Source: Narcine bancroftii (taxonomy: Eukaryota). From it: a stretch of DNA of 64,000 nt. This document shows, piece after piece, positions 1 through 64,000 of the stretch. The translations under genes were made by a program, and so were the position numbers. The stretch is from NCBI RefSeq assembly GCF_036971445.1, contig NC_091471.1, positions 163,866,001 through 163,930,000 of the forward strand, written 5' to 3'. Below the pieces are notes generated by a model. It saw nothing but the letters and a program-made list of their open reading frames with translations, was not told the origin of the DNA and did not search any database. Position 1 is the first letter of the stretch. Each line of letters opens with the position of its first letter.

Positions 1-261
1 TAAGCACCAGAGATGAGTTGAAACAACCAAGATCTTTTAAACCACACAATCATTTGAAATTAAAGACCTTTTAATGATCAACAACAAGTCTTTGAACAGA
101 ATGCTATGTTCATTTACATTCAGTGAATTTTATTGGATATATTGGGATTTTGGTTTGAATGGACAATGCAATCTGTTTTACCATTCAGGAGGAGTGTTTC
201 AATGGGACATGTTATGACCATACTAAAGGATCTTGGACTCTGTTCATCTGTCTACTACTAG

Positions 262-1250
262 ATCTGTGACTTCCTCATTGGCAGACTCCAATCAGTGCAA
301 ATCAACAGCATCATCTCCACCTTGCTGACCATTAACACAGGGCTCAAGGCTGTGTGCTTAGCCCCTGCTCTATTCCCTGAATACCTATGAGTGCATAGCT
401 CGAACTCAATCTGCAAAGTTGCTGATGATATCACTATAATTGGCTAAATAATTGGAAACGATGAGGTTGAATACAGGATGGATGGAGCCAGGATAACAAT
501 TTGCTCTCAATATCACCAAGACTAAGGGTCTTTTGTTAATTTTAGGAAAGGGTTGATAAGGGACCACAAGCCTGTTCACATCGATGGGATGGATTTGGAG
601 CGCCTTCAAATTCCTAGCAGTTCATATTTCAGAAGCTCTTTTGTGAAATGAGTGCATTGTGGTAACCATGAAGAAAGCATGCCACTGCCTTTACTTTCTA
701 AGCAGCTTGAGGAGATTTATCATGTTGTTGAATACTCTAGCAAATTTCTACAGGTGGATTGTAGAAATAATACTGACTGGTTGCATCACAGCCAAGTCTG
801 AAAGGTAACCAATAGAGCCAGGTCCGTCACAGGCTCTGACTCCCATCCAATGAACACATCCATGTGAGGCACTACCTCAAGGAGGCAGTCAATATCATAA
901 AGGATCTGCATAACCCTGGCAGTGCATAACTCCTCACACTGATTCTTTGGGCAGAAGTCCAAAGACTAGCACCTCTGAGTTCAACAACAACTTATTTCCA
1001 ACAATTATCAAGCTTTTGTACCTCCCCTTGTTACAATAATCAAGGACTGCTCTGATGCCACAAAAGGTCTGTCTGCACTATTGCAAGGTCACTTTTTGCA
1101 CTAGGACAACTGTGAATATTTAATATCCTTTGTATTTATTGTCTCTTTTTTTAATGCTGCAGCCTTTTCTGAAGTATCTGTTTGGCTGTCACAAGAAATA
1201 ATTTCAATGCATAAGACGATGTGTTTGACAATAAAAACTCATCATCATTA
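262..1250 (+). mobile_element. Decayed Rex1/Babar-type LINE, 5'-truncated (RT to 3' tail)
   Basis: Frameshifted RT motifs DFLIGRxQSV, NTG-QGCVLSP-LYSL and KFADDITII. Ends with gacaataaa plus a short (tca)n tail. Family assigned by motif recognition. Confidence 0.8.
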
Positions 1251-1304
1251 TTGATAGATAAAGGGCCAACTTGGTGTCATTATTACTAACTTATCAAAAG
1301 TAAC

Positions 1305-1696
1305 TATTCCCTAGAGTGCAGAATGCTGAGAGGCAATCTTATTGACCATTATTAAATTATGAGGAGCATGAATAAAATGAATGTTCACAATCTTTCCCTA
1401 AGGTAGGCGATTGTACAGCTCAAGGACATGGGTTAAAGGTGAGAGGGGAGATATTTAAAAGGAACTGAGGGGGCATCTTTTTCAATCAGAGTGTGGTCTG
1501 TCTTTGGAATGAAACTGTAGAAGCAGGTATAATTTTGACATTCAGTAGGCATTTGGGACAGATAAGAGGACAGAGAAGACTTAGAAGGATATGGACCAAA
1601 TGCAAGCAAATGGGATTGGCCCAGAATGCCAACTTGATCAGCAAGGACAAGTTGGTCTGAAGGGTCTGTTCCGTGATATATGACTCTCTAACTCTA
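1305..1696 (+). mobile_element. CR1/HER1-type LINE 3' end
   Basis: LExRMLRGNLI and GHGLKVRG-type ORF2 C-terminus, followed by the typical 3' tail gaagggtctgtt...tatgactct. Confidence 0.8.
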
Positions 1697-2409
1697 GGAC
1701 TCATCATTGGAGATGTGATTTCAGTGCTCAAGTTGAACTTCTGATGCCATGTTTCAAGGTTGCCAAATGTATGTCATTTGCAAGTTGTCACCTTTTCTTC
1801 CTCGTGGGAACGATGAACTATTCTCCCATTAGTCAACTCGTTCTTTCATTTGTTTAAATAACACAATCTTAATTAATCAGAAATATTACTAGGGTATCAA
1901 ATTTTCATCACAATTAACTGAACCCCCTATTATTTTTCCAGCAATCTTCATTGAGTTGAATTATTGAAATAAACAGAGCAATTGGGGTTCTGGAAATTAT
2001 TATCTAGGTTTGCTACCTTAAGTTGTTGCCAGAAATTCTTCCCTGTTTGAATACCTACAGATAAGTTCAGAGAGAAGTTAATCACAGTAGGTATTCCACT
2101 TTGTACTAGATTGCAATACAATTGATTTTATCACATGATTATTCATTTTTTTAATTATTTGGCAGGTTATGTAAATGATCTATATCCTTTGAACATTGTT
2201 AAGTAAAATGTGTGTCAAGTTGCTCTTGTAAAGTGACAAGTGACTTTATGGTGTTGGAATTATATTATTCATTTCAGTCATGTTTCTCAAGATTACATGA
2301 TAATAAATATCTTTCAATGGTGTGTAGACATTGGGAATGGTGACCTGCATCAGACAGGAACATTTTACAGTGTTAAAATTTGAACCTGCTATTTGTCTTA
2401 ACATTACAG

Positions 2410-2433
2410 AAGAGCTGTCGATCACTCATAGAA
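2410..2433 (+). CDS. Candidate 24-nt host microexon (unidentified gene)
   Basis: tttgtcttaacattacag|AAGAGCTGTCGATCACTCATAGAA|gtaagt: AG acceptor, consensus GTAAGT donor, length divisible by 3, in apparently non-repeat DNA. Confidence 0.35.
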
Positions 2434-2554
2434 GTAAGTCGAGCAATTTGGTACAAATTGATCCATTACTCTTTATTCCTTTCTCACCAATCTTCTTCTA
2501 AGTGGAGATAAGAAACTACTTTTAGTGATGAGAATGGGAGAATTTGAATTTCTA

Positions 2555-2897
2555 GCAGCACTGAAGCACCACAGGACTGTGTTCTTAGCCCCTTGCTCTA
2601 CTCACTTTACACCACAGACATTGTGGCCAGGTACATTAACACCATCTATAAATTTGTCAACGATACCTTGCTAGTGGTATTGTAAAGGTTTTGCATGAAC
2701 TGCTATGCCAAGCGTTCCAGTCTTAGGAGTCTTGGAGAATATCTTCTGGTCCCAACACACTAACGGCATCATGAAGAAAGCACATCAGTGCCTATACTTC
2801 CTCAGGAGTTTGCAGAGGTTTGGTATGACATCAGAAACCTTAGCAAATTTTTACAGATGAGTGATGGAAAGTATGCTGACCAGCTGCATCATGGGGA
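2555..2897 (+). mobile_element. Rex1-type LINE fragment with internal deletion
   Basis: APQDCVLSPLLYSLYT motif and aagaaagcacatcagtgcctatacttcctcaggagtttg, similar to the copies at 262 and 4212. Confidence 0.75.
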
Positions 2898-3047
2898 TGT
2901 GACGGCCCCTCACAGCCCCCTCGAGGTGTGTCACAAAATGAAAGACGAACACGGCGATCCAGCAGGCTGCGTGAGGCCCATAGCGTTGCCCTCCAGTTGG
3001 CCACAACTAAAGCAGCATAACTGGCGTATCAAGGAAATGTGATCTCA
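2898..3047 (+). mobile_element. Partial LTR (5' half), same family as the solo LTR at 20154
   Basis: Starts TGTG. Shares tcacaaaatgaa, gatccagcaggctgc, tgaggccca and tgccctcca with 20154-20300. Confidence 0.7.
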
Positions 3048-3967
3048 TATATGTACCCTTACAAAATAATCTGAAATGTTGATGTAGTGTTTCAGAGCAC
3101 TTCATAGACAATTAAATAACTTTGTTCCACTGTAAATGTAGTTAACTATCAGCATTCAGTAGGCAATTTGTTTCATGGAATTATAAAATCTTTACCAATG
3201 GAAAGGGCCAATTTGACCCATCAAAGTAAGTGCCAGTTTTATGTTGGAGTAATCCAATTAGTGCTAATATTTGGCTCTTCCTCTGAAGCACTGAAAATAT
3301 TTTTTCTCCAAGTACTTTTGCACTTTCGTTTTGAAACCTATGACTGAATCAGCATACAGAAACTGCCAAGGAACATAGATAAAATAAGCAGGCAGGTTAT
3401 TTGTTGTTAGGCATTGTTTGATGACTGAAAATTGGACAGAAGACAGAAAAAAATGCCACAGCTCATTTGCATACAGTGGTGAGGGATCTCAGTGCCTGCT
3501 GGAAGAGGTTGATAAGACCCAAGTTTAACGTTTCATTAAAGACTTACTACCAGCAGTTGGATTGGACCCAAAATACTTTTATAGCTCTCGGTAGAAAAGA
3601 AGGTTAGGTTGTTCCATTTTCAGAAGATCTTTGGTTGATAGGTTTCTAGAGATCGGGAGTCAATATTAAGTATAAGTTCACATGACTAGAAGAAAACAGA
3701 GGGAAAAGTGTGGTTAATCAGGTTCCAAGATGGAAGAGGAGTGATTACCTTCATTGGAGTCATGAAGTATTTAATTTGAGACAAATAAAAGCAGTGTGGT
3801 CAGAGCAGAATGGATCTAAGGAAGGAATTCTAGGAAATAAGAGCTGAACATGCACAAAGGCTTTGGACTTCAAAAGGAAGAGATTAGGATTAATTTGTGA
3901 TTGTTTATACTGTATTTAGAATATTAGAGAGATGTTAAGGTCTTAGACTCATTTATAAACAAAGATA

Positions 3968-5410
3968 ATAAAAAAACATAAATAGGAGCAGGAGGAGGCC
4001 ATCTGGGCTCATCAAGCCTGTTTCTATTTAATAAGATCATGGGTGCTTTGGCTGTGTATTCAGCTCCAATTACCAAACTGTTCCCCCATTCATCAAAAAT
4101 CTATCTATCAGTGTCTGAAAAAAAAACAATGAAGCAAAATCTACTTGGGCAGAGAGTTCCAAGGGTTTACCACTCTATAAGAAGCAGTTTCTCCTCATTT
4201 ACATCTTAAATCTCCAAGACCTGGGTCTCAAGACTTCACTGTGAAATTGGATCCTGGTCCCCTCAGCCCCCCGCTCTACTCACTTGACACTAACGACTGT
4301 GTGGCTCAGTACGACAACGACACCACCTGCAAATGTGCTGATGGTATCACGGCTGTGGGTTGAATAAAAAGGGGTGACGAGTCAGCAAACACGAGGGAGA
4401 TTGAAAACTTGGCTGAATGGCACACTAACAACAACCTCACACTCAATGTCACCAAAACCGATGAATTGATTGTTGACTTCAAGAAGGGAAAGTTAGATGT
4501 GAATGATCCAGGGATCAGTGGGAGAGAGGGTGAGCAAATTTAGGTTTTTGGGAGTCACTATTTCCGAGGATACACAATGCACAATGGCATTGTGAAGAAA
4601 GTATGTCAGCACCTCCATTTCCTCAGGAGTTTCTGAAGGTTTAGTATGACATCAGAAACCCTGGTATATTTCTACATATGTGTGGTGGAAATTGTGCTGA
4701 CCGGCTGCATCATAGTCTGGTATATCCTTGAACATAAAGCCCTGAAAAAGGTAGTGGACACATCCCAGATCGTCACAGGTAAATCCCTCCCCACTGTCGA
4801 GAACATATAGAGGGAATGGTGCTGTCGGAGAGAAGCAGCAATCATCAAAGTTCCACACCACCCAGCACATGCTTGTTCTCTCTGTTGCCACCAGGAGAGA
4901 GGTAGAGTTGACACAAGATTCACACCACCAACTTTAGAATCAGCTGCTGCTCCTCCACTATCAGCCCTTCAACAACAACTCAATCAGGGACTCATCTAAG
5001 GACTCTTACTTTTGCACTTTATTGTTTATTTCTCTCTGTATTGCACAGTCAGTTTGTTACATTTCTTTATTTGTTTACATGTGTCATTGAATAGTTGCTT
5101 TTGCACTATTAATAAGTGGTAATTCTGCCTGGCTCACAGGAAAAGGATCTCTGGGTTCTATGTGATATCATGTATGTACTCTGACAATAAATTTGAAATC
5201 GGAATCTGTAATATACTCCCCTGAATCCTGAGGCTCTGATCCTTCATTCTAGGCTCATCCAACAGTGGAAACAGCCTCCCTGCTTCAATCTTAACTATCC
5301 CTTTCATTATTTTATGTCTCTATATGATTTCTCCCCACCCTCTCATCCTTTTAAATGGCAATGTCCCAGGCCACTCTAACCCTTCTTGTGCTTACCCTTT
5401 CTTTCCAGAA
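3968..5410 (-). mobile_element. CR1-type LINE 3' end, split by a Rex1 insertion (4212-5206)
   Basis: Reverse CR1 tail (ataggagcaggaggaggccat...) stops at cttaaat and resumes at about 5210 (ctcccctgaatcctgagg). Confidence 0.7.
4212..5206 (+). mobile_element. Rex1-type LINE, 5'-truncated, nested in CR1
   Basis: LQDLGL..NWIL, LSPPLYSL and NNLTLNVTKTDELIVDF motifs; ends gacaataaatttgaaatc. Confidence 0.85.
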
Positions 5411-6150
5411 ACTTGGTAATAATCTAGGCTCATGGAAGTATTATGTAGGGTGGTATCTTGAAATTCTTTGCTGTTTAAAGTTGTCAGCAGAAACATATCA
5501 ATGATATACCAAATATATCAAATCATCTGCACCAGAGCAGATGAACCGAAGAAAACCTCATAGCTCTCAGAGGGTAAACATATTTAGCATGTTTTGTTTC
5601 CAGGAACCAATTTCTAGGTCAACAAATGAGGGTGTCTCAAGAAAAACATTGACTGCCCTCTTTTCTCCATGAGCGCTGCTTGACCTGTTGAGCCTTCTCT
5701 TTGTTTGCTCAGGATTCCAGCATCTTCAGTTCTTGTGACTGTCTCCACAGTATGGTAGCAGTCTGGAGCTGAGAACAAAACTTTGGAAGAGTTTCAGTTT
5801 ACATAAGTTGGAAGATTGCCAACGAGAGCAAAGGAGCAATTGAATGCAAAGAAAGTCATTGAGATGTTGTGGTGATGAATTATCAGTCATCATAAAGCAG
5901 AGTAAAGTGGAACAATAGCTTTTATGGAACAACTAAAGTTTAAGTGCACTCAAAAGTGGCTTCATGCTAAGCTCTCATTTTAGATTGCAATTGCGCAAAG
6001 GATGCAGTTATATTATAATTTTATAGTCGTCATAAATAATTTCAACATCATTTTTTATGTTGAATTTATGAAATTGAATTAAAGTAGTAACAGAGATTAT
6101 ATCTTGTGAATGTATTTAATTTAATACATTTTACTTCGTTTCAACTTCAG

Positions 6151-6197
6151 GTCGTAACCACCTAGGGCAAAGGCTGTGCTTACGCTATCCTATAAGT
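6151..6197 (+). CDS. Candidate host exon (unidentified gene)
   Basis: Pyrimidine tract ttttacttcgtttcaacttcag followed by a GC-richer segment. Reads either VVTT* (terminal exon) or xRNHLGQRLCLRYPIS ending at a gtatgt donor. Confidence 0.3.
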
Positions 6198-9100
6198 GTA
6201 TGTACCACATGAGTTGTAGTGTGCTGTATGAAATGTAGAGGAGCTATATAAATGCAGATCATTCCTCTTGCATCTCACACTCTGTGAGGTTGCATAGACT
6301 AAACTAACAACCTATGGTTGATTTTTTTTAAAGCAAAAATAAGCAAAATAGCTTAATTTGATGTCATACTGTCTCAGGGCTGAGAGGCAATAGATCTAGA
6401 AATACCCCAGGAGTTGTGGATGCACTGAGAATATGAGAAGCACTAATTGCTGTTTATTGGTAACAAGTGAAATGAATTTTGAAAACACTCAGCCAGTGAA
6501 ATGAACAATCTCCGATTGATATTCGTCATCTTGAAGTTTAAATTGTGGGTGTCATTGGACCTGTCAGTATTTATTGCCCATCCTTAATTAGACTTGAATA
6601 TAGGAGCAGTTAAGTATAAACCACAGGCTCTCTCTGCTTCTGATGAGCTTTCATTGAAATCCAACTAAGTAGAATGTGCAAATGCAATGAAATTCTTCCT
6701 TGCTGCAGCTACACAAGTACATGTACATAAAACACACTAACAGAAACGGATATATAAATTAAACTTAGCGCTATGCACCAAGAGTGGAAAAAATATTTAA
6801 GTGGAAAAACATGATATTGCGATAGTATACCCAGATCTATGGTGGTCCTGAAATAGTGTGATGGTTAGGGTAGTACTGGGGAAACAGTCACACCCCTAAC
6901 AATTGTACTGGAAAACATGAGCAGGTCCCATTACTTGCATTTGGCTCATATCCTTCCTATCTATTAAAAAATAGTTGATCAAATAACAGAGAGGGAACCC
7001 AGAAATATCAGCCAAGAGTGTTACGACAGATCATGGTGATTTAAGGAATAAGGATGTCACTGTGGACTTAAATTAGGTACAGGGTATGAATTGCAATAAC
7101 TGAAATTTGCATCAGAGCTTTAGCCTGGACTACTTTTGAAGTGAGAGATCTGAGTATGGACACACGCACCCTTTCTCTCAATGCAGTCGTGTTTCACCTT
7201 GATGAGCACAAAATGAACCCCTAACAAAACTCTAATCGACATGAATAAAATATATGCATAAAATAATTAACAATTGCCCACTGCAATTATTCTTCGTCTT
7301 AATGAGCATAAAATGTCAGCAAACTGGGTTGGTGCCAACTATAATGAAATCTCTCTCTATGGGTCTCATTTACTCCCTCTCTTCTTTCATTCCTCTAATT
7401 TTTGCTATTTGTAATTTATGCAATTGAAATTATGCCCTTTCACCACTTTTGTATTCCCCACCAACCAAAAGTGACTTGTCTTAGGTAGAATGTTATTATC
7501 AATGTCAGGTGATGAATATTAACCTACATGGTGCCACAGCACTGGAATGGTGTTGCCCACTTTGACTGAAGGCTCTGACCATAGTAGAACCATACTGTGA
7601 CAGATGTACTTGGCTCCTTTGAACTTAGGCAAAGTTGGACTGCCCACAATACTTTGCATAGTGACCGGGAATTTAGATCCAAATCTTACTGGGAAGTTCA
7701 GCAAAGTCTTGAGATAGGAAACTCCCTTTAAAAGGTCTTGAACATCCATTTGAAAGAACACCTGCTCAAGGTAGTTCTCCACTAATTGTTTGATTTATTA
7801 GGGAATTACTTCTATTTCTATCCTGCAGATTTTTATTTTGCCACCGATACAAAATTTCCTTTTCATTCACTCTATCAAGCATGTTAAATATAATTGTTAG
7901 TTCACAAATATTGTGAATTCAAAAAATGATTTGCTGTAAAATGCTTTTTAACAACTTTAACACATGCAAAATGGTCAACAAGCATGTTCTTTTTTTATTT
8001 CACTGCACTTTATTTTGCAGACACCTTATTCAGACTTAAAGCAGAAATAGAATATTGGAAGTTTATTGCACAAAAGGGGACCGTTTAACCTATTTTATCT
8101 TTTGCTTGCTTGCTGTGAGAAGAATGAAAACTAATGTCAGAACTCTATTCTTTCCCCATGGTTATTCACTATTATCTTTTGCTTAATAGAGTTTTCCAAT
8201 TTTCCCTTAGATGTTATAATAGCTTCTATCTTTGACTATTTCTGGTGGTTAAACATTCTTGGATCTAGCAAAAACAATTTCATAAGTCCTTCTCCTAACT
8301 CAGTAACAAATTCAAAATCCTGAATCTTCATGCCTGCCTGCCATCCAGAGGAAACCATCATTCACTATTCACTCTCAAAACACTTAGTCAATTGAAAAAA
8401 AATCTGTTAAATCTCTTCTTATCATTCTCTGGTCTAGTGGCACATTGAGTTCAGCACCACAAATTAACATTGGAGGCCTTGTTTAATTTAAAAAAAAAGA
8501 GTTCAAGAAGTTGAAGCCAGAAGTTTTGCTGGATTGCTCTGAGACTAAGTTTATCTAATATGTCTTTTTAAATAGATTAATAATAGCCCATCTTAATCCC
8601 AGTCTCATTTAGAATTAGCTGGTTGTGTGATAAAAATTGGGAATTGAGGATAATGACTGGTGGTGAGGGAAGTTTCTTTTCAATTTCTATCCCTGCAACA
8701 CCTTCTAGGAAGCAGGGGACCGCACAATCAGGGAGAGCATGGGTTACTCAGGTGGGATCTGGAGCCACAGAGACAGCTCTCATCGGGATGATGACTGAAG
8801 GTACCGAGTGGCTGTTTATGCCAGATCTGCATCCACTCGCCTACGTCCCAGCAGTCACTGGAGTGGCAAGAATCTGCCTAGAGTGAATCTGATTTGCCCG
8901 CTATGTGAAAATCCAAGAAACACAATTTGTTCCTTGTCATGATTATTTTGTATTTACTATGTGGTTTACTGTGAATTTTTAAAACCCAGAGTGGCAACTT
9001 GCAAAAGACAAAATGAAGCTTTTCACTGTTCTTCAGCACACCTGATAACAAACAATAAATTTGTGGATTTCAAGGATTTCAATCACTGCACCCATTGTCT

Positions 9101-9564
9101 TGCTTCAGAACAGGGTCCATGGTGATTTGTGCAGATACAAATGGTTCTGACTTCATTCTGAAAAACCAGCTGAAACACGCTTATCAAAAGCTTCATTGTT
9201 AATTGCCATGCTAATCAAGATGCAATGTGTTGATAGGGACCCTTCGTGCAACTGCATGCTGTTCTTCTTGGTGGTTGAGTGTTATTGACTGGTATACTCC
9301 TAAGGTTCAAGAGTGCATTATACACAAGTGAAATGCAGCTGTGTTAATGATCTTTTGGGAAAGCCTGCCAGGGTAAGCCCACACAACTGACCTTTCTCAC
9401 TTTGGAAGATGTAGCCTGTGTTTTTGCACTTGGAAAAAAAATAGATTATATGGTATACCATCACTGGTGTAATGGTGCCTGGATGTTGTTCTCTATATTT
9501 CTTGCAGTGAACTGTGTGCATGCTTGGGATAAATATTGGGAAAAGAGGACTGGAGGGTAACTAT

Positions 9565-9708
9565 GGGAGACACTATGGTGCAGTGATTCAAGCCATGTCC
9601 TCACAACTGCAGTAACCACAGTTTCATTCCTGACCTTGGGCAGTTTTAGTGTAGAATTTGTATGCTCTCCCTGTGACCACATGCATTTCTCTCTCATATC
9701 ACAAAGAC
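9565..9708 (+). mobile_element. tRNA-derived SINE, 5' half (3' half resumes at about 14829-15060)
   Basis: tgtagaatttgtatgctctccctgtgacc...acaaagac core as in other SINE copies. The continuation ggtagcttaattgg follows the RTE. Confidence 0.55.
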
Positions 9709-11440
9709 CATAAGACTGTAAGACTGTAATACATAGGAGCAGGAATAGACTATACAGCCCATCAAGTCTTCCCCTCCATTTAATCATGTGGTGGTCCATT
9801 TTCCCAAAATGCACTACTGCCCAGCCTTCTCCCTGCCAACTTTAATACCCTGGCTAATTAAGAATTTATCAATCTCTGACTTAAATACACCCAATGACCT
9901 GGCCTCCACAACAACTGGTAGCAACAAATTCACTCCCCTCTGGATGAAGAAATCTTTCCTTATCTCTGTTATAAGCAGATGCCTTTCAATCCTGAAGTTG
10001 TTCCCTCTTTTCTTAGGCTCTCCTACCATGGGAAATAATCTTTCTACATCTACTCTGTCCATGCTTTTCAACATGTGAAATGTTTCAAGGAGATCCCCTT
10101 TCATTTACCTAAATTCCAATAACTACATGCCAAGAGTTGTCGAAGGCTCCTAAAATCATCTCTGTGAACCTCCTTTTAACCCTCACTGACATCAGCATAT
10201 TCTTTCTTAACTGAGGAGACCAAAACTGCTCACAATATTCCAAGTGAGGTCTAGCCTCAGCGTCACATCCCTGCTCTTATATTCTATTCCTCTTGAAATG
10301 AACACCAGCACTGCATTTGCCACCTTCACCACTGACTCAACATGCAAGTTTACCTTCAGGCTATCCTGCATACAGACTCCCTGGTCCCTTTGCATCTAGG
10401 CTTTTCAATTTATGCCACATTTTAAAAAAAAGTCTTCCCATTTATTTTTCTTTCTGCTAAGCTACATGACCATACACTTTCTGATATTGCATTTCTTTTC
10501 CCACTTCTCTGCCCAATCTCCCACTCTGTCTGTCTTTCTGCAACCTCCCTGTTTCCTCAACGCTACATGCTCCTCTAGCTGCCTTCACATCATCTGCAAA
10601 CTTGGCCACAAAACCATTCATTCCATAATCTAAATCATTAATATACAACATGAAAAGAAGTGACCCCAAAACTGACCAACCAGCAGCCAACCAGAATTTG
10701 AACACTGTGTTCTGACGTCCTGCTTCCTTATGATAAGCCAATGGTCTACCCATGCTAGTATGTTTCCTCTTATACAATGGACTCTTCTTTTATTAAGTAG
10801 CCTTATGTGCATCATCTTCACCAGGGCCTTCTGAAAATCCAAATACACAACATCTACTGAATCTCCCTTATCCAGCCTGCTTGTCACTTCTTCAAAGAAT
10901 TCAAATGGGTTTGTCAAGTAAGATTTTCCCTTACATGCTGCTTCTGACCTATCTTGTCATGTGCATCCAAGTACTCTGTAACCTCATCCTTGACAATCAA
11001 CTTCAACATATTCGCAACCACTGATGTCAGACTAACCGGTCTATAATTTCCTTTCTGGTGCCTCCATCTCTTCTTTAACAATGGGGTGATATTTGAGATT
11101 TTCCAGTCTTCCCGAACCATACCAGAGTCTATTGATTCTTGGAAGATTATTACCAATGACTCTATAATTTCTACTGTTACTTCTTTCAGAACCTGATGGT
11201 GCAATTCATCTGGTCTGGGAGACTTATTCACCCTAAGACTATTCAGCTTTCTGAGCACCTCCTCCTGTGAAATAATAACTGCACTCACTTCCCTTCCCTG
11301 ATACCCTTCAACATCTGGCACATTGCTAATGTCTTCCACAATGAACACTGATGCAAAATACTAATTTTGTTCCTCTGGCATCTCCTTGTCTCCCTCTTTT
11401 ATTTCTGCAGCATCATTTTCTAATGGTCCTGTATCTACTC
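9709..11440 (-). mobile_element. CR1-type LINE, 5'-truncated, decayed RT
   Basis: ORF-track fragments KSPRPDELH, GNYRPVSLTSVV, VDVVYLDFQKA, LYINDLD..KFADD and FFIQRGVNL; short repeated 3' tail at about 9710-9735. Confidence 0.92.
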
Positions 11441-14400
11441 ACTTCTCTGTGGATTGTCACTTTGTCGTGGTGGAGAAGCTTGTGTGGTCCTGAGATCCTA
11501 AGAGTGATGCCATCTGGAGCTATGCTTCTGGTAGGGTCACCCATGGCAGTCAGTTTGAGGATGAGGTCCCTGACAAAGAATAACCTAACCAAGTCCTCAT
11601 TGATGGAATAGGCAGACCAAGTTGCTCTGAACTCAATGGCAGTGAAGGTGGGTGAAGGTTGCAACAAATCCATCAGCTCCAATTGTCAATGTTTCCATGC
11701 CATTGGAATTAGTTGGTTGATTTGTGAAGTATAAAATGTGCTTCTTGGAGTTCAACATCAAGTACACGTTAAACAAATACAAACACAGATGTCTTTGCTC
11801 TGTGGGCTAAGCTTCCTCAAGTCTTTCAATGATCAGGGGAGGGTAATGGGAGCAGTCAAATGTGATGGCTGGAAGCTTCTAGCCAAGAACCAACACAAAA
11901 CAGTAACTACTTGATTAGTCGCTCAACATTTGAACCGAAGCAGGAAAGTGGTTCAGTCGCAATACTCACATCTGAGCAGTCCTAGTTAGGATCCATTCTG
12001 GAGGAGGCTAGAAAGGTGCCCTAAAAATAGTCTGCTTCACTCCATTCTGTCTGGAAAACCGCATCCAGAGGGTTCACCATCATGTGGTCGAAAAACATCA
12101 AGAAGTGAGACTATGAAATTTGGAACCTGGAAATTTGGAACCTCTAATGGATAACCCAAACTTAGACTGACCAGAGAGGAGAATTGCCTTTGTTGCCTGG
12201 GAACTCCAAAAATTCAACTTTGATATTGTTGCTCTGAGTGAAACTCGTAGAGATAGAGAAGGGCAGATAAAAGAAGAGCAAGGTCAGTGCACCTTTTTCT
12301 GGAAAGGACTTGATCCTGAACAACCAAGGATCCATGGAGTAGGTTTGGCCATCTGAAATAGCCTACTTCAGAAGCTGACAGAGCATCAACTAGGAATCAA
12401 GAAACATCTCATGAATATGCAAATCCAGCTCATCAAGAACCAACATGTCACCATCGTCAGTGCCTACGCTCCATTTCTGGATGCTGAAGATGAATAAAGA
12501 TTAACTTTTATGCCCAACTTGATGACGTCCTTCCCTCAGTTCCCAACAAGAACAAGATCATTCTCTTGGGAGATTTCAATGCCAGAGTCAATAAAGATCA
12601 TAGGACCTGGACTGGAGTAATAAGCAAGGATGGAGTTGGCAAAGTCAATGTCAATAGAACTCTCCTCACCAAATGTGCTGAACACAACCTGGTGATTACA
12701 AACACCTTATTTCCCTAGAAAATTATAGGCACAAATTCTCCTGGTAGCATCTACACTTCAAATGTTTTCACCTTATTGATTACATTAACTAACAAGATGC
12801 AATGATAACAATAGCTGTTACTGGCACCAATGAGTGCTGGACAGACCATCAACTTTTGTCATCCATTAGGAGAATGAAGATTTGGTCCAAGAAGAAGCAT
12901 CAAAATCAGAACACTATTAAGAGATGTTGACACCTTTCAAGACATCAACCATTTACATAAGTTCCAACAACATCTTCAAGAACAGCTGCATCAACAAATC
13001 CTACCATCTGCAGAAGAACACTGGAATCGATCGAAGAAACATGCAAAGAAACAATTGGGTTTAAGACAAAACAACACATCAGGATTGGTTCAATGATATT
13101 GACAAACTACTCCAACAACTCATCCATGAAAAGAGAAAAGCTTTCATCACCTTATAAAATGACCAACAATCGACTTCCAACTGCATCAACTGCTTAGCAA
13201 GAACTTGATAAATGAAGATGTACCAGCAGACCTTAGAAACTCAGCGATCATTACCATTTACAAAAGGAAAGGCGATCAATCCAAATGCAGAAACTATCAA
13301 GGAATTTCCCTGTTAGCAACAGCAGGAAAGATCCTTACCTGCATTATGAATAACCAGCTCAAACCTTTAGCCGAGAAGATCCATCCAGAGACATGAAGCA
13401 ATCAACATGATCTTCACAATGCGACAACTACTAGAAAAATGTTAGGAACAACTTCAACTTTTATATATGGTATTCATTGACCTCACTAAAGGCTCTGACT
13501 TGGTATCAAGGGAACTCTTATGGGATGTTCTTTCCACCTATGGATACCTTGAAAAGTACATATGAATCCTGAGACTCTTCTACAAAGGCATGTTTGCCAC
13601 AGCCTTGGTCAGCAACAGTAACTGTAAGCCTTTTCATATCAAATCAGGAGTAAAACAGGGATGTGTTATTGCCCTAACCTCATTTGCCATCTTTATTGCG
13701 ACAATCATCCTCATTATCAAGGACAATCTACCCCCAGGAATTGAAATTGATGACAGAACAGATGAGAGACTTTCCAATCTTGCCCATATCAAGTCTAAAA
13801 ACAAGACATCCGTGAGTTCCCTCACTGAGTTCCAAATCACAGATAGCAATAGTGTTGTAGGTCTCTCAGAATACTACCTACAACAGATTCTGACTGCCTT
13901 TGATTGCACATGCACAAAGCTTGGAATTCCAGAAAGACTCAGATCATCTGCCAACCATCATCAACTGAGACAAATCTGATAGAACCGTCAATTCAACTTG
14001 TCGAAACAACCCTGGAAAATGTGGACCACTTTCTGTATTTTGGAAGGCACCTCTCCTCCAATGTTGATCTTAATGACGAGATCCAACTTCGACTTAAATG
14101 CGTCGGAACAGTTTTTGGACGTCTCTGAACAAGAGTGTTTAATGATCATGGCATCTGAATGGACACCAAAATATTAGTCTACAAAGCAGTGGTGATCCCA
14201 ACGCTCCTGTATACATCAGAATCCTGGACAACATACCTGCGATATCTAAAGGCTTTTGAAAAGTTCCATCAATGCTGCCTTCAAAACATCTTAACTATCA
14301 GCTGTGAAGATAGAGGATCTAATGTCAGTGTGCTAGATGAAGCAAATACAACAACCATTGAGGCTTACATCATAAAGAACCAGCTAAGATGTAGCGGTCA

Positions 14401-14819
14401 TTTTGTTTGGATGAAAGACGAACATCTGCCAAAACAAATCTACTCCCACCCACCTTAAAGAAGGAAAATTAAAAAGAGGTGGTCCACAGAAAAATTTAAA
14501 GACATCTTAAAAGCCAACATGAAGGTACGTAACATTGACATCAACAATTGGGAAACCAATGGCAAGGACAGGAAACTCTGGCAAATGCTCATCTGAGAAG
14601 GAAGAGCAACTTACAAAGCCAACAGATGTGCAGAATTGGAAGAAAAGAGAAGTTAATGGGAAGAGGCAGCAACACCCAAAGCCCGATCTGCCATCTGGAA
14701 CTCCCTGTCCTGAATGCAGAAGAACTTTCAAAGCCAAGTTTGGACTCATAAGCCCCTAAGTAGGGGCTTACCTCAGAATGAAGGCCATCATCCTCGATCT
14801 CAAGGGATAGCCACAAAGA
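11441..14819 (+). mobile_element. Near full-length RTE-clade LINE, decayed (5' leader, APE endonuclease, RT, C-terminal Cys/His motif)
   Basis: MKFGTW at 12113, DIVALSETR, VSAYAP, ILLGDFNARV, NYQGISLLATAGKIL, GVKQGCVIA, CPEC. Flanked by tatctactc (11432-11440) and tatccactc (14820-14828). Confidence 0.92.
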
Positions 14820-15557
14820 TATCCACTCGGTAGCTTAATTGGGCTTGTGTCCAGTTGAATGGCAGGAGCTGGGAGAGTTGTGGGGAGAACAAAATGGAAA
14901 GCTGCAACAACAAATGTGCAGGAAAAACTGCTGACTTGGAGAGTTTATCTCGTACTTCTATGTATTGCTGAACAAAATGGGATCAGTGTCAGACCAATGG
15001 AGATGAGTGCTTGATGGTCACTGCATTTAACTAGGTGAAGGGCTACTTTCCATTTATATGATGGAATAACCCTCTCTTGATACCATGGAAGCAAGGACTT
15101 TTACAGCAGCAGAAAGGATTGCCATTTCTCATACTGATCAACTTAGTTGCATGACAGCTGCTAACAATTTCCATTTTTTTAGTGATAACCATTTAATCCC
15201 AGCTGAAATTTCCAGGGAATGCATCCTGACCAGGAGAATGGGTAGAGAGCATGGTGAGAGAATAATATGAATGGTGTTCAAATTCACCTTCACTCACATC
15301 CCTGAACTTTTAATGTGGGGTCATTTAAGCTCATTGCACATATTTACCTAAATTTGATTTCATTGATAACTCTCAATGAGCAAAGGACTGGCCTTAAGAG
15401 CCCATAACCCCCTGATTGAGGGGACTATGTGCATCAGCCATCAGAGGTATGTGAGTTCTAGTTATAAACAGACCTAAAATCAGATGGAATTGGTTCAAAT
15501 TCAGAATGGAGAGTATCAGCAAGAGAAATTAGACATGCAGCAACTTTTCTGACATTA

Positions 15558-15752
15558 GGCGGCTTAGTTGGCGTAGCAGTGAGCGTGACACTGTTTCAGT
15601 AATAGCAATCGGGACTGGGGTTCAAATCCCGCACTGTCTGTATGAAGCTTGTATGTTTTCCCCGTGTCTGCATGGGTTTTTTTCCTGGGGCTCCAGTTTC
15701 CTCCCACCATTCAAGATGTACTGAGGGGTACAGGTTAATTGGCTGTAATTGG
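15558..15752 (+). mobile_element. tRNA-derived SINE (HE1/V-SINE-like)
   Basis: A-box-like tggcgtagcag, B-box ggttcaaatccc, and core gtatgttttccccgtgtctgcatgggttt..ggctccagtttcctcccac. Confidence 0.85.
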
Positions 15753-17990
15753 AAATTTAAAAAAAATTCCAACCAACAGCCTTTGCAGGGGAAGCATAAG
15801 ACAAACTTAAAAGGATCGGGAGATACCTACAAGTTAATTGGAAGACAATCAGGAAAAGAATTTAAAGTTGAATCGAACAACGATGGTACGGGAACAGATC
15901 AGTGTTTGAAAGGCCAGCAATAGAGCCAATTAATCCAAATAATTTATGATTCAGGAAATGAAGCATTCCCAGTTCGAATCGCAAAACCTTCCTCATTTGC
16001 GGAATTGACATCCTTGTTATGCATCACATTACTTGCATTATTCATAGTTACATGGCTATTTTACACAATCACAAATCTGAAGATCCAAAACACTGTTCAA
16101 AAAGTTTAAAAAATATTGAAGGAAAAGGCATTCACATTTTACATTAGATATCCAAATGATTCAGTGACTGTTTTATTTAGTATCTCTCTCTATCCATATA
16201 ATTACCACAACATTAATTTGAAAGCTGTGAGAAAAAATAGCAGGGTCGGTTTCGATATACTTAACTAATCATTAGCTAAATATCAGATTAAAATGCCACA
16301 GATGCCTCAGATGTCTGCAGTTAGAAAACTAGCAGATTAATAATGAAATTCCTTCATTGCCAAGGAGAGACAATCATTGTTTACCCAGTTACAGCTGCAG
16401 GTGATCACAGGTCACACATAATTTCTCTCATGCCATTCAAGCTCTGTTGGAGAAATAAGAGGTTTAACTCCTGCAACCATTGAACATAAAGTCATATAAC
16501 TAAAAGCCCATCTCATCTGAGCTTCTTGCCAGAGAATTTTTTTGAAGCCAGGTGGAAGTTCTGCATTCATTGTCAAAGGCAATAATAATAATCTCATGGA
16601 CTAGTTCATTGAAGGTAATAAGCTATCAGAGTTGCAGATGTCTGTGTTCAACTAATTTATATAGAATGGGGAACAGTTAGTAATTGATGGAAATGTTATG
16701 TTAAGATTTTCTTGTCTTGGCAAATGACACATCTGTACCTGAACCCACACTGCCTTCTCTTGCAGTGTTGTGTCCATATCCATTTGGGCATTCAACAATT
16801 AGTAAAAGTGACAGTTCTTGTGTCATCAGATGGAATTGGTTCAGGGCTGAATGTTGGAGCAAGGAAAGCTGCTATCAGTATCTGATCTGGCTCATACCAC
16901 ATCACGATGGTTGACTATTAAACTACTTGATGATCCTACAAGTCAAGCTTAAGGTGGTGCATCTTCATTAACTGGTGTCAGACAATAATTCCAAATGTAC
17001 CAACATGGCCATTTCTCAATAAAGTTCATAACCTTTTCTCTGGACACAGTCAGATTGAAGCAGATGCCCAAAGCAGGTATGACTTGGCTCAACCATAGCA
17101 GCAGAGCATGTAAATTGATGAGAACGTTCATTAGCTGAAATAGTTCATACCTTTTTCTCTTCTGAAGGGCTGATACCCTTTCTATCTATTTGTAGCACTG
17201 AGAAAACCAGGGCAAGTAAATTTAAGATAATATCCAGAAGGGCCAGAGGAAACACAAGGAGGTTATTTTTAACTTAGCAAGATGTTATGACTGCAAATGT
17301 ATTGGCTGGAAGAGTGATGGAAGTGGGCTCAATATTCAGTGCCACATTGTAATTGGATTTCAAGTTGAAAAGCAAAATATTACTGGAATGTATTCCAACT
17401 GAAGTAAATAGATAATAGGGTCAAATACCCTTGTAGAAATATAAAAGAAAGGATAAAGATTTTTATTTACCATTTTTATTCACAGTTATAGAATGTATGA
17501 CAAAAATAAAGGATGCCGAAGCATGAAAATATAAAGCAGTGATCACATTTCTCCAAAAATCACAAGTTACACTGAAGAATTAAAGTTTGATTGGGTTATG
17601 ACATAATAATACAAAACATAAATGTGACCCATGGCAGATGTGATGACTTCGCCCTGAGAGATTGGTCATTTGAACAGAGGGAAGCGAGATGCCTCAGTGA
17701 CAGCCAATCAGAAAACAGCCTTTATATTTTTGTCAGTTATTATGGTATCCACCTGGAAGAGGGCTCTGTTAGCTATCTGCTATTTTATGAAACAACTTAA
17801 CATCCTTTTGCAAGTGGTATGAAATTGCTCCTTGTGTAACAGCATTGCAATTATTTCAGACCTTTTATGAAACATTTACACATGCTATCCTACGCAGTCA
17901 AATGGGACTAGTAAGGTCAGCATGGATAAGTTGGGATGAAAGAGTCTCTTTCCATGCCATAGATCTCAGAAATTCTTTCTTGATTAAGTA

Positions 17991-18033
17991 CAGTGAAACC
18001 CCAATTTAACGTGAAATTGGATATAATGTGATC
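17991..18033. mobile_element. Tigger/pogo-like MITE terminus (single TIR)
   Basis: ta|cagtgaaaccccaatttaacgtgaaattggatataatgtg resembles a TA-flanked Tigger-type terminus with its internal repeat. Confidence 0.4.
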
Positions 18034-18396
18034 CACTCCTGGATCCAGGGCTTGTGGCAGGCCAATGAGTGGTAGAGTAAAGCGCTGTGGAACTTCAGCA
18101 ACCATCTGCCCTCCAGGTCAGCCGGTGACGTGCACACCGGCGACCACTGGTTGAAGCAGAGAGCCGGGCTAGTCCAATCACAGCAGCTGGGGCAGGTGGC
18201 AGTTGCAGTACAGCAGGTTGTTGTCCAGGCTCAGCACGGACAAGGCTGTGAGCTGACAGCAGTGTGCTCTCTTCCAGCATGGCAAGTGCATGGCCAACTC
18301 CCTCAGCTTGTAGAGCTGCCAAAGATTCTGCTCCTGTGGAGGGAGATGACGCTGAGGTAACACAGTCAGAGTGTGGCCAGGTTGTGCAGGTAGGAT
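18033..18396 (-). pseudogene. Decayed fragment of a LINGO-family (LINGO3-like) LRR/LRRCT gene
   Basis: Across frameshifts the minus strand reads SYLHNLATL*LCYLSVISL / EQNLWQLYKLREL / [deletion] LAMLEESTLLSAHSL / SVLSLDNNLLYCNCHL / LCFNQWSPVCTSPADLEGRWLLKFHSALLYHSLACHKPWIQE. This matches the order and motifs of LINGO LRRs and LRRCT as I recall them (LEDQNFRRL, LSTLEESTFHS, NPLACDCRL, CxxP..CRKPKIRE). Confidence 0.8.
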
Positions 18397-20153
18397 TGGG
18401 ATTTGACTGAAATGGAGGTAAGGCAGGTTGAAATACTGCTGCTGATGCCGACCAATACTTAACTAAGCTTCACACACTGAGTAAGTCCTATGAATTTGGA
18501 TATTTGAAAAATTCACTCATTAATATAGTTTGCAGAATCTCAGATAATAGGCTCAGAAAAAGACTGTTGCATGAAAAAGTGTTTACACTGGAAAAGACTG
18601 CGAATATGTGTAGGGCAGCAAAGACCATAGGAGAACAAGCTAAAGAGCTGCACAAAATAGACAACAGTTAAGGAGCTGTACAGGATAGACACAACAGTGC
18701 ATGTGGTGAAAACAGAGGCAGTGAACCAAGAGTTTCCCAAGGCAACAACAAAGCAAAGAGGTAGGCTCAAATAGCAAATGCAGCAGCTATGAAGGTAAAC
18801 ATATTGCAAAGATGTGTCCTGCCTATGGAAAATCCTACTATACATGTGGGAAGAAAAATCATTTTGTAAAGTGCTGTAAAGCATAGACTACCAAGAGAAA
18901 GGTGCACACAATGGATGAAAATTATGGAGAAATTCTTTGTGGATTGCTGCTGTTAAAACAGAATGGATGACTGTGAATGAGACAGTAATCCCATTTAAGA
19001 TCAACACCAGAGCCCAGGTGAATCTATTATCTATGGACAATTAGAAGACCCTCACCATAAATACCATGATTTATCCTGTGAAATTAAAAGTGACAGGCTA
19101 CATTGGCGAGAATGTTTTAGTAAAAGGGGGCTGTCTAGTGATTTTCAAACACAAAGGGCAGCATTTAAAGTCTCACCTTCTGATTGTAGAAAGGAGAGTA
19201 CAGCCAATATTAGGTCTGAATGCATATGAAGAGTTCGATCTGGTGAAAATAATTTTCATAGTGGCTTCACAGATTGAAGATGAGCACATAACACTGATGG
19301 AATAATACATACATGTCCGAGGGGCTTATATATTTACCTGGTGTATAAAAGATCCACATAGATGAGACAGAGGACTCTGTTATTCATGCATGCAGGAAAG
19401 TTCAGTTTCCACCTAGAGACAAACTTAAACAAGAACTAGCACGCATGGAACAGATGAAAGTCATCCATAAAATTGATGAACCTACAGTTAGGGCCAGCAC
19501 ACTGGTCATCATCCAAAAGAAAAATGCTGCATTGGGTATATGTCTGGACCCAAGAGATCTCAATAAAGCCATCAAGTAAGAGCATTTTAAATTGCCGACA
19601 CAGGAGGAAATGGTCCAAGTTTGCAGGTGCCAAGTGGTTTAGAAAGATCAATATGTCCATTGGGGTTTTGACAGATGAAGCTCGATGAGGCAAGTTTGAG
19701 AATGTGCACTTTCAATACTCCCCAACAAGATACCACTATCTTCGATTACCATATGTGATCTCATCTACACCAGAAGTCTCCATAAAATCATCCACATGAT
19801 CTTTGAAAGTATACCTGGAGTTGAGACCATGATGAATGGCATAATTTTATGGGAGTCCACCAAGAATGAACATGATACATGACAAAGGCAAGTGCCTGAC
19901 ATGACACAGAATGTCAATTTGAAATTAAATAAAGAGAAATGTGAGTTTGGCGTTAAAACATTGACCTTCATAGGAGATGTTGTATCTGAACATGGAGTGA
20001 AGCCTGATCCAAGAAAGACATCAACCATTAGGGATTTTGCGAGGCCCCAAACAAAGAGGAGGTGAGACATTTCTTGGTCAGGGTGACCTACCTGGTTAAG
20101 TTCATCTCTCATCTATTGACTATGTCAGAACCACTTAGGTCACTCCCTGAGTG

Positions 20154-20462
20154 TGTGGTGGCCCTTCGCAGCTCCCCCAGAGGGCCTCACAAAATGAAGG
20201 ATGAACGTGATCCAGCAGGCTGCATGAGGCCCACAGTGCTGCCCTCCAATTGGACACAACCAAAAGAGCTTAACTGGCCTATCGGAAAGTGGATCACAAA
20301 CATACCAATCAGTGCTCAGAGGCTTTGACCAGGCCCCTCAGCTTGAGAATAAAAGCAGGGCTATGAGCCCAATAAAGCTCAGTGTTAACTACACTCAACT
20401 GGGTTTGTGTCATTCTTTCTGGGAACAGCATGTTCTTTCTGAGCTAACCTGCATGCCACTAT
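20154..20462 (+). mobile_element. Solo LTR inserted in Gypsy pol
   Basis: Starts tgtggtggc and ends near gccacta, with CCAAT and aataaa inside. It interrupts pol between SEPLRSL and LKKILTEEPVL. Homologous to 2898-3047. The 3' boundary is approximate. Confidence 0.7.
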
Positions 20463-21716
20463 AACTTCTCCTGTGCTACAGGCTCCACATAGCCATAGCT
20501 TATAGCAGCTAGCTTCAAATGCATCCAGTCACACAAGCAAGAAGAGTGCTTCTAGGCTCTCAAAAAAATCCTAACAGAAGAGCCTGTACTAATATTTTAT
20601 GATCCGATAGGTGCACCAGGATCTGAGCTGATGTATCCCAACATGGCCTTGGAGCAGTACTACTGCTGCAGCATGAGGACACATGGCAACCTGTGGCCTG
20701 TGCATCAAGGGCTTTAACAAGTGCATAAGCCAACTCTGCACAGATGGAGAATGAGTTTCTTGCCAGAACTTATGCTTGCAAAATGATCCATCAATAAATT
20801 TATGGACATGCTTTTGAAGTGGAGACAGACCATAAACCACTGGTCTCAATTATGTCCAAACCACTGAATGACTGTCCCATGAGAGAACAGTGTATATTGA
20901 TAAGGCTGGAGAAATACGATGTGAAAATGATCTACATGTCAGAAAAAATACATGTTTGCAGCTGATGCACTGTCTCGAGCACTTGACAAAAAAGAAAAGA
21001 GTGACCAAGAGGTTAATGTAGAAATACAGGACTCTGTTGACATGACTATCACCTCACTTCCAGTGGATAGATCAAAGCAGATCAGGAAAGCAACAGAGAA
21101 AGATAAAACCATGAAAGAGCTCAAAGATACAATGCAGTAAGGATGACCAGTAGCTAAGAATGAACGTCCAATGGGTATTTGGAATTACTGGGCATGCAGA
21201 GATGAACGGTCAGTTGTGAAAGATATGGACTTCAAAGGGAACAGATTTGTTATTCCAGTGTATCTACGCAAGGAAATGCTCCAGAAGATACACAAAGGAC
21301 ATCTTGGTGAGGAAAAATGCAAATATCGAGCTCAAGACGAGATGTACTGGCCAAGAATGAACCAAGACATAAGAAAGACCACTGTTTCATGCAAAATTTG
21401 CCTTCCCATTATCTAATGGCCTAGCAGAGAGTTCTGTGAAAGTGGTGAAAAGCCTCATGAAGAAAATACATGATGGCTGAGAGGATTTCCACAGAAAGAC
21501 ACTACATCTAATGCAACAAGTACAAGCAGTAGACCGGTGGAGACAGACTGCAGTCCAAAAGGACTGTTAAATCATCTCAGGGACTGATTGAAAGCTGCTG
21601 AGTGGAAAGAGACTGGCCACAGAATGTGGATACTTTTGTTATGTAGATATAGTATTGAGTTTGTGTTTTTGTTTTTTTTTAAGTGGAAAGATGTGTTATT
21701 ATGCGTCTAAATAAGA

Positions 21717-21735
21717 ACTACATTTCCCAACATGC
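21717..21735 (+). promoter_or_regulatory. ZNF143/Staf-like motif in Gypsy 3' LTR
   Basis: actacatttcccaacatgc is close to the ACTACAnnTCCCA-type consensus; tgcgcatg (NRF1-like) follows immediately. Confidence 0.45.
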
Positions 21736-22194
21736 AATGCGCATGGTTGGCTGGAAACCAGAAGTGGTACATGATGGGAGTCATGGGCGTGGTCATTTGA
21801 AGTAGCTCAAGGAAACTAAAGTCAGTTAAGTGTTAAACCCACGTAAAGTCATTCTTCTTGAAAGAACAAGCATGACTGACTAATCCAGTTGATGTGCATC
21901 TGAAAGTGTTCTTGTAAAATTAGTAGAGAGTGTAGAAGGTGGACCATTAACTGTGAAGTTGGAAACACAGAAGCAAAGGACAAGCCAAACCTGATATTGT
22001 TCTGATTGGTGAAGGGAAAAATGCAAGAATTGAAACAGATGTGGTTGAGAACCTATTGGTGGGATGGCACTTTTATTGAGCGGTGATAATGGTGGACCTC
22101 ACTAATGAATGACAAAGCAAGTTAAACTTTTCAAAAATCTGTAATTATCTATTAAACTTCATCGACAGTGATAAGAGTGCTTAATGTCAGCAGG

Positions 22195-22515
22195 GAAAAT
22201 GGTGGTTATTAGTGGACTGGTTATCCTGAGGTGTGAATTAATGATCTGGATACATGAAACTTCAAATCCCACATGACATCTGGTGAACTCTAATTGAATT
22301 AATCTGCAATAACAAGCTTGTATTGATGCTGATGACCATAAACCTACTGACCTCTCATAAAAGCCCAGCTGATTCACCGCTGTCCTGTAGGACAGGAACT
22401 TTTCTAGTTTGACTGCTGTATAGTTTTAAATCTTAGTGTGTTAATTCTGAAGTGTGCAATATTCTAAAATGGCTTACCAAGCCATTCAGTTCAAATGCAA
22501 TTAGTCATGGTTATT
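22195..22515 (+). mobile_element. Old SINE-like repeat (second family; reverse fragments at about 6545-6660 and 16830-16925)
   Basis: ggactggttatcctgagg...ttcaaatcccac (B-box-like)...gaccataaac...aagccattcagtt. Family name uncertain. Confidence 0.55.
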
Positions 22516-22540
22516 AAAAAGTTGCCAGATTTTTGAAATT

Positions 22541-22835
22541 AGAGCATAGACAATGGGACAGTACAGCAAAGGAACTGGCCTTTGGGCAGACGTCGGTGTT
22601 GAGCTTGATGCCTAAATTAAATTACCATTCTGCTGCTTGCACATGATAAACCTCTATTTCCTATATATTCATTTGTCTGTCTAGAGGCCTCTTAAGCACC
22701 ACTATTATATTTGCTTTCATCACTACTCCTGGGAGCCTCTTCTGGGCATCCACCACTTTCTGGTTGAAAAACATGCCCCACATATTTCCTTTAACCTCAC
22801 CCCCTCCCCCCACCCCCTCACCTTGAATACATGTA
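22541..22835 (-). mobile_element. CR1-type LINE 3' end
   Basis: Reverse CR1 tail: cagtacagcaaaggaactggcc...ccaccactttctggttgaaaaa...cctcaccttg. Confidence 0.7.
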
Positions 22836-22842
22836 TAGGTAA

Positions 22843-23652
22843 TTCAAGATTCAAAATTTAAGATTCCTTTATTGTCATGTAATAAAACAGGTGTAATATT
22901 ACACCAAATTTCTTTTAGTCTGCCATAAGGCAAACAGATTTGCCATCAACAAAAATTCCCAGGTACCTCCTGCAGTCAGAGAAGAGAACCAAATATTTGT
23001 GGATTTGCATCCAGCACTCCAGCAGGCTCCACAGCCACACAGACACCAGCCGAAACCATGAGCAACCCAAGCTCCAGATTCAAACCTCTAACATGATCAA
23101 GAAGCCTTCAGTGCCCTCAGCGCCCTCTTCCATCTCAGTTCTGATACCTGGTGCGCGTTCAGCCAGTCTCAAATAAGTATCCACCTGTCCTCAGCCTGGT
23201 GTGAGCCCTTTGACCAGAGTCACCAGCAGCACGAAGCCTGTGTGGGTTCCTTGCCTCAAGTGGCCAACAGCTGCAGAGCCATCATTGGTCTGCCTCTGTG
23301 TAAACATCCCTTAGGGTCATTGCGTCTGCTTCTCCTACTCAAACGAGGGTGGTCTCCCTGTTTTCTGGTGCTTTGCTCCAGTCTTCTGTTTCCCTGGAGT
23401 CTGTAACCCATTGAGGCTGTCGCTGATTATAGGTGCCTCCATCTTGGGCACATACCCGCGGTATCAGGAATTTTAAATAAACCACTGTCAGTTCCTTTAA
23501 AAGGCCATTTGACGCCTGTACAGAACCGTTGGTAGTTGGATTGGGCAGTAGAACCCTGAAGAGGAGCACTGTGTCTCCTCTCATCACTCTCCAAAGGTCT
23601 GCATCAACAGCAGTCCTCCATTGTAGCGGATCGGGCCACGCCACCATTTTTC
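22843..23652 (-). mobile_element. About 800-bp non-coding, non-autonomous retroelement with Rex1-like 3' tail (copy 1)
   Basis: Minus strand ends catgacaataaa plus (aatcttg)n-like repeats; colinear with 36580-37333. Confidence 0.7.
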
Positions 23653-23762
23653 TTTAAAGAAAGACTGTGAGAGGTTCAAAACAAATGAATCTGATAATCT
23701 TAGGATTTTCTTGATGATCAACTTTGCTTATTTTGCCAATCTAAAATTTATATTGCATTGAA

Positions 23763-24020
23763 TGGGGCAGCATGTATAGCAATTAGCACAATGCTGTTAA
23801 AGCACCAGCAATCAGGATTGGGGTGAGAATCCCATGCTGTCTGTAAGGAGTTTGTATGTTCTCCCCGTGTCTGCATGGGTTTTCCCTATAGGGGCTCCAT
23901 TTTCCTCCCACCCTTCAAACTGTACCAGCGGTTGAAGGTCATTTGGGTGTAATTAGGTGGCACGGCTTCATGGGCCAAAGGGTCTGTTACTGTGCTGTAT
24001 GTCTAAATTTTTTTAAAATT
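23763..24020 (+). mobile_element. tRNA-derived SINE, near full length
   Basis: Core ctgtctgtaaggagtttgtatgttctccccgtgtctgc and CR1-like tail gggtctgttactgtgctgtatgtctaaa. Confidence 0.88.
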
Positions 24021-24457
24021 GCATTTTCCATTTGTAAACTTTTTATGTCTTTCTTACAATTTCCATCTATTTTTTTTAAATCCTGCTTTTTGAAATATTG
24101 CACATTTTGTGGAAATGCTCCTGAATGTTTCCAATGTCCTTGCACACTCAGTTAGAGGGTTAATCATCAGTAGATTTTCAGTTTAAATATTCTGTCACCT
24201 CCACTTCCTGCCTACAGAATGCAACCTAAAAGATTGGATATTTCATTTCCTCTTAGATATCTTTCATCTCCTTTTAATCATAGCTCTTTTTGAGCTCATA
24301 ATTAAAATCTTGACTTTTATGAACTAAACATTTTATTTTCAGAAATAATTGATCTGCTGTTTCTTCCAAGCAAACAGGTAGCTTCTCTGGTTCACCTGCT
24401 CAACTTAAGATGAAGTTTATTAACATCTGACTGTCCATCCATTTACAACCAGATGAA

Positions 24458-24603
24458 NNNNNNNNNNNNNNNNNNNNNNNNNNNNNNNNNNNNNNNNNNN
24501 NNNNNNNNNNNNNNNNNNNNNNNNNNNNNNNNNNNNNNNNNNNNNNNNNNNNNNNNNNNNNNNNNNNNNNNNNNNNNNNNNNNNNNNNNNNNNNNNNNNN
24601 NNN
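24458..24603. other. Assembly gap (146 N)
   Basis: Run of N characters. Confidence 1.
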
Positions 24604-24734
24604 AGTTGTGACTTTAATGCTTCTGTACCTCCTTCCTGATGGTAGTAGATCAAAGAAACTCTGTTCTGGATGGTAATTTGTTTCCCATTTTCAGGATAAA
24701 GGCAAATATTTCTAATCTTGCCCCTACAGCTCAT

Positions 24735-26646
24735 TAAAAACTCTTGTTGGCAGAGTCAATTGTATGGAAATGAATGTGTTGCCAAGAGCCAATATCTGTT
24801 CCAGATATTACTGATTCCATTACCTCAGAAGTATTTTTTCAAGATTTAAACAAAAGCATCAGGAAATTCCTCTGGAAGGGTAGCCACACAGAGTCTCTAT
24901 TGATAAATTATCATGGGATTATAAGATGGGAGGTTTAAAGCTCCCAGACTTCAAGAAATATTATTGGGCAACCCAAATAAAGTTTGTCACCTCCCTCTTT
25001 GACAGAGGAGACCAGCCTTCTTGGGCAAAAAATAGAGCTGCATAAGGTTGGAGAGAGTGTAGCAGAAGATTTTATGTATAAATGAAATTCAAAATTAATT
25101 TTGGGTGTAAAAGTAGCCCCACTTATTAAAACATATAATTAATATTTGGAATAAAATAAATGATCTGACATTTTAGGGCCTATCTCCTAAAATGTCTCAA
25201 GTTCACTATAGGTTTATTCCTTTAACAATGCACAATAAAATCCTCAACTCCTGGTCCCAAAATGTGATCATGTGTATCGAAGATTGTTATGAGCAGGGGG
25301 ATTTAATATCATTTGATCAATTAAAAGCCAAATATGGTGTAACTAATAATACTATCTTATTTAAGGGACAAATTGGGCCAAATGATGATCTTAACACAGA
25401 GCAGTGAAGTAGAGACTTTGGTTCGAAAGGGGACTACAAAGAAATTTATTTCACGAGCATATTGCCTACTTCAAATTGGTACCCCAAAACAGGGGTTACA
25501 TAAATCTAGACCAGTGGTTCTCAAATTTTTTCTTTCGACTCACATACCACTCTAAGTATTCCCTATGCTATTTGTGATCTGTAATTAGTAAGGGATTGCC
25601 TAAGGTGGGATGTGGGTGGAAAGAAAAAGTTTGAAAACCACTGTTTTAATCATAACTAATTGACTCGTTATGTGGACGGGTTCATAACAACAAAGGAAAT
25701 GGGCCAATGACAATTTTTCTCAAGCAAAATATTTCAGTAACAATTGGGTATAGAGCAGTGATTCTCAACCTTCCCTTCACACTCACATACCATGGGATCA
25801 ATACTGATTGATTAAAAAAAGCTTGTCCGACTTATGCCGGACTTATTCATGCCAATGCTATTCACGTAAGGTATAGATGGGCACAAAACAATTTTTTGCA
25901 CCAACAATATCTTAAACTGCAAAAATTACACAAATTAAAATCAGAAATATCAGATCAATGTTTTAGATGCAGTGAAGAAACAGGAAACTTTTTATTTTCA
26001 ACCTGGTCCTTGTCCAAGGTGAAACCTTTCATGGAAAATTTGGGAAATCTAAAATAAATCACTAAAATTCAATTTATACAGATACAAGAATTGTTTATAT
26101 TAGGAAATATATCAACTATAAGACTTAAAATGAGGCTGTTAAATTAGTATTTGTAAAGATCCTATTGGCGGTGACCAGGAAGTGAACAGTGGTTACCTGT
26201 AAATCTGATTCCCATCTAGATATGACTCATTGGAAAGTGGAAATAGATGCTTGTATTACCTTTGAAAAAAGTACAGTTTTTCTAAAAATTTGGAGTCTAT
26301 ATCTTCAACACATAGGTGTAGATTCTTAATGATGCCCCCCACCCACCCTTGCCCTCGGCCCCCGCATCCGGGAACCATCCAGGATATTTGTCCCTTGGCA
26401 GAAGATCGATGAATCCAATGAAACCTTTTTCTTTTTCTTCTTCTGTTTTTTTTCTCTCTCTTCAATTATATTGGCTATTTCTTTCCCTTTGTCCTCTGGA
26501 TGAATGGGAGGGGAAGGGTTAGGGCTTGTTCTTTTTTTTCTTGCTCAAAATCAGCATTGAATGATAAGATTATGTTTCTTTTATGTAATTGATGAATTTC
26601 ATGTTCTCATGTTGATTTTAAAATATAAATAAAATAATTAAAAAAC
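24735..26646 (+). mobile_element. L1-clade LINE 3' part (ORF2 C-terminus and 3' UTR), interrupted by a hAT MITE
   Basis: LVGRVNCMEMNVLPR, GGLKLPDFKKYYWA and DQCFRC zinc-knuckle region; A-rich tail at 26620-26646. Confidence 0.85.
25512..25792. mobile_element. hAT (Charlie-like) composite MITE, truncated
   Basis: Unit cagtggttctcaaa...tttgaaaaccactg (25512-25643), then a spacer, then the start of a second unit cagtgattctcaacc. Preceded by atctagac; homologous to 48190-48543. Confidence 0.8.
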
Positions 26647-26939
26647 CTTTACACATGTTCTTGGATCATCTATTGATTGATTTTTAATACTGATGTTTTT
26701 CATACATTTTCCTTGACATTCACTTCTTCCCTCAGTGTGATGGATTGAACATACTTCCAATTGAAGATTTTGTAGAGAACTGTTGGCTACATATTATTCT
26801 TTATCTTGTCTCTGAAATAGTAGAATCAGTTGCTAGCTCACCGCTATGTGCCTAAAGATGGGGTCAAATGAAGCTGATTGAAGAAAATGGATCTTCTTCT
26901 TTTGAACATGATTAATTACTAAAATAAATGTGATAAATA

Positions 26940-27140
26940 TACTTCAGTGATCAGACAGAAGCTGGAAAGACTCTATGGATCAGGCAGCATCCATGGAGAG
27001 AAACAGACAGTTAACATTTCAGATTAAGACTAAAGTTGGAAGGGGAGATATCAAGCATAATAAAGGAATGGGTATTGGGGAGAGGCTGAGATGATAGGGT
27101 ACTAGACAGAAGGTGGGAGAGGTGGAGAGACAGGTAGGAG
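26940..27140 (-). mobile_element. Penelope-like terminal repeat fragment
   Basis: Reverse complement reads ...ctgaaatgttaactgtctgtttctctccatggatgctgcctgatcc..., the same family as about 28020 and 5660. Confidence 0.55.
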
Positions 27141-27689
27141 AAGAATGATGTGTTTACATAGCGATTTATTGGCATTGATTTATTGTACTTCATTTGAATG
27201 TTTTTAATCCATTTTTTGTACCTTGGTATTTATAATTAAAATATATCTTAATGTTCAATTTTAAATTGTTAAAGTCCTTGTGAACCGATTTTAAAGGAGG
27301 TGATATCAGCAGCATTTAAAAAAAAAGTTTAACGTGACAAGCTTTCAAAGGGTTGTTGTGGCATCCAGGGTCAGGGCCTTGGGTTACTTATCAAGCTGGG
27401 CCAACTTTGTTGACCAGATAATTATTGAGTGTGTTGGATCAGCTCAGCTGATCCTATGTGTATGTACTAAGCTCAGGTTGCAGGCTGATTCCAGGACCAC
27501 CTGTCAATTACAAAATGGTTTGTCTCATTGTTCCTTTTTATTTGATTCTGATGAGGAATTTTCAGAGAGATTAACTTCAAACGCTGTGCTTTCTTCTTCC
27601 GTCCATCAAGAAATTATTGCCAGCATGTTCAACTCAGTGAAAGCTGCCTGCAACTTTTGAATTAGGCATGAATATCAGCATCTTGAATA

Positions 27690-28150
27690 TCAGCCCCTTC
27701 CTTCTCCCACAGCCTTTTTATCCAGGTGCCTGCCTGTTGCTTTTTTGTTCATTCCTTGAAGAAGGGTTAGGCCCAAAACATTGGGTATATATCTTTACTT
27801 CCTATGGGTGTTGCAAGACCTGGTGAGTTTTTACTACCTGATGTGTGCAGAATGCTGCCACCCATCCAGACACAAGAAGAGTTTCTGATCATCCACCTTA
27901 TGTTAGACTTTGTGGGGCAGATGACCTCATTTATGACCTCATTCTTTTCTCCAAGTACTACCCATGCACCCCCACTGCCTCTCCCTGCAACTTAATATCA
28001 AATTATTTTCTCCCTTTTCCAGTTTGGATGAAAGGTCTTTCACCTGATATATTAACTCTGTTTATCTTATCACAAACTGACCCATACAATCTTTCCAGCC
28101 CTTTCTGTCTTTATTTCAGATTCCCATCCTCTGTGGTTCTTTGGTTTTCA
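27690..28150 (+). mobile_element. Two adjacent Penelope-like terminal fragments with decayed hammerhead-like cores
   Basis: cttgaagaagggttaggcccaaaacattg (27755) and ggatgaaaggtctttcacctgatatattaact (about 28026), each followed by a related downstream tail. Confidence 0.55.
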
Positions 28151-28949
28151 ATTACTGGAGATTGGAATGATCTTTTCACATTCTTGAGTCCTTAACAGCA
28201 TAACCCCAAGCCCTGGGAAATACTGAGGGGATGTGCTGTTAAAATCTTCTTCTCTTGCTTCTTGAACCTTGTGGTGAAACCTCAGGATTGTAGCATTGTT
28301 TTTAAAATCTCTGATTTTGTATCCTATCTGCTCAGAAATTAAATTAAAATGCCCTGTGAATGTAATAATGAATAATGCTCTTTATACATTTCTAATAACT
28401 ATTTCACATCTGATACATCAGATATAATTGGACCAGTATAGGTTCTTCAGTAACAGATATAATTTTAGCTCATCATTTTGCATGGACTAGAGTACATAAA
28501 ATGGCAAAGAATGAGTAACGCGCCTTCTAAATTGATTTAATAAGAGAACCACGGCTGAATTTCCAGGGAGTGTTTCTGGTATGCATACATTCCTAGCATA
28601 ATCTCAAAGAGTAATAACCACACATTTCGCTCCATAGAAGTAATATTTAAGGCACTTTTCCATGTAATTGCTCATTTCTTAAATAGCATCACACAATGAG
28701 TTCATCTCATCTATTGTTGGAAAGGAAAACACAGCTGGCAAGGGACAAAAGAGAAAAACATATATTTATGCAAAATTACCAGGACATTTTTTGGGGGGTA
28801 TTTTGATTCAACCATGGCATCAACAACTGAATGTTTTATTTCCCGGGCAATGTCGGATATTCTGCTTGTAAGAAATATTTGCAATAATATAAAGGATCCT
28901 GAGCGTTGTCAGCAGATCAATCCAAATAATGATAATGAAATGAGTGTTT

Positions 28950-30090
28950 ATAAAATACTGAAGGGCAACTTTTCAATGACTGCTCATTTCTGGTGTCCAA
29001 TTTTAAGGCTAATGTGAAGATCAGAAAGAGGATGCAGAAGGGATTCATCAATATAGTTCCAAGGAGAGGGATTTTATCCAGAAGATTAGACTGGACATGC
29101 TGACATGCAAAGGAAGTTGAAAGGAGATCTGATAAAGGGTAACAACTCGTGATTAGCTTTGATAGTAGGGTGAATCAAAATAAATCAAGGAGTTCAGGAT
29201 TCCTGTATTTCTTTATTTTCATGTTATAAATATAGCCATAAAAGGTGCCACTATCCTAGCCCAGTGCTCCCAACAATAAGAGGAGTCCCTGCAGTATCCG
29301 TGGATTCATCTCCTAAGCCTCCACTACCTTCAGAGTTGGGCGACTTCCTGTCCATTCCATCAGATGCAGAGATTTATCATGAGCAGGTTCAAAGTGATGG
29401 ACCACAGATACAGAAAGACTGTGGGGAAAATCTTTTATTGCACAGACAATGGTCACAATTTCCTTTCTTTTTAAAAATATTTTTTTATTGGTATTTAATA
29501 TAAACAATTGACTGATGCAGTTGTACAATATGTAATACATTTAAAATGTAGGAAAAAGATTTCAAATTTGAACATAATTCAAAAGACCAGCACAGTGTAG
29601 TAAAACATAAAAAAAAACATAACATAACAAAAAGAAAAACAACCCATAAGAAAGAGAAATAAAGGAAAAAAATTAAGTTAAAAGTTCTTTTCAAAGAATT
29701 ATCAATTTCCTTTTTTAAAAGAATAAAGGAGAAGCTTTACCATTGTCTTTCTTTCTCTTCTATAATTCTGTAAATTATAGATAATTTTTTTAAATCAAAA
29801 GTTATATTATTTGTGGTTGAACAAAGCCAATATCTGTTATATTATCCGATTTTTTTAAAAAAGGAAGAGAAACCTAAACTATCTGAAAAAAAGAAAGAAC
29901 CCCCCCCCCACCCATAGCTCAAAACCCCTGTCACTAAAGCAAGTAAATTTCAATGGTCTTTCTGGAAAAGTGGTGGAAGCAAAGTCAGTCTGGCTTTTCA
30001 AAAGAGGATTGGATGGACATGAGAGGGAATATATTTGTAAGGCTCTGGAGCACAAGAGCAGGGGATGACTGGATTCTTACATTCTGCAAC
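28950..30090 (+). mobile_element. Old CR1 fragments interrupted by a reverse L1-like 3' end (about 29468-29940)
   Basis: cagaagggattcatcaatatagttcca and ggagatctgataaagg are CR1-like; a T-rich start with tttattg at 29468-29490 marks a reverse poly(A) tail. Confidence 0.5.
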
Positions 30091-30537
30091 AATTAAAAAC
30101 ACCACAGCAGTCCTGTGATCCTAAGAAAGGTTCTTAGAAGCAGCAGGATGATAAAAGACCAGTGAAATGAAACATAACCCAGAATGTTGATTTTTAATAA
30201 AACACAGAGTCAATTAGAAATTAAACAATTAAGTCCTCTATTGCATGACACCTCATAAAATGCTTTCAAGGTGTCCCAGTTGAGAAGGCAAGAAGTCAAA
30301 CTGGAGGTTAATTTGCCCTTTGCAACTTTACCACTATTCGATAAGATGATGGCTGATCTATCATCTCAGTCACTGCTCTGCATAAGCCCCATATCCCATG
30401 ATTCCATTTATGTTCCCAAATCTCTGTTTCATGCCTCCAAAAACCTTTAGCGCAGTTCCAGATTCTTTACCTTTTCATTTCATCGCAATGCTGAATTGCT
30501 ATCCTTTATTTTGAGACTGTAAACCATGGATCTAAAT

Positions 30538-31376
30538 CAGGGGTGGCCAAACTGCAACTCATGGGCCAAATGCAGCTCTTTGACATATAATGCACAGCTC
30601 ACAGACATATGTTGACTGAGACAAGAAGCATATGAGCTGGTTCTCACAGTGGTAATTTTAGTGGACATATTTGGTATGTATACCATGTATACACATGTAA
30701 TGGGGCCGATACCGTATAAAAATCAACCCCACTGTTTTTGGCTACAGCCACCTGCCCATCTGAGCTCTCGGTGCCTCGACTGCCATCTCTCGCCCAGGCC
30801 CCATTCGCCTCCCCTCCAGAGCTCCTGATGCCTCAACATGGACTCTGGCCCAGCCCCTGGTTTCCTGCCCATCCAAGATCCCAATGCCCCGGCCGCCCTC
30901 CCATTTAAGCTCCCAACACCGTGACCTCGGCCTCTTGCCTAGGCCATCCTCCTTTTTGAGCTTCCTAATCACAGAACTCTGACTTACCACCCGGTCCTAG
31001 CCCCCCACCTGCCCATCCAATCTCCTGATGCCCCGAACGATTTGGTACTTACTGCTGTCAACAGTAGTAAGAGGTAATATTTGACCTGGAAAATTTTACC
31101 TTAAAAATTGGTCCACAAAATTCAACTGTTGCACAAGTATATATAGCATGTATATTTTTTGATTATTGAAACTAATACAAATTACCAGTTTAAAAACTGC
31201 ATGCATGAATAAATATTATTATGTACCCGTATTTCTTAATATTTAATGATATTTTTGTAACAAATGTATATGTAAGAGTGAAAACATGGATGTAGTATTT
31301 TTTCAAGTCTGCGGCTCTCAAACATCTGAAGTTTATTGTATGTGGCTCTTATATTAGGCAAGTTTGGCCACTCTTG
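30538..31376. mobile_element. hAT MITE inserted in a reverse CR1 fragment
   Basis: TIRs caggggtggccaaact and agtttggccactcttg; 8-bp flanks atctaaat/ttttaaac may be a decayed TSD. Confidence 0.8.
30683..31146. mobile_element. Putative Tc2/pogo-like MITE with internal degenerate GC-rich repeats, nested in the hAT MITE
   Basis: Decayed termini ta|ccatgtatacacatgt and gcacaagtatatatag; internal repeats of the form cctgcccatcc.agctcc..tgcc. Confidence 0.5.
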
Positions 31377-31689
31377 TTTTAAACAAACCAACGTTGGGAA
31401 ACTTCGTTCCTACATCAGCTGAGCAAATCTAAAGAATTTTACACATTTCATTGAAATCTCCTCAGTCTTCTAAACATTCAGGAGACTGCTTTATCTTGGT
31501 GGAATTGAGGATGGAAATTGTTTGGACGCAATGCAGAATGAAAGAAAATGATCACGAGAGATTGCACCTTATGAGATCCAAGCTTCCAACAAATACCATT
31601 CCACTGACTAGTCTACATGCTACTCAGTTGACAAGATCCTTCCCAGGTTCTGCAGTTATAGGAAGGCAATAATACTTTCCATTGCAGGA

Positions 31690-32045
31690 TATTTACAAGC
31701 AAGTTGAAATAAGGTAGCATTGATCAGGTAAATGCAGATCTTTTGCCCAGAGTAGGGGAATTGGTAACCAGAGGACATAGGTTTAAGGGAGGGGAGAGAT
31801 ATTTAACATGAAACTGAGGGATTTTATTTTACACAGAGTGTGGTTGTGTATGGAATGGACTCCTGGAAGAGGTGGGTGACACAAGTAAGAATGAAATGGT
31901 TAAGAAAAAAATTGAACAGATACATGGATAAAATGAGTTTAGATGTATATGGGCCAAACACAGGGAAGGGGGATGTGTGGATGGGACATTTTGGTTAGCA
32001 TAGGAAAGTTGGGCCAAAAGGCTTGCTTCTATGTTATATGAATCT
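31690..32045 (+). mobile_element. CR1-type LINE 3' end
   Basis: accagaggacataggtttaagg...tttacacagagtgtggt...ggaat...gggccaaaaggcttgcttctatgttatatgaatcta. Confidence 0.8.
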
Positions 32046-32869
32046 AAGTTGATGGTATCACAGCTGTTGATGCCACTGACATTTCTGCAATTTCCAGCTG
32101 CTTCCAGGAAAATGATGGGAATGCCTGTTTTAACAGGCAAAGTTGTTTCCCAATGCCATATAAAAGAGATTTTGAGCAAGGAGTCTTTCTCTCCCATCTT
32201 GTTAAATAACAACAACACATCTGTGGAGTTTCATCACACAGTCTGAGTCTGGAAATGTTGTCAGTCAAGCAGGAATTAGTCATTCCCTGGGGATGACCGA
32301 AAGCTGCACTGACAGACTCGCACATGCTGCTAATTACAACCACCAGGCTGTGCCTGGATGGGGGTTTAATGCTGATGATGCCATGAGAGGATCATGGGAG
32401 CCATCTGCTTTACCTTTCTTTCATCAGGCATTCAGTGACAGAGGAAGTGATTAGAAATCTACCTTGAAATGGAGCATGCAGTATTTTTTTTCATGTCTTT
32501 TAGTTCAAGAGAATGCCCAGTTTGAATTTATCTATTCTTTCTGGTGTTTTCAGAAGTAGCACAAGCCCTGAGTTCAAAGAATCTCTATAATTTTTTTTCT
32601 TCTTCTGTCAGTTATTCTTTGTAGCGTCATTGTTGGGTAAGGTTTTGGACAATCTTGCAATATCTTCTTATGTTAAAAGAAGATTTTTTTTTGCACAAAA
32701 TTGCAGGAGAAACTCAGCAACACCCAAAGGAGATAACAGGCAATCGACAATTCAGGACCGAGCTCTTCGTCAGAAATTGGAAAAATAGGTAGATACCAGA
32801 ATTCCCTTTCTAGAGAGGAGGAGAATGTCTTTAGTGTAGGCATCCCTTGAAGAGACTTCACAGTGGAAC

Positions 32870-33780
32870 CAGGGGTGGAGCCAGGTTCTAATGTTAGGGG
32901 GAGCGAGCACATAAAAAAAGGTCACATGACTTCTGTTCATTCAATATTAGAGCTTACTGCATCAATTAGAACCAAATTTAAATTATGCGCACAGCAGTGC
33001 TTAAAGAGTGCATTTGGAGCAACTTCCCTAATCTTTGTTTCGAGACATGTCACTCGATATGGAGCTTGCTCCATTGTAAGACTGACTGCAACGCGTAGTT
33101 ATTGACAGTCCTAAGTGGCCCACATCCATTCGAGCGCTTTCATCCCTAACGTCGAAGTACTCGAGATGGCAGAGGTCGACAGCATCGAGTCCACGCTGCT
33201 GAAGATCCAGCTGCGCTGGATGGGTCACGTCTCCAGAATGGAGGACCATCGCCTTCCCAAGATCGTGTTATATGGCGAGCTCTCCACTGGCCACCGTGAT
33301 AGAGGTGCACCAAAGAAAAGGTACAAGGACTGCCTAAAGAAATCTCTTGGTGCCTGCCACATTGACCACCGCCAGTGGGCTGATAACGCCTCAAACCGTG
33401 CATCTTGGCGCCTCACAGTTTGGCGGGCAGCAACCTCCTTTGAAGAAGACCGCAGAGCCCACCTCACTGACAAAAGGCAAAGGAGGAAAAACCCAACACC
33501 CAACCCCAACCAACCAATTTTCCCCTGCAACCGCTGCAACCGTGTCTGCCTGTCCCGCATCGGACTTGTCAGCCACAAATGAGCCTGCAGCTGATGTGGA
33601 CTTTTTACCCCCTCCATAAATCTTCGTCCGCGAAGCCAAGCCAAAGAAGAGAAGAAGAAGTGGCCCACCAGCACATCACAGGAGACTGAGCAGTGAGCAC
33701 ACAGTTCAAAAAGCCACCACTTCTGAAAAATATGCTCCATTCCCCCTGCAACCCCCCACCACCACTTAGCTATGCCACTG
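32870..33780. mobile_element. Putative hAT-type MITE hosting the RTE insertion
   Basis: Imperfect inverted termini caggggtggagccagg and cttagctatgccactg. Confidence 0.45.
33124..33657 (+). mobile_element. Young 5'-truncated RTE (BovB-like) LINE
   Basis: Open frame QLRWMGHVSRMEDHRLPKIVLYGEL..GAPKKRYKDCLK..CNRCNRVC..GLVSH, a (gaa)n tail, and a perfect 11-bp TSD aagtggcccac (33113-33123 / 33658-33668). Confidence 0.95.
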
Positions 33781-34394
33781 AGAGGAGCAATGGTTTTGTT
33801 TTATGACTTGAAAGTGGTATACAAATGTGTCAATGTTGGAAATGAGTGTCATCTATGGAAAACTGTGTGAAAAAGAGGAGGAGAGAGCTGAAGTTTTCTT
33901 TGTATGTTGCTATTCCCAGCATTTTTTTGTTGACGTAAAATATTTTCTGTTTTTTTCTGAAATACTGACAATTCCAGGATTGTGGAAGACTTGGAAAAGC
34001 AATGTCAATAATGTCAGCGTGTTTTGAATATTGTCAGATTTCCTAACCCACAGGGTGTCTTGGTTTCCTTTCACTCCCCAAAATGTAAAGTGTTGGTAGG
34101 TTAATTGGGTGGCATAGGTTTCAATGGCCGGAATGGGCTTCTACTGTGTGGTATCGTTAAAATTCCAAAACAAATGCACAGTAAATAAAAAGAGAATAAA
34201 GAATACAATGGTGTATTAACAATAGTTTCACTGTGCATGAGAAATCATACCTCACAAAATAATTAACTATTTTTGAATAGGTAAACAAAATAGATTGATG
34301 ACATCAAGATGGTAGCTGTTGTCTCAATGGACTTTACTTAAACCCGTGATAAGATAGGGTGGTCCAAAAAGTTATATCACATGGAATAAACTTA

Positions 34395-34625
34395 AATTTT
34401 AATTTAGATTTAGACATACAGCATGGTAACAGGCCGTCTGGTCCACAAGGCCATGCCCCCATATACACCAATTAACTTCCAATCCCCGTACATTTTTGAA
34501 GAGTGGAAGGAAACCTGAGAACCTGAAGAAAACCCACACAGGTCATGAGAAGAACATACAAACTCCTTACAGTCAGTACTGGATTTGAACCCTGGTTCAC
34601 TAACACTGTAATGTGTTAACCGGGC
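34395..34625 (-). mobile_element. tRNA-derived SINE
   Basis: Reverse complement of the 23763 family: tttagacatacagcatggtaacaggcc...aacatacaaactccttacag...ggatttgaacc. Confidence 0.88.
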
Positions 34626-34669
34626 AATCCAGGATATGCTAGCCAAATATATAAAAAATGGTCTTGTTC

Positions 34670-36140
34670 GTAGGCGAGAAGAGTGTGGAGGTAAAGTGTT
34701 AGACTTTTTATATGGGGCCTGTGACCAGTGATGTGTTCCGTGAATCAGTGCTGGGTCATCTTTGTTAATCATTTGGAGGCCAGTATAGCTTGCATGGTTA
34801 GTAAGTTTGTGGATACCTCTATAATCAGTGGCATTGTAGACAGTAAAGAAGATTATTTAAGATTACAACAGGACTGAGATGAGCAGGTGAATTGAGTCTG
34901 AAACAGCAGATGATGTTGAACTTGGATACGTGTGAGGTGTTGCATTTTCAAGTTCAAGTTTATTATCATCTGATTGTACATATACAGCCCAACAAAACAG
35001 CATCTTGCCAGACCTAGTTGTACACAAAAATATACAATACACAGTACGTAATGATCACATAAATAACTATATATATTTTTTCCTGGTTACATAATACTAC
35101 TGTCCAGCAATTTCAAAATGAAGGAAGAAGCTATTCCCTAGCCTGGCACTCCTGATTTTGATGCTCCAATACCTTCTTCATGATGGTTCTTGTTACTGTG
35201 CACTGGACGAAATAGGATCTTCTATAGTTGTGGGACATTAAACCGGGGCAGGCAGTAAGTGGCCATGGAGAGTGCTATAGGACAGAGAAGTCAAAGGGTA
35301 CAGGAACATAGTTCACTGAAATTGGCTTCACATGTAGACATGGTGGTGAAGAAGATGTTGGGGTACAGGGTACAGGAATTAGAATGTCATGTTATATCTG
35401 TACAAGGTCTGCACAGAGTACTGTGTGCTGTTCTGATCAGTAGCCAGTAGGTCATTAAGCTGGAAAGGCTGCAAAAAATAGTCATAAGAATGTTATTAGT
35501 CTGGAGGGCTTGAGATATAAGGAGACATTGGATTGGCTGGGCATTTTTTTCCCCTGGAATTTAAGAGGCTGATAAAACCAGGAGCCTCAGCGTGAATGGT
35601 CATGATCTTTTTTTCTCAGGACAGGAGAGTCTGAAATTAGGAGGGGTGGGGGGAGGGTGCAGGTTTAAGCTGTGTGCTAAACACAAAACATGTAAAAGGG
35701 ACACTGAGAGTGAGGTGCGTGGAACAAGCATCAAGAGGAAGTGGATGTGTTCACATCTTTTGTCTGTGTTAGTACTTGTTATAGTTCATCTGGACATGCC
35801 CCTTGCTGACTGTGGCTGTGCCTCCTCCCACAGACCCAAAATAAAGGCGACTGTGCCACACCCCCCTCCTCAGTCCAGGGCAGTCAACCAGTATGGTCAG
35901 ACATCCATTCTGTAGTGAATAAAAGCCTATTAGTTTCTATATAATTTCTCGTGTTTCAAAGTAATTAATGGTACAAGCAGGTACAATTACAACATTCAAA
36001 AAAATACTTAGACAGGTACATGGATATGAAAAATTTACAGGGATATGAACCAAACACAGACAAATAGGACTAGTTCAAGTGGCCAACATGGATGTGTTGG
36101 GATGAAAAGCCAGTTTTCATGTTGTATAACTCAATGCCTC
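34670..36140 (+). mobile_element. Old CR1 RT/3' fragment with inserted reverse Rex1-like tail (about 34950-35230) and an LTR-like insert (about 35670-35975)
   Basis: Decayed VTSGVPQGSVLG-like and SKFVD motifs, CEVLHF, and a CR1 tail at 36000-36140. The internal blocks break colinearity. Confidence 0.6.
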
Positions 36141-36579
36141 TCAGACTCAGTGAGTCTACAATAAGAAAACATTAACTACAGTAAGAGTAGAGTTAATGCA
36201 TTAGCTCCAATTAAAATAAGAGTGCTGAAAGAGAAGTACAATAAAGGTTGCATTATAGAGTGAATGGAAGCACATCAGTTATGGTAAGATTAAATATAAT
36301 AAGACAATAATTAGACGTTATTAACCTCAGTTAGAGTACGAGAAACATTTACTCATTAAAGTACGGTAAGACCCAATTACTCCATCTAATTTAGAAAGAA
36401 TGCATTAACTGTAGTCAGAAGACTTCAATGAATTATAGTACAATAAGAATACATAAAGTATAACCATCTTAATATTAATGAATTAATACATTAAAACATT
36501 AAACATATGAACTTATTGAATGTTATTTGCATAGCAAATCCAACACCAGAATATTATACCCCATCTGCAGTTTTGACCA

Positions 36580-37333
36580 AAGATTCAAGATTCAATTTAT
36601 TGTCATGTAATAAAAACAGTGTCATATTACATTAAATTGCTTTTGTCTGCTGTAAGGCAGACAGATTTGCCATCGGCAGAAGTTGCCTGAAGTGCCTCTT
36701 ACAGTCAAAGAGAACCAAAAGAGAGTTCCCACCAGAGTCTCAAACTGTCCATGGATTCACCTCCAGCACTTCCACAGCCACACAGAGTCCAGTTCAAGCC
36801 ATCATCAACACGATCTACAGGTCTGAACTTCCGATACGATTAGGAACCTTACAGTGTTCTCAGCACCCTCTTGCATCCCGGTTGCGATACCTGGTTACCC
36901 CTACAGCCAGTTTCGAGTCAGTCTCCAGCATTCTGCAGCCTTTGACCGCAGACTCCAGCACCCCACAGCCTGCGAGGGTTTTACATCTTGAGTTGCCAGC
37001 AGCCCACTGCTTGTGTGGTTCCATCACCCGCAGAACCCCTCACTTGTCCACCGCCGTGATCACTGTCCCGTGGATCGTCTCCTCTATTTCTCCTTCTAAG
37101 ATGGGGGGAGGGGGTGGTCTCCATGTTTTCGGGTGCACTGCTCTAGTCCTATGTTTCCATGGAGTCCGCAACCATTTGTTGCTTCTGCCAATCATAGGCA
37201 CTAAAACTACTGTCGATTCTTCTAACAGGCCATTTTAAATTGGTACAGAGCTGATGGCAGTCAGACTGGGGGGAACACTGTGACTCCATTCCCCACTCCC
37301 CATTACAGCAGCTCTGGCTGCACCTTCTTTTTT
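36580..37333 (-). mobile_element. Non-autonomous retroelement, copy 2 of the 22843 family
   Basis: agattcaagattcaatttattgtcatgtaataaaaacagtgt...taaggcagacagatttgccatc is shared with the 22843 copy. Confidence 0.7.
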
Positions 37334-37739
37334 GACCATTGAACAGGAATTTGAGGCATTTGAGAAATGAGAGACGTGTTACATTGTACAACAAACTTTA
37401 AATAGAAATGGTTGAGTATTTTTAGAAATGACATAGTTCCATGCAAAACACGTTTTAGCATATCTTGATGTGTTTTGCTCTGCTCATGGTTTTGTGAAGG
37501 TGTTTCTCTTTAAGCTCCTGCAGTTGCCTCCACTAGTACAGAGGCAATGTGCATTCAGGAAGGGTATGTGGCCTCAATAAAGTTTCATACATCTGTAACA
37601 TAATTCCCATTCTTTGATCCTCAAGACCCCTCAGGATTGCATCTGCATAAAGAAAGTATTCATTTGTTACTATTATAATTATGAAAGAAAAGTTGCCGTG
37701 TCACATAGCATGGAAAAATATTTAACATTAAAAAGTTAT

Positions 37740-37960
37740 ATTTTAAATTTCAATTATATAAGATGGTAGAAGGCCCTTTCAGGCCATGAAATCTGTGCCA
37801 CCTAATTATACCCAATTAATCTACCAACCACATTGGTTTTTAAAGGGTGGGAGGAGACTGGAGGACCTGGATAAAACCCATACAGGCCATGGATTTGAAC
37901 CCAGGACGTGGGCGCTGTAATAGCTTTGCACTAACTGCTACGCTGTCAGTACCACCCAGC
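37740..37960 (-). mobile_element. tRNA-derived SINE with internal deletion
   Basis: Reverse tail, cccaattaa, gggtgggagga.actggag, ggatttgaacc and ctaactgctacgct. Confidence 0.75.
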
Positions 37961-38584
37961 CTATTCTGCCCACCACGCCGATATTGCCCAGTGGGTACCC
38001 AGCCATATTAATCCCATCTAATATTATTTTGCCTGCATGCTTGGGGAATTTAAGTGCTCTTCTTGACACATCCTCAATGTTCTCAGTGACTCTGCTTCCA
38101 CCACTCTCTCAGGCAGTTCATTTCTGGTACTCACCTGTCCCTGAATGATAAAGGCCTTCAAACCCTTACACTAAACCACATCCTCTACTTTCATCTACCT
38201 CTGATCATGGAGGAAAATGTGTTGCATTCTGCTTCATTTACACACCTTATAATTGTTTATCGCTCAATTGAAATAAACAAAATGCTTTATTGGGAATCCT
38301 GACACCATTAAAAATGAGAGCACATAGCTTTCCAAGGGAAATTACTACCAAGAGCATTACCATCAGTTTGGTGATTACACTTGAATAGGAGACATGCTCA
38401 TGTTGCCTGGAAATAGCTTTTGACTCTCATTCATAGTTCTGGGTCAGCAGGTTGAAAGCAACAAGATTTTCATGTGAGGGAGATAAAAAAAAGACACTTC
38501 GCTAACCCTTCCCCCTCTTACCTTTAATATAGTTTCCTTATGAGTATTTGGCTTAGTGAGGGGAAGGTCGTTCCTCCTCAGCCT

Positions 38585-38954
38585 AATTTAGATTTTTGAG
38601 TAAGTTACAAAAGAAATTGATGAAGGTAGGGTGGCAGATGTGGTATATGTGCATTTTAGAAAGACATTTGACAAGTTTCCCCATGAGAGGCTTGGATTTT
38701 TCTCTTTGGAGTGAAGAAGGATGAAAGGTGATTTAATAGAGGTCTACAAGATTCTGAAAGGCATGGATAGAGTGGCCTTTTTTCCCTAAGACAGGAGTAG
38801 CAAACACCAGAGGATATCTGCACAAAGTGAAGGGAAGAAAGTTTAGGTGAGACATCATAAGTTTACCACAAAGAGAGTTGTGGATGTCTGGAATACCTGG
38901 CCAGGGGTTGTGGTGGAGGCTGAAATATTAGGGGTATTTAAAAGACTCTTAGGC
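38585..38954 (+). mobile_element. CR1 fragment, left part (3' end resumes at 54728-54862)
   Basis: DVVYVHFRKTFDKFPH, an internal deletion, then GDLIEVYKILKG; breaks at aagactcttaggc. Confidence 0.8.
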
Positions 38955-39924
38955 ATGGAGGCAGCAATGAGGGAAGACATGCAAATGTGAGCCCCCTAAG
39001 AGTGCCTCAATAGTTATCTTTTATTTTGCTATGTTATTGTTAAAACTGCTTTCCTAAAATTTTCAAAACAAATCTCCTTTGCTAATAATGCATGTCCCAA
39101 TATAATCTTAGAAGCAAGAAAGACATTTTATCGTTAACTGAAGAAACAACTGGACCAGCTCTGGAAAAGGTTGAAGGCTTTCCCTCGAGACAGTCATGAT
39201 GGCCATTCTGGAAAGTAAGGAAGAAATATCCACACAAATCAACACTAAAACAACTGTCATCCAGTCCTTGCTAATTAAAATAGTGTCTGCATTCTCAGCA
39301 CTAGCTGTCCAAGTTAAGGAAATGGAGGGGCTCGTGAAGACAATGTAATAGAAGTCACCATGTACATTGATGAATTAGAGAAAGATGTGCAGTTGTTGAA
39401 AGACAAGGTGAACAACATGGAAAACAGGAGCAGGTGAGATAATATACGGACACTTAATCTCCCTGAGAAAGCTGAAGGTGGTGATGCAGATGAATTTTTG
39501 GAATGAATGCTATCAGAAATCTTTGGCATCAAAAATTTTCCTGCTCCCATCACCTGTGAGAGAGCCCACCACTTGGGAAAACCCCATACCAATGAAACTG
39601 ACTCATGGAGACTGAGACCTATAATCACGAAGATCCTCAACTTTAAGGTCAAGGAGAAGATTATGCACCTGGTCAGGCAAAAAGGAGTGATTCATTATGA
39701 AAATAACAGGATTTACATAATTCCCCACTGCTGCCTGAGATTTCATTGCCTTAAGGACACCTTCAAGTAGGTCAAGAAGAGCCCATGGAAGAGGGGTATT
39801 GACTATTCACTGCACTATCCAGCTAAACTTTGTGTTATGCGTAAGGAAGTCACCAAATGGTTTGTTACTATTGCTGCAATGGTGGAGTTTTTGAAACCTA
39901 TCAACAATAATGACCATAGTCTTC

Positions 39925-42900
39925 TTGCTCCATGCACCATGGACCGAGGGGTGGTTGGTTGCAGGGTGCCCTGCATGTGCCAGATCCCAGATGGAAACAG
40001 TGTCCTGTCACCCATCCTGGTACTCTACGTAGGCTTTTTTGGGGGTTGGTATGGAGGAGGTGAACTTTCTAGACCGGGGGCCAGTCTTGTAGTGCCTGAC
40101 GTGCCTCCGAAGCAGTATGGGCCCTGGGTTCATCAGCCAGGATGGTAATGTTGTTCCCAATGCTGACTTCCCGGGGAAGGAAAAGACCCTTTCAGGTGGT
40201 GTGGCATTCCTTCTTTCTACATGTCCATTCCCCGTGGTCTTGCTCATGGCTAAGCCCTTCTCCAAGAGCTCCTTGCTCATGAATGAGGATCCCCGGGTCA
40301 CTATGAATGTAGCAGGGGTAGCCAAACAGAGCAAAGATGCCACACAGTGCCTTTATGACATGGCTGTGGTCATGTTCAAGCAGGGGATGGCAAAGTGGAG
40401 ATGGGAGTACTTGTCTGAAATGTTGAGGAAATACACATTGCTGTTTGTGAACAGGAGGGGTCCCTTAAAGTCCATACTCAACCGCTTGAAGGGATGGATG
40501 GTTTTGATGAGGTGGGTTTTGTCTGGCCGGTAGAACTGGGGTTTACATTCAACACAGACTGGGCAGTTCTGAGTCAACTCCCTGATGTCTTCGACAAAGT
40601 AGGGGAGGTTATGGGCTCTGACGAAGTGGTAGAGCCTGGTGACGCCAAGGTGACAGAGGTTGATGTGATGGGCTTGGAGGTGGTTCAAATGAATGTTGGT
40701 GCATGTCCCCCTGGACAGTGCATCGAAAGGCTCATTGACCTTCCTGGGCCGGTACAAGATCTTGTAGTTGTAGGTGAATAGCCTAATTCTCCACCTCAGG
40801 CAGGATCTTGTCATTCTTGATTTTTTTCTCTGCTGTTTGTTATTCCACATAAAAGTGACTGCACGTTGGTCAGTCAGCAGGGTGAATGGTTTTCCGGCCA
40901 GGTAATGTCTCCAGTTACACACCACTTCCACTATGACCTTGGCCTCCTTTTCATGGCTATGTGCCAAAGTTCGGGGCCCTGGAGGGTTTGGGAGAAGATT
41001 ACCAAGGGCCTGACCACCTGGTTGAGCGTGGCAGCCAGGACGAAGTCGGACGCATTATTTTCCATTGGAAAGTGATGGATTCATCCACAGCACGCATCAA
41101 CATTTTGGTGATGTCACCCTTGATGCGTGTGAATGCCATTTGGGCTTATGCTGACAGGGAAAAAGTGGTCAATTTCACCAGGGGACAGGCTTTGTCTGTG
41201 TATTTGGGGACCTATTGGGCACAATAAGAAAAGAAGACCAAGCACATTTTCAGGAGCTTGAGGATCTGGGGCAAAGGGAGTTCCAACAGGGGCACATGCA
41301 GTCAGTGTCTGGGGCAATCTTGCCATTCTCCACCACACAGCCCAGGATGCCCAGCCATAAGAGCTAATGATGCACCTCCTTTGGTTATAGGTCAGATTGG
41401 GGCTTTTGGCCACCTGGAGAAACTCGTGGAGGTTGGCATCATGGCCTAGTGGTCATGGCCGCAGATGGTCACCTTGTCCAAGTCACATTGTCCCTCTCTC
41501 TTTGGAAGATGGAGACCCCACTGGTGACCCCAAAGGGGTCTCAGAGGAAGTGGTAGAGGCAGCCAACTGCTGCGAAGGCAGTATATGGGCTGTCCTCCAG
41601 CCGGATGGGCAGTTGATGGTACACCGACTTGAGGTCAATGGTTTAGAAGACCTGGTACTGGGCAATCTCATTTACCATGTTGGTGATGGCAGGAAAGTGG
41701 CTAGGCATACAGCTGGGTGAAGCGGATTATGGTCTGACTATAATCGATGACCATGTGGCATTTCTCCCTTTACAACCATCGCTTGAACTCTCCAGGTAAG
41801 GGTGCTGGGCTCAATGATCCCCTCTGCTGGAAGCTGTTTGACTTCTGTGTTGATGAAGGCTCTATCCCCGGGGCTGTATCACCTGCTCTTGGTGGCAACA
41901 GGCTTGCAGTTGGGGGTGAGGTTCTTAAACAGGGACAGCAGTGGAACCCAGAGGGTAGAGAGGCTGCAGGTCATGTTTGGAGAGGGTTGGTGGCTTAAGA
42001 GTTTGGTGAGACTGACCATGAGGGGCGGATGTGGGCTGTCCATCAGTATCCAGACGCTCTTTAGCTGGCACTGGAAGACCAGTCCCAGTATGACTGGCGC
42101 ACAAAGGTAAGGAATGATCAGGAGTCTAAAGTTCTTATATTCCATCCCTTGCACAGTCAGGGACATGCTACAGCAGCCACAGATCTCAGCCAAGAGAGAT
42201 TTGGAGGCCAAGAAGACCTTACATTGTACTGTGAGGGAGTAGCATTGTATAGTACCCTGGCCGATGAAGTTCTCAGTGCTTCCTGTGTTGAATAAGCAGC
42301 TTGCGGTGTAGCCGTTTACCTTGATGGTCATCATGACCTTGGCCAGTTGATTTGGGCTATCTTGATCAAGGATGATGGAGGCCAGAGTCTGTTAGCTGCC
42401 CGAGTCACTGCTGTATAGGTTCGGGGGTGCCTGCCAAGATGGTAGCTCCATATTACTATGCAGGGCTGTCCTTCACCACCGGAAGTGATGCCAGAACTGG
42501 TGCTGCCCTGGCTTGCCATCTCCAGTTGTTTCTCACAACCGGAAGTTACGCCAAACGTGGAGCTGGAAATGGTGTGGTCCAAGATGTCAGTGGCTGGTGT
42601 CTACACGTGGCACTGCTGGAGGAAGGTTGGGACCTACATACCTTCCTGTAGTTTCTCTTATTTCCGCAGGTGGAGCACATTTTGGTCACGCTGCCTTCTA
42701 GGGATGTTTCGTGTCCACAGAAGTAGCACTTCAGGTGCTCGATGGTGATGACAGTGATGTGGGACCCTGCATCCCAAGATGGTGGTGCCCACATTTCCCG
42801 AGGAGAATGCTTCGGCATTCTGTTGCACTTTCTCGAGCAATTTTGCCAATTTCACAACCTCCTGCAGGCTCTGATCACCTTTTTCAAACAGTCTCTGTCT

Positions 42901-43588
42901 GATATAATCAGACCTGAATCCAGCCACACATCGCACATCAGACCTTTAAGGTGGGCAGTTGTTGAGACTTCTCAGCAGTTGCAGGCTCGCCCCTGCTCCC
43001 ACAGTGCCCACATGTATTCGTCAACAGAGACACCAGGTGCTTTTTAATCACTGCCCAGGAGAAATAGGGCATAGATGATGTTCATCGGGACCTGGTACTC
43101 TTTCTGTGGGGAGTCCATCGGAGCAGTGTAAGTAGGACAATCTCCTATTGTTTGAAAAACCCGTTGGGTGACCTGAGCGAAGAGAAGATCACATTTGTCT
43201 TCTTCGCTTTGCATGCAGTTTCACTGCATTGCAGCAGTGCACCCACTGGTCAAATTTGACTGAGGCCTCTGGGTCCTTAGGGTCGATGTCGAGTTTATCT
43301 GCCCATATTACCTTGTCCGTTGCCCAAATGTATAGGTGATTAAATTGTGCTACCAATCAATCACATTAGACAAGGATCTGTGATTAATAGACTTTAATCA
43401 CCTTTAGATATCAGCCCATCTTCCCTGTTGCTGACCTGGTTTGAAGGCAGGTACTGACGGAGGGCTTTGGGCATAACAGTCTTTATGGAAATATCCGGGA
43501 GGGACGAGTCACTAGTTCAGTGGTGTGCCAGCCCATACAGCACATACATACAATATACGTAGTGGTAGCACACAGTGGTAGCACCACA
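39925..43588 (-). mobile_element. Decayed Gypsy element (5' LTR 43346-43588; 3' LTR deleted) nested in L1
   Basis: gag FRSDYIRQRL, protease CLFNTGSTENFI, RT remnant LDKVTICGHD, RH EKEAKVIVE..WRHYL..TDQ, IN HLGVTR..CPVC..DFKGPL, GNGHVER. Confidence 0.9.
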
Positions 43589-44679
43589 CATATTTAAAGA
43601 GACATTTCACTGATAGAGTGTTTATTCAAGAGACTCACCTCTCTGACACAGAACATATAAAGTTAAAAAGGTAGGTTGAACATGTTTTCTATTCTTCATT
43701 TACCTAAAAGCAAGGTGAATAGCTATACTCATTAATAAAAATATGAGGTTTAAACTAATTCAATAGAAAAATAGAATTCTTTTAGCTAATTGTGAACTGA
43801 ATATAAATAGGGTCATACTGATTAATGTTTATGGCCCCAACTATGACAATCCCGCTTTATTTAATGATTTGATATTAAAACTTACAACAGCTTTGGATGA
43901 CTGTCTGGTTGGTGGTGACTTCAATTTGGTCCTAGACCCAGCAAGATCTTTTAATTGTTCAAGGGCAGCATCAGTCCTGGATCAGGGTATGAGGGATTTG
44001 GTGTTATACAATATTTGGCTTTAACTTAATCCAAATGTAAATGATTTTTCCTACTTTTCAAATGTGCATGGCTCCTATTCTTGAATGACATGTTTTTAAT
44101 ATCCTTAAGTATGATATCCAGGGTTACTGAATGCTTCTCTCTACCGGCTATACTTTCTGAACATAATCCAATTAAGATGACTTGGAGGATGGATATTACA
44201 CAATAATCTTCTTATAGTTGGAGATTTAAAATATATATGCTTAATGATCCGGAATTTCTCAGATTTATGAACGCTCAATTCAAATTTTTCTTTCCACGCT
44301 AACATATGGGAGGCTTTAAAAGCATATGAGAAGACAAGTTCTTTCATAGAACACACATAAGATAAGAGAATAAAGGAAAACTCTTGCATCTGTAGAGAAA
44401 GATTGGAAATCTTGAACATGAGCATGCTTTTACTAAAAGTGAAGAAGTACTTACTACATTGCTTTAAAATGGACCCATTATAATAATTTATGTACAAGTA
44501 AAGCTAAGGCAAGTATGTCCAGGACTAGCTATCACTATTACAAATTCAGAAACACATAAAAAAATAAATTATTAGCCTGGCAAATAGACTTATCCAATCT
44601 ATTGTTATGGATAATGGCAACTCCCTCATTGATTCACAGGACATAAATCAAGAATTTACAAAGTTTTATGAAAGACTAT

Positions 44680-44918
44680 TGTGATAGTACAGATTCTATC
44701 ACCAATGTGTATATGTACATATGTACAGATGGTAGTGTAGGATGACTGTGATTGGCTGAGAGTGTAGCCACACCTACTGGCAGGTTTTAAAGGATTGCTC
44801 CTAGCCAGACCAGGTCATTCTGGACTGGTCGACCTACTTGTGATATGCTCCAGTCTTTTAGTTAATAAAAGCCTTGGTTTGGATCAACAAGTCTTTGGTT
44901 CTTTCGATGCGCATTGCA
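44680..44918 (+). mobile_element. Solo LTR in L1 ORF2
   Basis: TG...CA termini (tgtgat / attgca), internal attgg and aataaa, 5-bp TSD actat/attat. Confidence 0.85.
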
Positions 44919-46160
44919 ATTATGTAAGACATGATATAGGAAACATCAAAGCAGCACGTTTCTTGAACTCATTAAATCTGCCTAAGTTAGATCCTAAGGT
45001 AAAAGATCGTCCTGTAGTGGATATATCTGAAGAAGAGGTTCTTGGCACTATGAAATCTCTACAGAGCAATAAAGCTCTGGGGCCAGATGCCTTTCCAATT
45101 GAATTATTTAAAGCCTTCTCAGATAAGCTTTTAACCCCTTTAACAAATATGTTTAAGGAAGCGCTGAATAATAAAATTCTGCCTAGTTCTCTGGGATTGG
45201 CTACAATAACATTACTTCCAAAACCTGAGAAGGACGGTCAAAAATGTACTTCTTATCGGCCCCTTAGTCTTTTGAATTCAGATTACAAAATTTTATCAAA
45301 ATTAATTGCATCAAGATGACATTATCCCCAAAATTATTATTGCTGATCAGACAGGGTTTGCCAGAAATCGATATGGATCTGACAATGTACTGAGACTTTT
45401 TCACACAATGGAAGTGGTTCAAATGCAAAATGATCCCACGTTGATAATGTCGATGGATGTAGAGAAGGCATTCGACAGGATTGAACCTCGTTTCCTTTTG
45501 CAAACTCTTAAAACAATGCATTTTGGAGAGAGATTTATTCAATACATTGAACCATTTTTTTCCTGGTCCTAAAGCACAAATTCTAAGTAATGGAGTCCTA
45601 TTAGGAACCATCCCACTATCCAGAGGCATCTGCCAAAGTTGTCCAAGTGCTTGGCTCTGTTCCCAATAGCTATTGAGCTGTTGACTGTTGCCACTTGTTT
45701 TAATCCCACCATTACCAGCATTACGTTTCGCTCAAATGAGCACAAACTAGTCTGTCACGCTGATAATTTTTTAGTTTTCCTGTCTGATCCAACAAAATCA
45801 TTACCCTCCCTTCTGCAATGTTTCCAATGATATAGTGCAACTTCTGAATATGAATTAAACCTTTTAAAAAATGAAGTCATGTCTTTTAATATACAGGATA
45901 ATAACATCAAGTGCCTAGTCAAATCCTTGCAATGGTGCCTAAATGGATTTAAATATTTAGGCATAGAAATTAGGCGATCTGCAGACAAAATCTTTAAAGA
46001 TAATTACATCAAATTATTGAATCAGGTTAAATTAGATCTGCAGAAATGGAGGGAACTGCCATTATCTTTAATTGGAAGAGTGAACTTTAATTAAAATGAA
46101 TGTACTCCCCAAATTTCTATATTTATTCCAACGTGTCACAATTAAAATTCCCAAGTCTAC

Positions 46161-46674
46161 TTTTTTTGTTTGTTTATTTAATATTTCACTGTGAACTACT
46201 ACAATAACAATATATACATTCATCATTAAAATATGCACAGTGACATTTTTCCCCTTTTTCCTCCCACCCTCCCCACCCCTATAACATAAAGTAAAAGAAA
46301 AAAAAAGTAATAAAAATAAATAAACAATAAAGGAATACAAAAGAAAAAAGAAGTTGAGTCATCTTATATCTTATATTTAAGTTTTTTTTATATTTGTCAT
46401 TTATTATTTTAAGAGGTAGAGGTATGAAATTAGTGGTTTCTAGTGTACTCTATGTATGGTTTCCAAATTTGTTCAAATAAAGTATATTTGTCTTTTAGAT
46501 TATAGGTAATTTTTTTTTCTAATGGAATACACTTGTTCATTTCTATGGCCCATTGTTGTATTTTTAAGGTTGCTTCTATTTTCCAAGTTGTCATTGTGCA
46601 TTTTTTTTGCTGCTGAGAATGCAATCATAATAAATCTTTTTTGAGTTTTGTCTAATGTTAGGCCTGATTCTTCA
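46161..46674 (-). mobile_element. 5'-truncated L1 3' end inserted antisense in host L1 ORF2
   Basis: Starts with poly-T; minus strand reads WKIEATLKIQQWAIEMNKCIPLEK..FEQIWKPY. The host frame KIPKST..NELNKSM resumes afterwards; flanks tctactt/tcgactt. Confidence 0.8.
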
Positions 46675-49600
46675 TCGACTTAATGAATTAAACAAATCAA
46701 TGTCCGTCTTCTTAGGGAAAAGTAAAGTCCCTAGAGTCAAACTCTCAACCCTTCAGGCTCCTTATGCCAAGGAAGGATTAAATCTTCCTAATTTTAAATG
46801 TTACCACCTTGCAGCTAAATTCCAATCAATATGGTGTTGGTTGCACTCTTAGGTCAATGAGGCTAGATGGTTTCCTATTGAACAAGATCAACTAAAGAAT
46901 GTTCCCTTAAAAGTTCTTCCCTTTTTAACATTTAAATATTACTAAGAACCCTATAATTCTAAAGTCTTTTGCAGTATGCCAAGAAGCTCATGCAATTATT
47001 GGTATAAATACCTCATTATTTTGGAAAACTCCTCTGTGGTATAACTCCAATATCCCCCACCTGATTGCAGATGAACTTTTAAAAAATTGAGTTATAAGTG
47101 GTATAAAAATAGCTGAAGATTTATACAGCCAAGATAACTTCACCAATTTCAACAATTGTCAGGTAAATTCAATCTACAAAATCATAATTTACTCAAATAT
47201 TTTCAGATTAGACACGAGGTCCGGAGTAATTATACAGTCTATCATCAAATTGCAACAGAAACCCCGTTTGAAAAACACTTACTTAGTTAAGCCCTGTACA
47301 CAACAAAAGGTCTGACATTGTCGATTTATATCATTTTAAACAGTAGCTTGCCAATCTATACAAAGAGTGATATTAAAAATAATTGGGAATCAGTTCTTGA
47401 ATACAATTACAATGATACTAATTGGTGTAATATCCTTCAAATGTCTCAAACTGCATTAATCTCAACTAAACATAGACAAATACAGTTTAATATCTTTAAA
47501 AGGACCTACTACACTCCACAAAATATACCATAACCCCTCTCCCAATTATTGGAGATGTAAAACTTGTGATGGAGATTTACTTCATATGCTTTGGGATTGC
47601 TCTTATCTGGAAGAGTCTTGGAAATACATTGTTAAAATAACCTCAGGTATTATAAAAACTGAAATTACATCTGACCCTAGGGTTTGGATTTTTGGAGATC
47701 TACAAGGACTTAATGTGAACCACTACTTAAAAAAGTACTTTATATTGCTTGCAACCACAGTTGAGAAAAAGTAAATCCTACAAACTGGAAATCTTAATTT
47801 CCTCCTTCACAGAGGCAATGTTTAAATGAGTTAACATCCTATAGGACACCAGGAAATATTTTGTACAGTGTGAGGAGGAAAACAGCAATATACAAAAAAA
47901 ATATGGGGCTCTTTTTTGACCTTATTACCATTATTACACCTTTTCAGTTTCTGAATTAGTTGGGATACCTATCTTCCTGTACTCCTACTATCTGGTCAAA
48001 GTAGTAATATGTACCAGATTAATATACATTAGGATCTCGTACCTTACTTGATTTCATTTATTTTTTATATTATTCAATTGTGAACATAGGAGAAATTTAT
48101 ACCATACCAGGATTGCTTGTGGGGGTGGGAGGAAGCATTGTATTTGTTCATTTGTTTGAGCTTTTTTTCTTATGTGTATCTGTTTATACCAGAGGTTTTC
48201 AAACTGCCCCCTAAACTCACATTCTACCTTAAGCAACCCCTATACCATCAGTGATCTGTGATTAGTAAGGGATCACTTAAGGTGAGATGTGAGTGGGAAG
48301 GGAAGGTTGAGAATCACTGCTCTAGACCCAATTGTTACTGAAATATTTTGCTTGAGAAAAATTGTCTAAGAACTTTGGAGTTATGAAAAATCGTGCACAT
48401 AACGAGTCAATTAGTTATGATTTTCAAACCTATTTTCTTTCCACTCACATACCACCTCAAGCAATCCCTTACTAATCACAGATCACCTATGGCATAGGGA
48501 TTGTTCAAGGTGGAATGTGAGTTTAGGGGGGCAGTTTGAAAATTACTTCATCTTGTATTTGTATGTGTGAGTTCTTAGACAACACATGGATGAAGGAAAA
48601 GGTTCTTTACTTTAAAGTTGATGTAAACAGCACCATGAGGCATGCCATGAGGCTGCAAGCCTCCATTACGGGTCTAACTTACTGCAGTGCCCTGCTCTGT
48701 GTGTCAGTCCCCTGCTGGCAGCCAAGTCTAATCCTATGGTAAGGCATTACTAATTGCATTGCAACCATGATCACTATCATTGCATTTCTCTTTCTTAAAA
48801 CAAAAGTAGCTTACTTTTAACTAACATGTTTTCTTTGTATAACTCTGCAATTTTAACTTTAACATCAGGAACTTACATTTTCATTATTATCAACATTATT
48901 AACATTTTTAAAACTTGTTTTTTGTGTTCAAATTTACATGCACTAAAACTTGAAGAGTGAATAAGATAGCACTAACAAGGGTCTTTAAATTTGCTGAATG
49001 AGTCTCTTTGGAGGAATCATGTCTCTTGACAATCTCCTGATTGATTGTCCTTGAATCTGTGTTGTTACCTCAGACGATATCTTCTCAGATGTGCATTCAG
49101 GTTGTTCAACAGTATCTGTCTTCCATCTACTGTGGCTGGTCCTATTTGAAGATCTCAATGATTTATTTGCAGAACAGCACCTTCATCTGTCCGAATGGTG
49201 TATGATCTTGGTCGGACTTCACTAAGAATAGTTCCCTCTGAGTCCATAAGTTTGTTTTGTCTTTTTAGCTTTACTTTGTCACTAGCGTGGAGTTCCGGTA
49301 GGTTTTTTGTTCCTCTATCAAAGTAATACTTTTGTTGCTTTTCTTTTTGTTGTTCTTTGAATTTGCTCTTGTTCTCCCCCTATTTTGTCTTTCGGAGGTT
49401 CTCCTGAATCGGTAGGTTTGATCTTAGCCTACATCTTATAAGGAGTTGTGCTGGTGACAATAATAATACCACACTCGAGCGGTGTTGTGCGGCATACTCT
49501 GGTAGAAGTCTGTTCCACTGTCTTTTGCCTTGTTCATCAGTCTTTTCACTGTCTGTACTGATTTTTCCACTAGACCATTAGACTTTGAAAAATGAGGACT

Positions 49601-51855
49601 TGAGGTGGTGTGTACAAATCCCACTCTTTTTCAAACTGTTGGAACATTAAATTGTAAAACTGGGGTCCATTGTCTGTGAAGACATCGCTTGCCATGTCTG
49701 GTAAATATGGCTTTCATACATGTTATTACACCATCTGCAGTGCTGGTATTCAGTTTACCCACCTCTGGACACAGGGAGTAATAGTCTGACTACAAGATAA
49801 TCCTTCCCTTGACATTTGAATAGGTCAGCGCCTACCTTCTGGTAAGGTCTATATGGAGCTAGGTGTAGCTTTAGTGGTTCTGCAGGATTCCTTGCTTGAT
49901 ATTTCCAGCATATTGAACAGTTTGACACTTCATTTGTTATATCATTGTTGATTCTTGGCCAGTACATCTATCACCTCTCATGCTCTTTTCTTATACTTTT
50001 TGATTCTGAGGTGTCCTCATGGATCTTTTTTAGCATCTATTTTCTCAGATTCTTTGGGATAAGGATTTTACTTCCTTTGTAGATGATATCTTCAACCACT
50101 GATATTTCTGCCCTGCAGTTCCAATACTCTGAAATGTCACGTGAGCAGTCCTGCTTCATGTTGGGCCATCCATCCAAGATGTTTTGTCTCAGTTGTCTCA
50201 GTGTTTCATCTTTGTCTCTGACTTTATGAGCTCCATTTTTGCATCTGATTTTGGCAGTGCACTTATGATCATGTTCACAAAGGCATTCACGGCTTCATCC
50301 ATTTTGGTGTTTGTGGGCTCTCTCGTGTCAACAGCTCTAGACAACATGTCTGCTGTGTACATTAGCTTACCCGGAGTGTATAGCATTGCAGCCTAATCAT
50401 CATTCTTTGTATTCTAAGTGGACATTCATTTAATGGCTTTTAGAACAATACAATCAAGAGCTTATGGTTAGTCTCTACACTGATTGCTTATCCTGGTACA
50501 AACTGATTAAATCTTTCACAGGCATATGTGATGCTGAGCAGCTCCTTTTCAATTTGAGCATCTGACATTGAGCATGATGCATACGCAATGGTTTGCCAGT
50601 CGTCCTATTTTTGCAGAAGAACTGCACTGAGCCCACTATGTGATGCATCTGATGATATCTTGTTGGGTCTCACTGGGTCGTAAAACCTCAGAAATGGTTC
50701 CTCTGTGAGCACTTTCTTTAGTTCACTCCATGACTTTTTGTACTCTTGATTCCACTCCCATTCAATGTTCTTTTCTGTTAGTCTTCTCAATGGAGCCATC
50801 TTTTCTGAGAGGTTACCCATATAGTTTACCATTCCATTAAACCTCTGTACGTCATTTTTGCATTGCGGCCTTTGCATGTTCCCAATGGCGGACGTCTTTC
50901 TGGGATCTGGTCCGATGCCTTCACTGCCAATAATATCTCCTACAAATGTTAGTTCTGTCACCCCAAGCTGGCATTTCTCTCTATTCAGCTTGAGATTTGC
51001 TTTCCTTGTTGCTTCCAGCACTTTCCTTAGTCTCTCATCATGCTCCATTCTTGTGATTCCCATACTATGATTTCATCCCATTGAGGTATCAACTCCATCC
51101 AGGTGCTCATAGACAATATGGATAGTTTTGTGATACACTTCAAGAGCTGAGGCAATTCCCGATGGTAATCTGTATCTGCCACATGGACTATTGAATGTGC
51201 ATGGTCTTGAACTTCCTTCATCCAATTTTAACTGCCAAAATCCTGATGATGCATCTAACTTGCTGAAAAACTTTGCATTTGCAAACTGTTACACGACTTC
51301 TTCATGTGTCAGAAGCTTCAAGTGTTCTCTCTTTATTGCTCTGTTTAGATCTCTTGGATCCAGGCAAATTCTAAGCTTTCCATTCTTTTTGTCCACAACG
51401 ACGAGTGAACTTACCCACTCTGTTGGCTCATCTATCTTCTGAATCACGTTCAGGCTTTCCATCCTGTCCAATGCTGCCTTTAGATGCTTTTGAAGTGAAA
51501 ATTGAACTTTTCTGCATGGATGTATTATTGGTGGCACACATTTATCCACTCTGATCGTTTTTTTCTCCTGGAAGGCAGTCTAGACCCTGAAATAGGTTAT
51601 TGTACTTTTTCATGAGTTCATCATAGACTGTCTCTCCTTCGCTTTCCACCACAAGGACTCTTTTTACCAGGTTCATTTTCTCACAGGCTGTTAAACCTAG
51701 TATGCCCTGTACATCCTATGGTACAACAATGTATGCTAGCATGTGCTCTTTGTCCCTGTGTTTCACTTTGACCATGCATTCTTTTTGCACTAGTATATTG
51801 GTACCTGAATATCCTATCACCTTTACTTTTGTTCCATACATCTTGTTCTAATCTT

Positions 51856-51924
51856 GGGGAGAGAGGGGTGGGGAGAGAGGGGTGGGGAGAGAGGGGTGGG
51901 GAGAGAGGGGGGAAAGAGGGGAGG
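51856..51924 (+). repeat. G-rich tandem repeat (ggggagagaggggt)x3 plus partial copies, G-quadruplex-like
   Basis: Pure purine/G-run array flanked by 15-bp direct repeats tcttgttctaatctt and tcttggtttaatctt. Confidence 0.9.
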
Positions 51925-52961
51925 TCTTGGTTTAATCTTCTTAAAATCTGTCTCTGATATTATGTTAGTTTGTGCTCCAGTATACAATTAAACTAAAATG
52001 TATATGTCATTCATTTTTAATCTCAGCATCCAGTCTCTGTTTTATTTCTTGTTTTCAGTCACCACATCTACATAGAATTCCTCTATATTCCTTTCATCTA
52101 CTGCATGAATCTTGCTTTGTTGTACTTGGTTCCTACAGCAATGGGCATAATGGTTGCCTTTATTGCACATATAGCATGTTTTACCATATGCTGGACACTT
52201 TTTGGTTAAGTGTTATGGACCACATTGATGGTATGGCTTTCGATTGTTCCTTTCACTTTTGTTCACTGGCCACACCTCTCTTTCCACTTTGGCACACTTT
52301 TTAAAAAAGGTTCTATGTCTGTTCTTGCTCAGTGCATCCACCTTGCAGCTAGTTTCACTGAACAGCTCTTTTGCCTGCGTTTTTACAGTTTCTGTAGCCC
52401 TACAGAGTGCTATGGCTTTTTGCAGGTCTAGATTTTACTCTCAGCCAGTCTTTCTCTTAGACTATTATTTGGAATACCACACACAAGTCTGTCTTTTATT
52501 AGTGAGACTGTCATTCCACCAAATTCACATGTTCTTCTTCTGTTTCTCAATTCAGTCACATACTGATCAATACTTTCTTCCATTTTCTGTATACATGTGA
52601 AAAATTTGTGCCTCTCAAACATCATGTTTTGTTTATGTGTGCAGTGTGCCTCAAACTGTTCCATTATTTTTTCTAGTTTCATTTTGTTTCCTTCAGCAGA
52701 AAATGTGAAGTTATTATATACCTCCAGGGCTTCATCCCCCATGACATATAAGAAAACTGATGCTTTCACTTTTCTCGTCAGCTCCGACTGGCACTAAATA
52801 CAATCCAAAATGCTGATTAAATCTGTTCCAATTTTCAGCAACATTACCTGTCAGCTGAAGGTGGATGTAATCCTTGCATTTTTCACTGTGTTAGCTTCTC
52901 TTCACTGATCAGTTGCTGACTTTAAATTTTACCTTTCAAAGGATTCCTTCTAATTTTCCTC

Positions 52962-52979
52962 ATCTCACTTCTGACACCA
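52962..52979 (-). promoter_or_regulatory. Primer-binding site (tRNA-Leu type)
   Basis: Minus strand tggtgtcagaagtgagat immediately after the 5' LTR; complementary to the tRNA-Leu 3' end (...ACTTCTGACACCA). Confidence 0.85.
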
Positions 52980-54089
52980 TGTTTCATCTTGCATTCATAT
53001 GTGTGAGTTCTTAGACAACAAATGGATTAAGGAAAATGTTCTTTACTTTAAAGATGATATAAACAGCTCCATTAGGCATGCTATGAGGATGTAAGTCTCC
53101 ATTATAGGGCTTATATACTGCAGTGACCTGCTCTGTGTGTCAACGCCCTGCTGGCAGCCAAGTCTAATCAAATGGTAAGGAATTGCTAGTTGCATTGCAA
53201 CTGTGGTCATTATCATTATAAAAATCACTGGTTTATATGATGTGAAATGATACAATGCCTTTATTTTCATTTAAGACCAGACTGTAAAACAGAACACAGT
53301 AATAAACAAAATAACATTCCTCTAAACCATAATGCTGTCAATACATCATGAGATTACACAAAAACGATGTCGACAACACAAGACTAAGCCATTACTACAT
53401 CAGGCAAAACAAGGAGAAAAACAAACTACACGCGACTGAAACAGACTTTTACAGAGCTACATACTGAATAAAAATACACAGTGCAAACAACACAGCAAAA
53501 GATGAGAAAAACAGCTATACAATAGTCACAGCAGAGACAAGTTACATTTTTGTAGCCCTAGATTTAAAAAAATCTAGTAACTTGAAGTGAAGAACAACCA
53601 CACTGTTTACATGTCTATACAGGTCCACAAACTTTTGCCCAGTAGCGAAAAAGAGACCCAATGACCACCTTGCTGGCCCCATCATTTCCCTTAGGGCCCC
53701 ACTGTCCAAGACAGCACAGCTTCCCAAACATCTGGGCCCAGCATCCATCATGGCTGCTCTAGGCTCCCCGACACTTCCACCACAAAACACACAGACCTTC
53801 AGCCAGGTGCACGACACAGTCCACTCCAGCACACCTCTGCAAAGCATGCCACAGCGTCTCCATCTCGGCCACTAGCAGTAAACAACATCAAAGTCTGGAG
53901 GCCTTATCCCCACAAAAGAGGACCGCGCACACAGCAGACCAGGCTGAGCAGTTCCGCGGCTTTCTTCTTTAGTTCTGTACTTTACTTCGTGGTTCACACA
54001 TTTCCACAGCTCCACATCTACATAGTGCTCTGGCGTCCAATGTTCACCAATTAAGAATTGTTGCACGACACCTTACTTAACCATTGTGT

Positions 54090-54638
54090 TCTTTCTTTGG
54101 CTTGGCTTCGTGGATGAAGATTTATGGAGGGGTAATGTCCACATCAGCTGCAGGCTCGTTTGTGGCTGACAAGTCTGATGCGGGACAGGCAGACACGGTT
54201 GCAGCGGTTGCAAGGGAAAATTGGTTGGTTGGGGCTGGGTGTTGGGTTTTTCCTCCTTTGTCTTTTGTCAGTGAGGTGGGCTCTGCGGTCTTCTTCAAAG
54301 GAGATTGCTGCCCGCCAAACTGTGAGGCGCCAAGATGCACGGTTTGAAGCGATATCAGCCCACTGGTGGTGGTCAATGTGGCAGGCACTAAGAGATTTCT
54401 TTAGGCAGTCCTTGTACCTCTTCTTTGGTGCACCTCTGTCTCGGTGGCCAGTGGAGAGCTCGCCATATAACACAATCTTGGGAAGGTGATGGTCTTCCAC
54501 TCTGGAGACGTGACCTACCCAATGCAGTTGGATCTTCAGCAGCGTGGATTCTATGCTGTCGGCCTCTGCCATCTCGAGTACTTCGATGTTGGTGATGAAG
54601 TCGCTCCAATGAATGTTGAGGATGGAGCGGAGACAACA
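54090..54638 (-). mobile_element. 5'-truncated RTE LINE, same family as 33124
   Basis: Nearly identical protein (QLHWVGHVSRVEDHHLPKIVLYGEL...); 7-bp TSD attgtgt (54083-54089 / 54639-54645). Confidence 0.95.
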
Positions 54639-54727
54639 ATTGTGTAGCATCAATTTAAAAAGTCACTCCAGCCACTGCTGCACTGCCATCAATAAAATAA
54701 AAATATCAATAAAAATATCTTTTATAC

Positions 54728-54862
54728 AAGACTCTTAGGCGCATGGATGAAAGAAAAATAGAGGGTGATGAGGTAGAAAAGGTTTTGTATTTCTCGGTAG
54801 GAAAAGATAGGTCAACACAACATTGTGGGCCAAAGGCTCTGTACTGTGCTGTAATGTTCTAT
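54728..54862 (+). mobile_element. CR1 3' tail (continuation of the 38585 fragment)
   Basis: aagactcttaggcgcatggatg...gtgggccaaaggctctgtactgtgctgtaatgttctat. Confidence 0.8.
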
Positions 54863-55632
54863 AGGCTTCAAAAATTAGCAAATCTGATGCTTTCTATTCA
54901 CAATTTTTCAATCTCTTATAATTTTACAATGTTCTCTGTCTCATCAAGTGGCTCAGTCTTGGGAGCTGTTCCACTCTCATGACAGAAAAGGCAAACTAAG
55001 AATTTTGTTAGAATGTTATCCCTTTTGACCACTGCTTCACAATAAATGTGCATCCCATTGATCTTCTGCTAAAGATACAGGAAAATCTCTTGGGAATGAA
55101 CTATAGTCAGTCCAGATTTAACTACTGTTGTTATTTAGAGAATACCAGGCTTGTCAGTGAGTATTTAGAGAAATGGAAATTGGTTCATACTAATGAAATT
55201 GACCTATTAATAATGAGGTCAACCGATACTGCCAGCAGTTTATTCTAATCATCTGAGGTCTGGCCAGCTCCTGGGGATTGGTGTTGTACTTACTTGTTTG
55301 ACAAGCTATTCCTTGTTTGATGGATATGTCTGCATTAACATTTGACCTCATTCCCCTTGCTAGTCTAGAATGGGTGAGTGTTTCATGTCACCTGCCAATG
55401 GGACTGAATTTGTGGGTTCTGATTCCTTCCAGAAAACAGAGCGCTAAATTGAAGTTGACACAAAGTGACGGTGCTGAGGTACTATTGTTATGCAGGCCTT
55501 TCTTTCTTTCGTGGGTAGTTTGGGTGCCAAGAAGTCATGGAGAAGTATAAGACTGTGCCATAAATCACATTGAATTTTAACTGAAAATGGGACTGCTTTC
55601 TAGTGGCTAATTAGTAAAGACAGCAAATACAA

Positions 55633-58600
55633 TGTCGGCAATCATTTTGAGAGGACTTCAACATAAAAACAGTGTAGACAGCCACTTTTATTGGCTGTCT
55701 GCACCCGCTGCAGCCACTGTACTTGCTTCAATGCTATTGTGCATGCGTGAGTCTCCGTGAAGCGTACTAGTTGAAAAGGAGACGGAGCTTGGCTGGTAGC
55801 AGATGCCATTTCCAGCGGCTCCTGTTATACATTGTATGGCTGAATTTAACAGTAAAGCATTCGTCAGAGGTTGCCGTTTTGTGTTGTCTGGTTATTTGAT
55901 GTAACAACATGGTGTCAGAAGTCTGAACCTGAAGCTTTCAAGTGAAAAGTGAGTAACCAATGCCACATTTGCATCACATTTGTGACTGCGCCATAACAGC
56001 AGATAGACTCAAAAGGCATGACCCGCTCGTGTTTGAAGGCAATATGGCCGAGAATTGGCACATATGCGAACAAGAATATGATATTTTCATTGCAGCAGTG
56101 CATAGTGATAAGTCTGCCTGAGTCAAAGCATACAGTTTACTAAATTTAGCAGACTCTGAGGCCATCAAAAAGGAAAGATCATTCGTATATGCAAACAATG
56201 TTCTTGAAGGTGGTATCATTATTAGCCCTGCTGAGTTAATAGAGGACCCCAAGTGTTTAAAAAGAAATTTTTAAGAAGTGTGCAATCCGCAAAAGTACTT
56301 AACAATGGAAAGGCACAGATTTAATACTAGAAACCAGAGGCCTGGCGAGTTGATTCACTCATAAGTTAGTGACATAAAAATTAGGGCAATGACCTGAGAC
56401 TTCGGAGCGCTCTGTGATGAGTTGATTAAAGATAGGATGGTCTGTGGCATCTGCAAAGAAGGCATGAGAAAGGCACTGCTGCATGATAATGAACTAACAC
56501 TCGCAAAGGCTATCTCCACGTGTCGTACTTACAAAACCACAGAACCACAGAAAAGAACAGCAGAAAGCTAGCCCCTCCGTAGCAGCAAGACACGAGCATA
56601 GACTGCAGTCCAGGTGGGAACCCAGAAGAAGACGAAGCCAACCAAGCCCTGCTACACTCACTCAGGATGGACTGTTGCAAATGTGGCGGCGACCGTGTGG
56701 CAAGACGAGAGATGTATCTGGCATTTGGCCAGCAGTGCAGAGCATGCAGAAAATGGAACTCACCCTGAAACCCAGATACAGAGGGATGATTAACCAGTTG
56801 GAACCTGAGCAAGGACAACCAACTCATGATGAGTATTATGTTGATAGATTGACTGCAGATGGAAGGAAAGCCAATAAGAATCAGAAGGAATAGCATTTGA
56901 AACAATGAAGATCAATGGCAAAGCAGCAGACATGAAAGTTGATACTGGAGCCAAATTCAATGTCTTATCTTGAAGAACATTCAACCTACTGAGGAAGTCA
57001 GAACAGGTCATACCATGCTCCAAGTCCACAAGTATAATGACATAAGGGTGGAGCAAAATTAGAACCGATGTGTGACTACGGTACTATGTTCAAGGACAGC
57101 TGCGCATACTAACTTTTTTCATAGTCCAAGAAGCCGTCCTGCCTCTGTTTGGCCTGAGCGCAAGCATGGACTTAGGTTTTGTTTCATTCAGCAGAGAGGT
57201 ACACCAGATAAGTTAGGCTGAAGATGATCTGACGCACAGAATTTTTTTTTGAGTACAGTGGCCTTTTTGCTGAAGAACTGGGAAAAGTGCCAGTGACATA
57301 CTCCATGAAACTCGACCCAGAAGTGAGGCCCACGGTTCATCCGGCACGCTGTATACCAATAGCAATGAAGAACAGGGTTAAGGCTGAGCTGGACAGGATC
57401 CAGGACCTGGGTGTGATTACCCCAATCTTCGAGACACTGAGTGGATGTCCTCCATGGTGGCTGTTAAGAAAAAATACGGACAGGAGCTCCAGATCTGCAT
57501 CAACCCAAGAGACCTCAATACAGCTTTAAAGTGACCATACCATTCAATGCGTACTGTGCAGGAAGTTGCCGCGCAGATGGCCGACACAACTATTTTTTTC
57601 CGTTTTGGACGCAAAGAATTCCTGCTTGCAAATCAAACTTGATTACAAGTCATCACTGCTGACCACATTCAGCACAAATTTCAGCCGATACAGATTCCTG
57701 CGAATGCCATTTGGAATCAATTCAGCCAGTGAAATATTTCAAAGATCAATAGCACAAATCTTTGCGGGATATCCCTGTATCTTCATTATTGATGACATAC
57801 TTGTAGATGGCAAAGACCTGAAAGCACATGACACAAATTTTAAAAAGGTACTTGACAAAACCCAGAAGATTAATCTTAAGCTCAACCCCTGTAAGTGCAG
57901 GTTTTGGCTAAACCAGGTCGGTTATGTTGGCAATCAGTGAAATGCTGGTACTGACAAACATGACAGTGCTACATTTCCTGGGCATGGTCAACTACCTGAG
58001 CAAGCTCATTCCGAACACCATTGATCAAGGACAGCTAAGGCAATTGACGCATAAAGATGTGGTTTGGTCCTGGCAGGTGCAACAACAAAACGCATTCCAT
58101 GCATTAAAAAGACATATGTCATACCACCTGTCCTATCATATGCAGACCAATCATGCTAACCTGTGATGTGTCACAGTACAGTCTGGATGCAGTATGCCTG
58201 CAGGATGGAAAACCAGAGGCCTATGCATCCAAGTCACTCATCACCACGGAGACCAGATATGGCCAAATAGAGAAGGAGTTGTTGGCAATAGTTTTCACCT
58301 GCTCAAAATTTAACAACCACATTTATGGTAGACCAGTGACTGTAGAGACAGACAACTTACCTCTGGTCACAATTCTGAAAAAGCCAATCCACGCATCCCC
58401 TGCACAATTACAGAGAATGATGCTCAGGCTTCAGATATACAATGTGAGATTAGTTTACAAGTGTGGAAAAGTAGTGCACTTAGCCGATGTGCTATCTCAT
58501 GCTGCCATAAAAGGCACGATTCAGCAAGCTGAGGAAGAGGACATGTTTAATATAATGAATGTAACGACTCCTCCTCCTCCTGGTTGGATGAACTGAGACA

Positions 58601-61600
58601 GCTCATGGCTGAAGATACAACTTTGAGGACCCTGAGCACTTTTATCAAGAGCGGTTTGCCTGACAAGCAGCGCAGGCTACCACCTGAAGTGAACCCTACT
58701 TCCCATTCGGGGATAAATTATTCATCGGTGACTGTGGTGATACACCACTAGCCTACTGCAGGGGGTGACCTGTGTACCTGCAGGAAGAGCACTGGAGGAC
58801 AAGACAACACCTGGCCGGCTGTCAATCAGCCAACCTGAATGGACCAAGCCCCACCCAGTCAGCTGCCAATCATCCACCGGGATATAAGCCACATCCGGCA
58901 CCTCGAGGTCAGTCACATGGAGCCAGCACAGCTAACCACAGCTAACTCCAGCAGGGACTTTAAGTGGAACCAGCCTGTTGATCAGTCTTTAAGTCTTGTG
59001 TCTGCTTTCCGTATGACAGCGCACCACAATTTATTCCACTTAAAATTTTAAGCTGCTATGGAATAGCTCCTAAGTGCCAAGAGACTCAAAGTCAACCCAC
59101 ATCACCTAAAAGCGCAAGCATGCTTCGAAATCTGGAGGCACATGGTTGAACCAATCATCGAGTCACATGCCAACGTCCTAGACTCCGACAGGGAAAAGCT
59201 CATCCTGCTCCGCTTGAAGTTGGGTCCCTGAACCTTCCAGGCCCTCAAGGAATGCACTGAGTACTCGAGGTGATGAAAACCCTGGAAACTATGTATAAAC
59301 CTCCAATGAATGTGGTCTTTGCCAGGTACCTTATAAGTATTCATGTCCAGCAGCCCGGAGAGACAGCCGAGTCTAACCTGGGAGCCCTGCGTGAGTTTGC
59401 CCGACCATGCATGGCAGAACCTGGGGTGACCAAAAAGGAGGTCGAAAGGTTGATCAGGGAAACATACGTCCAAGGTCTGTGCTTGAGAACCATAAGGCAA
59501 AATCTGATGAAGGACAATATTTACTCCCTGGCCAAAATTGCGAAGTAGTCCAAGCCCTGGAGGCAGCAGTCCTACAAACCAAAGCCTTTGACTCCAGTCT
59601 CCCCCAGGTCTCGTTGTGGACAGCACAGACTGCAGCTGTGGTCCAAAACCAGGTGGTGGATGAGAGCATAGCTGCCGCGGGTGCCCCACGTCCTTGTAAA
59701 TACTGGAGGTCCTGATGTGGGTCTGATCGACAGTCGCGTCGAAACTGCCCAGCCGGGAATCAATTCTACTCAAAATGCGGCAAGAAAGGACACTATGCCA
59801 AGGTATCCCTTTCTAAGCCCACCGGCAGCTCAGCAGCCCTCTACGATCAACACCTCCCCTCCCTCCTCGTCCCAGCCACATGCGATTGCCGGGCAGCTCC
59901 ATTGCCCCCGCAGCTACTTTTGGCCTCCCCAGCCTCGGCAGCCCTACTTCCAGCCTCGCTGGCAATGATCACCATGTGCTCACCATGCATCCAGACCAGC
60001 CCCCGGCCATACCAGCGCCACCCCACTAAGACGCCACATCCGCGGACTACAATTACGTCACTTCCGCATCACAGAGTGATGTCAATTCCGCTACCCACGA
60101 CGACATCACCGGCACAGACAGACAACGGCATAACATCACTTCCTCCAGTGCAGCCAAAAAGAAAGGCCAGCCGTGCTGCCACCACGCACCCCCATGTGGA
60201 GCAGCCATATTGCGCTGGGCGGGCGCAGACACCACAGCAACCCAGGGCCTCCTAGGCCTACACGAGCACGGATGACGATGTGCTCAACATAGGCAGTGAC
60301 CAGGCCGCCCTCCTGAAGCACCCCACACCTGCGGATTCTGCCGATCGCTACCCACTGCACCCCACGCCTATGGAGAGTGTCACCGGCCAACAGTCACCCC
60401 TCTCGTCGCTCCCCACGCTTGCAGAGGACAACATCGGCCGCAACTCGCCTTCACCGTCAGGGAACTGCATCTCAGACCTTGAAATGGTCCTAGCAGCCAC
60501 AAGGCTGACCAGAGACATCCCTCACAGCCTCGGGTGCTCCATGATGGACGTCTAGATCAACGGGCAGCTAACAAAGTGCCTATTCAACAGTGACAGCACC
60601 GAGAGCTTTAATCACCCAAATGTGGCCCGCTCTCTGAAACTCAAAATCCACCCCACCACCTTCTTTATCACCTTCGCCGCCCAGGACCGAACCATTAACA
60701 CCCTCGGGTGCTGCTCTGCTGATATGACTGTGATGAAGGATACATACACCGGGTCATCCCCAAACTCTGCGCCCCAGTCCTCCTGGGCTTAGACTTTCAA
60801 TGTCACCTGCAGAGCATCACCCTCACCTTCAGGGGGTCCTACCCCCACTCAAGCTCCACAATACTCCGTCCAACCAGACCCGGCCAACCTGCGGCCTCTT
60901 CGCATCACCCCTTATGCCCTCTTTTCACATCTCACACCAGGCTGCAAGCCAATAGCTACCAGATGTAGGCACTATTGCACAGCAGATGGAGACTTTATCA
61001 AGGCAGAGGTGCAGCAGCTTCTGGTGGAAGGTGTCTTAGAGCCCAGCAACAGCCCATGGAGAGCCCAAATCTTGGTGGTCAAAGGGGCCAGTAAGCCGAG
61101 GATGGTCATAGATTACAGTCAGACCATCAACTGGTACACCCAACTGGATGCCTACCCCTTACCAAGGATAGCTGACATGGTCAATAAGATAGCCCGCTAC
61201 AGGGTCTTCTCCACAACTGACCTGAAGTCAGCCTATCACCAACTCCCCATCCACCCGTGGGACAAGCCCTACACTGGCTTCGAGGTGGATGGGCACCTCC
61301 AGTTTCGCTGAGTTCCATTTGGGGTCACGAACGGGGTCTCTATCTTGCAGTGGGAGATGAATCGCATGGTAGACCGGCACAAACTAAAAGCGACCGTCCC
61401 TTACCTGGATAATGTCACTATCTATGGCCATGACCAGCAGAACCATGATGCCAACCTGGAGAAATTTGTCTGGACAGCCGATGAGCTGAAGCTCATGTAC
61501 AATAAAGAGAAGTACATGTTCAGCACCACCCGCCTCACCATCCTGAGGTAAATCGTGGCACATGGTGTCATCAGCCCGGATCCAGAACGGATGCACCTAT

Positions 61601-64000
61601 TAATGGAACTACCCCTCCCACACATGCTCAAGGCCCTCCGCAGGTGCCTTGGCCTTTTTGCTTATTACTCTCAGTGGGTTCCCCACTTCTAGGACAAGGT
61701 CCGTCCACTGGCCCAGGCCACCACCTTTCCTCTCCCATCTGAAGCGCAGGCAACCTTCACACGCATCAGGCAGGACATTGCGGATGCCACAATGCATGCC
61801 GTGGATGAGGACTCCCCCTTCCAGGTGGAGAGCATTGCCTCCAATGTGGCATTCTCTGCTACCCTTAACCAAAGGGGCACCCTGTCACCTTCTTCTCCAA
61901 AACCCTCCATGGTTCCGAGTTAGGGTGCTCTGCCATTGAAAAGGAGGCCCAGGCAATCATGGAAGTGTTCCGCCACTCGCACCACTACCTGGCCGGAAGG
62001 AGATTCATCCTTCTCACTGATCAACATGCAGTGGCATTCATGTTTAGTACCACCCACATAGGCAAGATCAAGAACCATAAGATCTTACACTGGAGAGTCG
62101 AGCTAGCAATGTACAGCTACAACATCCATTATCGACCGGGGAAGTTTAATGACTCAGCTGACACCCTGTCCCGCACCTGCACATTGCTCCACAATGACCA
62201 GCTGCATGCCCTGCATGAGTCCCTCTGCCACCTGGGCGTCACTCGCCCATATCATTTTATCAAGACCTGAAATCTCCCATACACCATCCAGAACATCAGG
62301 ACCATGACTGAGTCATGCCAGGTCTGCACAGAATGCAAGCCCACTTCTTTCGCTTGCCCCAGGCCCGTGTCATCAAGGCCACCTGGCCCTTCGAATGCCT
62401 CAGCATAGACTTCAAGGGTCCCCTGCCTTCCACAACTCAGAATGTCTATTTCCTCACGGTCATAGAAGAGTACTCCCATTTCCTCTTTGCTATCCCATGG
62501 CCAGACTCCTCCACGGCCATCATCATCAGTTTGCTGACGCAAATCTTCACCATGTTCAGCTACCTTGCGCTCATCCACAGTGACTGGGTGTCCAGCTTCA
62601 TGAGTGAGGAGCTGCACCAATACCTAACTACAAGGGGCATCACAAATAGTCACACAGCTAGTTACAACCCAAGGGGTAATGGGCAGGTGAAGCGCGAAAA
62701 TGGGGTCCTCCTGGCCCTTAAGTCTACGGGCTTATCAGTAGAGTACTGGCAGGACACCCTCCCCAAGGTGCTCCATGCCATCAGCTCCTGTGCATGGTTA
62801 CCAACGAGACCCCTCAAGAATGCCTGTTTTAGTTCCCCAGGAAATCGGCAAAAATCTCCCTCCCAGCATGGCTCACATCCCTGGGACCGGTGCTCCTGCG
62901 TTGACACGTGCGAGCACACAAGGTTGACCCCTGGTTGAGCAGGTATTCCTCCTACATGCCAACCACAACTACACCTATGTTAGGTACCCCAGCGGCAGTG
63001 AGTACACCATCTCAACCAGGGACCTGGCACCAGTAGGAGCACCCACCGCAGCACAACAGCCTCCATCACCCCAGGACCACACTGGCCCAATGCATTTCCC
63101 CTGCCCCAGACAGCTGTGGGGCACCCAGGACCATATTGGCCTGTCACACCTTCCCTACTCCAGGCACCCTGGACACACTCAAACTGTGGGGGACGACCCC
63201 GCTCCCCACCCATCCAACACCTGCTCCAACACTGACCACCCCACCACATTGCACCACATCTGCCACTCTGGCCCTTGCCCCAGCCCCACCGACTAGCCCC
63301 CTCTCACCTTTGCCAAACCTTGACCAGGAACCAACCCTGCAACGGTCACAGAGACTCCGATGGCCACCAGACCATCTAAATTTATAAATATGTACATATA
63401 CTTGGGGCTTTTGGAACACTGGATGTAACCTCCCCCTCATCCGGGGACAATTTTAACAATTTTAAAGAAGGGTGTGAATGTGTGATACACCACTAGCCTA
63501 CTGGAGGGGGTGATCTGTGTACCTGCAGGAAGAGCACTGGAGGACAAGGCAACACCTGGCTAGCTGTCAATCAGCCGACATGAATGGACCGAGCCCCACC
63601 TGGTTGGCTGCCAATCATTCACCGGGATGTAAGCCACATCCAGCCCCTCGAGGTCAGTCACACGGAGCCAGCACAGCTAACCAATGCTAACTACAGTAGG
63701 GACTTTAAGTGCAACCAGCCTGTTGATCATTCTTTGTCTTGTGTCTGCTTTCTGTACGACAGCGCACCACAACGATGGAATCATAATGTAAGACCTGAGA
63801 GCAGTAGTTCCAAGTTCACTGTAAAACATCTATGTCAACATCCTGCTCAGAGGGCACCCGGGGCAGAAGCAACCAAATGCAGGGCTAGAGACATAGTTTT
63901 TTGACCAGGGATGACCAAGAACATAGACCAGGCACTAAAAGCTTGCTCATTGTGCAGTAGCACCAGGCTGCACCAACAGGAAGAGCCCTTCCCCTGGTTA
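55633..64000 (+). mobile_element. Decayed Gypsy element (5' LTR ending 55909, PBS-Leu 55910-55922), interrupted at 58733-63771, runs off the window
   Basis: aaca|tggtgtcagaagt; gag PLVFEGNMAENW; protease KVDTGAKFN; RT RFLRMPFGINSASEIFQ, IIDDIL; RH CDVSQY, IEKELLAIVF. The integrase zinc-finger region resumes after 63772. LTR start is uncertain. Confidence 0.9.
58733..63771 (+). mobile_element. Structurally complete two-LTR Gypsy (LTRs 58733-59028 and 63479-63771), coding regions disrupted
   Basis: TG..CA LTRs about 91% identical by eye; PPT aaagaagggtgtgaa; PR CLFNSDSTESF; RT SPWRAQ, DAYPLPRI, DLKSAYHQ, YLDN; RH/IN HYLAGRRF..TDQ, HLGVTR, DFKGPLP, YNPRGNGQVKR. Confidence 0.95.

What the first reader, a model, noticed from the sequence alone, without database searches (positions are those of the whole stretch)
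18033..18396. Relic of a LINGO-family neural LRR gene in a transposon field
Seen: a GC-rich island whose minus strand, stitched across frameshifts and stops, gives LRR repeats plus a complete LRRCT (LDNNLLYCNCHL...VCTSPADLEG...FHSALLYHSLACHKPWIQE), with an internal deletion of several LRRs. Known: LINGO1-4 are LRR-Ig-TM proteins encoded largely by one long exon. From memory the N-terminal part resembles LINGO3, while the FHS motif resembles LINGO2. Inference: a pseudogenised LINGO paralogue, possibly an ohnologue lost in mammals, or a displaced gene fragment. No single ORF in the track reveals it.
Basis: partly seen in the sequence, partly recalled or inferred. Interest (0 to 1): 0.72.

Follow-up and report, generated by a model that had tools for sequence, protein, structure and literature searches.

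The report
Jumping DNA carrying LINGO3 exon scraps
This is not a lost nerve gene: it is one broken copy of a small cut-and-paste transposon that carries stitched pieces of the intact host gene LINGO3, sits at 80 or more places in a cartilaginous-fish genome, and is decaying like junk DNA, a plant-style gene capture that is rarely reported at this scale in vertebrates.

Summary
The stretch is one copy of a multicopy non-autonomous pogo/Tigger-type DNA transposon (Pack-TIR). 80 of 101 non-redundant loci fetched carry the same LINGO pieces. TA follows 47 of 59 right and precedes 48 of 60 left inverted repeats, against 6% background. The donor is an intact LINGO3 gene 134 Mb away on the same contig; subfamily consensuses are 92-98% identical to it. 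The 'internal deletion' is shared across the family, so it predates amplification. Three nested deletion subfamilies spread separately. Copies evolve neutrally (nonsynonymous/synonymous ratio 1.07). Decayed transposase elements with matching ends are in the genome. Two other organisms show the same junctions, one at far greater depth. The window copy has lost its left end against a Gypsy-like relic. The scan had already noted this family on other DNA (e1-8619217, e1-9849383). Published multicopy animal Pack-TIRs number four in 100 genomes, the example with three copies (PMC8277862).

The parts
17989..17990 (.). TA target-site dinucleotide
   Evidence: Sequence; TA at 47 of 59 right ends in the family
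17991..18032 (-). Right end of the Pack element: terminal inverted repeat (CAGTGAAACCCC on the + strand) plus subterminal repeat. Corresponds to the end of the transposase element that lies upstream of its ORF
   Evidence: Aligns to ends of transposase-bearing copies above 200 shuffles in 5 of 7 comparisons, e.g. 38/45 and 33/40 identities; orientation
18033..18286 (-). Captured LINGO3 CDS 997-1245 (last LRRs, LRRCT, start of the linker to the Ig domain). Carries the 4-base insertion typical of subfamily B and a private 1-base insertion
   Evidence: net +4 in 16 of 21 B copies, 1 of 28 A, 0 of 20 C
18287..18297 (-). Family-wide deletion junction CDS 691|1001 (5-base microhomology), with an 11-base extra relative to the B consensus
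18294..18423 (-). Captured LINGO3 CDS 564-691 (about two LRRs), with a 2-base insertion
18423..18447 (-). Short remnants of captured LINGO3 CDS 273-284 and 313-322; the element breaks off here, and about 100 bases of the left end with its inverted repeat are missing
   Evidence: left end not found in the window or 10 kb on either side
18448..21413 (+). Neighbouring decayed Gypsy-like gag-pol relic that abuts the truncated element (not part of it)
   Evidence: Pfam Integrase_H2C2 E 1.5e-13 and RT_RNaseH E 0.007 (below cut-off) in 2 of 6 pieces; 4 of 6 had no hit. 'Gypsy-like' rests on domain order and recall

Best explanation
The stretch is a truncated, neutrally decaying copy of a non-autonomous pogo/Tigger-type DNA transposon whose interior is a patchwork of the coding exon of the host's intact LINGO3 gene, and which was likely spread by a transposase acting in trans. 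Shown: inverted repeats, TA target sites, at least 80 dispersed copies, the donor gene, three subfamilies, neutral decay, and decayed transposase elements with matching ends. Inferred: (1) A break inside a Tigger element was likely repaired by template switching onto the GC-rich LINGO3 exon, taking in about CDS 264-1361. (2) Microhomology-guided skips, during capture or soon after, removed 323-564, 692-1000 and 1310-1346 before amplification. (3) The transposase of the partner family would recognise the retained ends and copy the element. Further deletions gave subfamilies A (about 650 bp), B (about 545 bp, this copy) and C (about 510 bp), each of which spread again. (4) The burst is likely as old as, or older than, the split from organism C. 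(5) A later deletion likely removed this copy's left end together with the start of the neighbouring retroelement.
For: Copy number: 42 matches at 41 places to the window piece, one of them the donor; 80 of 101 non-redundant loci fetched carry LINGO3 pieces, on 14 contigs. Ends: TA at 48 of 60 left and 47 of 59 right ends with at most 2 TIR mismatches, both in 29 of 44, background 6%; flanks beyond TA are unconserved. Donor: open 665-codon frame, best PDB hit LINGO1 E 1e-179. It groups with named LINGO3 proteins at SH-aLRT 100, apart from the four other paralogues (quick tree; names). Consensus A is 93-96% identical to the donor, against 67% over 324 bases for the next paralogue. Junction microhomologies are 1, 5, 3 and 3 bases, P about 0.003 against random pairs in the same CDS. 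Neutrality: observed/expected synonymous 527/548, nonsynonymous 892/871, stops 44/47.5; 46 of 80 copies have stops, 58 of 80 frameshifts, 9 of 80 neither in the segments scored. Partner: 1.6-1.8 kb elements with HTH_Tnp_Tc5 (E 5e-11) and DDE_1 (E 2e-18); their ends align with the Pack ends. Other organisms: contigs of runs X10 and X9 share deletion joints with X1, and X10 shows the same transposon-side loose ends.
Against: This copy itself keeps only one inverted repeat, so its membership rests on alignment to the family. No intact transposase was seen among the 10 partner copies fetched, and the partner ends differ slightly from the Pack ends (CAGTGG versus CAGTGA), so the link is by likeness, not by test. 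No Tigger remnant lies within about 15 kb of the donor, so the capture site is not recovered. The captured part lies inside one exon, so a DNA template cannot be told from an mRNA template. One of the four junctions has only 1 base of microhomology. The right-end alignments beat the shuffles in only 15 of 21 comparisons.
Confidence: 0.93

Rival explanations
1. A unitary pseudogene of a LINGO paralogue or ohnologue that mammals lost.
For: Seen alone, the window piece looks like a decayed LRR-LRRCT exon with stops and frameshifts. The genome does hold five intact LINGO-like genes, two of them divergent.
Against: At least 80 copies with the same breakpoints, transposon ends and TA sites, and 92-98% consensus identity to the intact LINGO3.
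Confidence: 0.01
2. Processed retrocopies of LINGO3 mRNA, or a SINE-like RNA element, spread by a LINE enzyme.
For: The captured part has no intron, and the window is rich in retroelement relics.
Against: Both ends are inverted repeats with TA, not a poly(A) tail with variable target duplications. The pieces are internal CDS, not anchored at the 3' end. An mRNA could still have been the template of the single capture event.
Confidence: 0.02
3. The family is transposon cargo, but some copies have been co-opted as exons, regulatory DNA or antisense RNA against LINGO3.
For: Contigs matching other copies of the element occur in runs guessed to be RNA (X5, X6), for example a 929-base contig with a subfamily C junction. 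9 of 80 copies have neither stop nor frameshift in the segments scored.
Against: Pooled substitutions are neutral (ratio 1.07), and CpG sites have decayed by 34-38%. The family-wide junction and the B insertion break the LINGO frame. RNA status of the runs is only a guess, and contigs give no strand or level.
Confidence: 0.08
4. The element reached the other organisms by horizontal transfer and not by descent.
For: Tigger elements are reported to move horizontally, including in Chondrichthyes (PMC9219625, passages). X10 contigs are mostly 90-99% alike to the donor and far deeper.
Against: The orthologous flank in X10 differs at 82 of 885 places, no more than this copy's distance from its master (K2P 0.10 without CpG sites), so descent suffices. 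Short contigs of a high-copy repeat lean towards the consensus.
Confidence: 0.07

Closest known systems
Multicopy Pack-TIRs of animals (Tan et al. 2021, PMC8277862; abstract, sections 7, 9, 14, term passages and a supplement term search seen)
   Same: Host sequence between the ends of one TIR element; distinct insertion sites; distance from the parent; GC-rich capture (captured span 67% GC); microhomology at breakpoints; TcMariner-class vehicle.
   Different: Scale: at least 80 copies here, against four multicopy cases in 100 genomes, the frog example with three copies of a 5' UTR piece. The cargo is a deleted patchwork of protein-coding exon with nested subfamilies. It is too old and too rearranged for their filters (90% identity, 80-120% length). 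Their table lists 0 Pack-TIRs for elephant shark.
Tigger family of the pogo superfamily (PMC9219625; term passages seen)
   Same: TA target duplication, short TIRs, partner with HTH_Tnp_Tc5 and DDE_1 domains.
   Different: Non-autonomous and filled with host exon; the partner copies seen are 1.6-1.8 kb and broken. Placement in Tigger rather than another pogo family was not tested by a tree.
Plant Pack-MULEs and Pack-TYPE elements (PMC8903248, search listing only; otherwise recalled); Turmoil-1 of C. elegans (PMC2572040, abstract only)
   Same: Non-autonomous DNA transposons carrying and multiplying coding fragments.
   Different: Vertebrate host and pogo-type vehicle; in Turmoil-1 the coding pieces lie within the inverted repeats, here between them.
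LINGO3 (LRR-Ig-TM, one long coding exon)
   Same: It is the donor; the pieces map to LRRs and the LRRCT.
   Different: No signal peptide, Ig domain, TM helix or continuous frame; not a gene.

Membership tests
Pack-TIR (multicopy) | Non-TE sequence of 100-5000 bp between the two TIRs of one element | tested here: met
   44 copies with both TIRs at no more than 2 mismatches, mostly 460-660 bp. The window copy keeps only the right end
Pack-TIR (multicopy) | Unambiguous parent locus not itself flanked by the TE | tested here: met
   Consensus 92-98% to LINGO3 CDS; no hit of element ends or partner in 30 kb around the donor
Pack-TIR (multicopy) | Recurrent transposition: many unlinked sites, each with its own target duplication | tested here: met
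   80 loci on 14 contigs; TA at both ends in 29 of 44; unrelated flanks. Empty orthologous sites were not tested
Pack-TIR (multicopy) | Tan et al. pipeline filters for young cases (90% identity, 80-120% of parent length) | tested here: not met
   Copy segments mostly 70-93% identical and internally deleted. These are detection filters, not the definition
Pack-TIR (multicopy) | Microhomology at the TE-filler breakpoints | tested here: inconclusive
   Tested only for the four internal junctions (P about 0.003); the two capture junctions were not scored against a null
pogo/Tigger | TA target-site duplication | tested here: met
   48 of 60 left, 47 of 59 right, background 6%
pogo/Tigger | Short terminal inverted repeats shared with a transposase-coding element | tested here: met
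   Left 82 bases align at about 85% with the partner consensus; right ends above shuffles in 15 of 21 comparisons
pogo/Tigger | Transposase with CENP-B-type HTH and DDE_1 domains | tested here: met
   In partner copies: HTH_Tnp_Tc5 in 3 of 5 pieces (2 above cut-off), DDE_1 in 1 of 5, 1 of 5 without hit
pogo/Tigger | Catalytic-triad spacing and tree position within Tigger | not tested
   All 10 partner copies fetched are broken; no transposase tree was built
LINGO3 (donor identity) | Groups with named LINGO3 orthologues, apart from the other paralogues | tested here: met
   Quick IQ-TREE, SH-aLRT 100, no bootstrap; 15 of 120 listed hits used; no named LINGO1, 2 or 4 in the tree, the genome's own four paralogues served as the contrast
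Unitary pseudogene | Single copy, with no functional counterpart in the genome | tested here: not met
   At least 80 copies; intact donor
Processed pseudogene or SINE | Poly(A) or repeat tail, variable target duplication, 3' anchoring | tested here: not met
   TIR and TA at both ends; internal CDS pieces only

The most novel reading that the evidence does not exclude
This pogo/Tigger lineage of sharks and rays is a vertebrate counterpart of plant Pack-MULEs: it repeatedly captures GC-rich host exons and multiplies them to hundreds of copies, and transcribed LINGO3-bearing copies supply antisense or small RNAs that tune the neural LINGO3 gene, or serve as new exons.
Probability: 0.12. Interest if true: 0.75.

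Novelty: new variant of a known kind. Interest (0 to 1): 0.45.

Why it matters
The published survey of animal Pack-TIRs concluded that capture is mostly single-copy and independent of transposition, with four small multicopy cases in 100 genomes (PMC8277862). This family shows the other regime in a vertebrate: one capture of coding exon, then repeated amplification through nested deletion derivatives to at least 80 copies, and likely several hundred in another species. Donor, partner, breakpoints and subfamily order are all recoverable, so the capture mechanism can be tested. Practically, such copies mimic lost gene paralogues and can mislead annotation and gene-loss studies in sharks and rays. 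No function is shown.

Tried and rejected
Pfam on three stop-free window pieces gave nothing. Search for the missing left end in the window and 10 kb on each side, and for Tigger remnants in 30 kb round the donor, found none. Long protein matches that seemed to span the deletion (C8:222.39 Mb, C8:199.31 Mb) proved to have the standard junction (L100, L101). The 'left TIR' that searches report for the window copy is a 3-mismatch chance hit in the neighbouring relic and was dropped by the 2-mismatch rule. The unweighted pN/pS of 0.63 was rejected as a transition-bias artefact; the mutation-matrix version gives 1.07. One search used wrong coordinates (400 bases of flank plus 130 of element); its hits served only as leads. 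The right-end comparison failed because the consensus end was not located; it was redone on single copies. Partner divergence (median 0.13) includes flank for short copies and is an overestimate. Orthology of this insertion is unresolved: the X10 flank contig stops at 17784, short of the insertion. Expression: no RNA holder listed; no listed piece of X5 or X6 matches the window copy closely, which shows nothing either way. No source was found for the cargo of a sister family among 20 loci fetched of 40 scored. Literature: no paper on this family in 8 searches; Repbase and Dfam could not be searched, so it may be catalogued there. Rows dropped: L007, L012 and L026 (insertions) and 8 copies with ambiguous signatures were left out of the subfamily alignments (69 of 80 used); 10 duplicate loci were removed before the count.

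Full report
Observation. Pfam sees nothing in 3 of 3 stop-free pieces, so identity had to come from DNA.

Copy number. A search of the own genome (G000, 3.33 Gb) with 18020-18410 gave 42 matches with nearly the same extent, 68-83% identical apart from the window itself. Further searches with another copy, donor segments and the element's end added loci; each scored only 40 candidates, of 88-119 for the cargo queries. After removing duplicates, 80 of 101 fetched loci carry LINGO3 pieces; the 21 without came from end-only queries. They lie on 14 contigs. 80 is a floor.

Boundaries. Aligning 40 loci showed a sharp conserved block of about 570 bases ending in inverted repeats, with unrelated flanks. 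With at most 2 mismatches to the repeat, TA precedes 48 of 60 left ends and follows 47 of 59 right ends, both in 29 of 44, against 6% TA in flanks. TA duplication and short TIRs are the marks of Tigger elements (PMC9219625, passages).

Donor. One hit was an intact gene: a 665-codon open frame at G000:C8:298.45 Mb, 134 Mb from the window, with LRR, Ig and TM-like parts and LINGO1 as best solved structure (E 1e-179). Its nearest proteins named with a paralogue number are LINGO3. In a quick tree of 21 rows it sits inside the cartilaginous-fish LINGO3 group (SH-aLRT 99), and all LINGO3 rows form a clade (100) apart from the genome's four other LINGO-like genes (no bootstrap, 15 of 120 listed hits used). 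Subfamily consensuses match the donor CDS at 92-98%; the next paralogue reaches 67% over 324 bases. The FHS motif that suggested LINGO2 is FRG in the donor.

Anatomy and subfamilies. Copies are patchworks of donor CDS 264-322, 565-691, 1001-1309 and 1347-1361. Subfamily A (28 aligned) keeps the longest interior. B (21, with the window copy) ends at 1245 and has a net 4-base insertion in 16 of 21 copies, against 1 of 28 in A and 0 of 20 in C. C (20) lacks 1157-1257 but keeps the longer right junction. A and C each retain something the other lost, so both likely derive from a longer master; 4 copies combine an A-type interior with a C-type right junction. Microhomologies at the four internal junctions are 1, 5, 3 and 3 bases, P about 0.003 against random pairs from the same CDS. 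The 'internal deletion of several LRRs' is therefore a property of the master element.

Partner. The element's left 94 bases had 476 candidates. They include an 88-90-base minimal MITE, elements with other cargo, and elements with transposase remains. The last form a family of decayed 1.6-1.8 kb copies (441 candidates, 40 scored, 10 fetched) with HTH_Tnp_Tc5 and DDE_1 domains. Their ends align with both Pack ends (15 of 21 right-end comparisons above 200 shuffles). The LINGO3 cargo lies antisense to the transposase. Mobilisation in trans is inferred, not tested.

Decay and age. Copies differ from their subfamily consensus by a median K2P of 0.09-0.11 outside CpG sites, and at 34-38% of CpG sites; the window copy gives 0.10 and 43%. 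Against a mutation matrix from the data, synonymous changes are 527 observed to 548 expected, nonsynonymous 892 to 871, stops 44 to 47.5: no selection on the LINGO frame. 46 of 80 copies have stops, 58 frameshifts, 9 neither in the segments scored. No calendar age is given, since no rate was measured.

Other organisms. Contigs of four runs were laid on the donor. X1 may be the source of this genome and is not independent. X10 (organism C, another study) shows the 691|1001 and 322|565 joints and transposon-side loose ends at both capture points. X9 (organism B) shares two joints with X1. Summed depth over the captured pieces is about 2,000-8,000 in X10, against 7-12 for single-copy DNA, and up to about 440 against 3.5 in X1. 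The tool warns that depth is no copy number, so this is a hint of several hundred copies in organism C. The orthologous flank in X10 differs at 82 of 885 places, similar to this copy's distance from its master, so descent from a common ancestor suffices; the contig stops before the insertion point. Runs guessed to be RNA hold contigs from other copies, a weak hint of transcription.

The window copy. It keeps TA, the right end and the cargo, but lacks about 100 bases of the left end, which were not found within the window or 10 kb either side. It abuts a decayed Gypsy-like gag-pol relic on the + strand. A deletion across the two neighbours is the simplest reading (inference).

Mechanism. Likely one template switch during repair of a break in a Tigger element, onto the GC-rich exon (67% GC), as proposed for multicopy Pack-TIRs (PMC8277862 section 9). 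Microhomology-guided skips and rounds of cut-and-paste amplification followed. DNA versus mRNA template cannot be told, as the cargo lies in one exon. No Tigger remnant was found near the donor.

Comparison and novelty. Tan et al. found 370 Pack-TIRs in 100 animal genomes, only four multicopy, the example with three copies. Their filters exclude old, rearranged cases. Their supplements list 0 for elephant shark and do not contain LINGO (12 files searched). Eight literature searches found no report of this family; repeat databases were not available. The scan's own notes describe the same family on another piece of this genome and in another genome, and similar Tigger captures of other genes; these are unchecked notes, read after my reading was fixed. 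Verdict: a known kind of event at an unusual scale, with no function shown. Interest 0.45.

Noticed in passing
L074, L076, L077, L136-L155 (e.g. G000:C17:103704315-103704772): Sister family with the same Tigger ends and a different cargo: a minisatellite plus a conserved 170-base piece, 275 candidates. Read on the reverse strand the piece seems to end in an exon-intron boundary (AG|GTAAGT, by eye). No source locus among 20 fetched.
   Followed up: partly
L059, L065, L067, L083, L084, L132; and L079, L133, L134: Two more groups with the same ends and interiors absent from the partner consensus; L059 has expanded a 26-base unit into a long tandem array.
   Followed up: no
L060, L063, L070, L071, L079: Minimal 88-90-base MITE made of the same left end closed by an inverted repeat, with TA sites.
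   Followed up: no
L012 (G000:C1:352.226 Mb): A Pack copy in which 33 bases of the LINGO3 cargo have expanded into about 11 tandem units.
   Followed up: no
Runs X5 and X6 laid on window 17983-18039: Deep contigs (summed depth 430-600) carrying the Tigger right end joined to another interior, perhaps a MITE in an abundant transcript.
   Followed up: no
L046 (donor), L049, L050: The donor LINGO3 is on a long branch (0.30) with a Gly-Ser-rich repeat before the TM helix. Two further intact LINGO-like genes 3.7 Mb apart on C11 are very divergent (42-44% identity).
   Followed up: partly
window 16900-17784: Single-copy stretch that one contig of organism C covers at about 90% identity; two CCAAT-like boxes near 17655-17715 by eye.
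   Followed up: no
window 33122-33653 and 54089-54616; 58728-59029 and 63474-63772; 40381-41920 and 60931-62499: Repeat pairs within the window: an inverted pair at 92%, a direct pair at 90% that may be LTRs, and two related pol relics at 63%.
   Followed up: no
window 24458-24603: Run of 146 N; not relevant to the finding.
   Followed up: no
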